In this document: positions 1 through 32,000 of the stretch, in pieces | Position numbering within the stretch: position 1 is the stretch's first letter | How the letters are laid out: each line of letters starts with the position of its first letter | From: Alkalilimnicola ehrlichii MLHE-1 | GTDB lineage: Bacteria; Pseudomonadota; Gammaproteobacteria; Nitrococcales; Halorhodospiraceae | Length of the DNA: 32,000 nt | Assembly: GCF_000014785.1 (NCBI RefSeq) | Contig: NC_008340.1 | Coordinates: 270,001-302,000, forward strand | Direction: 5' to 3' | Program-made: the position numbers and the translations under genes | Notes under the pieces: model-generated | Database searches by the model: none | Told to the model about the DNA's origin: nothing | The model's input: the letters and a program-made list of their open reading frames with translations, nothing else

Positions 1-135
1 CCCGCTGCAAGCCCGGTAGCGCGCGGTGTCCAGGTCGCCGACCAGGTTGGCCAGTTGCCGGAGAAAATGGCGGTTATCGTCCACCAGGCTGACGGTGACG
101 GGATGACCGTTCCTACATGCTTGTTGATACCCCAT
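1..135 (-). CDS. Partial CDS, N-terminal 45 codons only (runs off the left edge); possibly a response-regulator receiver domain
   Basis: ATG at 135-133 with AAGGA about 8 nt upstream. The frame is open to nt 1 and reads MGYQQACRNGHPVTVSLVDDNRHFLRQLANLVGDLDTARYRACSG. The VSLVDDN start is receiver-like, but the fragment is too short to be sure. Confidence 0.3.
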   Translation of the reverse strand, partial: MGYQQACRNGHPVTVSLVDDNRHFLRQLANLVGDLDTARYRACSG

Positions 136-283
136 GACTTCATCCTTTGGCTGGGCAGGCGACCCGGCGGGGCCGCGTCGTGTCGGCAACCCCCGGGGCC
201 GGTGTCATCGCCTGCGCTGCAATGGGATTGACCTCCTTCTGCCCGGGCGGACGGGGGTCACAGGCGAATGGGGCGGGGCGGCT

Positions 284-595
284 TCAGTAGCCGCCCTCAC
301 CCTCGGCCTCGCCTTCCGCTTCTCCTTCGGCCTCACCTTCCGCCTCACCTTCCGCTTCGCCCTCGGCCTCGGCCTCCGCCTCACCGGCGGCTTCCGCCTC
401 GCCGACCGCGGCCTCGGCTTCGCCCTCGCCCTCCGCGGCGGCCATCATCTGATAGCCGCTATCGGCCACCGCGTCCGACATGACGGCGTGAATGCCGGCG
501 CCACCGCCGACAATCGCCAGAACGGGGACGGTGTAGGCGACACTGCGCGACAAGGTGCGCAGCAGTTGCTGACGGACTGTCTTTTCCTCACTCAT
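284..595 (-). CDS. Small (103 aa) single-TM protein with an acidic Gly/Ala/Glu repeat tail ending ...EGEAEGEGGY
   Basis: ATG at 595-593 is preceded by AGGAGG 4-5 nt upstream, the strongest SD seen in the window. The N-terminus is MSEEKTVRQQLLRTLSRS, followed by the hydrophobic segment VAYTVPVLAIVGGGAGIHAV and then about 50 aa of A/E/G repeats. Stop TGA at 286-284. The ORF-track start at 610 has no SD. Confidence 0.65.
   Translation of the reverse strand: MSEEKTVRQQLLRTLSRSVAYTVPVLAIVGGGAGIHAVMSDAVADSGYQMMAAAEGEGEAEAAVGEAEAAGEAEAEAEGEAEGEAEGEAEGEAEGEAEGEGGY
287..442 (-). repeat. In-frame 12-nt periodic coding repeat (GEAE tetrapeptide units)
   Basis: Repeated ggcctc(g/a)ccttccgc(t/c)tc units are visible on the plus strand. 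On the minus strand they translate as AAAEGEGEAEAAVGEAEAAGEAEAEAEGEAEGEAEGEAEGEAEGEAEGEGGY. Confidence 0.85.
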
Positions 596-694
596 ATTGC
601 CTCCTGTCACTCGGTTGCGGACCCACCCGCATTTTCGAAGATCATGACGACCTTCCTGGGTTCAGAATGACCCGGGAGTCCCCCGGGGAAGGGA

Positions 695-1120
695 TCACGC
701 ATCGTTTCCTTTTGCTAACAAGTAAAGGGCCACGAATAGCAGGCTGACCTGGAACATCATGCCGCCCATCGGGTGGGTCGCCGTTGGCAGAAAGTGCCAC
801 TGGCCCCAATGCGCCATGAAAATAGCGCCCAGAAGGACCGGCACGGTGGCCAGCGCACCCAGCCGCGTCACCCAGCCGTTGGTGAAGGCACCTACAACCA
901 CCAGGATGCCGGCGCTGATCTCCGCCAGCGCCACCAGCAGTGCGATGACCAGGGGGAGACCCATCATCTCCGCCCAGGGGCCGATGCCCGCGCCCAGGAA
1001 TTTGTCGACACCCATGTAGGTGAAGACAGAGAAGATCACCGCCCGGAGTAACCAATGGGCATGGCGCTCCACCGTCTGCAGTTCTGTGTTGGCCGTCGAA
1101 ATTCCGGTTGTCATAAGCAT
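695..1120 (-). CDS. doxX: DoxX family inner-membrane protein
   Basis: Internal ATG at 1120 (MLMTTG...). The protein has four hydrophobic segments and a DoxX-like pattern (HWLLRAVIFSVFTYMGVDKF ... LVALAEISAGILVVVGAFT ... LLGAIFMAHWGQ). The upstream part of the 210-aa ORF crosses a REP-like element and reads as non-coding. Confidence 0.75.
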   Translation of the reverse strand: MLMTTGISTANTELQTVERHAHWLLRAVIFSVFTYMGVDKFLGAGIGPWAEMMGLPLVIALLVALAEISAGILVVVGAFTNGWVTRLGALATVPVLLGAIFMAHWGQWHFLPTATHPMGGMMFQVSLLFVALYLLAKGNDA

Positions 1121-1170
1121 CTGTTGCCACCCTCTGTTGTTGGCTAAGAAAACGCTGAAGGGCCGCCTTT

Positions 1171-1248
1171 CGTCATTGCGATTGCCGCGACGTGTTGCCC
1201 GTAGTGGGGCGAATGGATTGCTTCGTCGCTTCGCTCCTCGCAATGACG
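1171..1248 (-). repeat. Solo REP-like palindromic element, a divergent relative of the arrays at 4.2, 9.6 and 25.8 kb
   Basis: Perfect 11-bp terminal inverted repeat: cgtcattgcga (1171-1181) and tcgcaatgacg (1238-1248). The reverse-complemented interior, gcgaggagcgaagcgacgaagcaatcc, aligns with gcgaggaggcgaagccgacgcggcagtc of the main family. Confidence 0.8.
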
Positions 1249-1349
1249 AGGTGTGGGAGCCCTTAACGTCCGATCCTTGATGCCTACAATAGAGGTGTGG
1301 GTCAGCGCCCGGTATCCGTAATAACACGCACTGCCGGGTGCACGGTTAA

Positions 1350-3839
1350 CTAGTTCGCTACTTTCTCCTTCCTCCCTTCCGGGTTGATCTCGCGCAGAAC
1401 GTCGTTCGCCGCACGGAGGGCGAGGTAGAGGTCGTCCCGATGCCCCACTGCGTAGACGGGTCGACCGGCCACCCAGTCGGCAAACTGTGACAGCGTTCGG
1501 CCATCCAGCCCGGTACCATCGTGGCGGGCCGTCTCCGGCAGCAGGTGGCCCAAGGCCTCGCGCAGGCCCAGCTGGCGGGCGATGCCCTGATCCCCGCTCG
1601 CGTCGTCGGGGGCGGCAATAAGGATCGCGGCCACCTCAACGGCATCGCGCGCCGGCGTGCCGGTCGCCGGCACCAGGTGGCCACGCTGGCCGAACCACCA
1701 AAGATGGGCAGTGGCGTCCGGCCCGTCGGGCTTTTCACCGGGCCGTGGGGTTGGCGCCGGCGTCGATGATCGTGGCTGGCGGAGCGGCAGCCCGAGGGAG
1801 CGGGCCCGGCCGCTGCCTTCCAGCGCAATGGCCGCGCCGCCGCTGGCGGTCTGGCCGTTCTCCCGGGCCAGGGCGAGGGCCAGGGCATCATCGCCGGTTG
1901 TATCGCCGCGGCAGACCAGCAGGGCGGCACCGGGATGGGACGGGCCGGCCGGGACCAGGGCGCCGGTGATCGCAATCTCCCCGACGTCGGGGGTGCGCCG
2001 CAACAGCGTCCGGACAAGCCAGGGGCCCAGCTCCGCAAGCCGCAGGTGCTCGGCGTCCACCTCACCGGCGATCAGCACGGTGTAGCCACGGCGCGAGCGG
2101 GCGATGTCCACCTCCAAGGCCTCCGCACCCGGTTCCGGCACAGCCAGCGGGGCCAGCAGCGGAAACAGCCGCCTTGCCGCCGGCTCGCTCCAAGTGCGCA
2201 GGTGCAATGCCTGCTGCCCGAGCCGCAGTGCCATGGCGTGGGGGGCATCGGCGGTGCGGGGTGCCGCGGCGCCAGAGGCGGAGGCTACGCCGTCCGCGGG
2301 TGTCTCGCAGGGCGCACCATCCGGGCATTGCACCAGCAGCCCCGCCTCGGCCCAGTCCGCCAGGGCCTCCCACACCTGTTGCTGTAGGGTGTTCGGGTCC
2401 GCGCCCTGCAGGGTCTGGTGCAATGCCGCGACGATCTCGTCCGGGCGCTTACCCATGGTGGCGTGCAGCCAGATGAGCGCGGCGGTGGGGTTGGTGGCGT
2501 AGAGCGCCTGGCGGGCCTCGCCGTAGAGGAGCAGTTCATCCCCGGAGATCACCTCCGCGACCTGCCAACGCTGCAGGGTGGGCCGGGCAACCGGTTGGGT
2601 GCTCAGGCCGTCGGCCAGCGCCACATCGGCGAAGCGGGGCAGCGGGAAACAGGAGAGGTAATGCGCCGCATCCGCGGCCGGCAGTATGCGCTGAAAGCCG
2701 CCGGCGTGGCGCGCCTCCCGCTCGGCCGCCGCGCGCCACTGGCCCACCGGGTCGTCGCCGGCGCCCTCGGCGGTGGGTTTCGGGTCGTTGAGGCCGGTCA
2801 TGGTTACCACGTCGGTCACCAGCCGGCGCTTGATGGCCGCCTCGATGTCGCCGCCATCCTCCGGCGCGGCGCACACGCCCAGCGACGGGCTGAGGTTGCA
2901 TTCCAGCAGCCAGGGCCGGATCCGGTCATCCACCAGGCAGTCCATGCCGATCAGCTCGTAGCAGCCCGCCTGATCCGCACCATGGTGCTGCAACTGGGCC
3001 CGCAGGTTCTCCCGTGCCGCGATCGTGGTCAGGGCCACAATGTCGCGCAACCGGTCGAACAGCGCCTCATCGTCGTGGCCCTGCTCGCGCAGCCAGTGGC
3101 GGTAACGCTGCAGGTCCACGAACACCACCGGGTCGTCGGCGGCCTCATTGAGCGCGTTGACGTCGGGGTTGGTGAGGTGGACGTAGGGGTTGTCGGCATC
3201 CTCCAGGCTGTAGGGCATGGAGGCGAGCTTGGCGAACCCCTGCTCATAGAGGTAGACCCGCAGCGGCTCCACCGAGGTGATCAGCACATAGAGGCGCAGG
3301 ACGTACTTGCGCTGGTTCATCAGGTGCGGCCGGCTGAGGTATTCCTGCACCATCCAGCGCTCGCCAGTGGGTACCTCGGCGACGTCCGAGACCAGCGAGA
3401 TGTCCTTGCCCCGTGCGGCGTTCTTGGGCTTGAGCAGCCAGCGCTTGTCGGGATGGGCGGCGGCGTGGGCCTGCAGGGCGTGGTAGTCGCCCGGCATGCT
3501 GAAGACCTGGGGCACGAAATCGGCCCGCGCCAGGTCCGGGTGCCCGGCGGGACGGCTGGCCACCAGGCGGCGCTGCAGGGCGTGCACGGTCTGGTAGAGG
3601 CGGCTTTTGACCGTCAGGCAGTTGTTGCCGGGGATGTGGTTGACGGTACGCCCGGGGCCGGTCTGCCGGAAGACCTCTTTGGGCGGCATGCCGGTGTACC
3701 AGCAGGCATCCCAGTGCTCGGCGTCCCCGGGTTGCCACAGGGCCGGGTCGAGCGCCTGCTCGAAAAAAATATCCTGCTCACGTTTACGCTTGCCGCCCAG
3801 CCAGAAACGGCGGGGTGCTGGGTTGGCGGATTCGGTCAT
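1350..3839 (-). CDS. 829-aa multidomain protein: N-terminal tubulin-tyrosine-ligase-family ATP-grasp domain, central PqqD-like (RRE) domain, C-terminal HprK-related kinase-like domain
   Basis: ATG at 3839 with GGGGGA 5 nt upstream. TTL motifs: WLLKPKNAARGKDISLV, MVQEYLSRPHL, RKYVLRLYVLITSVEPLRVYLYEQGFAKLA, HLTNPDVN, YELIGMDCLVDDRIRPWLLECNLSPSLG. The PqqD-like stretch is aa 421-505 (LYATNPTAALIWLHATMGKRPDEIVAALHQ...VWEALADWAEAGLLV). The C-terminal 290 aa resemble HprK-related kinases, but the P-loop position reads GDTTGDDA. Confidence 0.8.
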   Translation of the reverse strand: MTESANPAPRRFWLGGKRKREQDIFFEQALDPALWQPGDAEHWDACWYTGMPPKEVFRQTGPGRTVNHIPGNNCLTVKSRLYQTVHALQRRLVASRPAGHPDLARADFVPQVFSMPGDYHALQAHAAAHPDKRWLLKPKNAARGKDISLVSDVAEVPTGERWMVQEYLSRPHLMNQRKYVLRLYVLITSVEPLRVYLYEQGFAKLASMPYSLEDADNPYVHLTNPDVNALNEAADDPVVFVDLQRYRHWLREQGHDDEALFDRLRDIVALTTIAARENLRAQLQHHGADQAGCYELIGMDCLVDDRIRPWLLECNLSPSLGVCAAPEDGGDIEAAIKRRLVTDVVTMTGLNDPKPTAEGAGDDPVGQWRAAAEREARHAGGFQRILPAADAAHYLSCFPLPRFADVALADGLSTQPVARPTLQRWQVAEVISGDELLLYGEARQALYATNPTAALIWLHATMGKRPDEIVAALHQTLQGADPNTLQQQVWEALADWAEAGLLVQCPDGAPCETPADGVASASGAAAPRTADAPHAMALRLGQQALHLRTWSEPAARRLFPLLAPLAVPEPGAEALEVDIARSRRGYTVLIAGEVDAEHLRLAELGPWLVRTLLRRTPDVGEIAITGALVPAGPSHPGAALLVCRGDTTGDDALALALARENGQTASGGAAIALEGSGRARSLGLPLRQPRSSTPAPTPRPGEKPDGPDATAHLWWFGQRGHLVPATGTPARDAVEVAAILIAAPDDASGDQGIARQLGLREALGHLLPETARHDGTGLDGRTLSQFADWVAGRPVYAVGHRDDLYLALRAANDVLREINPEGRKEKVAN

Positions 3840-3983
3840 CGGTTCCCCCTGTTCAGCGAACGGCCGCAGCCACCTCGCGGCGCAATGATTACTGAAAGGC
3901 TAGGGGTGGGGCCGGGGGGGCGGTATGAGGGAAACTACGTATGACGGATCGCCGGGGTTGTGCTTGCCCACGGTGGCGGACAC

Positions 3984-4008
3984 AAAAAAGCCCGCCGGGG
4001 GCGGGCTT
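3984..4008 (-). terminator. Rho-independent terminator downstream of tRNA-Lys
   Basis: The minus strand reads agcccgcc-cccg-gcgggct followed by tttttt (plus strand aaaaaagcccgccgggggcgggct). Confidence 0.8.
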
Positions 4009-4055
4009 GAAGCTCGGTCCGGAGCACAGGAAACGGCTCCGGTTTTGTTGTTGTC

Positions 4056-4131
4056 TGGTGGGTCGTGTAGGACTCGAACCTACGACCAGCGGGTTAAAAG
4101 CCCGATGCTCTACCAGCTGAGCTAACGACCC
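4056..4131 (-). tRNA. tRNA-Lys (anticodon UUU)
   Basis: The reverse complement is GGGTCGTTAGCTCAGCTGGTAGAGCATCGGGCTTTTAACCCGCTGGTCGTAGGTTCGAGTCCTACACGACCCACCA. It is 76 nt with anticodon loop CTTTTAA, a GGTTCGAGTCC T-arm and an encoded CCA. It is nearly identical in layout to E. coli tRNA-Lys. Confidence 0.95.
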
Positions 4132-4207
4132 AAATGAGGGCGCAAATTCTAGCCGAAGCCGGTGGCCTTGGCAATCCTGGGTGTGCTGCCCGCCCCCACC
4201 GCCCCCA

Positions 4208-4437
4208 CCGTCACTGCGAGGAGGCGAAGCCGACGCGGCAGTCTACCGCCCTGGATCGCCACGGCGCTGCGCGCCTCGCGATGACGGGGGAAAGGCCTTC
4301 GGCCCTCGCGATGATGGCCACTCCCCCGTCACTGCGAGGAGGCGAAGCCGACGCGGCAGTCTACCGCTCTGGATCGCCGCGGCGCTGCGCGCCTCGCGAT
4401 GACGGGTGAAAGCCTTCGGCCCTCGCGATGACGAGGG
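4208..4437 (+). repeat. REP-like array A: two 80-bp palindromic units (4208-4287, 4326-4405), each followed by a short half-unit
   Basis: The unit is ccgtcactgcgaggaggcgaagccgacgcggcagtctaccgc(c/t)ctggatcgcc(a/g)cggcgctgcgcgcctcgcgatgacgg. Its ends are imperfect inverted repeats (ccgtcaCTgcgagg versus the reverse complement of cctcgcGAtgacgg). The half-units read aaagccttcggccctcgcgatga(t/c)g. Confidence 0.9.
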
Positions 4438-4466
4438 GGCGGCGCCTCCCGAGGATGGCCGTCACG

Positions 4467-5285
4467 TCACAGGCCGCGTTCGCGCATCAGCTCCAGGCGT
4501 TGCTCGGCCAGGCTGGCGGCGGTGGTGCCGCGGTGTTCGTTACGGGTGGCCTGAAGCAGCTCCCGGGCCTCGTCGTAGCGCTCCTGCTCGAAGCGGACGA
4601 AGCCGAGCTTGAGCTTGGCGTCGGCAGCCTTGTTGCTGTCCGGGTGGTCCGCCAGCAGCCGCTCGAACTCCTCGCCGGCGCGGTCGAACTCACGCTCGGC
4701 GTACCAGGTCTCGGCCAACCAGTAGCGTGCGTTGGCGCTGAACTCACCGTCCGGGTGATCGTCCAGTAGCGCCTCGAAGGCCTGACCGGCACGGCGGAAC
4801 CGCCCCTCGGTGATCAGCTGGAAGGCGGCCTGATAGCGGTCGGCCTCACTGCGGGCATCGGTGTCCGCCGGCGTGGTGGGGGTCTCATCCTCGATATCGG
4901 GCACCGGCACCGCTGCGGTGTCGGGGTCGTCATCGTGCGCCGGGTCCAGGTCCGGCACCGGGATCGCGGTATCGGCGGGCGGGGCCGGCGCCGGGGCGCC
5001 GCGGGCCAGCTCCTGCAGGCGCTCGTCCAGATCCAGGTAGTGGTCCTGCTGGCGCTCGCGGAGCTGGCGCACCTCACGGCTCAGTTCCTCCACCTGCCCG
5101 CGCAGTTCGCGGTTCTCCTGTTTGAGCCGCTCCAGGTCGTTCGCCATGTTGATCAGGGTGGAGCTCTCCAGTCGGCGCTCCAGCCGTTCCACCCGGTCTT
5201 CCAGGGCCTGGGCCTGCAGCGGGACGGCGGCCGCCAGGGCCGCCGCCACGCACATGCCCATCAGCCGTTTGCCGGCCTTCTGCAT
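4467..5285 (-). CDS. cpoB: Tol-Pal system protein CpoB/YbgF (coiled coil plus TPR)
   Basis: Start MQKAGKRLMG at 5285 with GGGAG 6 nt upstream. It has a signal peptide, a coiled-coil region (LERRLESSTLINMANDLERLKQENRELRGQVEEL) and a C-terminal TPR region (YQAAFQLITEGRFRRAGQAFEALL...ANARYWLAETWY). It is the last gene of the tol-pal cluster. Confidence 0.85.
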   Translation of the reverse strand: MQKAGKRLMGMCVAAALAAAVPLQAQALEDRVERLERRLESSTLINMANDLERLKQENRELRGQVEELSREVRQLRERQQDHYLDLDERLQELARGAPAPAPPADTAIPVPDLDPAHDDDPDTAAVPVPDIEDETPTTPADTDARSEADRYQAAFQLITEGRFRRAGQAFEALLDDHPDGEFSANARYWLAETWYAEREFDRAGEEFERLLADHPDSNKAADAKLKLGFVRFEQERYDEARELLQATRNEHRGTTAASLAEQRLELMRERGL

Positions 5286-5299
5286 GTGGGACTCCCGTC

Positions 5300-5854
5300 T
5301 CATTGACGATAGATGAGCTCGGCGCGCCGGTTCTGCTGCCAGGCCTCTTCATTGGAGCCCAGGGCGACCGGGTTTTCCTCGCCGTAGCTGGTGACCTCGA
5401 GTTGGTCCTCGTCGACCCCGTTGAGCACCATGATGCGCTTGACCGCCTCGGCGCGGCGCTCACCCAGGGCCAGGTTGTACTCGCGGCTGCCCCGCTCGTC
5501 GGTGTGGCCTTCGATGGTCATGCGCCGGTCCGGGTGACCGCTGAGGAAGCGGGCGTGGGCCTCGATGACCGGCATGTCCTCATTGCGGATCTCACTGCGG
5601 TCGAAGTCGAAGTACACGGTCTGGCGCGAGAGCGGCCCCTCGGGGTCATCCATCAGCGCGCTGATGAAGGGGTCGGAGGGGTCGAGACCGCGGGCGCGGG
5701 CCTCTTCCAGGCGCTGTTCACTCCAGTCCTCGTCGGCCATCCGCTCGCGGTCGCTGACCCGGCGGTCGTCGGTCTCCACGTCGGTGACGGTGGCGCAGGC
5801 GGCCAGGAACAGACCGGCGATAGCCAGGGCAATCCAGTTTTGCAGTTGCTTCAT
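5300..5854 (-). CDS. pal: Peptidoglycan-associated lipoprotein Pal (OmpA-like domain)
   Basis: Lipobox GLFLAAC. The OmpA-like C-terminus reads TIEGHTDERGSREYNLALGERRAEAVKRIM...NRRAELIY. It sits between tolB and cpoB. Confidence 0.95.
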   Translation of the reverse strand: MKQLQNWIALAIAGLFLAACATVTDVETDDRRVSDRERMADEDWSEQRLEEARARGLDPSDPFISALMDDPEGPLSRQTVYFDFDRSEIRNEDMPVIEAHARFLSGHPDRRMTIEGHTDERGSREYNLALGERRAEAVKRIMVLNGVDEDQLEVTSYGEENPVALGSNEEAWQQNRRAELIYRQ

Positions 5855-5918
5855 GTCATACTCCCTTACTTGAACGTCCTTGGTTCATGGTGAAGTGCCT
5901 GGTTCGGAGCGAATCCGG

Positions 5919-7226
5919 TTACCAGGCGGGTTCGCGGGTCAATCCGCCGGCGCGGGGCAAGGCCTGGTTGGCCCGGCCGTGCACGGAGACCGTGCGCAGC
6001 CTGGAGTCGCCGCTGCCACCGGCAGAGTACATGATCATATCGCCGTTGGGGGCGAATACGGGCGACTCATCCCACGGGCCGTCGGTGAGCACCCGGGTGC
6101 GGTCGCTCTCCAGATCGTGCACGGCGATGCGGAAGCTGCCGTTGTGCCGGTGCACCATGGCGATCCGCCGGCCGTCGGGGGACCAATTGGGCCGGGCGTT
6201 GTAGTCCCCGTCGAAGGTCACCCGTTCCACCCCGCCCGGGCCGTTCACCGCCAGGGTGTAGACCTGCGGCCGTCCGCCGCGGTCGGAGGTGAAGGCGATC
6301 CGCTCCCCGTCGGGTGAGAAAGTCGGCTCGGTGTCGATGGCCCAGTGGTCGGTCAGCCGGCGGACATGACCGTCGTCCAGCCGCAGCAGGTAGATGTTGG
6401 CACGCCCGTCCCGGGAGAGGGTGACGGCCAGGTGTCGCCCGTCCGGTGACCAGGCGGGGGCGCTGTTAATGCCGCGGAAGCTGGCGATCCGGTCGCGCTG
6501 GCCACTGCGCAGATTCTGGACGTAGATCTCGGAGCGACCGCCCTCGAAGGAGACGTAGGCCAAGCGGTCGCGCTCTGGCGACCAGGCCGGTGACATGATC
6601 GGCTGGCGCGACTCGAGGATCTCCCGCGGGCGCTGGCCGTCGGCATCGGCCACCATCAGCCGGTGGATGCGTTGGTCGTTGCGCTCTTCCACCTGGACAT
6701 AGGCGATCTGGGTGCCGAACACCCCGGGCAGACCCACTACCTCCTCGAAGACGATGTCGCTGATGGCGTGGGCCAGGCTGCGCAGGTTGTCCGGGTGCAG
6801 GCGGTAGCGCCGGCCCTCGATGCGGTTGCCGCGGAAGACGTCCAGCAGCTCGAAGGTGACCGAGACCCGGTGGCCGTCCATCTCCATCCGCCCGGTAACC
6901 AGGTAGTCCATGCCCAGGGCGCGCCAAGCCGAGAAGCGGGTGTCGTCCAGGCCGGCGGGGCGGGCCACCAGCTCCTCCCGGGGCAGGACCTCGAAGCGGC
7001 CGCTGCGCGCCAGGTTGTCGCTGATCACCCGGGCGATGTCCTGATCGGGGGTGGGAATTTCGCCGGTGACCGCAAAGGGGATGACGGCCACGGGCATGGC
7101 GCCCTCCTGGCCACCGATCACGTCGATGATGTCGTCGGCGTGGGCGGCCTGCAGCCCCACCAGCAGGAGGGCCAGGGTGCAAACGGTCTGGTAAAGGCGG
7201 CGCATGGCGTTACCTGTGCTGATCAT
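5919..7226 (-). CDS. tolB: Tol-Pal system beta-propeller protein TolB
   Basis: Signal peptide MRRLYQTVCTLALLLVGLQAAHA. Repeated propeller motifs are present (PAWSPDG, PTFSPDG, PNWSPDG). The start at 7226 overlaps the tolA stop as ATGA; an alternative start is at 7205. Confidence 0.9.
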   Translation of the reverse strand: MISTGNAMRRLYQTVCTLALLLVGLQAAHADDIIDVIGGQEGAMPVAVIPFAVTGEIPTPDQDIARVISDNLARSGRFEVLPREELVARPAGLDDTRFSAWRALGMDYLVTGRMEMDGHRVSVTFELLDVFRGNRIEGRRYRLHPDNLRSLAHAISDIVFEEVVGLPGVFGTQIAYVQVEERNDQRIHRLMVADADGQRPREILESRQPIMSPAWSPERDRLAYVSFEGGRSEIYVQNLRSGQRDRIASFRGINSAPAWSPDGRHLAVTLSRDGRANIYLLRLDDGHVRRLTDHWAIDTEPTFSPDGERIAFTSDRGGRPQVYTLAVNGPGGVERVTFDGDYNARPNWSPDGRRIAMVHRHNGSFRIAVHDLESDRTRVLTDGPWDESPVFAPNGDMIMYSAGGSGDSRLRTVSVHGRANQALPRAGGLTREPAW

Positions 7227-8224
7227 CGGTCCGGCGCGAAGCGGTAGGTGCGTTCGCGCAGCTCTCGGTTGGCGTCGTCGTCATCGGGCATGGGCAGCGG
7301 CGCGGCGCGGTAAGCGGCCCGGACCACCGAGGCGTCAAAGGCGTCGTTGCCGCTGCCGCGGGTGATGGTCACCTCCTGCACGTCGCCGTGGCGGGACAGG
7401 CGGATGCGCACCAGGGCCTCCAGGCCGGCCGGGGTGCCGCTGGGGCGAACCCAGGCGCGGCGCAGCTCGGCGCTGATCCGGCCGGCGTAACTGCCCACCG
7501 TCTGTTGCACCTCGCGGGCGCGGCGCTCGGCCTCGATGGCCTCCTGGCGGGCGCGCTCCTCGGCCTGGCGCTGGCGCTCCAGCTCCTCCTGCCGGCGGCG
7601 TTCTTCCTCCTGACGCTGCCGTTCTGCCTCTTCCTGGCGCCGACGTTCTTCCTCCTGGCGCTGACGCTCCAGCTCTTCCTGGCGCCGGCGCTCTTCCTCC
7701 TGGCGCTGACGTTCTTCCTCTTCCTGACGCCGCCGTTCTTCCTCCTGGCGCCGGCGTTCCTCTTCCTCCTGGCGCCGCTGTTCCTCCTCGCGGCGCAGTC
7801 GCTCGGCCTCTTCCTGCTGGCGGCGCTCCTCTTCGCGCCGGGCCTGCTCCTCGGCCTCGCGCCGCGCCTGTTCGGCCTCCTCGCGCCGCTGCTGTTCCAG
7901 CCGCTCCTGCTCGCGGCGCTCCGCCTCCCGCCGGCGTTGTTCCTCCTCCTGGCGCCGGCGTTCCTCCTCGGCCTGACGGCGGGCCTCTTCCTCGGCGGCC
8001 TCGCGCTCGCGGATGGGGGCCATGGCCACCTCTTCATCCACCGCGAACGCCTCGATAATCTCGCCGTCGCCGGCATGCTCCTCGGTGGCCTGGGGCAGCA
8101 GCGAGACATTGGCGAAAAAGAGCCCGAAGATGAGTACGTGCAGCAGGATCGAGGCCGCAACGTAACGGCCCGGCCGGACCGGGGGTGTCTGTCGCGCCCC
8201 CTTGGGCCGCTCAGGAGGCGTCAT
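7223..8224 (-). CDS. tolA: TolA with a greatly expanded Glu/Arg/Gln helical domain II
   Basis: N-terminal TM segment YVAASILLHVLIFGLFFANV, about 170 aa of EERRRQEE-type repeats, and a TolA-like C-terminal domain (GRISAELRRAWVRP...GNDAFDASVVRAAYRAAPLP). It lies between tolR and tolB. Confidence 0.9.
   Translation of the reverse strand: MTPPERPKGARQTPPVRPGRYVAASILLHVLIFGLFFANVSLLPQATEEHAGDGEIIEAFAVDEEVAMAPIREREAAEEEARRQAEEERRRQEEEQRRREAERREQERLEQQRREEAEQARREAEEQARREEERRQQEEAERLRREEEQRRQEEEERRRQEEERRRQEEEERQRQEEERRRQEELERQRQEEERRRQEEAERQRQEEERRRQEELERQRQAEERARQEAIEAERRAREVQQTVGSYAGRISAELRRAWVRPSGTPAGLEALVRIRLSRHGDVQEVTITRGSGNDAFDASVVRAAYRAAPLPMPDDDDANRELRERTYRFAPDR
7505..8011 (-). repeat. Charged coding repeat region inside tolA
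   Basis: Reiterated cctcctggcgc(c/t)g(a/g)cg(c/t)tc-type units encode QEEEERRRQEEERRRQEEEERQRQEEERRRQEELERQRQ and similar. Confidence 0.8.
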
Positions 8225-8225
8225 G

Positions 8226-8675
8226 TCAGCCCTCGCCGTCCGGCCTGCGGGTCATCAGCCCGACACCCGCCGCCCCGGCATCGCGTAGCCGCACCATCAC
8301 CGATACCACGTCGCCGTAGGGCACGTTGCTGTCGCCGTTGACCAGCACCCGCTTGTCGGGGCTGTCCGTCAATATGGCCATGACCGCACGGGAAAGTTCA
8401 CCCCTGTCCAGCGGTGCTTCCGGATCGTCGGCCATGTTCAGGTAGTAGCGACCGTCGGCATCCACCGAAACGATCAGCGGCTCCTGGGGCGGGTCCTGCT
8501 CGGCCTGGGCGTCCACCTGGGGCAGGTCCACGTCCACGCCCTGGTAGAGCAGCGGTGCGGTGACCATGAAGATGACCAGCAGCACCAGCATGACGTCGAT
8601 GTAGGGGACCACGTTGATCTCCGACATCGGCCGTCGCCGGGTACGGTGGCCCTGGGGGTTGGCGGAATAGGGCAC
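8226..8675 (-). CDS. tolR: TolR (ExbD/TolR family)
   Basis: RTRRRPMSEINVVPYIDVMLVLLVIFMVTAPLL matches the E. coli TolR N-terminus pattern (SEINIVPLLDVLLVLLLIFM). It lies between tolQ and tolA. Confidence 0.92.
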   Translation of the reverse strand: MPYSANPQGHRTRRRPMSEINVVPYIDVMLVLLVIFMVTAPLLYQGVDVDLPQVDAQAEQDPPQEPLIVSVDADGRYYLNMADDPEAPLDRGELSRAVMAILTDSPDKRVLVNGDSNVPYGDVVSVMVRLRDAGAAGVGLMTRRPDGEG

Positions 8676-8687
8676 GGCGCGACCTCC

Positions 8688-9395
8688 TCAGTGGCCTGCC
8701 TGGCCGGCGGCGAATTCCGTGGGCCCATGGGTGTTGCGTTGCAGGATGCTGGTGAACTCCTCCACGAAGGTCTCGTAGCGGTTGATCAGCCGTTCCACCT
8801 GGTTGGCGTACTGGTTGTAGGCGATGACCGCCGGAATGGCCGCAAACAGCCCCAGCGCGGTGGCGATAAGGGCCTCGGCGATGCCCGGGGCCACGGTGGC
8901 GAGGGTGGCCTGCTGCATCTCACCCAGGGCGCGGAAGCTGTTCATGATGCCCCAGACGGTACCGAACAGACCCACATAGGGGCTCACCGACCCGACGGTG
9001 GCCAGGAAGGGGAGGTGGCGTTCCAAGTCGTCCATCTCCCGGGAGAGGGAAACCCGCATGGCCCGGTGCGAGGCCTCCACCATGGTACCGGGGGCGGTGC
9101 CCGTCTGCTTGCGCATCCGGGTGAACTCCTTGAACCCGGAGCGGAAGATCCGCTCCAGCCCGCCGTGATCCGGGTGGGGCTCGCGGATCTGGCGGTAGAT
9201 CTCGGCCAGATTACCGCCGGACCAGAAACGCTCCTCGAAGTGCACCGCCCCGTCGTGGGCCTTGCGGATGGTGGCGCGCTTGAGAAAAATCAGCGCCCAG
9301 GAGCTGACCGAGGCCAGCACCAGAATCAGCATGACCAGCTGCACCAGCAGGCTGGCCTCGAGAACAAGATGAGTGATGGATAATTCGCCCGACAT
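8688..9395 (-). CDS. tolQ: TolQ (MotA/TolQ/ExbB proton channel)
   Basis: Three TM segments. Conserved motifs include LATVGSVSPYVGLFGTVWGIM and TLATVAPGIAEALIATALGLFAAIPAVIAYN. It is the first gene of the operon. Confidence 0.92.
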   Translation of the reverse strand: MSGELSITHLVLEASLLVQLVMLILVLASVSSWALIFLKRATIRKAHDGAVHFEERFWSGGNLAEIYRQIREPHPDHGGLERIFRSGFKEFTRMRKQTGTAPGTMVEASHRAMRVSLSREMDDLERHLPFLATVGSVSPYVGLFGTVWGIMNSFRALGEMQQATLATVAPGIAEALIATALGLFAAIPAVIAYNQYANQVERLINRYETFVEEFTSILQRNTHGPTEFAAGQAGH

Positions 9396-9558
9396 CAGCG
9401 CGCTCCGGTCGCGGCACCGCCCGTTGGATGGACCTTATGACAGCTCTAAGAAAGGGCGCGTAAGCCCATGGTTTGCAACGGGGACTAATGTAGCGGGAGC
9501 GGGGTCGGCGGGCAACCACCAAGGCTTAGGGGTAATGCGGGCGGCCGTCGCGCCCCGC

Positions 9559-9750
9559 CATCGGGAGGGGCGAAGGCTTTCCCCTCGTCATCGCGGGGGC
9601 CGAAGGCTTTCCCCTCGTCATCGCGAGGGCCGAAGGCCCGTGGCGATCCAGAGCGGTAGACTGCCACGTCGGCTTCGCCTCCTCGCAGTGACGGTGGGGG
9701 TGGGTCCGCGTTCGCAGTGACGGTGGGGGCGACCCTCGCGATGGCGGGGG
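9559..9750 (-). repeat. REP-like array B (same family as array A, opposite orientation): two half-units, one full unit and two degenerate ends
   Basis: cccctcgtcatcgcg(g/a)gggccgaaggc occurs twice. It is followed by the full unit ...ccgtggcgatccagagcggtagactgccacgtcggcttcgcctcctcgcagtgacgg, which is the reverse complement of the array A/C unit. Confidence 0.9.
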
Positions 9751-9763
9751 ACGCCGGTAAGGC

Positions 9764-12094
9764 CTACACGTCTTCCTCGTCCTCGTAGCCGGAGTAGTCC
9801 CGCTCCTCGTCGTGGGTGGCCTCCGGTTCGGCCATCGTCGCCTCCACGGCCGCCAGGGCGCTCATGTTGACGATCGCCCGCACGGTGGAGGAGGGCGTCA
9901 GGATGTGCGCCGGTCGCGCCGAGCCGAGCAGGATGGGCCCCACCGAGACGCCGTCGGTGGTCACCTTCAGCAGGTTGAAGGCGATATTGGCCGCGTCCAG
10001 GGTGGGCATGACCAGCAGGTTGGCCTGCCCCTTGAGCTCATTGTTGGGGAAGATGCGCTTGCGGATCTCCTCCGAGACCGCGGCATCGCCGTGCATCTCG
10101 CCCTCCACGTCCAGGCCGGGGTCGGCGTCGCGGATCAGCTGCAGGGCGTCCCGCATCTTCCGGGCGCTCTCGGCGTTGGAGGTGCCAAAGCTGGAGTGCG
10201 ATAGCAGGGCCACCTTGGGGGTAATGCCGAAGCGTCGGACCTCGTCGGCGGCCAGGGTGGTCATCTCGGCGATCTGATGGGCGTTGGGGTCGTGGTTGAC
10301 GTAGGTGTCCACGATAAAGAACGTGCCCTTGGGCAGGATGAGCACGTTCATCGCCGCCATGTTGCGCACCCCCGCCCGGCGCCCGATCACATTTTCGATG
10401 TGCCCTATTTGCCGATGGTAACGGCCCACACTGCCGCCGACGAGCGCGTCCGCCTCGCCGCGCCGGACCATCAGTGCGCCGATCACCGTGGTCCGGGTGC
10501 GCACGATGGTGCGGGCCCGGGCCGGGGTGACACCGCGCCGCTCCATGATGGAGTGGTAGAGCTGCCAGTACTCGCGGTAGCGGGGATCGTCCTCCGGGTC
10601 GGCCAGATCCACGTTCTTGCCGATCTCCAGGCGCAGGCCCAGGCGCTTGATGCGCATCTCCACCACTTTGCGCCGGCCGACCAGGATGGGCTTGGCCAGG
10701 CCGTCGTCCACCACCACCTGTACGGCACGCAGTACCCGTTCCTCCTCGCCATCGGTGTAGACCACCCGCTTGGGGTTGGTGCGCGCCCGCTCGAAGATGG
10801 GCTTCATCACCAGGCCCGATTGGAAGACGAACTGCGACAGCTCCATGTGGTAGGCGTCGAAGTCCTCGATGGGCCGGGTGGCCACGCCGCTCTCCGTGGC
10901 CGCCCTGGCCACCGCCGGGGCGATCTTCAGGATCAAGCGCGGGTCAAAGGGCCGGGGGATGAGGTACTCCGGGCCGAACCGCAATGACTTGCCGCCATAG
11001 GCGGCGGTGACCACGTCGGAGGATTCGGCCATGGCCAGATCGGCAATGGCATAGACGGCGGCCAGCTTCATCTCCTCGTTGATGGTGGTGGCACCCACGT
11101 CCAGCGCCCCCCGGAAGATGAAGGGGAAGCAGAGCACGTTGTTGACCTGGTTGGGGTAGTCCGACCGACCGGTGGCGATGATGGCGTCCGGGCGCGCCTC
11201 CTTGGCCAGCTCCGGCAGGATCTCCGGCACCGGGTTGGCCAGCGCCATGATGATGGGACTGTCGGCCATCTGCTTGACCATCGCCTGGCTGAGCACCCCG
11301 GGTGCGGACAGCCCGAGGAAGATGTCGGCACCCTCGATGACCTCCTTCATGGTGCGGGCGGAGGTCTCGCGGGCGTAGCCCTCCTTGCGCTCGTCCATGT
11401 ACTCCTTGCGGCCCTTGTAGACGATGCCTTTGGAGTCGGCGACGAAGATGTTCTCCTTGTTCATGCCCATGGACACCAGGATGTCCAGGCAGGCGATGGC
11501 CGCCGCGCCGGCACCGGAGCAACAAAGCTTCACGTCCTCGATCTTCTTGTCCACCACCCGCAGGCCGTTGAGCACCGCCGCGGCGGTGATAATGGCGGTG
11601 CCGTGCTGGTCGTCGTGGAAGACCGGGATGTTCATCCGCTTGCGCAGCGCGGACTCCACCTGGAAGCACTCCGGGGCCTTGATGTCCTCCAGGTTGATGC
11701 CGCCGAAGGTGGGCTCCAGGCTGGCGATGATCTCGGTGAGCTTGTCCGGGTCCTGCTCATTGATCTCGATGTCGAAGACATCAATGCCGGCGAACTTCTT
11801 GAACAGGACGCCCTTGCCCTCCATCACCGGCTTGGAGGCCAGCGGGCCGATATTGCCCAGGCCGAGCACGGCGGTGCCGTTGGTGATCACCGCCACCATA
11901 TTGCCCCGCGCGGTGTACTTTGAAGCCGCCTGCGGATCGTTGACGATCTCCTCGCAGGCCGCCGCCACGCCCGGCGAGTAGGCCAGCGCCAGGTCACGCT
12001 GGTTGGCCAGCGGCTTGGTGGGCACGACCTGCAGCTTACCGGGGCGGGGGAATTCGTGGTATTCGAGGGCGTTGTCGCGGAAGTTGTCGGACAT
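9764..12094 (-). CDS. maeB: NADP-dependent malic enzyme (malic enzyme domain plus PTA-like C-terminal domain)
   Basis: Start [21 protein letters not shown] at 12094 with GGAGA upstream. Motifs include [29 protein letters not shown] and [10 protein letters not shown]. The C-terminal half of about 330 aa is phosphotransacetylase-like. The ORF-track start at 12217 adds 41 implausible residues. Confidence 0.92.
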
Positions 12095-12361
12095 GGTGTC
12101 TCCGAGCTTGTTGTCCTGGTTCTGGGGTCGGATCGAGGGTCGGGTGCTGATTTGATTTATTATTACCGCCGTCGGGTGTTTCCGGGGCGCACAAGAACAG
12201 TGCAACCGGGACCGCACAGGCCGCGTCAGGGCAGGGCGTCAATCCGTGCGCCGGCGGTCATTAATAATCGACTGCACCTTCCAATTATAGAGCCCTATGG
12301 CCCGGTCTGGCCACCGTGGTCAGACAACCTTTCCAGGGCGCAGCATAGGATCGTGGGTCCG

Positions 12362-13052
12362 CTACCGCCGCGCCAGCCTGTCGCGAAGCCAGTCCCGGAT
12401 AATGGCCCCCGGGTTGGCGAGTGATGAGCGCCCCTCGGCTGTTTCCTTGATCACGGCAAGGACCTGTGCATCCTGTCGTTTCGGGCGCCGCTTGCCCCAT
12501 GCGGTCAGCCCGGCATCCAGGGCCTCGGTAAACCCGCGGCTCCAGGCCTGCAGTTCGTCGCTGGTCAGATCGGCGGGCAGCAGCACCAGTCGGGGCTCTC
12601 CGGAGAGCCCGCCAAGAGGCTCCTGCAATTCCTCCAGGCGTTGCATGAGCCCGTTCCGGCGGGGCGAGCTCAGCGCGATGGTAGAGCACCAGCAGGCACT
12701 CGATGCCCGGCGCCGTGGCCTTGTCGGCGTTGAGCGCGACCGCCCGGTCTGCCGCCTCGAGGAAGTCCTCGCCGCGCCGCTTGCCGTCCTCGGCCATACG
12801 ACGGGCCTCGTCCAGGAGCAGGTGCAGCAGCTGGGCAGGGGCCAACCTGGGATCGGCCGATTCCCCGGAGGCGGTCATCACCTCCTTCACGAGCTGCCGG
12901 GCTACGCCGCGGTGGGTGACCAGGCGCCGGACATGGTCGGTAATGGTATCGGGCTGGCGCAAAAGCACGTTGTCGTCCGGTCGCGCGAGCAGGGCCAATA
13001 CATTGTCCATTTCGCGGGCCCAGTGGGGACGGTGTGTTTTCTTGCGGCTCAT
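12362..13052 (-). pseudogene. Hypothetical protein gene split by a 1-nt frameshift (or sequencing error) at a G4/C4 run
   Basis: The frame from ATG 13052 reads plausibly up to ...IECLLVLYHRAELAPPE and then becomes R/G/A/P-rich nonsense down to 12285. A second frame reads plausibly from MQRLEELQEPLGGLSGEPRLVLLPADLTSDELQAWSRGF... to a stop at 12362. Removing one base from gggg (12661-12664) joins them as ...HRAELARRNGLMQRLEEL... Confidence 0.55.
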
Positions 13053-13176
13053 AGTGGCTGGCTATCGTTTGTGGCAATGAATAATGTGGCGATGAACCAA
13101 TCGGGCCTGCGACAGGGCGTCCGCCGGCCCAATCAGCGTAACCCGAAGCCGGTGAGGAGGTAGCCGTGGAGGGTGA

Positions 13177-14214
<1,038 letters not shown>

Positions 14215-14476
14215 GGAGGCTGAAAGAACGCTTTGGCCGGCCTCACCCCGACGTGCCCGCACGCCGGCCAGAGCGCAGCCGAAAACCTTAAGCAATGATG
14301 TGGGAACTGACGTTTTTCGGCAGTCCGTAGCGCCTGGTAGGGGCAGTGACCCTTTTTTGAGAGGGGAAAAGGCGACGCCTTAGGCATTGGCCTCGCCGGA
14401 CGGCGAGATAATGTTGGTGTTTAAAAACAGTGAGTTGGAGGGCGCTTGGCTGAATGGAGCCTGGCCGCGCCTGAGT

Positions 14477-14493
14477 TGGCAATACTTTTGCAT
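14477..14493 (+). promoter_or_regulatory. Sigma-54 (-24/-12) promoter of the first pilin gene
   Basis: TGGCAATACTTTTGCAT matches TGGCAC-N5-TTGCA at GG (14478-79) and GC (14490-91) with exact spacing. It lies about 90 nt upstream of ATG 14584, and a PilR-type sigma-54 activator is encoded in the window. Confidence 0.75.
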
Positions 14494-14583
14494 TGGTAAA
14501 CGTTGAGGGGAGGGCATCCTCCCGCGTCATACGCGCCCGGCGACGGGTGGATAGTTAAAAGTCGACTCTACGGGAGAACGACC

Positions 14584-15000
14584 ATGCAAAAGCAACAGGG
14601 TTTTACTTTGATCGAGCTGATGATCGTGGTGGCGATCATCGGTATTTTGGCGGCGATTGCGATTCCGCAGTATCAGAATTATGTTACTCGGTCTCAGGCA
14701 TCTTCGGCGTTGAGCACGCTCTCTTCTCTGAGGACCTCATTTGAGGAGGCTATTCAACGAGGAGTGGACCCTTCATTTAATTCAGAGGATGCTGGTTTTA
14801 TCGGCATGGCAAGTGACGAACCGGACATCGGTACGCTGTCTTTCAGAGCGGACGACGGTGGTCTTGATTTTGACTTTAGTACTGAGGCCACTGCTGATCT
14901 TCAAAACGGAACATTGTCACTCGTAAGAACTGCACAAGGTTCTTGGAGCTGCCAGAGCGATGGTATAGAAGACCGTTTCCTCCCGCGGGGCTGTGACTAA
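14584..15000 (+). CDS. Type IVa major-pilin-like protein (138 aa)
   Basis: Prepilin leader [34 protein letters not shown]-terminal disulfide loop [27 protein letters not shown] lies upstream of ATG 14584. Confidence 0.9.
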
Positions 15001-15112
15001 GCAAGTGGGGGTCAGAGCTAGGGGTGAGGTCTTGCACTGCCACATTGGCTGAGGGAACGAGTTGATTGCTGGCAGTTGATTTCGGGTCCTAACTCCCGGC
15101 CCTAGCCTTGAG

Positions 15113-15144
15113 AGCCCCGGTGTAACAGCCGGGGCTTTTCTTCT
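15113..15144 (+). terminator. Rho-independent terminator after the first pilin gene
   Basis: agccccgg-tgtaacag-ccggggct followed by tttcttct. Confidence 0.8.
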
Positions 15145-15165
15145 GGCAGGGCAGAAATGGATACT

Positions 15166-15579
15166 TTAGCTGTTGCCTCGCGCGCCCCGGTATTCGTTCA
15201 GGATTGGCAGCAAGTCCCAATACTCGTTCCGCGACTGCACTTCGAACGCGACTCGCCTGTTCGGCGCCTTGTCGATCAGTAACAGACCGTCGCGCAGCAC
15301 ACGGTGAACAAGGTCCGGCGGTACCTGGTTCAGGTGCACCAGGTCTACCCTGCGGCCGAGCGCATCTTCCAGATTCAGCTTCAATCGGGTAAGGGGTTTG
15401 AGAAGCCCCGGCTCGATCTCATCCGGGGTGAGCACAGCGATGTCCACGTCGCTTCGGGGGCCTGCGTCACCGCGAGCGACGCTGCCGAAAAGATAAGCGT
15501 AGATGACGGCAGGCTCATCCGTAAGCAACGGTGTGAGCTGGTTGGCCAGGCCGTGTGGGTCATGCGTCGGCAATTCCAT
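15166..15579 (-). CDS. MntA-like nucleotidyltransferase (antitoxin-type minimal NTase), with no HepT/DUF86 partner
   Basis: Start MELPTHD at 15579. NTase motif LFGSVARGDAGPRSDVDIAVL (GS-x9-DxD). The C-terminal helix region is FEVQSRNEYWDLLPILNEY. Only about 20 nt separate its stop from the pilin terminator, so there is no room for a toxin gene. Confidence 0.7.
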   Translation of the reverse strand: MELPTHDPHGLANQLTPLLTDEPAVIYAYLFGSVARGDAGPRSDVDIAVLTPDEIEPGLLKPLTRLKLNLEDALGRRVDLVHLNQVPPDLVHRVLRDGLLLIDKAPNRRVAFEVQSRNEYWDLLPILNEYRGARGNS

Positions 15580-15609
15580 CCCGTTATGCTGAGCGGGTCG
15601 TGCCGCCTG

Positions 15610-15900
15610 TGCAAGGCGGGTGTGAACGCCAAGGGTATGCGCTACCTCAACGGGGTTTACACTCAGTTCGTGAGCCGGACGCACCGGCGTGTCGGGCCTG
15701 TCTTTCAGGGCCGCTACAAGGCCATCCTGGTTGAAAAAGGGGATTATCTGCTCGAACTGGCCCGCTATGTGGCGCTGAATCCGGTGCGAGCGGAAATGGT
15801 CAATGATGCTGCCGATTGGCCCTGGCGCAGCCACCGGGCGATGCTTGGGGCCGTGGAGGTGCCCGACTGGTTGACGTGCGACCGGCTGCGCCAGCAAATC
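15610..15900 (+). pseudogene. Fragment of a REP-associated tyrosine transposase (RAYT / IS200-like Y1 transposase), truncated at both ends
   Basis: GMRYLNGVYTQFVSRTHRRVGPVFQGRYKAILVEKGDYLLELARYVALNPVRAEMVNDAADWPWRSHRAMLG matches the conserved C-terminal half of RAYTs (LNG.YTQ.FNRRH...GHLFQGRYK..LVE...YLLEL.RYI.LNPVRAG.V....YPWSS). The N-terminal HUH-containing half is absent and is replaced by the antisense NTase gene. Confidence 0.7.
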
Positions 15901-15905
15901 TACCT

Positions 15906-15921
15906 TGGCACAGAACCTGCT
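15906..15921 (+). promoter_or_regulatory. Sigma-54 (-24/-12) promoter of the second pilin gene
   Basis: TGGCACAGAACCTGCT has GG at 15907-08 and GC at 15919-20 with canonical spacing. It lies about 28 nt upstream of ATG 15949. Confidence 0.65.
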
Positions 15922-15948
15922 GGTTATCTCCCACGATAAGGGGGAGTT

Positions 15949-16386
15949 ATGAGCCAGAAGCAGCGGGGGTTCACACTGATTGAGCTGATGATGGTCGTCG
16001 CGATCATCGGCATCCTTGCAGCCATCGCGATACCGTCCTACATGGGCTATGTCGCACGCGCTCAGTTTGCGGATGGCCTGTCCCTGACCGGTATGGCCAA
16101 GACGGCCGTTGCCGAGCGCCTGCAGCGCGGGGAGTCATTCTCGAGTCTGGAGGATGACCTGGGAATGCAAATGGTGGGCGGCTTTGGCGGGCTCATTGAG
16201 AGGGGGTTCGACGGCAATGAGCAGGGGACCTGGACCCTTGAATACGAGTTCGGTCTGAACGGCCAGGATGTCAACTGGCTATTGGACGGCAAGAATGTCC
16301 GCTATGTCTATGACTTTGATTCCGGTGGCTGGTCGTGCCAGACGGATGTCGCGCAACGCTACGTGACAGGCTGCGAATCCGACTGA
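15949..16386 (+). CDS. Type IVa pilin-like protein, second paralogue (145 aa)
   Basis: Leader [35 protein letters not shown]-terminal disulfide loop [28 protein letters not shown] upstream. Confidence 0.9.
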
Positions 16387-16597
16387 GTTAGGGGGTGGCG
16401 TGAATCGTTCACATTGCCGTGATGGGTGACGCGATGGGGTGACCATTTGCGTCATCGGTGGCGTGTAGCGTCAATGTTGCTGCACGTGCTTTCCTTCATC
16501 AGGCTTTTCTACTGGTAACGATTGGCGACAGGAACACGTGAATCCGGCGAGTCCTGCCGTGGTGCTTTCATTTATTGAGTGCGCTTCTTGGTTTTTT

Positions 16598-16614
16598 TGG
16601 TCCGATCTCTGCAT
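16598..16614 (+). promoter_or_regulatory. Possible sigma-54-type promoter upstream of the minor pilin operon
   Basis: TGGTCCGATCTCTGCAT has GG (16599-600) and GC (16611-12) at canonical spacing, but the -24 box is weak. It lies about 80 nt upstream of the fimT-like start. Confidence 0.3.
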
Positions 16615-16694
16615 CATTGCTCAGCGCGGGGTCCATCCTGCGGTAACCGGGACAATTCGGCCCCATTTCCAACTAGCCACAGGACCAACTCATC

Positions 16695-17201
16695 GTGCCG
16701 ACGCGCAGCCGAATCAATATCCCCAGTCCGGGGTTCACGCTCGTAGAGCTGCTTGTCACCCTGTTTGTGGCAGCCGTTCTGCTTGGCATTGCTGTACCAA
16801 GCTTCCAGCACTTGGTTGAGAACAATCGGGTGGTCTCCAACACCAATGCCTTCCAGGGTGTGCTGCAGTACGCTCGCTCCGAGGCATCACGCCGCCAGGA
16901 AGTAGTCAGCCTGTGTCCATTGAATGGTGGTTGGTCAGAGGGAGCTTACGTGGTTTTGGGTGCCAGTTGCGATGGTTGGAGCGGTAATGATCCAGATGAG
17001 CTGCGGCGTGTGTCTCTGGACGAGCGCCTAAACGTTGAGGCGGACTTTCCAGGGCGTTTGACGTTTCTAGTCAATGGCCAGGTGAATGGCGCGCAGGGGA
17101 TGCGCACAATCACCATTTCATCGGGGATCCAGAGTATCGATATGAGACGGATTAGTTTGCTCGGGTCAGGGGCCTCGAGGGTTGAGCGTGTGGAGGATTG
17201 A
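16695..17201 (+). CDS. GspH/FimT-family minor pilin
   Basis: GTG start. Prepilin site PSPG/FTLVELLVTLFVAAVLLGIAVPSF, followed by the FimT-like segment NAFQGVLQYARSEASRR. Confidence 0.8.
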   Translation: MPTRSRINIPSPGFTLVELLVTLFVAAVLLGIAVPSFQHLVENNRVVSNTNAFQGVLQYARSEASRRQEVVSLCPLNGGWSEGAYVVLGASCDGWSGNDPDELRRVSLDERLNVEADFPGRLTFLVNGQVNGAQGMRTITISSGIQSIDMRRISLLGSGASRVERVED

Positions 17202-17244
17202 CGCCGTGTGGTATTTCTCGTCAGACATGTGGCAGTGCCGGACA

Positions 17245-17667
17245 ATGATCGGGAATCGAGGCTTTACGCTTATAGAGGCATTGGTGGCGCTGGTCATTAT
17301 CGCTATTGGTGTGCTTGGGATAGGCAGCCTGGTGCTCCAGTCGTTGCGCGCGAGCACGGATGCCAATCAAAACACCATGGCGGCTATTCTCGCTTTGGAT
17401 GTCAACGAGAGAGCGTGGATTGAGGCTGCTGGAGGCCAGTTGGACGACTGCGACTGGGACCAAGTCACTGGTCTGGAGGGAGCTCCCCATCCTTTTTGGG
17501 CGGGTGAGGTGGATTATCTTGCCGGGGCGGGCATCCGCGTCACCGGTGCATTCCCAGACTGCGATTTGATCGTTGAATGGGATGGCAACGCGGGCGGCGT
17601 CTTCGGTGATCGTGACGACATGCAATTTGTGCACGCTTTCGTGTTGCCGGATCTCGACCAGTTATGA
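17245..17667 (+). CDS. pilV: Type IV pilus minor pilin PilV
   Basis: MIGNRG/FTLIEALVALVIIAIGVLGIGSLVLQSLRAS matches the PilV N-terminal signature. It is second in the minor pilin operon. An alternative start is at 17227. Confidence 0.8.
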   Translation: MIGNRGFTLIEALVALVIIAIGVLGIGSLVLQSLRASTDANQNTMAAILALDVNERAWIEAAGGQLDDCDWDQVTGLEGAPHPFWAGEVDYLAGAGIRVTGAFPDCDLIVEWDGNAGGVFGDRDDMQFVHAFVLPDLDQL

Positions 17668-18356
17668 GGTGGTCCATGACTCGTTATTCTTACAGGCGGC
17701 ACAAAGGGTTCTCCTTGGTGGAGCTCATGATCGGGCTCCTGATCGGGACGCTGTTAGTGGGCGGAGTGGTTGCCGTCTTCGTGAACGCTATGGCGAGTTT
17801 TGAGCGCCAGCGGGAGGTTGACCGGTCGCAGGAGTCCCTGCGCTACGCGGTGAACTTCCTGGTGCGTGAACTACGACAGGTTAGCGCTGGGGGAGGTGAC
17901 TTCGGTGTTGTCAATCCCGGTTTGGAAGTGGAAGCGGCCCCAGATGCAGCAAGAGGGCATCGTATTACCGTTCGATATCAGGTGTTCGACGATGGAGAGG
18001 CCCAGTCCTGTCGGGGTGATGATCTGGCGGAGGGTGACGAGGCAGAGAAAAGCTTCTTCGTTGGAACCCCCACTGGCGAGCCCCTTTTGATTTGTGAGGA
18101 TGACGACGGTGAGACACCTATCGCCTTCGGTTTAAATGCGTTGACCGTAGTGGCGTTGATGGTCGATGACAATCAGGACGGCGATTACGAGGTCGAGGAT
18201 GATCCGGATTCGGGGTGGTTTGATGGCAGCGAGGCGCTCGATGACGTCATCGGGCTTCGTCTCGAATTCGGGCAGCAATGGGTGGATGAGCAGACGCGCC
18301 CAGTCGAGGTCACGGTAGGCTTGCGAAACCGGATCTTTCAGCGCTTGCTGGAATGA
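17664..18356 (+). CDS. pilW: Type IV pilus minor pilin PilW (short, acidic C-terminal half)
   Basis: RRHKG/FSLVELMIGLLIGTLLVGGVVAVF followed by SQESLRYAVNFLVRELRQ. The ATGA overlap with the pilV stop suggests coupling; an alternative ATG is at 17676. Confidence 0.75.
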   Translation: MRWSMTRYSYRRHKGFSLVELMIGLLIGTLLVGGVVAVFVNAMASFERQREVDRSQESLRYAVNFLVRELRQVSAGGGDFGVVNPGLEVEAAPDAARGHRITVRYQVFDDGEAQSCRGDDLAEGDEAEKSFFVGTPTGEPLLICEDDDGETPIAFGLNALTVVALMVDDNQDGDYEVEDDPDSGWFDGSEALDDVIGLRLEFGQQWVDEQTRPVEVTVGLRNRIFQRLLE

Positions 18357-18420
18357 TTGATTGGGTTTCAAGGGTGGCAGTGTAACTCAGCAGTTGATTG
18401 AGGGCTTGGGAGAACCGTCA

Positions 18421-19653
18421 ATGAGCGATACGGCATTTGGACATTTGGCGGACCGGCAGCGCGGTATTGCCCTGATGATGAGCCTGGTCCTCCTGGCGGT
18501 GCTCTCCCTCGTGGGTGTCACCGCGATGCAGGGCTCTGTACTGCAGGAACGCATGGCGGGTGGGCAAAGCACGTTACAGGATGCGTTCCTTGAGGCCGAG
18601 GCGGACCTGGTCAGGCAGCTTAACTGCGTGCTCGACAACAGTGACGATATGCCAAACCTGGAGGCTGAATGCGGACTGGTCATCGATCCTGATACCAATA
18701 CCTTAGAGTTGACAGCCAATGCGGTCCACGCGACCGGTGCGCGTCAGGTCCTGGCTATGAATGTCCGGTTGAACGTTTTGGGTGAAGGTGACGAAGGGGA
18801 CGAAAGAGCGGGCGGTTTTAACTCCAACGCGGCGGTTTCGTGTTTTGGGGCAGAGTGTGATGTGAGCCCTGGTCCGGGCGCGGCGGACTATGGCATCGAT
18901 GGTCGGGACTATACCGCCCCGGACCTGACCCAAGGGGAAAACTGCGGGATACAGGGTGCTCACACCCGTGATTTCGCAGATGCGGATGTCAGGCAGGATG
19001 TCGCAGGGGCCATCGTACCGGAGGGTGATATCAGTGACAGGCCAGGTGCTGGTGGCGGGGGTGGTAGAGGGGGGCCGCCGGGCGGTGGTGGCGGTGGAGG
19101 GCCCTCTGGAATTATCGGTAGCCCGGATGTGATTGATAACTCAACCCACTACGAGGCGACTTACGGCCACAGTACAGCGCATGCAGTGAATGAGTTTAAT
19201 CAGCTTATCAATAGCCTGGTTCAGGGCAGGGAACCCAGCAGCCATGCTGTGGGTGCGTATGAGGAGGGGATCTACTATGCCGGGGAAGGGGATGAGATCA
19301 CGTTCAGCGGTGAGGGGCAGTCCGGCTTCGGCGGGATTGTTATTCTGGAAGGCGGATCATTAAACCTGGACGGAAACTCCTGTTTCTCAGGGTTGGTTCT
19401 GGTTCGAGGTGGGGGTACGGTAACGGGCGGGACCTCAGCGATCATCGGCAGTGTTATCTCGATTCCGGGTTTTGATGAACAGGGTGAGCCCCTGGAGTCG
19501 GCCCTGGATACTGCTGGCAATACCAGTTTCTTCTATAGTGCCGAGGCCTTGCGACGTGCCGGCGAGATCTGGGATGAGGAAGACGACGACGATGGGGATG
19601 GGCCATCGGGTATCGCGGAGTGGGGTGGCTGGCGTGCGCCGTTGAACTTGTAG
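18421..19653 (+). CDS. PilX-N-domain protein with a long C-terminal extension (410 aa)
   Basis: ATG 18421 with GGGAGAA upstream. QRGIALMMSLVLLAVLSLVGVTAMQGSVLQERMAGG is the PilX N-terminal signature. A poly-Gly run lies at 19045-19110. The C-terminus has a repetitive G-rich beta-like region (GGIVILEGGSLNLDGNSCFSGLVLVRGGGTVTGG) and an acidic end. Confidence 0.75.
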   Translation: MSDTAFGHLADRQRGIALMMSLVLLAVLSLVGVTAMQGSVLQERMAGGQSTLQDAFLEAEADLVRQLNCVLDNSDDMPNLEAECGLVIDPDTNTLELTANAVHATGARQVLAMNVRLNVLGEGDEGDERAGGFNSNAAVSCFGAECDVSPGPGAADYGIDGRDYTAPDLTQGENCGIQGAHTRDFADADVRQDVAGAIVPEGDISDRPGAGGGGGRGGPPGGGGGGGPSGIIGSPDVIDNSTHYEATYGHSTAHAVNEFNQLINSLVQGREPSSHAVGAYEEGIYYAGEGDEITFSGEGQSGFGGIVILEGGSLNLDGNSCFSGLVLVRGGGTVTGGTSAIIGSVISIPGFDEQGEPLESALDTAGNTSFFYSAEALRRAGEIWDEEDDDDGDGPSGIAEWGGWRAPLNL

Positions 19654-19706
19654 CCGTTGGTCTTGGCCAGGGGCCGCTGGATGGTGGTGCGCTCCTGGTC
19701 TTGCAC
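19652..19706 (-). pseudogene. About 55-bp remnant of the 3' (Fis-type HTH) region of a pilR-like gene
   Basis: gccgttggtcttggccaggggccgctggatggtggtgcgctcctggtcttgca aligns with pilR 20478-20532, with about 5 mismatches. It translates as QDQERTTIQRPLAKTNG, compared with LQDLERTAIQRALAKTNG in pilR. Confidence 0.7.
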
Positions 19707-19811
19707 TGCCAGATCGGTTGGTGGGTTTCGTGGCGGTGCTCAGTGATCAAGCAGGGCTGGCTCGGCTTACGCTGAGGCGGTGTGAGCGGGTCGTCCCGCA
19801 GCCGCGGTGCT

Positions 19812-19847
19812 CACGGGCGGCGGGCGCGATAAAGCCCGCCGCCCGTG
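19812..19847. terminator. Perfect 14-bp GC-rich hairpin between the convergent pilX-like and DUF4399 genes (possible bidirectional terminator)
   Basis: cacgggcggcgggc-gcgataaa-gcccgccgcccgtg. Neither side has a clear U-tract. Confidence 0.45.
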
Positions 19848-19855
19848 GGACGCGA

Positions 19856-20305
19856 CTATTCGACGGTGATCTGAATCGTCTCGGAGACGACCGGTGGGTC
19901 AAAGCTGATGTGGCGGTAGTCCATGAACAGCAGTTGCAGGGTGTGGGTGCCGGGTTCGAGTTCGATCTTGCCCTCGGTCTGGCCACCACCGAAGTGGCGC
20001 GTTTGATCGGTGAAGGGTAATGACCCATCCAGGTCGATTTCGTCCAGCGGCTTGTTGATCAGCAGGTGATGGTGGCCGGTGTTGTCGGCCTCCAGGCCAG
20101 CCGGGGCCACACCCATGCCGCGCAGCCCCATCTGCACGTGGACCGGGCTTTCGACGGTGTCACCGTCCTGTGGGCTGATGAAATAGACCTTGGCGTCTTC
20201 CGGTGCCGAGATGCGTTCCACGCCCGTGGCGCTGCCGGCCGCCAGTGCGAGTCCGCCGGTCAATACCAGAAGGGCTGACGTTCGGGCAAGTGATTGTAGT
20301 TTCAT
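19856..20305 (-). CDS. Secreted DUF4399-like protein
   Basis: ATG 20305 with GGAGGAG upstream. Signal peptide MKLQSLARTSALLVLTGGLALAAGSA. The motif NTGHHHLLIN is as recalled for DUF4399 proteins. Confidence 0.7.
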   Translation of the reverse strand: MKLQSLARTSALLVLTGGLALAAGSATGVERISAPEDAKVYFISPQDGDTVESPVHVQMGLRGMGVAPAGLEADNTGHHHLLINKPLDEIDLDGSLPFTDQTRHFGGGQTEGKIELEPGTHTLQLLFMDYRHISFDPPVVSETIQITVE

Positions 20306-20397
20306 CTCCTCCGCGCTCCTTCGGCTTGTTGCCAGCCGTGTTGAATGCGTCAAAAGTATAGCCTACGTGAGGCCATTCACCGCGTTCGGCGCAGCGG

Positions 20398-21753
20398 CTA
20401 CTCCATTTCCAGCTTTTTCAGCTTGTAGCGCAGGGAGCGGAAGCTGATGCCCAGCAGGTTGGCGGCGGCGGTCTTATTGCCGTTGGTCTTGGCCAGGGCC
20501 CGCTGGATGGCGGTGCGCTCCAGGTCCTGCAGGTAGCCTTCCAGCTCGAAGCCCTCATCCGGTTCGGGGATCGCCAACTCACTGTTCTGCTGTGCCGGGG
20601 CGGAGGCGTCGCCGTCCGGCAGGTGCAGGTCCTCCACGTCGATGACGCCTTCGTCGGCCAGCGTCAGCGCCCGTTCCAGGATGTTCTCCAACTCCCGCAC
20701 ATTGCCCCGAAAGGGGTGGCGCTGCAGGGCGCGCAGGGCGTCGGTGGTCAGGCGCGGTCGTAGTTCCGGGTCGTCGCCCACCATCTTTTCCAGCAGGTGA
20801 TCGATCAGCGGGGGGATGTCTTCGGGGCGCTCGCGCAGGGGTGGGATGGAGAGCGGGATGACGTTCAGCCGGTAGTAGAGGTCCTCGCGGAAGGCGCCTT
20901 CCGCCACCCGGCGGGCCAGATCCTGGTGGGTGGCGGAAAGGATGCGTACGTCCACCGGGACCTCCTTGCTGGCCCCCACCGGGCGCACCCGTTTCTCCTG
21001 AATGGCCCGGAGTAGTTTGACCTGCATAGGCAGGGGCAGCTCGGCCACCTCATCCAGAAACAGGGTGCCGCCTTCGGCGGTCTGGAACAGCCCCTTGTGG
21101 TCGGCGTGGGCTCCGGTGAAGGCGCCCTTTTTGTGGCCGAAGAACTCCGACTCCATCAGCTCGGAGGGGATGGCGCCACAGTTGACGGGCACGAAGGGGC
21201 CGTCACGGCGCGGGCCCTTGTCGTGGATCAGGCGGGCGACCAGCTCCTTGCCGGTGCCGGAGGGGCCTTGGATGTAGACCGGTGCCTGGCTGCGGGCCAG
21301 TTTGACGATCATGCCGCGGATCCGGCGCATGGCCTCGGAGTCGCCCAGCAGCACGTCGCGGGAGCGGCGGTCGATGGCGCTTTCCGGTCCCAGCTTGAGG
21401 GCCTGGTTGACCACCTGGCGCAGGGTGTCGACGTCCAGCGGTTTGGGGACGAAGTCGAAGGCACCGGCCTTCATGGCCTCCACGGCGGTGTCCATATTGC
21501 CGTAGGCGGTGATCACCGCGGTGGGCATGTCGGGGAAGCGCTTCTGGATGTAGCGGACCAGTTCGATGCCGTTGCCATCCGGCAGGCGCATGTCTGTCAG
21601 GCAGAGATCGTAGGCCTGTTCCTGCAGCCGGTCCCGCGCCTCGCGCAGGCTGGCGGCGGTGCGGCAGTTGATGCCCATGCGGCGCAGGGTGATGCCCAGC
21701 AGGTCGCGGATGTCCGGTTCGTCGTCCACCACGAGCACTTGTGGTGCGGCCAT
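20398..21753 (-). CDS. pilR: Sigma-54-dependent response regulator, PilR type
   Basis: Receiver domain (VLVVDDEPDIRDLL...LCLTDMRLPDGNG). AAA+ sigma-54 activator domain (GPSGTGKELVARLIH, GAFTGA, ESEFFGH, LFLDEV). C-terminal HTH domain YLQDLERTAIQRALAKTNGNKTAAANLLGISFRSLRYKLKKL, as in PilR. Start MAAPQV at 21753. Confidence 0.85.
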   Translation of the reverse strand: MAAPQVLVVDDEPDIRDLLGITLRRMGINCRTAASLREARDRLQEQAYDLCLTDMRLPDGNGIELVRYIQKRFPDMPTAVITAYGNMDTAVEAMKAGAFDFVPKPLDVDTLRQVVNQALKLGPESAIDRRSRDVLLGDSEAMRRIRGMIVKLARSQAPVYIQGPSGTGKELVARLIHDKGPRRDGPFVPVNCGAIPSELMESEFFGHKKGAFTGAHADHKGLFQTAEGGTLFLDEVAELPLPMQVKLLRAIQEKRVRPVGASKEVPVDVRILSATHQDLARRVAEGAFREDLYYRLNVIPLSIPPLRERPEDIPPLIDHLLEKMVGDDPELRPRLTTDALRALQRHPFRGNVRELENILERALTLADEGVIDVEDLHLPDGDASAPAQQNSELAIPEPDEGFELEGYLQDLERTAIQRALAKTNGNKTAAANLLGISFRSLRYKLKKLEME

Positions 21754-21874
21754 GGTCCAGTCCCTCGGCTGACGCGGGCGGGGTGTCAAAATACGTCACC
21801 ATGGTACTACGCTGGCCAAAGCCGCAATGTGCGAGACCGCACACTATTGGCGCGGATGGGACGGGGTCGGGGCG

Positions 21875-22213
21875 CTATCCGTCGGGTTCCGCCGGGCCGC
21901 GCACGGCCTCGCGCTTGTTCGAGGTGAACCCTCCCTCGCCGTCCGGGTAGTGGATCAGCGTGGTCACCACCCGGTCGGGCGCGGTGGTGTGGGGGGTGTA
22001 CTGGTGGTAGCCGTCCTCGGTGACCCCGACGGGGATCATGTAGAGGTTCTCGCCCACCTTCACCGCGCCCTCGGGCAGCCCGGTCTCCGACTCCGCCTGC
22101 GGCGGCGGTGGAGCGTCCGGGCGGTCCGGGGCGTCATTGCCGCTGCAGCCGGTGGCTGTCAGCATGCCCAATGCCATGGCCAGGCCTGCGTAGTGTCCAC
22201 GTCCTTTCGCCAT
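21875..22213 (-). CDS. Hypothetical lipoprotein
   Basis: Lipobox LTATGC after a short signal sequence. The ATG overlaps the pyrE stop as TAATG. No family was recognised. Confidence 0.6.
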   Translation of the reverse strand: MAKGRGHYAGLAMALGMLTATGCSGNDAPDRPDAPPPPQAESETGLPEGAVKVGENLYMIPVGVTEDGYHQYTPHTTAPDRVVTTLIHYPDGEGGFTSNKREAVRGPAEPDG

Positions 22214-22866
22214 TATTGCACCCCGTAGCGGTTGCGGTAGGCACGGATGCGTTGCAGATCGTCCTCGTGCCGGCCGGTGCGTGCCAGCCAGGCCTCCAGG
22301 TCGTCCAGGCAGATGATGTTGACCACGGGCAGGTCGAGCCCGCGCTCCACCTCCTGGACCGCCGACTGCTCACCCTCGCCGCGTTCCTGGCGGTCCAGGG
22401 CGATGATCACCCCGGCCGGCTGCGCCCCGTGCTCGCGGATTAGGTCCACCGCGCCGCGCACGGACATGCCGGAGGAGATGACGTCGTCGATGATCAGCAC
22501 CCGGCGGCGCAGCGGGGCGCCCACCAGGTTGTTGCCCTCGCCGTGGGTCTTGGCCTCCTTGCGGTCGAAGGCGTAGGGGACGTCCCGGCCGTGGTGTTCG
22601 GCCAGGGCGATGGAGAGCGAGGCGGCCAGCGGGATGCCCTTGTAGGCGGGGCCGAACACCATGTCGAACTCGAGCCCCGAGTCCACCAGGGCCTGGGCAT
22701 AGTGCTGACCGAGCCGGGCCAGGGCCTGGCCGCTGTTGAACAGCCCGGTGTTGAAGAAGTAGGGGCTCTGGCGCCCGGACTTGAGGGTGAAGTCGCCGAA
22801 GCGCAGCACCTCGCGCTCCAGGGCGAACTCGATGAAGCGGGTCTTGTGGTCGGTGGTGTCGGTCAT
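22213..22866 (-). CDS. pyrE: Orotate phosphoribosyltransferase
   Basis: [28 protein letters not shown] and the PRPP-binding motif [16 protein letters not shown] at 22866; the ORF-track start at 22872 is TTG. Confidence 0.93.
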
Positions 22867-22877
22867 GGCCAAGGTCT

Positions 22878-25526
22878 CTACCCGGTGTTGCGCATGCCGG
22901 CGGCGATGCCGTTGATGGCCACCATGAGCACGCGGCGGAGCTGTTCATCGTCGCACAGGCGGCTGCGGTAGAGCAGCTCGGCCTGCAGCAGGTTGAGCGG
23001 GTCCACGTAGGGGTTGCGCACGTCCACCGCGCGGCGGACTACCGGGAAGTCGGCCAGCGGCCGTTCGTGCCCGGTGACGCTAAGCACGGCGTCCAGGGTC
23101 TTGCGGTAGCGCCCGCGCAGCTGCTCGCCCATGCCGTGGAGCTCTTCCGGCACCAGGCGGCGGTCGTAGAGGCTGGCCACGCCCGGGTCGCCCTTGGCCA
23201 GGACCATCTCCACCATGTCCAGGAAGGCCTCGAAGAAGGGCCACTGCTGGAACATCTCCCGCAGGGTGTCGCCTAGGTCCTCCTCCAGCGCCTCGCTCAG
23301 CGCATCGCCCACGCCCAGCCAGGCGGGCAGCATCAGGCGGGTCTGGGTCCAGGCGAAGATCCAGGGGATGGCCCGCAGGTTGTCGACGGTGAGCGCCTTC
23401 TGGTTGCGCTTGGCCGGACGGCTGCCGATGGCCAGCTGGCCGATCTCGCGCACCGGGGTGGCGGCCTGGAAGTACTCGATGAACTCTGGTGTCTCCTTGA
23501 CCAGCCCGCGGTAGGCCCCGCAGGCGGTGTCGCTGAGCCGGTCCATCACCTCGCGCCATTCGGGCCGCGGTTCGGCCGGCGGCTGCAGGGTGGCCTCCAG
23601 CACCGCGGCGGTGTAGATCTCGAGGTTGCGCAGGGCGATGCCGGGCAGGCCGAACTTGGACTGGATGACTTCGCCCTGTTCGGTGACCCGCAGGGTGCCC
23701 TTGACCGAACCGGGCGGCAGTGAGAGCACGGCGGCGTGGGTGGGACCGCCGCCGCGGCCGATGGAACCGCCCCGGCCGTGGAACAGAGTGAGTTGGATGC
23801 CGTTTTCCTCGGCCAGGGCCACCAGGGCCTCCTGGGCCTGGTAGAGGGTCCAGGCAGCGGTGAGGTGCCCGGCATCCTTGCCCGAGTCGGAGTAGCCGAT
23901 CATGATCTCCTGGTGGCCGCCGATCCGGTCGCGATACCAGGGCTGTTCGAACAGTACCCGCATGGTCTCGGCGGCGTTCTGCAGGGTGTCCCGGGTCTCG
24001 AACAGCGGGACGCTGCGCAGCGGTTGGGTGACACCGCAGGCCTTTTGCAGCAGCTCCACCGCGAGGATGTCGGAGGGGTGTTCGGCCATGGAAATGATGT
24101 AGGCGCCCAGGCCGTCGCTGCCCAGCTCGGCCAGGGTGCGGCAGGTCTCGAGGACCTCGGCGGCCTCCTCGCCCGGTTCCAGGTCGTCCGGGATCAGCGG
24201 CCGGCGGCTGGCCAGCTCGCTCAATAGCCAGCGCTGACGGGCCTCCTCGTCCCACTGGTCGTAGCGGCCCAGGCCCAGGGCGCTGGTGATCTCGGAGAGG
24301 GCGTCGGCGTGGCGGTCGGCGTGCTGGCGGATGTCGAGCCGGGTGAGGGTGAGGCCGAAGCAGGAGACCCGGCGAATAGTGTCCAGCAACTCGCCCTCGG
24401 CCACCTGGCCAGCGCCGCAGCGGTGGAGCGAGTGGTAGCAGGTCAGCAGCGGCCGCAGTAGGTCCTCCTTGTCCAGTAGCACTTCGCCCTCGGGCGGGCG
24501 CTTGCCGGCCAGGCGGGCTTCCACCCAGCGCTGGGTCAGGCGCAACCGGGCCCGCAGGCGTTTGAGCAGCACCCGGTAGGGCTCCCAGGCGTCGCCCACC
24601 AGCTCGCGCAGGGCCTGGTCACAGCGGGTCATGGACAGGGTGTTGATGAGGGTCTGGATTTCCTTTTCGTACAGGGTGGCGGCCATCCAGCGGCCGGCCA
24701 GGCAGACCTCCCGGGTGACCCGGGCGGTGACGTTGGGATTGCCGTCTCGGTCACCGCCCATCCAGGAGCCGAAGCGGATGGGGGCGGCGTCCAGCGGCAG
24801 GGCGCGTCCGGTGTGCTCGCGCAGACTGCGGTCGAGGTTGCGCAGATAACGGGGGACGGCGTCCCAGAGCACTTGTTCCATTACCGCCAGGCCCCAGCGC
24901 GCCTCGTCCACCGGCGTGGGCCGGCGGCGGCGGATCTCGTCGCTCTGCCAGGCACCGATGATCTCCCGGCGCAGGCCGGCGGTGACCTCCTCGGTTTCGT
25001 CGGGGGTCAGGTCCAACCGGTCGCGGCCGTCCAGCAGCCGGGCGATGCGGTTGTACTTCTGCAGCATGGTACGGCGCTGGGTCTCGGTGGGGTGGGCGGT
25101 GAGGACCAGCTCGATGTCCAGCTCGCAGGCGGCGTGGTAGAGGGCCTCGGGGTCGGTCTCGCCCTGCAGCAGGCGGGGGAAGGCCTCGGCCAGCGAGCCC
25201 TTGAGCGGGCTGGCGTCCGGGCTGCGCGCCCACTCGCGGCTGCGCCGGACGCGATGGTGCTGTTCGGCGATGTTGGCCAGGTTGAGGAACTGCGAGAAGG
25301 CGCGGGCGACGGGCATGATCTGGTGCTCATCCAGCGAGCCCAGCTCCTGCTCGAGGGCCTCGGCGGCGCCCTGATCCCCGGCGCGCGCCTGTTTGGCCAG
25401 GGCGCGGATGCGCTCCACGGTGTCGAAGAGATCCGTGCCCTCCTGCTCCTTCAGGGTGTCGCCCAGCATCTCGCCGAGTAGGCGAATGTCGTCGCGCAGG
25501 GCGGCATCGGAATCCTGAATGCTCAT
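22878..25526 (-). CDS. ppc: Phosphoenolpyruvate carboxylase
   Basis: [33 protein letters not shown] and the C-terminal AAGMRNTG are all hallmark Ppc motifs. Length 882 aa. Confidence 0.97.
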
Positions 25527-25649
25527 CGGTCGCTCCTCGGTGATTCGAATGTGCGCAGCTTACAAAGGTTTTGTGCCGCGGTGCTACCCGGCCGTTACAA
25601 AATGCCGCGAGGTTGGCTTGGGTTGCCACGTCGCTGCGCGCGGGCCTTC

Positions 25650-26066
25650 CCCACCGTCACTGCGGGAAATGCCACCCCCCACAACCGCCACTGCGGGAAG
25701 TGCCCCCACCCACAAAGGCACCGTCACTGCGAGGAGGCGAAGCCGACGCGGCAGTCTACCCCTCTGGATCGCCGCGGGCCTTCGGCCCTCGCGATGACGG
25801 GGGTGTTGCCCCCACCGTCACTGCGAGGAGGCGAAGCCGACGCGGCAGTCCACCGCTCTGGATCGCCGCGGGCCTTCGGCCCTCGCGATGACGGGGGTGT
25901 TGCCCCCACCGTCACTGCGAGGAGGCGAAGCCGACGCGGCAGTCTACCGCCCTGGATCGCCACGGGCCTTCGGCCCTCGCGATGACGGGGGAAAGCCTTC
26001 GGCCCTCGCGATGACGGGGGAAAGCCTTCGGCCCTCGCGATGACGGGGGAAAGCCTTCGGCCGTCC
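25650..26066 (+). repeat. REP-like array C: two degenerate half-sites, three full 80-bp units at a 94-bp period (25721, 25815, 25909), then three 29-bp-period half-units
   Basis: The full unit is ccgtcactgcgaggaggcgaagccgacgcggcagtc(t/c)acc(c/g)c(t/c)ctggatcgcc(g/a)cgggccttcggccctcgcgatgacgg. The half-units gggaaagccttcggccctcgcgatgacgg end at 25988, 26017 and 26046. Confidence 0.92.
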
Positions 26067-26074
26067 AGACCATG

Positions 26075-26108
26075 AAAAAACCCCGGGCGGCGGGGCCGCT
26101 CCGGGGCT
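26075..26108 (-). terminator. Rho-independent terminator of the icd-CBS gene
   Basis: The minus strand reads agccccgg-agcggccccgccgc-ccggggt followed by tttttc. Confidence 0.75.
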
Positions 26109-26152
26109 TAAGACAACAGGCCGTGGGGCGCTGCCCTAAGGGGCCGTGTTGC

Positions 26153-27913
<1,761 letters not shown>

Positions 27914-28187
27914 TCGTCCTCCTTAGAATTAGTGTCGGGTCGAGTTGCGGACGGGCTTTTGGCCCGCCTTCCGCGCGGTGGCTTTCTATCAGGTGCGGTG
28001 CAACTCGGGGACAGCCTGAATATTCTGGACCACGCCCAGAGGGCGATCAAGCAGATAGGCGGCGCGAGCCCTCGCTGGGCCCCCAAGGGCGGGGGCTTTC
28101 CTTTGGTCTTTTGAGCGGATGCGTCGGGGCTGGTCGCCGTGTTGCGACTTCCGCCCCGGCACTATGCGTCCAAGCCGGTCGTCTCCG

Positions 28188-29054
28188 CTACAGGCCGTAC
28201 TTGGGCGGGAAGTAGGACAGCGGGGGTTCGCGGTTCAGCCAGCCCTTGATCGGATCGCTGTCATTGGGGCAGTAAGGCCGGTCCTCGGGCTTGAGATGGC
28301 ACCGACCGTAAGTCACTCGATTATTTACATAGCCGTGCTCGGACCCGCGCACGACCCATTTCCATGAGCCCTCGACGTCGTCCTGTCGCCAGAGATTGCC
28401 GGCCAGGTTATTCATGGCCGGGGCGTAGCCCTGCTCGGCGGCCTTGACGTCTTCTGCTCGCGGGGGCCAGTCGCCGGAGCGTTCCTGAATACGACTCGCC
28501 CACAGGTCTTGTGCCTGGGGAAGGCCGGCTGCGGCGGCGTTGCGCAACCAGTTTCGACCCTCTTCCACGTCCTCCAGCGCAACATAGACTGAATACAGTG
28601 CAAGCATGGCATCCGGATCCCCTTCCTCGGCTTTGGGGAGTTCCTGGTCCAGAGCCATTTTTGCCCAGGAGTCATGCTCTTCGGGGCAGATGTCGGCCAG
28701 CTCGCAGATCATGCCCCAATTCAGACGAAGCATGGCGTAGGGATCCCCGCCCTCCGCCGCGCGGTGGTACCAGTCGATGGCCTCGCGGGACATGCCACGG
28801 TCCATAAAGCGGTAGATCTCGCCAAGGGTGTACATGGACTCTACATCGCCTGCCTCGGCGGCCTTTTCGAGGTGGTGGATGGCCACGCTTCGCCACCGGA
28901 TGCCGTACAAGCGCATGCCTTCTTCCTTCGCCTGCCGGGCTTCTTCATTTAGTTCACGTGCCGTGTCGGCGCTGCTGAGCGCGCTAGTGGACCCCACTGC
29001 GATCAGCAGCGCCATGAATCCGGTCAGTGGCCATCTGACAGTGCTTGAGTTCAT
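28188..29054 (-). CDS. Secreted Sel1-like repeat protein (paralogue 1, 288 aa)
   Basis: Signal peptide MNSSTVRWPLTGFMALLIAVGSTSALS. Sel1-type repeats are present (AAEAGDVESMYTLGEIY, WYHRAAEGGDPYAMLRL, AAAAGLPQAQ, AAEQGYAPAMNNLAGNL). GGAG lies 9 nt before the ATG. Confidence 0.85.
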   Translation of the reverse strand: MNSSTVRWPLTGFMALLIAVGSTSALSSADTARELNEEARQAKEEGMRLYGIRWRSVAIHHLEKAAEAGDVESMYTLGEIYRFMDRGMSREAIDWYHRAAEGGDPYAMLRLNWGMICELADICPEEHDSWAKMALDQELPKAEEGDPDAMLALYSVYVALEDVEEGRNWLRNAAAAGLPQAQDLWASRIQERSGDWPPRAEDVKAAEQGYAPAMNNLAGNLWRQDDVEGSWKWVVRGSEHGYVNNRVTYGRCHLKPEDRPYCPNDSDPIKGWLNREPPLSYFPPKYGL

Positions 29055-29108
29055 AGTGCAATCTCCGGCATTGGATGCCTGATCCGCCTTCTTTTAGTGC
29101 GCTGGTTC

Positions 29109-30740
29109 CTAGTCCACCGGAGGAAGGTGTCTGGAAAGATTGTGAACAGCCCTGTCGTACCGCATGCGATCTTCCCGGCCCGCCCCGGTAGGCGATGGAA
29201 TCGGCATAAACCCATCCAGTCTTTGTCGATTCTCGGCATAGGCTTTGGCCCTGGATTCGTCGGTAGGCTGTCCGTCTCGGGCCATGCGCACCACGGCCTT
29301 TTCAAACAACTTCTGCGCCGGGTTCGGGTGCTCTGCGGAGAACTCGCGCCGGGGCCCGTAGACGCCGGCCAGGACGCCGGAGACAATCCATTGCAGGCAG
29401 TTGAGGATCGCCCGCTGGTGGAATCCTCGTGCTTGCTCCACGTTGTATTGGTTCTCCTCCACCTCGAACGCCTGCGGCTGACTGGTCAGGGTATAAAGCA
29501 GCGGCCCGAGGGCCTCGGGCGGCAGTTGGCGCACCCAGGCGCGCAGTTGCTGGACGCGCTTGTGGTGTTCCCGACTGGCCTCCGGGTCATACCGGAGGTT
29601 GGGCGGTTCCTCGGCGGCGAGTTCGTAGGCGATCCGGCTGGCCATGTCCCGCTCCCGGGTGAACCATTCGATCAGCTGGCGCAGGCGGTGGGTGCCGCGC
29701 AGCAGGAGCAGGGCGGGTTCGACCAGGGTGATGGCGGCGAGGTAGGCCAGGCGGCTCATCTCCTCGAAGGCGTCTTCGTCGATCCAGTCGACGCGCTCGT
29801 AGCCGACCTCCACCAGCGCCTGGTGCATCATGGCGAGCCAGAGGTCGAGGTGGCGGGTGTCGAGGGCCAGGCGCACGCTGCCCCCGCCGCCGACGCCGAG
29901 CACCAGGCGCAGGGAGGCGTGCAGCACGAAGCGGCCGTTGTGCAGGCCGAGCCGGAAGGCGGCCTCGCCGCCGACCCCGACGCGTACTTCGGGGTTGATC
30001 TCGGCACGGGTCAGGGTTTTCCACTGGCGGGCCTCGTCCCGGGCGTAGCCCGCGCGGTCGATCTCGGCCATGGCCTGGTAGCGCGGCAGGCGCGCGAGCA
30101 GGTTCGCCGGCGGCTGCCAGAGCAGACGGCAGTGGTTGTGGCCGGCCAGTCCGGTGCCGGCGAAGGCCTCCAGTCGGGCATCGACGCCGTCGCGCTCCAC
30201 GGGGGCGAGGCCGTTGACGGCGAGACGCCCCCCGGCGGTGTCGAGCCCGACGCCGCCGCCCAGCGCCACGGAGACGGCGGCATGGCCGTGGAGCACGGGC
30301 TCGATGTGCAGGCAGTAGCGGCCGATGGAGCGGGCATCGGGGTGATCGGCATCAAGCCCGAAGGGGACGATGACCGGCTCCGCCTTGGAGGGGTCGGGCA
30401 GCTGGATGGGCGCGAGGGCGATCTCGCCACGACCGAAATCGAAGGCGTGCTGGCCGCGCAATCGCAACACGACCGGCAAGCCGTGCTGCCCGCGGGCCAC
30501 GGTGGCGGTGATGCCCAGCTCGTCGAAGGCAAGGCTGGGGGCCACGCTGACCGTCCGGCCGCCGGCGTTGCCCCCGGTGTCGATGCCGGCGGTGTCCTGG
30601 TAGCGGGCGGTCAGGCCGATGCGGGCGCCGGTTCCGGGGGCCTCGGTCTCCGGCTCGCTCTGCTCCTCCGACTCGGGCCGGCGGCAGCCCCGCCAGGAGC
30701 GCCAACCAGTCAGGGTGGTGACCTGCCAAAACAGGAGCAT
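29109..30740 (-). CDS. Hypothetical 543-aa protein, family not recognised, no signal peptide
   Basis: This long minus-strand ORF has a balanced composition (W, Y, F, K, N present), whereas the overlapping plus ORF is V/G/H/Q-rich antisense shadow. The N-terminal half is Gly-rich with alternating beta-like segments, and the C-terminal half looks helical. The 3' region is duplicated at 31817-32000. Confidence 0.7.
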   Translation of the reverse strand: MLLFWQVTTLTGWRSWRGCRRPESEEQSEPETEAPGTGARIGLTARYQDTAGIDTGGNAGGRTVSVAPSLAFDELGITATVARGQHGLPVVLRLRGQHAFDFGRGEIALAPIQLPDPSKAEPVIVPFGLDADHPDARSIGRYCLHIEPVLHGHAAVSVALGGGVGLDTAGGRLAVNGLAPVERDGVDARLEAFAGTGLAGHNHCRLLWQPPANLLARLPRYQAMAEIDRAGYARDEARQWKTLTRAEINPEVRVGVGGEAAFRLGLHNGRFVLHASLRLVLGVGGGGSVRLALDTRHLDLWLAMMHQALVEVGYERVDWIDEDAFEEMSRLAYLAAITLVEPALLLLRGTHRLRQLIEWFTRERDMASRIAYELAAEEPPNLRYDPEASREHHKRVQQLRAWVRQLPPEALGPLLYTLTSQPQAFEVEENQYNVEQARGFHQRAILNCLQWIVSGVLAGVYGPRREFSAEHPNPAQKLFEKAVVRMARDGQPTDESRAKAYAENRQRLDGFMPIPSPTGAGREDRMRYDRAVHNLSRHLPPVD

Positions 30741-30744
30741 TTCG

Positions 30745-31758
30745 CTACAGGCCGTACTTGGGCGGGAAGTAGGACAGTGGGGGCTCGCGGTTCAGCCAGT
30801 CCTCGGCGAGTTCTTCGGCTTCGGCGATTTCTTCGTCGGATAGGCGCTCCCCGTATCGCTCCAGAAGGCTCTCGGCCGTGCTAGCTCGTGTTTCTTCATA
30901 CAGCGCGTGCAATATGGCCCACCCTTTGACGGGATCGGGTTCGTCCGGGTAGCAGTAATCAATCAACTCCCCTGGGGCGAGGTGACAAAATCCGTAGGTA
31001 ATGCGCTTCCGAATATGCCCACGCTCCGAACCTTCAACGACCCAGTTCCACGCCGCTTCCATTTTTTCTTGCCGAATTAGATTCCCCACGAGGTTGTATA
31101 TGGCCGGGGCATAGCCCTGCTCGGCGGCCTTGCGGAACCAGGGCTCGGCGGCTTCGACGTCTTTCAGCTGCGGGGGCCATTCGCCGGAGCGTTCCTGGGT
31201 GATAGTTCCCAGCCAATCTTGGGCCTCCGGGTTTCCGGCCTCGGCGGCACGTTCCAGCCAGTCTAGGGCCGTGCGGGGTTCCCCGAGCATGTTGTAGACA
31301 TCAAATAGGGTCGACATGGCGATCGGGTCACCATGTTCGGCCTTGGGTAGTTCCTGCTCGAGAGCCTTGTCCACCCACGCTTCATATTTCTCGGGGCAAA
31401 TGTCAGCCAACTTGCAGATCATGCCGTGTTCGAGCCGGAGCATGGCATGGGGATCCCCGCCCTGCGCCGCGCGGTGGTACCAGTCGATGGCCTCGCGGGA
31501 CATGCCGCGATCCAGTAGCCGGTTCGCCTCGCCCAGGTAGTAGATGGCCTCGACATCACCGGCCCCGGCCGCTTCTTCCAGCGGCGGCTGCATGTCGATC
31601 CATTCATGCAGGCCCCACAGGCGCATTCCTTCTTCTTTAGCCTGTTGCTGCTCGGCATTGAGCTTCAGGGATGTTTTGTCTTCTCCATCGTTGGGTTGAG
31701 CCGTGCCGGCCCATAAGCCAACGATGAGGATGAACACTAGAATTTTTTTGCGGGGCAT
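30745..31758 (-). CDS. Secreted Sel1-like repeat protein (paralogue 2, 337 aa)
   Basis: Start MPRKKILVFILIVGLWAGTAQP at 31758. It is collinear with paralogue 1 (QAKEEGMRLWG, DRGMSREAIDWYHRAAQGGDPHAMLRL, MICKLADICPE, identical C-terminus WLNREPPLSYFPPKYGL). It carries an extra acidic insertion of about 43 aa near the C-terminus. Confidence 0.85.
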   Translation of the reverse strand: MPRKKILVFILIVGLWAGTAQPNDGEDKTSLKLNAEQQQAKEEGMRLWGLHEWIDMQPPLEEAAGAGDVEAIYYLGEANRLLDRGMSREAIDWYHRAAQGGDPHAMLRLEHGMICKLADICPEKYEAWVDKALEQELPKAEHGDPIAMSTLFDVYNMLGEPRTALDWLERAAEAGNPEAQDWLGTITQERSGEWPPQLKDVEAAEPWFRKAAEQGYAPAIYNLVGNLIRQEKMEAAWNWVVEGSERGHIRKRITYGFCHLAPGELIDYCYPDEPDPVKGWAILHALYEETRASTAESLLERYGERLSDEEIAEAEELAEDWLNREPPLSYFPPKYGL

Positions 31759-31816
31759 TGCCAAGACCTTTGTTAACCCTGAGCAAACTGGCTCTTGTCG
31801 CCGCACGCTTGCCTTT

Positions 31817-32000
31817 CTACTGAATGTGACGGGAAAGCCAGCCGGCATTCTGTCTGTATTTCCATTGACGGTCCTGTTGCTCCAGCTGTCCGCTGCCTGC
31901 TGACATGAAATTGTCCAGCCGCCCTCGGTTCTCGGCATACGCATCGGCCCTCGATTCGTCGGTAGGCTGTCCGTCTCGGGCCATGCGCACCACGGCCTTT
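31817..32000 (-). CDS. 3' end of a second copy of the unknown large protein (partial; continues past the right edge)
   Basis: It translates as KAVVRMARDGQPTDESRADAYAENRGRLDNFM..., compared with KAVVRMARDGQPTDESRAKAYAENRQRLDGFM... in 29109-30740. Positions 31953-31999 are identical to 29254-29300. The last 28 or so codons diverge; stop at 31819-31817. Confidence 0.75.
   Translation of the reverse strand, partial: KAVVRMARDGQPTDESRADAYAENRGRLDNFMSAGSGQLEQQDRQWKYRQNAGWLSRHIQ

What the first reader, a model, noticed from the sequence alone, without database searches (positions are those of the whole stretch)
284..3839. Candidate undescribed protein-tail ligation system: a TTL/RRE/HprK-like fusion enzyme near a tubulin-tail-like acidic protein that ends in Tyr
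Three same-strand genes lie just past the 3' end of tRNA-Lys. The first is an 829-aa enzyme whose first 350 aa or so carry the canonical tubulin-tyrosine-ligase family motifs. The second is a DoxX membrane protein. The third is a 103-aa membrane-anchored protein whose tail, ...GEAEGEAEGEAEGEAEGEGGY, resembles the alpha-tubulin C-terminal tail (...EGEGEEEGEEY). That tail type is the substrate class of TTL, which adds a C-terminal Tyr, and of TTLL enzymes, which glutamylate or glycylate Glu side chains. RimK extending the Glu tail of ribosomal protein S6 is the bacterial precedent for ATP-grasp tail ligation. The fused PqqD-like recognition domain suggests that the enzyme docks on a specific peptide or protein substrate, as RiPP enzymes do. 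I know of no characterised bacterial system with this combination. Caveats: a 230-bp gap with a REP element separates the enzyme from doxX, and a short hairpin separates doxX from the small gene. Co-transcription and functional linkage are therefore inferred from proximity only.
Basis: partly seen in the sequence, partly recalled or inferred. Interest (0 to 1): 0.85.

Follow-up and report, generated by a model that had tools for sequence, protein, structure and literature searches.

The report
Bacterial TTLL-like ligase with leader-tagged acidic substrates
A bacterial relative of the enzymes that add glutamate chains to tubulin tails is fused to a peptide-docking domain and, in 79 of 80 related genomes examined, sits next to exported proteins made of Glu-Ala-Gly repeats, which points to an undescribed protein-modification system in salt- and soda-lake bacteria.

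Summary
In Alkalilimnicola ehrlichii, an 829-aa protein, a DoxX gene and a 103-aa protein ending in (GEAE)n-GEGGY follow tRNA-Lys on the minus strand.

The enzyme has three parts:
- a TTLL6/7-like ATP-grasp ligase
- a PqqD-type RRE
- an HprK-related kinase domain that has lost its P-loop

In 79 of 80 related genomic loci, proteins with the same conserved N-terminus plus (GEAE)n repeats flank the enzyme gene. That N-terminus carries the lasso-type RRE motif YxxPxL and also looks like a Sec signal peptide.

The interpretation needs correcting on five points:
- The terminal Tyr is not conserved (4 of 62).
- A second substrate class places the repeats internally, ahead of a c-type cytochrome domain. 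In alphaproteobacteria this is the only partner.
- The residues that separate branch-initiating TTLLs from alpha-elongating ones are in the initiase state (A142/R143/L316).
- DoxX is a lineage-specific accessory (13 of 80 loci).
- A DinB-like protein (54 of 80 loci) is a commoner partner, and the window cuts the cluster in half.

Best reading: a cytoplasmic, leader-guided ligation of an amino acid, possibly Glu, onto Glu side chains before export. I found no literature on it. The chemistry is inferred, not shown.

The parts
1350..3839 (-). 829-aa three-domain enzyme: TTLL-like ligase, RRE and dead HprK-like domain
   Evidence: ORF found and 100% identical to A. ehrlichii MLHE-1 protein P0001. 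AF2 model has pLDDT 86.5 and pTM 0.82.
2655..3839 (-). TTLL-type ATP-grasp ligase domain, about aa 1-395, including the extended-TTL motif GGFxRLxP near aa 380-387
   Evidence: Pfam TTL E=7.7e-56. PDB profile hits: TTLL6 1.8e-57, TTLL7 2e-53, TTL about 1e-12. Foldseek finds TTLL6 with TM(target) 0.81. Catalytic equivalents K78, K137, T223/N224, D300, E313 and N315 are invariant. A142/R143/L316 give the initiase signature.
2325..2588 (-). PqqD-type RiPP recognition element, about aa 418-505
   Evidence: Pfam PqqD scores 31.6 bits against a cut-off of 23.4. Weak profile hits to lasso B1 proteins TfuB1 and TbiB1. The model shows a beta-sheet followed by three helices.
1353..2240 (-). HprK-related-kinase-A-like domain without a P-loop (pseudokinase), about aa 534-829
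   Evidence: Separate AF2 model has pLDDT 90.4. Foldseek: ATP-PEPCK E=2.5e-4, HprK E=0.34. Homologous to about 400-aa PqqD + TIGR04352-like proteins that keep G.SG.GK[ST]; this family does not.
1215..1261 (.). REP-like element in the enzyme-doxX spacer
   Evidence: Related at 79-89% to the 118-nt tandem element at 4205-4412.
695..1120 (-). DoxX-family membrane protein, a lineage-specific accessory
   Evidence: Pfam DoxX 35.2 bits. Orthologues at 55-66% identity occur next to the short partner in 13 of 80 loci only.
284..595 (-). Type-1 partner and putative substrate, 103 aa: leader or signal region plus (GEAE)n tail
   Evidence: AGGAGG box upstream of the ATG. The leader HMM scores E=5e-19. 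Homologues flank the enzyme in 79 of 80 loci.
479..595 (-). Conserved N-terminal leader or signal region (aa 1-39) with Y21-x-x-P24-x-L26...G30
   Evidence: Column conservation over 116 proteins: P 100%, L 97/95/90%, R/K 98%, Y 71%. The n-region has net charge +2 and the h-region Kyte-Doolittle 15-mer is 1.86.
287..433 (-). Acidic Glu/Ala/Gly repeat region (aa 55-103, 21 Glu), the proposed modification target
   Evidence: 12-nt tandem repeat at 295-385. Across partners the last 40 residues are E 40%, G 25%, A 21%.
1..135 (-). 5' end of the DinB-like gene (193 aa in the genome), cut by the window edge
   Evidence: L081 gene table and translation. Pfam DinB_2 27.4 bits. DinB-like genes are present in 54 of 80 loci, 52 on the enzyme's strand.

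Best explanation
This is a leader-guided protein-modification system. The 829-aa cytoplasmic enzyme docks through its PqqD-type RRE on the conserved N-terminal segment of its partner proteins. That segment has the consensus RxxLLxKLSRGxxYxxPxL. The TTLL-type ATP-grasp domain then activates gamma-carboxylates of Glu residues in the (GEAE)n repeats as acyl-phosphates and ligates an amino acid onto them as short isopeptide branches. Glutamate is the leading candidate donor but is unproven.

The same N-terminal segment also has the features of a Sec signal peptide, so the modified proteins would then be exported. There are two partner classes:
- Type 1 is a short protein that is essentially a free acidic tail. 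The 103-aa window protein belongs here.
- Type 2 places the same leader and repeats ahead of a SoxA/TsdA-type c-type cytochrome domain.

The C-terminal HprK-related domain is catalytically dead. It probably acts as a scaffold or substrate-binding module inherited from RRE-kinase peptide-modifying enzymes. DoxX, the DinB-like protein and a membrane FMN 'glutamate-synthase-like' protein are accessory.

Shown:
- domain identities and intact ligase residues
- the conserved enzyme-partner neighbourhood
- the leader motif
- the internal position of the repeats in type 2

Inferred:
- RRE-leader binding
- the acceptor site and regiochemistry
- donor identity
- export after modification
- physiological role, perhaps a polyanionic periplasmic layer or tether in halo-alkaliphiles
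For: 1. Neighbourhood. An HMM of the 51-aa N-terminus finds 116 ORFs in 79 of 80 loci (1.27 Mb, 12,181 ORFs searched). Of these, 106 lie within 2.5 kb of the enzyme gene.
2. Leader. It is far more conserved than signal peptides usually are and contains Y-x-x-P-x-[L/M]. This is the motif that lasso-type RREs bind (PMC13381572, PMC12710340). The enzyme's RRE gives weak hits to lasso B1 proteins.
3. Ligase. The profile matches TTLL6 at 1.8e-57 and TTLL7 at 2e-53. ATP-, Mg- and phosphate-binding equivalents are invariant.
4. Regiochemistry. TTLL6 C179/Q180/H362 align with A142/R143/L316. Arg at the Q180 position marks isopeptide initiases across the TTLL family (bioRxiv 10.1101/2020.06.07.139295). 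The engineered initiase mutant scores higher than wild-type TTLL6 (198.7 against 191.8 bits).
5. Repeat position. Type-2 partners have the repeats internal, and alphaproteobacterial loci have only enzyme plus type 2.
6. Export. The c-type haem domain (CxxCH; Pfam SoxA-TsdA_cyt-c above cut-off) implies export. The n-region is positive and the h-region moderately hydrophobic.
7. Precedents. Bufferins are RiPPs with Sec signal peptides, an RRE-like partner and a dispensable DoxX (PMC11626156). TTLL5 glutamylates the Glu-Gly repeats of RPGR (PMC13052805).
8. Tyr in the leader. Type-1 leaders keep Tyr in 65 of 69 cases. Type-2 leaders keep it in 14 of 18 when they are the only partner, but are V or I in 23 of 29 when a type 1 is present.
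Against: - There is no biochemical evidence for any modification.
- One of the two Lys residues that bind the donor glutamate's gamma-carboxylate in all TTLL glutamylases (TTLL6 K283) aligns with an invariant Phe (F240). Only K377 -> K337 is kept, so the donor may not be Glu.
- Branched or bulky side chains are expected to pass SecY poorly (discussed in PMC11626156).
- The N-terminal conservation could partly reflect common descent of paralogues, or a dedicated targeting function rather than RRE binding.
- The RRE hits to lasso B1 proteins are weak (E=0.04-0.08).
- The Tyr/Val pattern is not phylogenetically independent.
- The DinB-like partner, kept in 54 of 80 loci, has no place in the model yet.
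- Co-transcription in the window is uncertain. There is a 229-bp spacer with a REP-like element and a weak hairpin after the enzyme gene.
Confidence: 0.6

Rival explanations
1. C-terminal tail ligation. The enzyme would extend or recycle the main-chain C-terminus of the acidic tail, with TTL-like tyrosination or RimK/TTLL11-like alpha-linked Glu addition.
For: The window protein and four relatives end in G[GS]Y. RimK, TTL and TTLL11 are precedents for alpha-carboxylate ligation in ATP-grasp and TTLL enzymes. Type-1 tails do end in the repeat itself.
Against: The terminal residue is not conserved: G 39, A 10, Y 4 of 62. Type-2 partners end in a cytochrome domain with non-acidic C-termini and are the only partners in alphaproteobacteria. 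The Q180-equivalent is Arg, whereas alpha-linking TTLLs have Gln. TTL is a much weaker match than TTLL6/7. The donor pocket does not carry the Glu/Tyr pair that the TTLL6 paper describes for TTL.
Confidence: 0.12
2. Graspetide-like or cross-linking chemistry. The ATP-grasp domain would activate Glu side chains for attack by a nucleophile within the substrate or on another macromolecule, for example Lys in GEAKGEAE repeats or an envelope amine. The product would be lactam cross-links or covalent anchoring, not amino-acid branches.
For: RiPP ATP-grasp enzymes that act on leader-bearing precursors form side-chain cross-links (established knowledge of graspetides and microviridins). Marinobacter repeats contain Lys. 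The donor pocket departs from glutamylases at F240.
Against: Many partners, including the window protein, have no Lys, Ser or Thr in the repeat. The enzyme belongs to the TTL family, not the graspetide ATP-grasp families. K204 and K337, equivalents of the residues that hold a free amino-acid donor, are invariant.
Confidence: 0.1
3. No enzyme-substrate relation. The acidic proteins would be co-regulated envelope proteins, and the ligase would act on something else: itself, a small molecule, or a free poly-amino-acid as RimK makes in vitro.
For: Proximity alone does not prove a substrate relation. In the window a spacer and hairpins separate the genes. RimK makes free poly-Glu in vitro (abstract).
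Against: Near-universal adjacency across alpha- and gammaproteobacteria with varying gene order. The fused RRE and an RRE-type motif in the partners. Glu-rich repeats are the known acceptor class of the closest enzyme relatives.
Confidence: 0.08
4. Chaperone only. As in the NCBI name 'PqqD family peptide modification chaperone', the protein would merely hold the signal-like leader, like Tat REMP proofreading chaperones. Both enzyme-like domains would be inactive.
For: The HprK-like domain is demonstrably dead. The RRE may bind a signal-peptide-like segment.
Against: The TTL domain is the most conserved part of the protein and all nucleotide-, Mg- and donor-binding equivalents are invariant over 66 sequences.
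Confidence: 0.04

Closest known systems
[quoted passage not shown]
   Same: Same Pfam family. Profile E=1e-57 to TTLL6, and Foldseek TM(target) 0.81. The extended-TTL motif GGFxRLxP is shared. The partner proteins are Glu/Gly/Ala-rich, disordered repeats. The Arg/hydrophobic initiase signature is present. As with TTLL5-RPGR, a separate docking element would recruit the enzyme to a long repeat.
   Different: Bacterial. Docking would use a fused RRE and an N-terminal leader rather than microtubule-binding or cofactor-interaction domains. The invariant glutamylase Lys (TTLL6 K283) is Phe. The partners appear to be exported. No activity has been shown.
RRE + HprK-like kinase peptide-modifying systems: paeninodin-type lasso kinases, linear polyphosphorylated peptides (PMC13381572) and the 'HPr-rel-A' PqqD/HprK-related-kinase-A system in NCBIfam
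   Same: The enzyme's C-terminal half is homologous to about 400-aa PqqD + TIGR04352-like proteins. The partners carry a [Y]xxPx[L/M] leader, like lasso and LPP precursors. Partner lengths (about 65-300 aa as called ORFs) overlap LPP precursors (35-200 aa).
   Different: The kinase domain has lost its Walker A motif. The catalytic module is a TTLL-type ligase. There is no lasso cyclase, leader peptidase B2, nucleotidyltransferase or dedicated ABC exporter in the conserved core.
Bufferins / HvfA-type periplasmic RiPPs (MNIO + DUF2063 RRE-like partner + DoxX)
   Same: Long precursors with Sec-type signal peptides would be modified in the cytoplasm and exported. An RRE-like recognition module is present. 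A DoxX gene is an optional cluster member, and the window DoxX gives a faint NCBIfam HvfX hit at E=0.04.
   Different: The chemistry is entirely different: Cys-to-thiooxazole by an MNIO enzyme against ATP-grasp ligation. The partners here have no Cys in the repeat. DoxX similarity is at family level only.
RimK-RpsF (ribosomal protein S6 poly-alpha-glutamylation)
   Same: A bacterial ATP-grasp ligase that adds Glu to an acidic protein tail.
   Different: RimK is not in the TTL family, has no RRE, acts on the C-terminal alpha-carboxylate of a cytoplasmic protein, and its substrate has no leader.

Membership tests
Tubulin-tyrosine ligase family (Pfam PF03133; TTL/TTLL ATP-grasp) | Significant match to the family profile over the ATP-grasp core | tested here: met
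   190 bits against a cut-off of 20.1, covering aa 64-345 and profile positions 9-280 of 292. Foldseek finds TTLL6 at E=1.4e-27.
Tubulin-tyrosine ligase family (Pfam PF03133; TTL/TTLL ATP-grasp) | Conserved nucleotide-, phosphate- and Mg-binding residues (TTLL6 K125, K174, T263/N264, and the D...ExN triad) | tested here: met
   The equivalents K78, K137, T223/N224, D300 and E313/N315 are invariant in 66 sequences (residue roles from 10.1101/2020.06.07.139295).
TTLL glutamylases (as opposed to glycylases or TTL) | Two invariant Lys residues that bind the donor Glu gamma-carboxylate (TTLL6 K283 and K377), plus Arg for its alpha-carboxylate (R241) | tested here: inconclusive
   K377 -> K337 is invariant and R241 -> K204 is invariant, but K283 aligns with invariant F240 in an ungapped stretch of the HMM alignment. 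No structural superposition could be run.
TTLL initiases (isopeptide branch on internal Glu) | Arg at the TTLL6 Q180 position and a non-charged residue at the H362 position | tested here: met
   The KPxNAARGKG loop carries A142/R143 (R in at least 90% of sequences, otherwise K). ECNLSPS carries invariant L316.
TTL (tubulin tyrosine ligase proper) | Closest similarity to TTL; Glu/Tyr pair in the donor pocket; acceptor is the C-terminal Glu of the substrate | tested here: not met
   TTL scores about 1e-12 against 1e-57 for TTLL6. The pocket has F240/K337 instead. The substrates' C-terminal residue is not conserved.
RiPP recognition element (PqqD-like, PF05402) | Profile match plus the winged-helix topology of a three-stranded sheet and three helices | tested here: met
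   31.6 bits against a cut-off of 23.4. The model shows strands between aa 421 and 448 and helices at 451-461, 466-476 and 482-498. Weak hits to TfuB1 and TbiB1.
RiPP recognition element (PqqD-like, PF05402) | Binds a cognate leader motif in a co-encoded precursor | not testable with these tools
   A conserved YxxPx[L/M] motif is present in the co-encoded partners. Binding was not modelled (no multimer prediction available) or measured.
HPr kinase / HprK-related kinase A (TIGR04352) | Homology of the domain to HprK-related kinases | tested here: met
   There is no direct profile hit. However, phmmer links aa 430-800 to about 400-aa proteins (E 1e-10 to 1e-4) that score TIGR04352 at E 1e-21 to 1e-35, below its trusted cut-off. 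The fold is PEPCK/HprK-like.
HPr kinase / HprK-related kinase A (TIGR04352) | Walker A P-loop G.SG.GK[ST] and the following acidic catalytic residues | tested here: not met
   The motif is absent from the window protein and from all five family members checked. It is present in 7 of 9 stand-alone relatives. The domain is therefore HprK-derived but not a kinase.
Lasso peptide biosynthesis | Lasso cyclase (Asn-synthetase-like C protein), B2 leader peptidase, and Thr at the penultimate leader position | tested here: not met
   No conserved neighbour cluster of that kind appears in the 80 loci. The position after YxxPxLxxxGx5 is not Thr in the window protein.
Sec-exported RiPP-like proteins (bufferin-type logic) | N-terminal signal peptide with a positive n-region, an h-region and an AxA-type site, on a cytoplasmically modified precursor | tested here: inconclusive
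   The n-region has net charge +2 to +5, the h-region Kyte-Doolittle 15-mer is 1.4-2.0, and there are AxA-like sites such as 'SAEA|AQ'. The c-type cytochrome domain in type 2 implies export. No signal-peptide predictor or experiment was available.

The most novel reading that the evidence does not exclude
Proteobacteria may have a true counterpart of the eukaryotic 'tubulin code' writers. This would be a TTLL4/5/6/7-type ligase that is recruited by a RiPP-style leader and puts glutamate (or another amino acid) branches on tubulin-tail-like Glu/Gly/Ala repeats of exported proteins, including the tether of a c-type cytochrome. Because the family occurs in alpha- and gammaproteobacteria and shares the extended-TTL motif, it could represent the bacterial stock from which eukaryotic tubulin glutamylases arose. 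The repeat-protein substrate would then be the ancestral target type.
Probability: 0.25. Interest if true: 0.9.

Novelty: new variant of a known kind. Interest (0 to 1): 0.78.

Why it matters
If the prediction holds, four things follow.

- It would be the first TTLL-type protein side-chain ligation in bacteria.
- It would be a new RiPP-like enzyme class, combining a TTL-family ATP-grasp domain with an RRE.
- It would add an example of a Sec-signal-like segment that also serves as a modification leader.
- It would make an old question directly testable: where the eukaryotic tubulin glutamylases came from, and what they modified before tubulin.

The system can be studied in culturable organisms. 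Marinobacter nauticus and several Halomonas species carry it.

It may also bear on envelope physiology. The system could be how halophilic and alkaliphilic proteobacteria build a strongly anionic layer, or a cytochrome tether, at the outer face of the cytoplasmic membrane.

Tried and rejected
- I first mis-framed the small ORF and doxX when translating. Those BLAST hits were discarded and the search was redone.
- I first guessed that the ORF running off the window start was a response regulator. The genome table and Pfam show it is DinB-like.
- I first placed TTLL6 Q180 in 'MICQLY', which would have made the bacterial enzyme an elongase. The wild-type and mutant PDB sequences show that Q180 sits in the KPDSGCQGRG loop, which gives the opposite conclusion.
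- Direct NCBIfam and Pfam scans gave no HprK hit for the C-terminal domain. The whole-model Foldseek search was dominated by TTLL6. A separate model of aa 530-829 and a search of 1.84 billion representatives were needed.
- The genomic-island idea, prompted by tRNA-Lys adjacency, was dropped. GC content is uniform at 0.65-0.73 across 22 kb, and the cluster sits in different contexts in other genera.
- The inverted-repeat scan of 596-1349 at seed 9 found nothing.
- Nine literature searches were run. Six looked for a description of a bacterial TTL-family enzyme with an RRE or of the (GEAE)n partners, and none found one. Iyer et al. 2009 (PMC3268129), which may mention bacterial TTL homologues, is not held.
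- NCBIfam gave no informative name for the DinB-like protein.
- A PDB sequence search with the type-2 protein gave only weak hits to dihaem peroxidase, SoxA and MauG around the CxxCH motif.

Full report
**What is in the window**

All relevant features lie on the minus strand.
- tRNA-Lys(UUU) is at 4056-4131. It has a promoter-like site upstream and a strong hairpin-plus-T-run at 4008-3988.
- An 829-aa ORF runs 3839-1350.
- A DoxX ORF runs 1120-695.
- A 103-aa ORF runs 595-284. It has an AGGAGG box upstream and ends ...GEAEGEAEGEAEGEAEGEGGY.
- The acidic tail is encoded by a 12-nt tandem repeat at 295-385.

Upstream is the tol-pal/cpoB cluster. The large protein is 100% identical to a protein of Alkalilimnicola ehrlichii MLHE-1 that NCBI names 'PqqD family peptide modification chaperone'.

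**The enzyme**

Pfam gives TTL (aa 64-345, E=7.7e-56) and PqqD (aa 438-502), both above their gathering scores.

A 66-sequence family profile was searched against PDB sequences. The hits were:
- TTLL6 at 1.8e-57
- TTLL7 at 2e-53
- TTLL11 at 7e-26
- entry 5vlq at 2e-16 (a TTLL3 glycylase, from my memory)
- TTL at only about 1e-12

The RRE part gives weak hits to the lasso B1 proteins TfuB1 and TbiB1.

An AlphaFold2 model of the whole protein is confident (pLDDT 86.5, pTM 0.82). Its best structural matches are TTLL6 structures, with TM 0.81 normalised to the target.

The equivalents of TTLL6 K125, K174, T263/N264 and the Mg-binding D...ExN residues are invariant in the family: K78, K137, T223/N224, D300, E313 and N315. 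Residue roles come from 10.1101/2020.06.07.139295. The ligase therefore looks active. The extended-TTL motif 'GGFxRLxP' that follows the core in TTLL6/7 is also present.

**The C-terminal third**

No profile library names this region. A separate model of aa 530-829 is confident (pLDDT 90.4). It matches ATP-dependent PEP carboxykinases (E=2.5e-4, probability 1.0) and HPr kinase only weakly (E=0.34). From established structural classification, these share one fold class.

I searched aa 400-829 against 1.84 billion representative proteins. Besides the ~800-aa family, this found many ~390-410-aa proteins aligned over nearly the whole query. These proteins score Pfam PqqD above threshold and NCBIfam TIGR04352 'HprK-related kinase A' at E 1e-21 to 1e-35, below its trusted cut-off.

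In an alignment, the stand-alone relatives keep a Walker A motif G.SG.GK[ST] (7 of 9). The TTL-fused family has none; the window reads 'CRGDTTGDDALALALARENG'.

It was probably inherited together with the RRE from an RRE-kinase peptide-modifying enzyme. That pairing is known from paeninodin-type lasso clusters and linear polyphosphorylated peptides (PMC13381572).

**The decisive comparative test**

A scan of one genome per species found 231 loci encoding relatives, and I kept 80 with flanks. They come from:
- Marinobacter
- Halomonas and allied genera
- Ectothiorhodospiraceae, including Aquisalimonas and Natronospira
- Halopseudomonas
- alphaproteobacteria, including Robiginitomaculum, Parvularculaceae, Marinicaulis and Geminicoccaceae

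I built an iterated HMM from the first 51 residues of the small protein and searched all 12,181 ORFs of at least 35 aa in these 1.27 Mb. It hits 116 ORFs in 79 of 80 loci, and 106 of them lie within 2.5 kb of the enzyme gene. The one locus without a hit has the enzyme 938 bp from a contig end.

The hits fall into two classes.
- **Type 1** is typically ~90-115 aa. It has the conserved N-terminus, a short linker often containing GYxM, and then Glu/Ala/Gly repeats to the C-terminus. The last 40 residues are E 40%, G 25%, A 21%.
- **Type 2** is ~190-290 aa. It has the same N-terminus and repeats, followed by a ~110-aa domain with CxxCH. That domain scores as Pfam SoxA/TsdA cytochrome c above the gathering score.

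A. ehrlichii itself has a type-2 gene 2.5 kb beyond the window edge. The full cluster there is: enzyme, DoxX, type 1, DinB-like, a membrane FMN 'Glu_synthase' protein, type 2. The window therefore shows only half of the cluster.

Gene order varies by lineage:
- Marinobacter: enzyme, type 1, DinB-like, type 2
- Halomonas: (type 2), enzyme, type 1, DinB-like
- alphaproteobacteria: only a divergent pair of type 2 and enzyme

DoxX occurs in 13 of 80 loci and the DinB-like protein in 54 of 80.

**The N-terminal segment**

Over 116 proteins the consensus is (K/R)xxLLxKL(S/A)R(G/N)x-x-Y-(T/S)-x-P-x-(L/M). Pro is at 100%, three Leu at 90-97%, R/K at 98% and Tyr at 71%. In the window protein this is Y21-T-V-P24-V-L26...G30.

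[Y/W]xxPx[L/V/I/F/A] is the motif that discrete lasso-type RREs bind, and substitutions of the Tyr by other hydrophobic residues are tolerated (PMC13381572, PMC12710340).

The same segment also has a signal-peptide-like layout: a positive n-region (+2 to +5), a moderately hydrophobic h-region (Kyte-Doolittle 15-mer 1.4-2.0), and AxA-like sites before the repeats. The c-type cytochrome domain of type 2 requires export.

I therefore read the segment as a leader that doubles as, or overlaps, a Sec signal. Bufferins are the precedent: Sec-signal-bearing RiPP precursors with an RRE-like partner and a dispensable DoxX (PMC11626156).

One further pattern fits RRE recognition. Type-1 leaders keep Tyr in 65 of 69 cases. 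Type-2 leaders keep it in 14 of 18 when they are the only partner, but are Val or Ile in 23 of 29 when a type 1 is also present. These counts are not phylogenetically independent.

**Which chemistry**

Four observations argue against that as the general mechanism.
- The last residue of 62 complete type-1 proteins is G 39, A 10, Y 4, S 3, N 3, Q 2, E 1. The G[GS]Y ending is confined to the DoxX-containing subclade.
- Type-2 partners have internal repeats and non-acidic C-termini, and they are the sole partners in alphaproteobacteria.
- The enzyme resembles glutamylases, not TTL.
- The residues shown to set regioselectivity in TTLLs are in the initiase state. TTLL6 C179/Q180/H362 align with A142/R143/L316.

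On the last point, Arg at the Q180 position marks isopeptide-forming initiases across glutamylases and glycylases, and the C179A/Q180R/H362I mutant converts TTLL6 into an initiase. The family profile scores that engineered mutant higher than wild-type TTLL6 (198.7 against 191.8 bits).

The most likely acceptor is therefore the gamma-carboxylate of internal Glu residues in the repeats.

The donor is less clear. The equivalents of R241 (K204) and K377 (K337) are invariant. However, K283, which is invariant in glutamylases, aligns with an invariant Phe, F240. Glutamate is my first guess but no more than that.

**Mechanism proposed**

1. The RRE captures the leader of a newly made partner in the cytoplasm.
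2. The TTLL domain adds short amino-acid branches to repeat Glu residues, using ATP.
3. The protein is released to the Sec pathway and the leader or signal is removed.
4. The product is a highly anionic periplasmic tail (type 1) or an anionic tether on a cytochrome c (type 2).

Only the parts list, the linkage and the motifs are shown. Steps 1-4 are inferred. Long branches would be hard to reconcile with SecY passage (PMC11626156), which favours short branches. The DinB-like protein is unexplained; one guess is a hydrolase that reverses the modification.

**Known or new**

Six searches of the held literature looked for a description of a bacterial TTL-family enzyme with an RRE, or of these repeat proteins. 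None found one, and a check of the 2025 RRE survey found no mention either. Earlier comparative work states that TTL ATP-grasp domains probably have a bacterial origin (PMC3495828). The primary reference for that statement is not held.

Database names for the family are uninformative or wrong: 'amylase', 'TTLL5', 'PqqD family peptide modification chaperone'.

The logic of an RRE-guided tailoring enzyme acting on a leader-bearing precursor is known, and so is TTLL chemistry. Their combination, the substrate class and the bacterial setting are not. I therefore class it as a new variant of a known kind, with high interest.

**Verdict**

The enzyme-substrate pairing and the RRE docking idea are strongly supported by comparative genomics. 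The Tyr-centred tail ligation, the core role of DoxX and an active HprK domain are not.
- Confidence is about 0.85 that the enzyme and the leader-(GEAE)n proteins form a functional pair.
- Confidence is about 0.6 for side-chain amino-acid ligation before export.
- Confidence is about 0.4 that the donor is glutamate.

Noticed in passing
window 4205-4412 and 1215-1261: A 118-nt element is present as two tandem copies, 96% alike, between cpoB/ybgF and tRNA-Lys. A related ~45-nt piece (79-89%) lies in the enzyme-doxX spacer. It looks like a REP-type interspersed palindromic element of this genome.
   Followed up: partly
window 4467-9395 (L081 4445-9373): A complete tolQ-tolR-tolA-tolB-pal-cpoB cluster lies on the same strand directly upstream of tRNA-Lys. 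GC content is uniform across the region, so there is no sign that the TTLL cluster is an island inserted at the tRNA.
   Followed up: partly
L081 14322-15983; also 10 of 80 loci, e.g. L005 3005-4651 and L006 6158-7900: A membrane-anchored FMN 'glutamate synthase-like' protein (PF01645, E=7e-86) sits inside the A. ehrlichii cluster and near the enzyme in some Marinobacter loci. A link to donor supply is possible but untested.
   Followed up: no
L049 6974-7822, L056 6968-7723, L021 2759-3463, L024 10860-11186: Alphaproteobacterial and some gammaproteobacterial repeats carry regular His ('GEAEHHAKGEAEHAKGEAE', 'AEAGHAEAE'), and Marinobacter repeats carry Lys ('GEAKGEAEG'). This hints at metal binding, or at alternative nucleophiles within the repeat.
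   Followed up: no
P0144, P0148, P0152, P0162, P0166, P0169 and others: A family of ~400-aa stand-alone PqqD(RRE) + HprK-related-kinase-A fusion proteins with an intact Walker A motif. It is the apparent source of the enzyme's C-terminal half and seems uncharacterised itself.
   Followed up: partly
L009 11008-11409 and L076 7260-7763: The repeat regions of the partner genes are masked or filled with N in these assemblies. Repeat number and partner counts from draft genomes are therefore lower bounds.
   Followed up: no
about 4 kb downstream of the enzyme in Marinobacter/Halomonas loci, e.g. L075 12497-13537 and L047 8261-8521; upstream in Halomonas-type loci, e.g. L080 6851-8209: An ECF sigma factor (33 loci) with a zf-HC2 anti-sigma factor (18 loci), and a secreted rhodanese-like protein (36 loci), recur near the cluster. 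Together with DoxX, DinB-like and a SoxA/TsdA-type cytochrome, this suggests an envelope-stress or sulfur/thiol-redox context.
   Followed up: no
window 229-260: A 20-nt palindrome (85% complementary) lies just after the stop codon of the small gene and before the DinB-like gene. It may be an attenuator or a transcript-stabilising hairpin.
   Followed up: no

What the first reader, a model, noticed from the sequence alone, without database searches (positions are those of the whole stretch)
284..595. Small membrane protein with a (GEAE)n tail and a C-terminal Tyr
This gene has the strongest Shine-Dalgarno in the window (AGGAGG), so it is unlikely to be a repeat artefact. It encodes an amphipathic N-terminus, one TM-like segment and about 50 aa of strictly A/E/G repeats with 12-nt periodicity, ending in GGY. 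Such tails are rare in bacteria. The periodic DNA repeat is also a potential slipped-strand length-variation site.
Basis: seen in the sequence. Interest (0 to 1): 0.65.

Follow-up and report, generated by a model that had tools for sequence, protein, structure and literature searches.

The report
Tubulin-tail-like substrate of a bacterial TTL ligase
This small gene is real. [quoted passage not shown]

Summary
A 103-codon ORF lies on the minus strand at 284-595, with AGGAGG 4 nt before its ATG. It has a conserved N-terminus, a modest hydrophobic stretch and a 51-residue A/E/G tail ending in GGY.

The gene is under purifying selection. Against a relative, the leader shows 20 synonymous and 4 non-synonymous codon changes.

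Two genes upstream is an 829-aa fusion of a TTL/TTLL-type ATP-grasp ligase (closest solved relative TTLL6), a PqqD-type RiPP recognition element (RRE) and a degenerate PEPCK/HprK-like domain.

In 78 of 80 species-level genomes carrying this ligase, an ORF with the same leader lies within 4 kb. The leader carries YxxPxL, the motif that lasso-peptide RREs bind, and those RREs are the best structural match of this RRE. A paralogue fuses leader and (GEAE)n to a c-type cytochrome domain, so the module is probably exported.

Best reading: a RiPP-like precursor whose Glu side chains are amino-acylated by the ligase (initiase-type Arg143) before export. The donor amino acid is unknown. The C-terminal Tyr is clade-specific (6 of 73). 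Tail length varies between close relatives (86, 103, 108 aa). No chemistry has been shown, and I found no literature on the system.

The parts
284..595 (-). Small precursor gene, 103 aa: leader, export-signal-like stretch and (GEAE)n tail ending in GGY. Stop codon at 284-286.
   Evidence: sequence and ORF. (20 synonymous vs 4 non-synonymous codon changes against L085). (homologues next to TTL-PqqD genes).
600..605 (-). Shine-Dalgarno AGGAGG, 4 nt upstream of the ATG at 595.
461..595 (-). Leader region, aa 1-45. It holds the conserved R-x-x-L-L-x-x-L-S-R motif, the hydrophobic G/A-rich stretch and a possible signal-peptidase site AVA|D at aa 42-45.
   Evidence: alignment of 107 distinct leaders; R, LL, L, R, Y and P each present in at least 70% of sequences. 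(hydropathy and AxA-like sites).
518..535 (-). YxxPxL motif (Y21-T-V-P24-V-L26), the putative RRE-binding element.
   Evidence: 70 of 73 small homologues have YxxPx[LMIVF] and 44 have exact YxxPxL, against 1.3% of background 40-aa windows. YxxPxL is the conserved motif of lasso leaders; the RRE model best matches the lasso B1 RRE.
287..439 (-). Polyanionic (GEAE)n tail, aa 53-103, 21 Glu. Predicted acceptor region for the ligase. The DNA repeat has period 12/36.
   Evidence: Tail length differs among close relatives.
695..1114 (-). DoxX-family membrane protein gene, an accessory gene present in 15 of 84 loci.
   Evidence: PF07681, E 6e-9. (weak match to the HvfX RiPP-maturation DoxX, below cut-off). 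(gene call of 139 aa)..
1350..3839 (-). 829-aa ligase gene: TTL/TTLL ATP-grasp domain, PqqD-type RRE and a PEPCK/HprK-like C-terminal domain.
   Evidence: PF03133 E 7.7e-56; PF05402 31.6 bits against a cut-off of 23.4. (100% identical to Alkalilimnicola ehrlichii MLHE-1 ABI55594.1/WP_011627990.1; accessions).
2655..3743 (-). TTL/TTLL catalytic domain, aa 33-395.
   Evidence: TTLL6 is the best match (E 1e-37 for the single sequence, 1.7e-56 for the profile), then TTLL7. R182, K204, D300, E313 and N315 are invariant. R143 is R in 18 and K in 3 of 21 sequences. L316, K337 and F240 are invariant.
2325..2582 (-). RiPP recognition element (PqqD-like winged helix), about aa 420-505.
   Evidence: AF2 pLDDT 88.3. 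(TbiB1-leader complex 5v1v, E 2.6e-5, TM 0.84; also 6jx3, PqqD 5sxy and other RREs).
1353..2282 (-). C-terminal domain, aa 520-829. PEPCK/HPr-kinase-like fold with no Walker A motif, so probably not a kinase.
   Evidence: pLDDT 82.9. (PEPCK E 1.4e-3, probability 0.99, TMq 0.46; HprK 1knx at rank 36). (no GxxxxGK[ST] motif). (no sequence-level family).
1..134 (-). 5' part of a DinB_2-family gene. It continues beyond the left edge of the window and is the next gene of the cluster.
   Evidence: PF12867, E 5e-6. A DinB-like gene is present in 58 of 84 loci, usually directly after the small gene.

Best explanation
The small protein is the ribosomally made substrate (precursor) of the TTL-RRE ligase encoded two genes upstream.

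Proposed sequence of events:
1. The ligase's PqqD-type RRE binds the conserved N-terminal leader through its YxxPxL motif. That motif overlaps the start of the hydrophobic export signal, so binding may also delay export.
2. The TTLL-type ATP-grasp domain activates gamma-carboxylates of the roughly 21 Glu residues in the disordered (GEAE)n tail as acyl-phosphates. It then ligates a free amino acid to them through isopeptide bonds. This is initiase-type chemistry, as TTLL4, 5 and 7 perform on tubulin tails.
3. The modified protein is exported. It ends up either as a signal-anchored protein or, after signal-peptidase cleavage near AVA|D, as a soluble polyanionic peptide of about 58 aa in the periplasm. 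A paralogue carrying the same leader and repeats in front of a c-type cytochrome domain is handled the same way.

Shown here:
- The gene is real and under purifying selection.
- It is tightly co-located with the ligase across genera.
- The ligase has an intact TTLL catalytic site and an RRE fold.
- The leader carries the motif that related RREs recognise.

Inferred:
- Physical binding of leader to RRE.
- Glu side chains as acceptors.
- Modification before export.
- The physiological role. A guess is a cation- or proton-binding polyanion in the envelope of halophiles and haloalkaliphiles.

Unknown:
- The donor amino acid.
For: Linkage:
- Of 80 species-representative loci that encode a homologue of the ligase, 78 have at least one ORF with this leader within 4 kb. 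Sixty-two have a small (GEAE)n protein, 44 a cytochrome-fused form and 28 both.
- Fifty-one of 71 small genes lie directly downstream on the same strand. The flanking genes differ between genera.

Enzyme:
- Pfam TTL E 7.7e-56. The best solved relatives are the glutamylases TTLL6 and TTLL7.
- Residues equivalent to TTLL6 R219, R241, D346, E359 and N361 are invariant (R182, K204, D300, E313, N315).
- R143 (R in 18, K in 3 of 21) aligns with TTLL6 Q180. That position is Arg in all initiases and Gln in elongases. L316 aligns with H362, which is Ile in the initiase TTLL4.

Recognition:
- The central domain passes the Pfam PqqD cut-off.
- Its AF2 model (pLDDT 88) best matches the lasso B1 RRE bound to its leader (5v1v, E 2.6e-5, TM 0.84).
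- Lasso leaders carry YxxPxL. This leader has Y21-x-x-P24-x-L26, and 70 of 73 homologues keep YxxPx[LMIVF].

Substrate logic:
- The tail contains only A, E, G, one V and one Y. It has carboxylates but no Lys, Ser or Thr nucleophile, so an external amine donor is needed.

Export:
- Basic residues precede the hydrophobic stretch, and AxA-like sites follow it.
- The same leader and repeats precede a SoxA/TsdA-type CxxCH cytochrome c domain (PF21342, 30.5 and 36 bits against a cut-off of 27). By established knowledge, haem is attached to such domains only outside the cytoplasm.

Precedent:
- Bufferins are RiPPs with Sec signal peptides, an RRE partner and an accessory DoxX.
Against: - There is no biochemical, proteomic or expression evidence of any kind. 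All links are genomic or structural inference.
- One of the two Lys residues that hold the donor glutamate in TTLL glutamylases (TTLL6 K283) is an invariant Phe (F240) here. Only the K377 equivalent (K337) is kept. Glutamylation is therefore not assured, and the donor is unknown.
- The ligase lacks a signal peptide and needs ATP, so it must act before export. Branched side chains may pass poorly through SecYEG. Twin arginines occur only in the Halomonas-type leaders, so Tat export is not general.
- In bufferins the signal peptide was dispensable for modification, so a leader overlapping a signal peptide need not be the recognition element.
- Cytochrome-fused leaders mostly read VxxPxM rather than YxxPxL.
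- The fold match of the C-terminal domain is marginal.
Confidence: 0.6

Rival explanations
1. The small protein is only an exported or membrane-anchored acidic protein, for example a cation or proton buffer or a spacer in the envelope of a haloalkaliphile, and it is not covalently modified. The neighbouring TTL-RRE enzyme acts on something else, such as only the cytochrome-fused paralogue or an unlinked protein, or it merely chaperones the leader.
For: - Acidic envelope polymers are plausible adaptations, and all hosts are halophiles or alkaliphiles.
- In 16 of 80 loci the only leader-bearing ORF is the cytochrome-fused form.
- No modification has been observed.
Against: - The small gene is the commonest partner (62 of 80 loci), and 51 of 71 small genes lie downstream of the ligase gene on the same strand.
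- It shares leader and repeats with the cytochrome form, so whatever recognises one should recognise the other.
- An RRE fused to an intact ATP-grasp ligase has no obvious role other than acting on a leader-bearing peptide.
Confidence: 0.17
2. The ligase extends the C-terminus of the tail through ordinary alpha-peptide bonds. This is how RimK acts on ribosomal protein S6, TTL on alpha-tubulin (adding Tyr) and TTLL11 on tubulin ends. The GGY end encoded in Alkalilimnicola might mimic a product that other species make post-translationally.
For: - The family name and the tubulin analogy: an acidic tail ending in Tyr.
- TTL-family enzymes that act on chain ends exist.
- A terminal Tyr is encoded only in one clade.
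Against: - Position 143 is Arg or Lys, the signature of isopeptide-forming initiases, not the Gln of alpha-linking elongases.
- TTL itself is a much weaker match than TTLL6 and TTLL7 (E 4.5e-9 against 1e-37).
- The TTL-specific donor residues (Glu and Tyr at the K283 and K377 positions) are absent. This enzyme has F240 and K337.
- Tails end in G, A, Y, S, N, Q or H. Only 4 of 73 ORFs end in E, and TTL and RimK both need a terminal Glu acceptor.
Confidence: 0.1
3. The ATP-grasp enzyme makes intramolecular side-chain cross-links in the tail, as in graspetides and microviridins.
For: - ATP-grasp RiPP enzymes that cyclise Glu/Asp onto Lys, Ser or Thr are well known (one search list).
- Many Marinobacter tails contain Lys.
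Against: - The window's tail has no Lys, Ser or Thr, and many homologues also have no Lys.
- The enzyme is of the TTL family, not the graspetide or RimK type.
Confidence: 0.03
4. The ORF is not a gene. It is a chance open frame in G+C-rich repetitive DNA, and an opposite-strand frame is the real one.
For: - Several long ORFs overlap the region on both strands.
- The exact protein is absent from the large protein collection.
Against: - 20 synonymous against 4 non-synonymous codon changes, with 21 of 24 differences at codon position 3 in the minus-strand frame.
- The leader is conserved from gamma- to alphaproteobacteria.
- The gene was called in another A. ehrlichii assembly.
- There is a Shine-Dalgarno site with suitable spacing.
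Confidence: 0.01

Closest known systems
Tubulin C-terminal tails and the TTLL glutamylases/glycylases (TTLL4/5/7 initiases, TTLL6 elongase) of eukaryotes
   Same: - The enzyme family is the same (Pfam TTL; TTLL6 E 1e-37), with conserved ATP/Mg and acyl-phosphate residues.
- It has the Arg that marks branch-initiating enzymes.
- The presumed substrate is a disordered tail rich in Gly and Glu. By my own knowledge, alpha-tubulin ends in ...GEEEGEEY. This tail ends in ...GEAEGEGGY.
   Different: - The system is bacterial.
- The substrate is recruited by a fused RRE that reads an N-terminal leader, not by microtubule-binding domains.
- The substrate is a small protein that is probably exported, not a cytoskeletal polymer.
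- One donor-binding Lys (K283) is replaced by Phe, so the added residue may not be Glu.
- An extra PEPCK/HprK-like domain is present.
RimK and ribosomal protein S6 (E. coli): C-terminal poly-alpha-glutamate addition
   Same: A bacterial ATP-grasp ligase that adds amino acids post-translationally to an acidic end of a ribosomally made protein (abstract).
   Different: - RimK belongs to a different ATP-grasp family. Here Pfam finds TTL, not RimK.
- RimK acts on a terminal Glu of a cytoplasmic ribosomal protein.
- RimK has no RRE and no leader.
- These tails rarely end in Glu.
Lasso-peptide B1 RREs (TbiB1, TfuB1) with YxxPxL leaders, and the HPr-kinase-like enzymes of lasso clusters
   Same: - The RRE model's best structural matches are TbiB1-leader complexes.
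- The leader carries YxxPxL.
- An RRE working together with an HprK-like module has a precedent in lasso precursor phosphorylation, where BsfB1 acts with BsfK.
   Different: - There is no lasso cyclase or protease here.
- The RRE is fused to a TTL ligase.
- The HprK/PEPCK-like domain lacks a Walker A motif.
- The motif lies about 33 residues from the repeat region, not 12-17 residues before a core, and it overlaps an export signal.
Bufferins (MNIO-modified copper-binding RiPPs; BufA/BufB/BufC/DoxX)
   Same: - Long precursors with an N-terminal export signal.
- Cytoplasmic modification with an RRE-containing partner, then export to the periplasm.
- An accessory DoxX gene in the operon.
- The DoxX and RRE here give weak, below-cut-off matches to the HvfX and HvfC models.
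   Different: - The chemistry is entirely different: Cys to thiooxazole by an iron enzyme, against ATP-grasp ligation on Glu.
- This precursor has no Cys.
- DoxX is present in only 15 of 84 loci.
Graspetides (microviridin-type ATP-grasp RiPPs)
   Same: A ribosomal precursor with a leader, modified at acidic side chains by an ATP-grasp ligase.
   Different: - Graspetide ligases make intramolecular esters and amides.
- This tail lacks Lys, Ser and Thr.
- The ligase belongs to the TTL family.

Membership tests
TTL/TTLL ATP-grasp ligase family (the enzyme partner) | Sequence match to the TTL domain above the curated threshold | tested here: met
   PF03133, 189.9 bits against a cut-off of 20.1, E 7.7e-56. 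TTLL6 E 1e-37 and TTLL7 E 3.5e-32 in the PDB.
TTL/TTLL ATP-grasp ligase family (the enzyme partner) | Conserved residues for ATP/Mg2+ binding and acyl-phosphate stabilisation (TTLL6 R219, R241, D346, E359) | tested here: met
   R182, K204 (a conservative change), D300 and E313 are invariant in 21 homologues.
TTLL initiase (isopeptide branch-forming) subclass | Arg at the position of TTLL6 Q180, and a non-His aliphatic residue at H362 | tested here: met
   R143 is R in 18 and K in 3 of 21 sequences. L316 is invariant. This is a sequence signature only. Activity was not measured.
TTLL glutamylase (Glu as the donor) | Two invariant Lys residues (TTLL6 K283 and K377) that bind the donor gamma-carboxylate | tested here: not met
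   K337 is equivalent to K377 and is kept. The K283 position is an invariant Phe (F240). I therefore do not file the enzyme as a glutamylase. The donor is undetermined.
TTL proper (tyrosine ligase) | Glu and Tyr at the K283 and K377 positions, and a C-terminal Glu acceptor | tested here: not met
   The residues are F240 and K337 instead. Only 4 of 73 ORFs end in E. TTL is a weak match, E 4.5e-9.
RiPP-type precursor/RRE system | A PqqD-like RRE domain in a modifying enzyme | tested here: met
   PF05402, 31.6 bits against a cut-off of 23.4. The AF2 model has pLDDT 88.3. Foldseek finds TbiB1 at E 2.6e-5 and TM 0.84, then PqqD and the RREs of MibB, ThcOx, CteB, TigE and PbtF.
RiPP-type precursor/RRE system | A small precursor gene co-located with the modifying enzyme across taxa | tested here: met
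   78 of 80 loci carry a leader-bearing ORF within 4 kb.
RiPP-type precursor/RRE system | A conserved leader motif bound by the RRE | tested here: inconclusive
   YxxPx[LMIVF] is present in 70 of 73 small homologues against 1.3% of background windows, and it is the known lasso leader motif.
RiPP-type precursor/RRE system | Covalent modification of the core, and removal of the leader | not testable with these tools
   This needs mass spectrometry of the native or co-expressed product.
Sec/Tat-exported protein (signal peptide or signal anchor) | A basic n-region, a hydrophobic h-region and an AxA-type cleavage site | tested here: inconclusive
   Four K/R residues lie in aa 1-18. The h-region scores KD 1.86 over 15 aa. 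AVA|D lies at aa 42-45. The pattern is conserved. No signal-peptide predictor was available. Twin arginines occur only in the Halomonas-type leaders.
Sec/Tat-exported protein (signal peptide or signal anchor) | Independent evidence that the module sits outside the cytoplasm | tested here: met
   The same leader and repeats are fused to a CxxCH SoxA/TsdA-type cytochrome c domain in 45 ORFs. By established knowledge, haem c is attached only outside the cytoplasm.
Graspetide precursor | A core with Glu/Asp plus Lys, Ser or Thr partners for intramolecular cross-links | tested here: not met
   The tail has no K, S or T.

The most novel reading that the evidence does not exclude
This is a bacterial counterpart of the 'tubulin code', and possibly its evolutionary source. 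A TTLL-type ligase decorates Glu-rich disordered tails of dedicated ribosomal substrates, recruited by a RiPP recognition element. If so, the preference of eukaryotic TTLLs for acidic Gly/Glu tails was inherited from a prokaryotic peptide-modification system, and the products would be a new class of exported, side-chain-aminoacylated polyanionic RiPP or protein.
Probability: 0.3. Interest if true: 0.9.

Novelty: new variant of a known kind. Interest (0 to 1): 0.8.

Why it matters
- Bacterial TTL-domain proteins have been noted for years. A 2010 genome paper counted 19 of them, and comparative work has argued that eukaryotic TTLs came from bacteria. In the literature I could search, no natural substrate has been assigned.
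- This analysis gives a specific, cheaply testable enzyme-substrate pair. It also supplies a recognition motif (YxxPxL), a predicted regiochemistry (isopeptide on Glu) and a second substrate class (a cytochrome c with the same module).
- If confirmed, it adds a new post-translational chemistry to RiPPs and exported bacterial proteins.
- It would explain an operon present in 231 of about 186,000 species-level genomes, mostly marine, halophilic or alkaliphilic Proteobacteria.
- It bears on how the tubulin-modifying enzymes arose.
- It exposes an annotation gap. The ligase is often named 'amylase', and the small substrate gene is almost absent from protein databases.

Tried and rejected
- Pfam and NCBIfam scans of the small protein gave no family. 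The only hits were low-complexity noise.
- A search of the 5.8-billion-protein collection with the 61-aa leader found one relative, the Alkalispirillum mobile hypothetical protein. The exact window protein is not in the collection. Homologues therefore had to be found by six-frame HMM search of loci fetched through the ligase.
- The sequence profile of the C-terminal domain matched nothing in the PDB or Pfam. Only a marginal fold match to PEPCK/HprK was obtained.
- Seven of the ten literature searches looked for a bacterial TTL combined with PqqD, RiPP or a precursor, and found nothing relevant. The 2009 amidoligase survey by Iyer et al. (PMC3268129), the paper most likely to mention bacterial TTL contexts, is not held. 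Prior description there cannot be excluded.
- Rejected: an artefact ORF, graspetide-type cyclisation, TTL-type tyrosination as the general reaction, and Tat export as a general feature.
- The Glu_synthase-like gene was considered as a core component and set aside. It is present in only 8 of 84 loci.
Full report
OBSERVATION

The ATG is at 595 and the stop codon at 284-286, giving 103 aa. The sequence is MSEEKTVRQQLLRTLSRSVAYTVPVLAIVGGGAGIHAVMSDAVADSGYQMMAAAEGEGEAEAAVGEAEAAGEAEAEAEGEAEGEAEGEAEGEAEGEAEGEGGY.

AGGAGG sits at 600-605, 4 nt before the ATG. That hexamer occurs 50 times in the window, so it is not unique. The last 51 residues are 21 E, 16 A, 12 G, one V and the terminal Y. Tandem Repeats Finder reports periods of 12 nt (7.6 copies) and 36 nt over 295-385. 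The hydrophobic stretch is modest, with a Kyte-Doolittle mean of 1.86 over 15 aa.

IS IT A GENE?

Yes. I compared the window with a metagenomic relative (L085) whose ligase is 75% identical. The first 56 codons differ at 20 synonymous and only 4 non-synonymous codons, and 21 of 24 base changes fall at codon position 3. A second relative (L086) gives 19 and 3. The same gene was called in another A. ehrlichii assembly. The overlapping opposite-strand ORFs are therefore by-products of G+C-rich repeats.

CONTEXT IN THE WINDOW

The window is from Alkalilimnicola ehrlichii MLHE-1. On the same strand upstream lie two genes.
- A DoxX membrane-protein gene at 695-1114.
- An 829-aa gene at 1350-3839.

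The 829-aa product combines a tubulin-tyrosine-ligase-family domain (PF03133, E 7.7e-56) with a PqqD domain (PF05402, above the curated cut-off). A tRNA-Lys with its own promoter-like site and terminator (4174-3988) separates this operon from the Tol-Pal cluster.

The cluster continues past the left edge of the window. The next genes are a DinB_2-family gene, whose first 134 nt are in the window, then a Glu_synthase-domain (PF01645) gene, then a 223-aa protein. That 223-aa protein has a similar leader and a (GEAE)n stretch followed by a SoxA/TsdA-type CxxCH cytochrome c domain.

CONSERVED LINKAGE

Using a profile of the ligase, 231 species-level genomes were found to encode a relative, and 80 loci were fetched. 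An HMM of the 38 N-terminal residues of the small protein was searched against all six-frame ORFs of these loci.
- 78 of 80 loci had at least one leader-bearing ORF within 4 kb of the ligase gene.
- 62 loci had a small (GEAE)n protein, 44 a cytochrome-fused form and 28 both.
- 51 of 71 small genes lie directly downstream on the same strand.
- In the 32-kb window the HMM hit only the ORF in question.

The hosts are Marinobacter, Halomonas and allies, Halofilum, Aquisalimonas, Natronospira and Ectothiorhodospiraceae. They also include alphaproteobacteria: Robiginitomaculum, Parvularculaceae and Geminicoccaceae. The surrounding genes differ between genera, so the linkage is not simple synteny. 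A DinB-like gene follows the small gene in 58 of 84 loci. DoxX is present in 15 of 84.

THE ENZYME

Its closest solved relatives are the tubulin polyglutamylases TTLL6 (E 1e-37 for the sequence, 1.7e-56 for the profile) and TTLL7. The glycylase TTLL3 (1.6e-16) and TTL itself (3e-13) are far weaker matches.

I mapped the profile alignment onto the published TTLL6 active site (bioRxiv 10.1101/2020.06.07.139295).
- The phosphate- and Mg-binding residues are invariant in 21 homologues: R182, K204, D300, E313 and N315.
- R143 (R in 18, K in 3) aligns with TTLL6 Q180. That paper shows this position is Arg in every branch-initiating TTLL and Gln in elongases.
- L316 aligns with H362, which is Ile in the initiase TTLL4.
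- Of the two Lys residues that hold the donor glutamate, K377 is kept (K337), but K283 is an invariant Phe (F240).

I conclude that the enzyme is probably active and probably forms isopeptide bonds on internal Glu. It cannot be called a glutamylase, and the donor is open.

THE RECOGNITION DOMAIN AND THE LEADER

An AF2 model of aa 405-520 has pLDDT 88.3. Its best matches are the lasso-peptide RRE TbiB1 in complex with its leader (5v1v, E 2.6e-5, TM 0.84) and another lasso B1 (6jx3). PqqD follows, then the RREs of MibB, ThcOx, CteB, TigE and PbtF.

Lasso leaders carry a conserved YxxPxL motif (PMC6784204, PMC10368454). The small protein has Y21-T-V-P24-V-L26. Of 73 small homologues, 70 have YxxPx[LMIVF] and 44 have the exact motif, against 1.3% of background 40-aa windows.

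The leader is conserved from gamma- to alphaproteobacteria. The pattern is R-x-x-L-L-x-x-L-[SA]-[RK]-x-x-x-Y-x-x-P. Ordinary signal peptides, to my knowledge, are not conserved to this degree. The motif overlaps the start of the hydrophobic stretch, so RRE binding could mask the export signal until modification is complete. That last point is my inference.

THE C-TERMINAL DOMAIN

No sequence family matches aa 520-829. Its AF2 model (pLDDT 82.9) gives marginal fold matches to PEP carboxykinases (E 1.4e-3, probability 0.99, TMq 0.46) and, far down the list, to HPr kinase. There is no Walker A motif. I read it as a degenerate PEPCK/HprK-like module, probably non-catalytic. RRE plus HprK-like kinase pairs are known in lasso clusters.

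WHERE THE PRODUCT GOES

Basic residues precede the hydrophobic stretch, and AxA-like sites follow it. In the window the site is AVA|D at aa 42-45, and in Halomonas it is AVA|SE. The fusion of the same leader and repeats to a haem-c domain indicates that the module ends up outside the cytoplasm.

The ligase has no signal peptide (sequence) and needs ATP, so it must act first. Bufferins are a precedent for this order of events. They have Sec-signal precursors, an RRE partner and an accessory DoxX (PMC11626156). Whether the small protein stays anchored or is cleaved to a soluble peptide of about 58 aa and net charge about -21 is undecided.

Right:
- It is a real gene.
- The tail is conserved.
- The repeat is a length-variation site. 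Proteins of 86 aa (Alkalispirillum mobile), 103 aa (window) and 108 aa (L085) have identical or near-identical leaders. Tails range up to about 77 residues across complete small homologues.

Wrong or unsupported:
- The terminal Tyr is restricted to one clade, 6 of 73.
- 'Membrane protein' is not established.
- The ligase neighbour, which gives the finding its meaning, was missed.

RIVALS

- An unmodified acidic envelope protein (0.17).
- C-terminal alpha-linked extension as by RimK or TTL (0.10). The Arg143 signature, the non-Glu chain ends and the missing TTL donor residues argue against it.
- Graspetide-like cyclisation (0.03). It is excluded for this protein because the tail has no Lys, Ser or Thr.
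- An artefact ORF (0.01).

NOVELTY

Seven of the ten literature searches looked for bacterial TTL enzymes together with PqqD, RiPPs or precursor peptides, and found nothing. Existing mentions are limited.
- A 2010 count of '19 bacterial TTL'.
- Statements that eukaryotic TTLs have a bacterial origin.

The 2009 survey behind those statements is not held, so I cannot exclude that the neighbourhood was noted there. Public annotation names the ligase 'PqqD family peptide modification chaperone', 'tubulin polyglutamylase TTLL5' or, wrongly, 'amylase'. The small gene is almost absent from protein databases.

I classify the finding as a new variant of known kinds, namely RRE-guided peptide modification and TTLL chemistry. 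Interest is high because it yields a directly testable substrate for bacterial TTLs and bears on the origin of the tubulin-modifying enzymes. All mechanistic steps beyond co-location, fold and motif are inference.

Noticed in passing
L083 16027-16698 (A. ehrlichii, beyond the window's left edge); also L002 8541-9173, L085 6177-6836 and 45 ORFs in all: A second protein family carries a similar leader and a (GEAE)n stretch, followed by a SoxA/TsdA-type CxxCH cytochrome c domain. In Robiginitomaculum, Parvularculaceae and Marinicaulis it is the only leader-bearing ORF next to the ligase gene. Its motif is mostly VxxPxM rather than YxxPxL.
   Followed up: partly
window 1-134 (-), continuing off the window; L083 13705-14286: A DinB_2/DinB-family gene, whose members are putative metal-dependent enzymes, follows the small gene. 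A homologue is present in 58 of 84 loci, so it is probably a core component of the system. Its role is unknown. A tail-trimming or further modifying enzyme is one possibility.
   Followed up: partly
L083 14322-15983; L008, L015, L020, L034-L036 (upstream, divergent): A stand-alone Glu_synthase-domain (PF01645) gene lies next to the cluster in 8 of 84 loci, in two different arrangements. This is a weak hint that glutamate supply is linked to the system.
   Followed up: no
window 1353-2282 (-): The C-terminal 310 aa of the ligase form a confidently modelled domain with no sequence family and only marginal fold similarity to PEP carboxykinase and HPr kinase. It lacks a Walker A motif.
   Followed up: partly
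window 3988-4174 (-): A tRNA-Lys(UUU) gene at 4056-4131, with a sigma-70-like promoter (4174-4146) and an intrinsic terminator (4008-3988), sits between the Tol-Pal cluster and the ligase operon. tRNA genes are common insertion points, and the ligase module has different neighbours in other genera, so it may be mobile.
   Followed up: no
window 7372-7968 (-), inside tolA (7223-8224): AGGAGG recurs many times, often 45 nt apart. This reflects a periodic repeat inside the tolA coding sequence, presumably its charged central domain.
   Followed up: no
window about 14500-19700: G+C falls from about 0.67 to 0.56-0.60 over a type IV pilin and minor-pilin gene cluster (Pilin, N_methyl, GspH and PilX_N domains). 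A nucleotidyltransferase-domain ORF (Polbeta/NTP_transf_2) lies on the opposite strand at 15166-15897.
   Followed up: partly
window 26072-28114 (+): A 680-aa ORF has no Pfam match at E <= 1e-4. A 586-aa ORF overlaps it on the opposite strand. I did not resolve which is the gene.
   Followed up: no
one search hit list (P0009, P0042, P0043, P0085, P0097 and others): Many homologues of the TTL-RRE ligase are named 'amylase' in NCBI and UniRef records. This is evidently a propagated misannotation. The small substrate genes are mostly not annotated at all.
   Followed up: partly
L004, L014, L027, L040, L041, L048, L079, L080: Eight loci encode two small leader-(GE)n paralogues. One is often of (GE)n type and divergently transcribed, the other of (GEAE)n type. 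A single ligase may therefore serve several substrates.
   Followed up: no

Follow-up and report, generated by a model that had tools for sequence, protein, structure and literature searches.

A probable type VI secretion effector-immunity island with a truncated orphan toxin copy in Alkalilimnicola ehrlichii MLHE-1

Background

What is encoded by a minus-strand array in which large genes alternate with genes for Sel1-repeat proteins, and why does part of it occur twice? The array lies at the end of the window, by which we mean the whole 32,000-nucleotide stretch of Alkalilimnicola ehrlichii MLHE-1 DNA analysed here. A sequence-only reading had taken it for a tandemly duplicated two-gene module and proposed an effector-immunity array, possibly linked to a type VI secretion system (T6SS). 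Here, we combine an analysis of the locus with comparisons to its relatives and conclude that it is probably a T6SS cargo effector-immunity island that carries an orphan module. The species has a T6SS, a complete locus being documented for A. ehrlichii MLHE-1 (PMC2660368 supplement). The kind of system is ordinary, and the toxin family was characterised only in 2026, with the description of TseVF-TsiVF from V. fluvialis VflT6SS2, a periplasm-acting, membrane-disrupting effector-immunity pair (Curr Res Microb Sci, PMC12861213).

Locus architecture

Along the minus strand, the 3' end of a 1100-aa gene is followed by Sel1 protein 2 (Sel1-2), a 543-aa ORF and Sel1 protein 1 (Sel1-1), and every sequence feature described earlier, from this order to the ORFs and repeats, is present (Table 1). 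The window is identical to GCA_049262545.1 (CP183314.1), where copy 2 of the large gene is complete, and its coordinates map exactly onto locus L002; the bulk of the 1100-aa gene sits past the window edge (>32000). The rest of copy 2 was thus found beyond position 32000, but none of vgrG, DUF4123, hcp and PAAR lies within 10 kb of the locus in CP183314.1. In the chromosome, the locus resides between ksgA and icd, and its housekeeping neighbours also include ppc and the pdh operon. Upstream, ksgA is followed by a 51-aa ORF whose likeness to the DUF4123 C-terminus is not significant (E 0.4).

Table 1. Positions of the features within the window and the basis for each.
Feature	Position	Strand	Basis
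Full-length effector gene, last 60 codons and stop	31817..32000	-	Window-end translation equals C-terminus of 1100-aa gene in L001/L002
Sel1-repeat protein 2, 337 aa counted from MPRKK	30745..31758	-	ORF and Pfam Sel1 match
Orphan 5'-truncated effector copy, 543-aa ORF	29109..30740	-	BLASTP against 1100-aa protein, nucleotide identity profile, junction sequence
Orphan junction segment, codons 1-19	30684..30740	-	Secondary BLASTP alignment TTLTGWRSWRGCRRPE vs 477-TALTGWLTRRGCRRLE; alignment A1
Beta-rich domain of orphan, about aa 100-293	29862..30443	-	AlphaFold model m75fa4e5a7f3c, family alignments, identity profile
Helical C-terminal region of orphan, about aa 350-535	29136..29693	-	hhalign A1 vs P0189, residue numbering of P0189
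Orphan variable patch 1, aa 373-399	29544..29624	-	Orphan ELAAEEPPNLRYDPEASREHHKRVQQLRA vs full-length TIVNDPQRDAIA
Orphan variable patch 2, aa ~429-440, predicted beta-hairpin	29421..29456	-	Orphan ENQYNVEQARG vs full-length IQRDGQKQVQRFGREQALV
Orphan variable C-terminal tail, aa 513-543	29112..29204	-	No sequence relation to full-length effector's tail
Sel1-repeat protein 1, 288 aa, immunity paralogue tied to orphan	28188..29054	-	ORF, Pfam
Sel1 gene 3' end, conserved 61 nt, copy A	28186..28246		Repeat family D4; 95% identical to 30743-30803
Sel1 gene 3' end, conserved 61 nt, copy B	30743..30803		Repeat family D4

The 543-aa protein, previously read as copy 1 of the large protein, comes from a 5'-truncated duplicate: it matches residues ~588-1100 of the 1100-aa protein (83% amino acid identity over 528 aa, BLASTP) and lacks the N-terminal ~590 residues of the full-length effector. 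Its codons 1-19 stem from residues ~477-490 and are fused straight to residue ~588 of the full-length gene, which implies an internal deletion of ~97 codons. The duplication therefore stands, but instead of two whole genes it comprises a Sel1 gene and the 3' half of the large one. About 1 kb of the orphan, including the beta-rich domain, is ~97% identical in nucleotides to the full-length gene, while two short patches and, as had been noticed, the last ~30 codons diverge; both forms of patch 1 are present among full-length orthologues elsewhere. Within the window, 29215-29301 and 31914-32000 share 89% identity, with the final 48 nt identical; this stretch, which contains the 47-nt identity seen earlier (29254-29300 versus 31953-31999), is ended only by the window edge.

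The two Sel1 proteins, judged by eye to be about half identical or more, share 49% identity (BLASTP, E 6e-104). Also as first read, each has four Cys (117/123/252/262 and 115/121/258/269) and they share the C-terminal end WLNREPPLSYFPPKYGL. Both begin with a signal-peptide-like segment (in Sel1-2, MPRKKILVFILIVGLWAGTA) and both match the Sel1 repeat in Pfam and Sel1-repeat proteins in the PDB down to E 1e-19. The Sel1-2 gene starts 58 nt downstream of the effector stop, and we propose that its product acts in the periplasm as the cognate immunity protein for the full-length effector. At their 3' ends the two genes share 61 nt at 95% identity, which may possibly act as a downstream recombination anchor for a variable 'toxin tail + immunity' cassette.

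Relatives and secretion context

Close relatives are few: among 5.8 billion proteins, a word-indexed search yielded only 5, and across three genomes the module resides in three different genomic contexts, a distribution unlike that of single-copy core genes. The wider effector family comprises 355 cluster representatives at E<=1e-3, mostly 1000-1300 aa long, and many members carry an N-terminal LysM domain, which was not found in the window proteins. In Halomonas sp. I1, a 33%-identical homologue lies in the order hcp, vgrG, DUF4123, effector, Sel1, 358-aa truncated effector, Sel1, directly adjoining the T6SS core genes vipA/vipB/tssE/F/G. A metagenome contig with a 71%-identical homologue reads vgrG 3' end, DUF4123, effector, Sel1 and a 117-aa effector remnant, and Vibrio loci run hcp, vgrG, DUF4123, LysM effector and one to three immunity genes.

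Homology with TseVF-TsiVF

In the 1196-aa protein P0189, the residues W1056, E1071, R1076 and W1091 carry the very numbers given for TseVF, and its gene, overlapped by that of a 333-aa immunity protein, lies in the arrangement published for TseVF. The window-family profile aligned with P0189 residues 694-1146 (hhalign Prob 97.0, E 9e-11), and the immunity-family profile with the TsiVF-like 333-aa protein (Prob 97.5, E 5.7e-12). Two further proteins, P0081 and P0095, matched the window-family profile in a library-wide search (E 8e-19 and 9e-16); we placed them in a TseVF-like subgroup because they carry the motif W...E....R...W, although with a first loop one residue longer than that of TseVF. 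These profile comparisons make the effector, in its C-terminal half, and the Sel1 protein remote homologues of TseVF-TsiVF and, together with the relatives beside hcp, vgrG and DUF4123, they support the proposed effector-immunity array and its T6SS link.

The aligned half includes the equivalent of the toxic fragment. The helical region of the orphan aligns with TseVF residues 965-1141, the experimentally defined toxic region (PMC12861213), with orphan W451 corresponding to W1056 and FEKAVVRM to E1071/R1076. Just upstream, a hydropathy scan gave a moderately hydrophobic helix (aa 331-349) whose position matches the transmembrane segment predicted in the TseVF paper (PMC12861213). The preceding beta-rich domain features long beta-hairpins, Gly-rich turns (GVGGEAAF and GVGGGGS) and the family motifs FAG..AG and W.PP. 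Further likenesses are an overall effector length of about 1100-1200 aa, an immunity protein of about 333-337 aa that has a signal peptide and Sel1/TPR-like repeats, and, among the relatives, the order hcp, vgrG, DUF4123, effector, immunity. The differences are also considerable: the aligned half is only about 23-26% identical, the N-terminal half is not detectably similar and is without the LysM domain of TseVF, and W1091, reported to be important for killing (PMC12861213), aligns with Ala in the window proteins. The module here is moreover detached from vgrG and the adaptor and has a truncated orphan and a second immunity gene at its 3' side, and the host is an Ectothiorhodospiraceae haloalkaliphile and not a Vibrio.

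It is hardly credible that these genes play no part in interbacterial antagonism and encode, for example, a structural or envelope protein with a periplasmic chaperone. The housekeeping surroundings, devoid of nearby secretion genes, would suit such a role, but the distribution is patchy, the context varies by genome, relatives repeatedly lie beside hcp, vgrG and DUF4123, and the homology is to a demonstrated effector-immunity pair. Neither did the large protein match a housekeeping or structural family in Pfam or NCBIfam.

Mode of action

Sel1-repeat immunity proteins accompany enzymatic effectors elsewhere, and the P. aeruginosa T6SS phospholipase D PldB/Tle5b has the Sel1-like-repeat immunity proteins PA5086-5088. 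In Acinetobacter vgrG neighbourhoods, Sel1 genes occur with putative lipases (PMC6838775). As in these systems, periplasmic Sel1-repeat proteins, sometimes as tandem paralogues, lie here beside a putative T6SS effector, and the peptidoglycan-binding LysM domain of many relatives would likewise suit an enzyme, either a Tle-like phospholipase or a cell-wall hydrolase, in place of a membrane-inserting or pore-forming toxin. We nevertheless consider an enzyme improbable. The effector sequence has no GxSxG or HxKxxxxD lipase motif, so that the phospholipase analogy drawn in the sequence-only reading is unsupported and the likeness is known at the level of the generic Sel1 repeat. The effector family is without a Pfam or NCBIfam model and gave no hydrolase match there, and Foldseek found no significant match of the predicted fold to any PDB entry. 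In a 66-sequence alignment, the invariant residues of the C-terminal half are P683, G708, G720, W776 and W954, and nearly invariant positions are occupied by Gly, Pro, Ala, Leu and Trp; His, Asp, Ser, Cys and Glu are absent from the invariant columns. TseVF itself is reported to leave peptidoglycan intact, bind liposomes and cause cell contents to leak, with a LysM domain that is dispensable for toxicity (PMC12861213).

In the explanation we favour, the 1100-aa protein would be the effector, with an N-terminal half that is probably a loading domain. Going by the gene order of the relatives, a DUF4123 (Tap/Tec) adaptor would recognise this half and mount the effector on the VgrG spike. The C-terminal half, in which a helical bundle follows a beta-rich domain, would be the toxin. 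Once in the periplasm of a neighbouring cell, it would most probably bind the inner membrane and permeabilise it without enzymatic action, to judge by its homology with TseVF, whose aligned region suffices for killing; the mechanism is carried over from one paper on this distant relative. The secreted Sel1-repeat protein encoded just downstream would provide periplasmic immunity by binding and neutralising the toxin.

The general layout resembles that of BTH_I2691, VasX, Tke5 and Ptx2, the MIX-containing, DUF4123-dependent pore-forming T6SS effectors (PMC13133200), which are also cargo of about 1000 aa encoded after vgrG and a DUF4123 adaptor, with an N-terminal loading region, a membrane-targeting C-terminal part and action from the periplasm. 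Unlike these, the window effector gave no match to NF041559 (BTH_I2691) or Pfam VasX_N/MIX, and its putative immunity proteins are soluble periplasmic Sel1 proteins, whereas theirs reside in the inner membrane.

The orphan module

The 543-aa ORF and Sel1-1 would together form an orphan module, a truncated toxin copy with alternative forms of three variable segments, paired with a diverged immunity gene and presumably not secretable because the loading domain is missing. Its most likely origin is duplication or displacement of the effector 3' half together with the immunity gene, and it may now provide immunity to a variant toxin and serve as a gene-conversion partner for the active gene. Of 22 loci examined, 6 have effector fragments 3' of immunity genes. 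Comparable arrangements are known as polymorphic-toxin orphan modules in Rhs and CdiA systems (Zhang et al. 2012, PMC3482391), where a full toxin and its immunity gene are likewise followed by a 5'-truncated toxin fragment with its own immunity gene, a homologous stretch is common to the main gene and the fragment, and, as here, there is evidence of recombination between copies. Unlike in those modules, the orphan here keeps the same toxin domain (~97% identical) and differs only in two short patches and a ~30-residue tail, and the effector is VgrG/adaptor cargo with no Rhs, PAAR or CdiA fusion.

Could the 543-aa ORF instead be a working toxin, carried by the full-length protein or by Hcp/VgrG, or acting inside the cell with Sel1-1 as its check? 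It retains the whole region aligned with the killing-sufficient TseVF fragment, is intact with signs of purifying selection, and its ATG lies just 4 nt past the Sel1-2 stop codon, so that translational coupling with Sel1-2 is conceivable. We regard this as very improbable all the same. The ORF has no signal peptide and is without the family-conserved N-terminal half, which in DUF4123-dependent effectors binds the adaptor (PMC13133200), and its counterparts in other genomes are degraded to varying extents. TseVF, assayed as Sec-targeted periplasmic constructs, is reported to act in the periplasmic space (PMC12861213) and Sel1-1 is exported, with which a cytoplasmic toxin-antitoxin reading does not fit.

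That the orphan half is decaying debris of a tandem duplication, with no function as immunity or recombination donor, is unlikely. In its favour, the corresponding fragments of other genomes dwindle in size: one of 358 aa carries an internal deletion, one of 117 aa has lost the frame, and others are remnants of 34-70 aa. The truncation and deletion of the 543-aa ORF also suit decay, no obvious Shine-Dalgarno sequence was seen upstream of its ATG when the DNA was read by eye, and Sel1-1 has lost 8-aa and 41-aa segments present in all four relatives compared. Against this, neither ORF is disrupted in the two sequenced strains, Sel1-1 has a good ribosome-binding site (GGAG 9 nt upstream of ATG), and the orphan and full-length gene differ in their shared blocks mostly synonymously (19 synonymous, 12 non-synonymous; pN/pS 0.23).

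Site patterns further indicate ongoing exchange with the active gene. Between two near-identical strains, and hence in two genomes only, we counted 97 differences in the effector and 28 in the orphan, against 1-2 in the Sel1 genes (2 nt in Sel1-1) and 0 in the flanking 3.3 kb. Within the blocks they share, the two paralogues agree with each other at 6 strain-specific sites, and at 16 further sites, partly clustered at codons 688-703, the effector of the window strain has the base of the orphan. The comparison of the two strains suggests that gene conversion has taken place between effector and orphan.

Organisation of the array

The locus at the end of the window is most likely a LysM-less and vgrG-detached T6SS effector-immunity system of the TseVF-TsiVF type, and it includes an orphan truncated toxin copy together with a second immunity gene. 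The system is of a known kind, and the effector-immunity reading that had been proposed from the window sequence is supported by the gene order of relatives and by homology to TseVF-TsiVF. The genes of the array are listed below.

Genes of the predicted effector-immunity array and their positions in the window
Feature	Position	Strand	Remark
Large gene (effector), last 60 codons	stop ends at 31817	minus	remainder beyond window edge
Sel1-repeat ORF, 337 aa (Sel1-2)	31758-30745	minus	
Large truncated ORF, 543 aa (orphan)	30740-29109	minus	
Sel1-repeat ORF, 288 aa (Sel1-1)	29054-28188	minus	

The intergenic spacers along the array measure 58, 4 and 54 nt, with one Sel1 gene following the effector at 58 nt and the other following the orphan at 54 nt, and no terminator-like site was seen on the minus strand between the array genes. 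This layout, with short spacers and no such site, would fit a single operon.

The window and CP183314.1 of assembly GCA_049262545.1 agree at every base, and a second A. ehrlichii strain (GCA_049200435.1) has the same locus. Past position 32000 the order is the pdh operon, DUF502, ksgA and a 51-aa ORF, after which a complete gene of 1100 aa follows. The sequence-only reading had described two copies of a large gene; its copy 2 is indeed the 3' end of this 1100-aa gene, and since the complete gene lies beyond 32000, the 543-aa ORF that it took for copy 1 is not a second full gene but a truncated one. The rest of copy 2 was thereby located as anticipated, and the secretion genes suggested alongside it were not: neither the window nor the next 10 kb has a vgrG, hcp, PAAR or adaptor gene. 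The orphan corresponds to residues 588-1099 of the full-length protein (83% identity), while its codons 1-19 match residues ~477-490, pointing to an internal deletion of ~97 codons and the loss of everything further upstream. The repeat noticed between the large genes was confirmed, 29215-29301 and 31914-32000 being 89% identical and the final 48 nt, up to the window edge, fully so.

The 51-aa ORF (6488-6643 of L001, one of the two A. ehrlichii effector loci), just past window position 32000, overlaps the effector gene's start codon (ATGA) and has no family match. As a DUF4123 remnant it was rejected, the best match to the DUF4123 C-terminus covering 16 aa at a non-significant E of 0.4.

The Sel1 proteins agree with their earlier description as a pair about half identical (49% identity, E 6e-104), with four Cys present in each and identical C-termini, both finishing in WLNREPPLSYFPPKYGL. 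The terminal 61 nt of their genes share 95% identity, and outside these conserved 3' ends nucleotide identity over the Sel1 genes is roughly 50-85%. Both proteins have a signal-peptide-like N-terminus, and Sel1-2 matches solved Sel1-repeat structures with E down to 1e-19. As would be looked for in an immunity gene, the gene directly downstream encodes a product with export features for the predicted compartment of toxin action. Sel1-1 is without two segments that four relatives have, and some decay is therefore possible.

Protein family and genomic context

The absence of an assignable motif in the large protein was borne out in Pfam, NCBIfam and the PDB. The 543-aa ORF and the full-length family members P0001 (the second strain's protein, 97% identical) and P0005 had no match in Pfam or NCBIfam, and when 17 relatives were included nothing appeared besides LysM, in the relatives; PDB sequence searches with A1, the profile of the window effector family, and with profile A2 gave chance matches only. 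A word-indexed search returned only five close relatives, from Alkalilimnicola, three metagenomic sources and Halomonas sp. I1 (33% identity), and its repetition with a 66-sequence alignment gave the same five proteins and nothing further. An exhaustive profile search yielded 355 cluster representatives at E<=1e-3, 62 of them at E<=1e-30. Family members are mostly 1000-1300 aa long, many with an N-terminal LysM, and those with names come from Halomonadaceae, Pseudomonas chlororaphis, Photobacterium, Vibrio, Shewanella and Motilimonas, all annotated as 'hypothetical' or 'LysM domain-containing'.

For the identity of the large protein, the genomic context of its relatives is decisive. Halomonas sp. 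I1 has hcp, vgrG and DUF4123 ahead of an effector of 1081 aa, then a Sel1 gene (331 aa), a truncated effector copy of 358 aa and a second Sel1 gene (330 aa), after which come vipA, vipB, tssE, tssF, tssG and an FHA gene, and a metagenome contig carries the 3' end of vgrG, DUF4123, a 71%-identical orthologue, Sel1 and a 117-aa effector remnant. Linkage to T6SS genes is present for the homologues in Halomonas sp. I1, this metagenome contig and Vibrio. In each of three genomes the module has different chromosomal surroundings, unrelated to those in the other two, and is therefore accessory rather than core, so it is not the single-copy core pair across the order that would have spoken against the effector-immunity reading. 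The scan of genome contigs, made with the Vibrionaceae-only alignment A5, covers the Vibrionaceae LysM subfamily.

Two further Vibrio proteins were considered. V. alginolyticus Va03175, described as 'LysM, pore-forming' with two redundant immunity genes, may belong to the effector family. V. parahaemolyticus VP1388, which we presumed to be a LysM effector and a possible relative, was rejected, as it appears in the literature as a MIX I co-effector with no LysM domain listed.

A complete T6SS locus has been reported for A. ehrlichii MLHE-1 (Boyer 2009 supplement, PMC2660368). Outside the window, at Mlg_0040-0043 of this genome, a vgrG fragment is adjoined by genes of 299, 1099 and 443 aa (PMC2660368), which look like a further adaptor-effector-immunity set.

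Relationship to TseVF-TsiVF

TseVF of V. fluvialis is a 1197-aa protein with a LysM at residues 2-49, encoded in the order hcp - vgrG - tap - tseVF - tsiVF, and its immunity protein TsiVF, of 333 aa, combines a signal peptide of 18 residues with a TPR-like domain (PMC12861213, 2026). The toxin's site of action is the periplasm; it binds liposomes of PE/PC and provokes leakage while leaving peptidoglycan undegraded. Killing resides in residues 965-1141, with W1056 and W1091 important, and the LysM is dispensable for toxicity (PMC12861213).

The link to TseVF was made in steps, through Vibrio loci. The Vibrio loci from the scan of the Vibrionaceae LysM subfamily have effectors with W-x14-E-x4-R-x14-W, which is the published spacing of TseVF W1056, E1071, R1076 and W1091. 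A query with one such effector led to P0189 (1196 aa), the head of a cluster of 94 members named V. furnissii, a protein in which W1056, E1071, R1076 and W1091 stand exactly at the published TseVF positions and whose locus reads hcp - vgrG - DUF4123 (176 aa) - effector - overlapping 333-aa gene. Because of this exact residue numbering and gene order, we regard P0189 as TseVF itself or an almost identical orthologue.

The A1 profile aligned with P0189 at hhalign Prob 97.0 and E 9e-11 over residues 694-1146, spanning the toxic region (TseVF 965-1141), and with the effector of Vibrio sp. Hep-1b-8 at Prob 97.6 and E 2.7e-12. On the immunity side, the profile of the window family (A6) matched the 333-aa protein of the P0189 locus, Cys pair included (hhalign Prob 97.5, E 5.7e-12), and the immunity protein matched its Vibrio sp. 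Hep-1b-8 counterpart in BLASTP at E 4e-7; a signal peptide and a TPR/Sel1-like domain in a protein of ~333 aa, the TsiVF features, are found here too. W1056 of TseVF, nearly invariant across the family, is conserved in the window proteins (W1011 of the full-length protein, W451 of the orphan), and E1071 and R1076 match FEKAVVRM, whereas W1091 aligns with Ala. The window proteins also differ from TseVF in having no LysM (no Pfam LysM match on P0001 or P0005) and no detectable similarity in the N-terminal half. Upstream, where a TseVF-type locus has its Tap (DUF4123) gene, ksgA and the 51-aa ORF are found here, whereas in the loci of the closest relatives (L004, L005) a DUF4123 adaptor gene does lie directly upstream.

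Immunity genes vary among the Vibrio loci. In Vibrio sp. Hep-1b-8 (L020, 7144-10272) one TseVF-like effector is followed by three tandem immunity paralogues of 334, 333 and 332 aa. An hcp-vgrG locus downstream of glgB carries different effector-immunity alleles in two genomes, namely an effector of 1227 aa paired with a Sel1-like lipoprotein of 368 aa in V. furnissii CIP 102972 (L007, 5989-10762) and the 1196-aa effector of TseVF type paired with an immunity gene of 333 aa in the genome with P0189 (L039, 7001-11589).

Predicted structure and mode of action

The gene order in relatives, the homology of the effector C-terminal half and of the immunity protein, and the features of exported immunity proteins are observed; the N-terminal half of the effector would serve as an adaptor/VgrG loading domain and the C-terminal half would disrupt the inner membrane from the periplasmic side. 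In the 66-sequence alignment the invariant residues of the C-terminal half are P683, G708, G720, W776 and W954, and its near-invariant positions hold Gly, Pro, Ala, Leu or Trp. Neither GxSxG (Tle1-4) nor the dual HxKxxxxD (Tle5) occurs in the full-length protein or the orphan, so that the catalytic motifs of the Tle phospholipase effectors are absent here, and residues 331-349 of the orphan form a moderately hydrophobic helix at the predicted transmembrane segment of the TseVF paper. These Gly/Pro/Trp-type invariants, the missing lipase motif and the hydrophobic helix point to a putative non-enzymatic action.

An AlphaFold model of the 543-aa orphan (58 sequences; pLDDT 74, pTM 0.74), confident from ~residue 200 onwards, shows long beta-hairpins followed by a helical bundle, and Foldseek found no significant match for it in PDB or BFVD. 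The prediction for the full-length protein (6-sequence alignment) was unusable at pLDDT 47.5.

Effectors of the BTH_I2691/VasX type are a further comparison. The N-terminal MIX domain of the BTH_I2691 family binds a DUF4123 adaptor (PMC13133200), whereas the window proteins have no match to NF041559 or to Pfam VasX_N/MIX (NCBIfam E<=0.1, Pfam E<=1), and BTH_I2691/VasX immunity proteins are integral membrane proteins, unlike the soluble Sel1-repeat proteins with signal peptide found here.

Strain variation and the orphan module

Effector fragments lie downstream of immunity genes in 6 of the 22 loci examined. Orphan modules of Rhs and CdiA are alike in having a 5'-truncated toxin fragment, a homology tract with the main gene and an own immunity gene, but they carry a different toxin domain; here the domain is the same, with ~97% nucleotide identity between effector and orphan over ~1 kb, followed by a mosaic of two divergent patches and a divergent tail of ~30 codons. 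In the window genome 19 synonymous and 12 non-synonymous differences (pN/pS 0.23) separate effector and orphan across their shared blocks.

A comparison of the two A. ehrlichii strains shows 97 nt differences in the effector, 28 in the orphan and 1-2 in the Sel1 genes. The flanking pdh and DUF502 genes have 0 differences in 3.3 kb, and because the flanks are identical the effector/orphan region (L001 versus L002, 7500-9500 and 11000-12500) stands out as a sharp local hot spot of variation between the strains. In the shared blocks, 6 strain-specific sites are common to both paralogues, and at 16 more sites, partly clustered at codons 688-703, the effector of the window strain has the orphan's base; this pattern fits gene conversion between effector and orphan. 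Almost two thirds of the effector differences (63/97) fall in codons 19-601, which precede the blocks used in the comparison with the orphan, so that allelic exchange from outside is also needed.

The variable DNA forms one contiguous cassette of toxin tail, spacer and most of the immunity gene, flanked on one side by the conserved toxin core and on the other by the immunity gene's conserved 61-nt end. Between the Halomonas copies, too, the differences fall chiefly in the tail of the toxin and in the immunity protein's first ~90 residues. We infer that these variable segments are the specificity interface. That the truncated orphan is a working variation cassette of a cargo-type (non-Rhs) T6SS effector is, taken as a whole, a tentative and rather unlikely reading. 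Conversion between orphan and active gene would then shuffle three toxin segments (two internal patches and the C-terminal tail), which together with the adjacent N-terminal immunity repeats would fix toxin-immunity specificity; the recombination anchors would be the conserved toxin core upstream and the 61-nt immunity-gene 3' end downstream, and the toxin domain would be a structurally new, non-enzymatic, membrane-disrupting fold. A pairing of toxin-tail 'types' with immunity N-terminal 'types' was tried and set aside; it is opposite in Alkalilimnicola and Halomonas, and we therefore make no claim on types.

Significance of the locus

The interest of this system rests on three points, the lack of a curated model, the new predicted fold and the cassette-like recombination evidence, and current understanding of T6SS is not overturned by it. 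A predicted T6SS effector function is assigned to a large family of 'hypothetical' and 'LysM domain-containing' proteins (355 cluster representatives), and the TseVF-TsiVF type is extended to LysM-less members in haloalkaliphiles, with effector and immunity protein inherited together over the distance between the haloalkaliphile and Vibrio members. As the predicted toxin fold has no PDB match, it is a reasonable target for structure determination, and the orphan copy with the between-strain hot spot offers a compact natural case for the diversification of cargo effector-immunity specificity.

Other features of the window

The remainder of the window is housekeeping in character, including tol-pal, maeB, type IV pilins, an NtrC-type regulator, ppc and icd. 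The isocitrate dehydrogenase ORF (26153-27913, minus strand, 586 aa) has an unusual architecture with a C-terminally fused CBS-domain pair, and public gene calls there give only a 124- or 174-aa CBS product in both strains. At 1350-3839 (minus strand) an 829-aa protein combines tubulin-tyrosine-ligase/ATP-grasp with a PqqD-like domain (a peptide-recognition element) and could be a peptide-modifying enzyme. The stretch 14000-20000, probably a type IV pilus cluster subject to horizontal exchange, has a G+C of 0.56-0.61 against ~0.67 elsewhere, with strong positive GC skew. It encodes a pilin, further minor pilins of the N-methyl type, GspH-like ones included, a PilX_N protein and a Pol-beta-type nucleotidyltransferase. 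At the edge of this low-GC block lie two ORFs of 255 and 364 aa with no Pfam match (12285-14295, minus strand).
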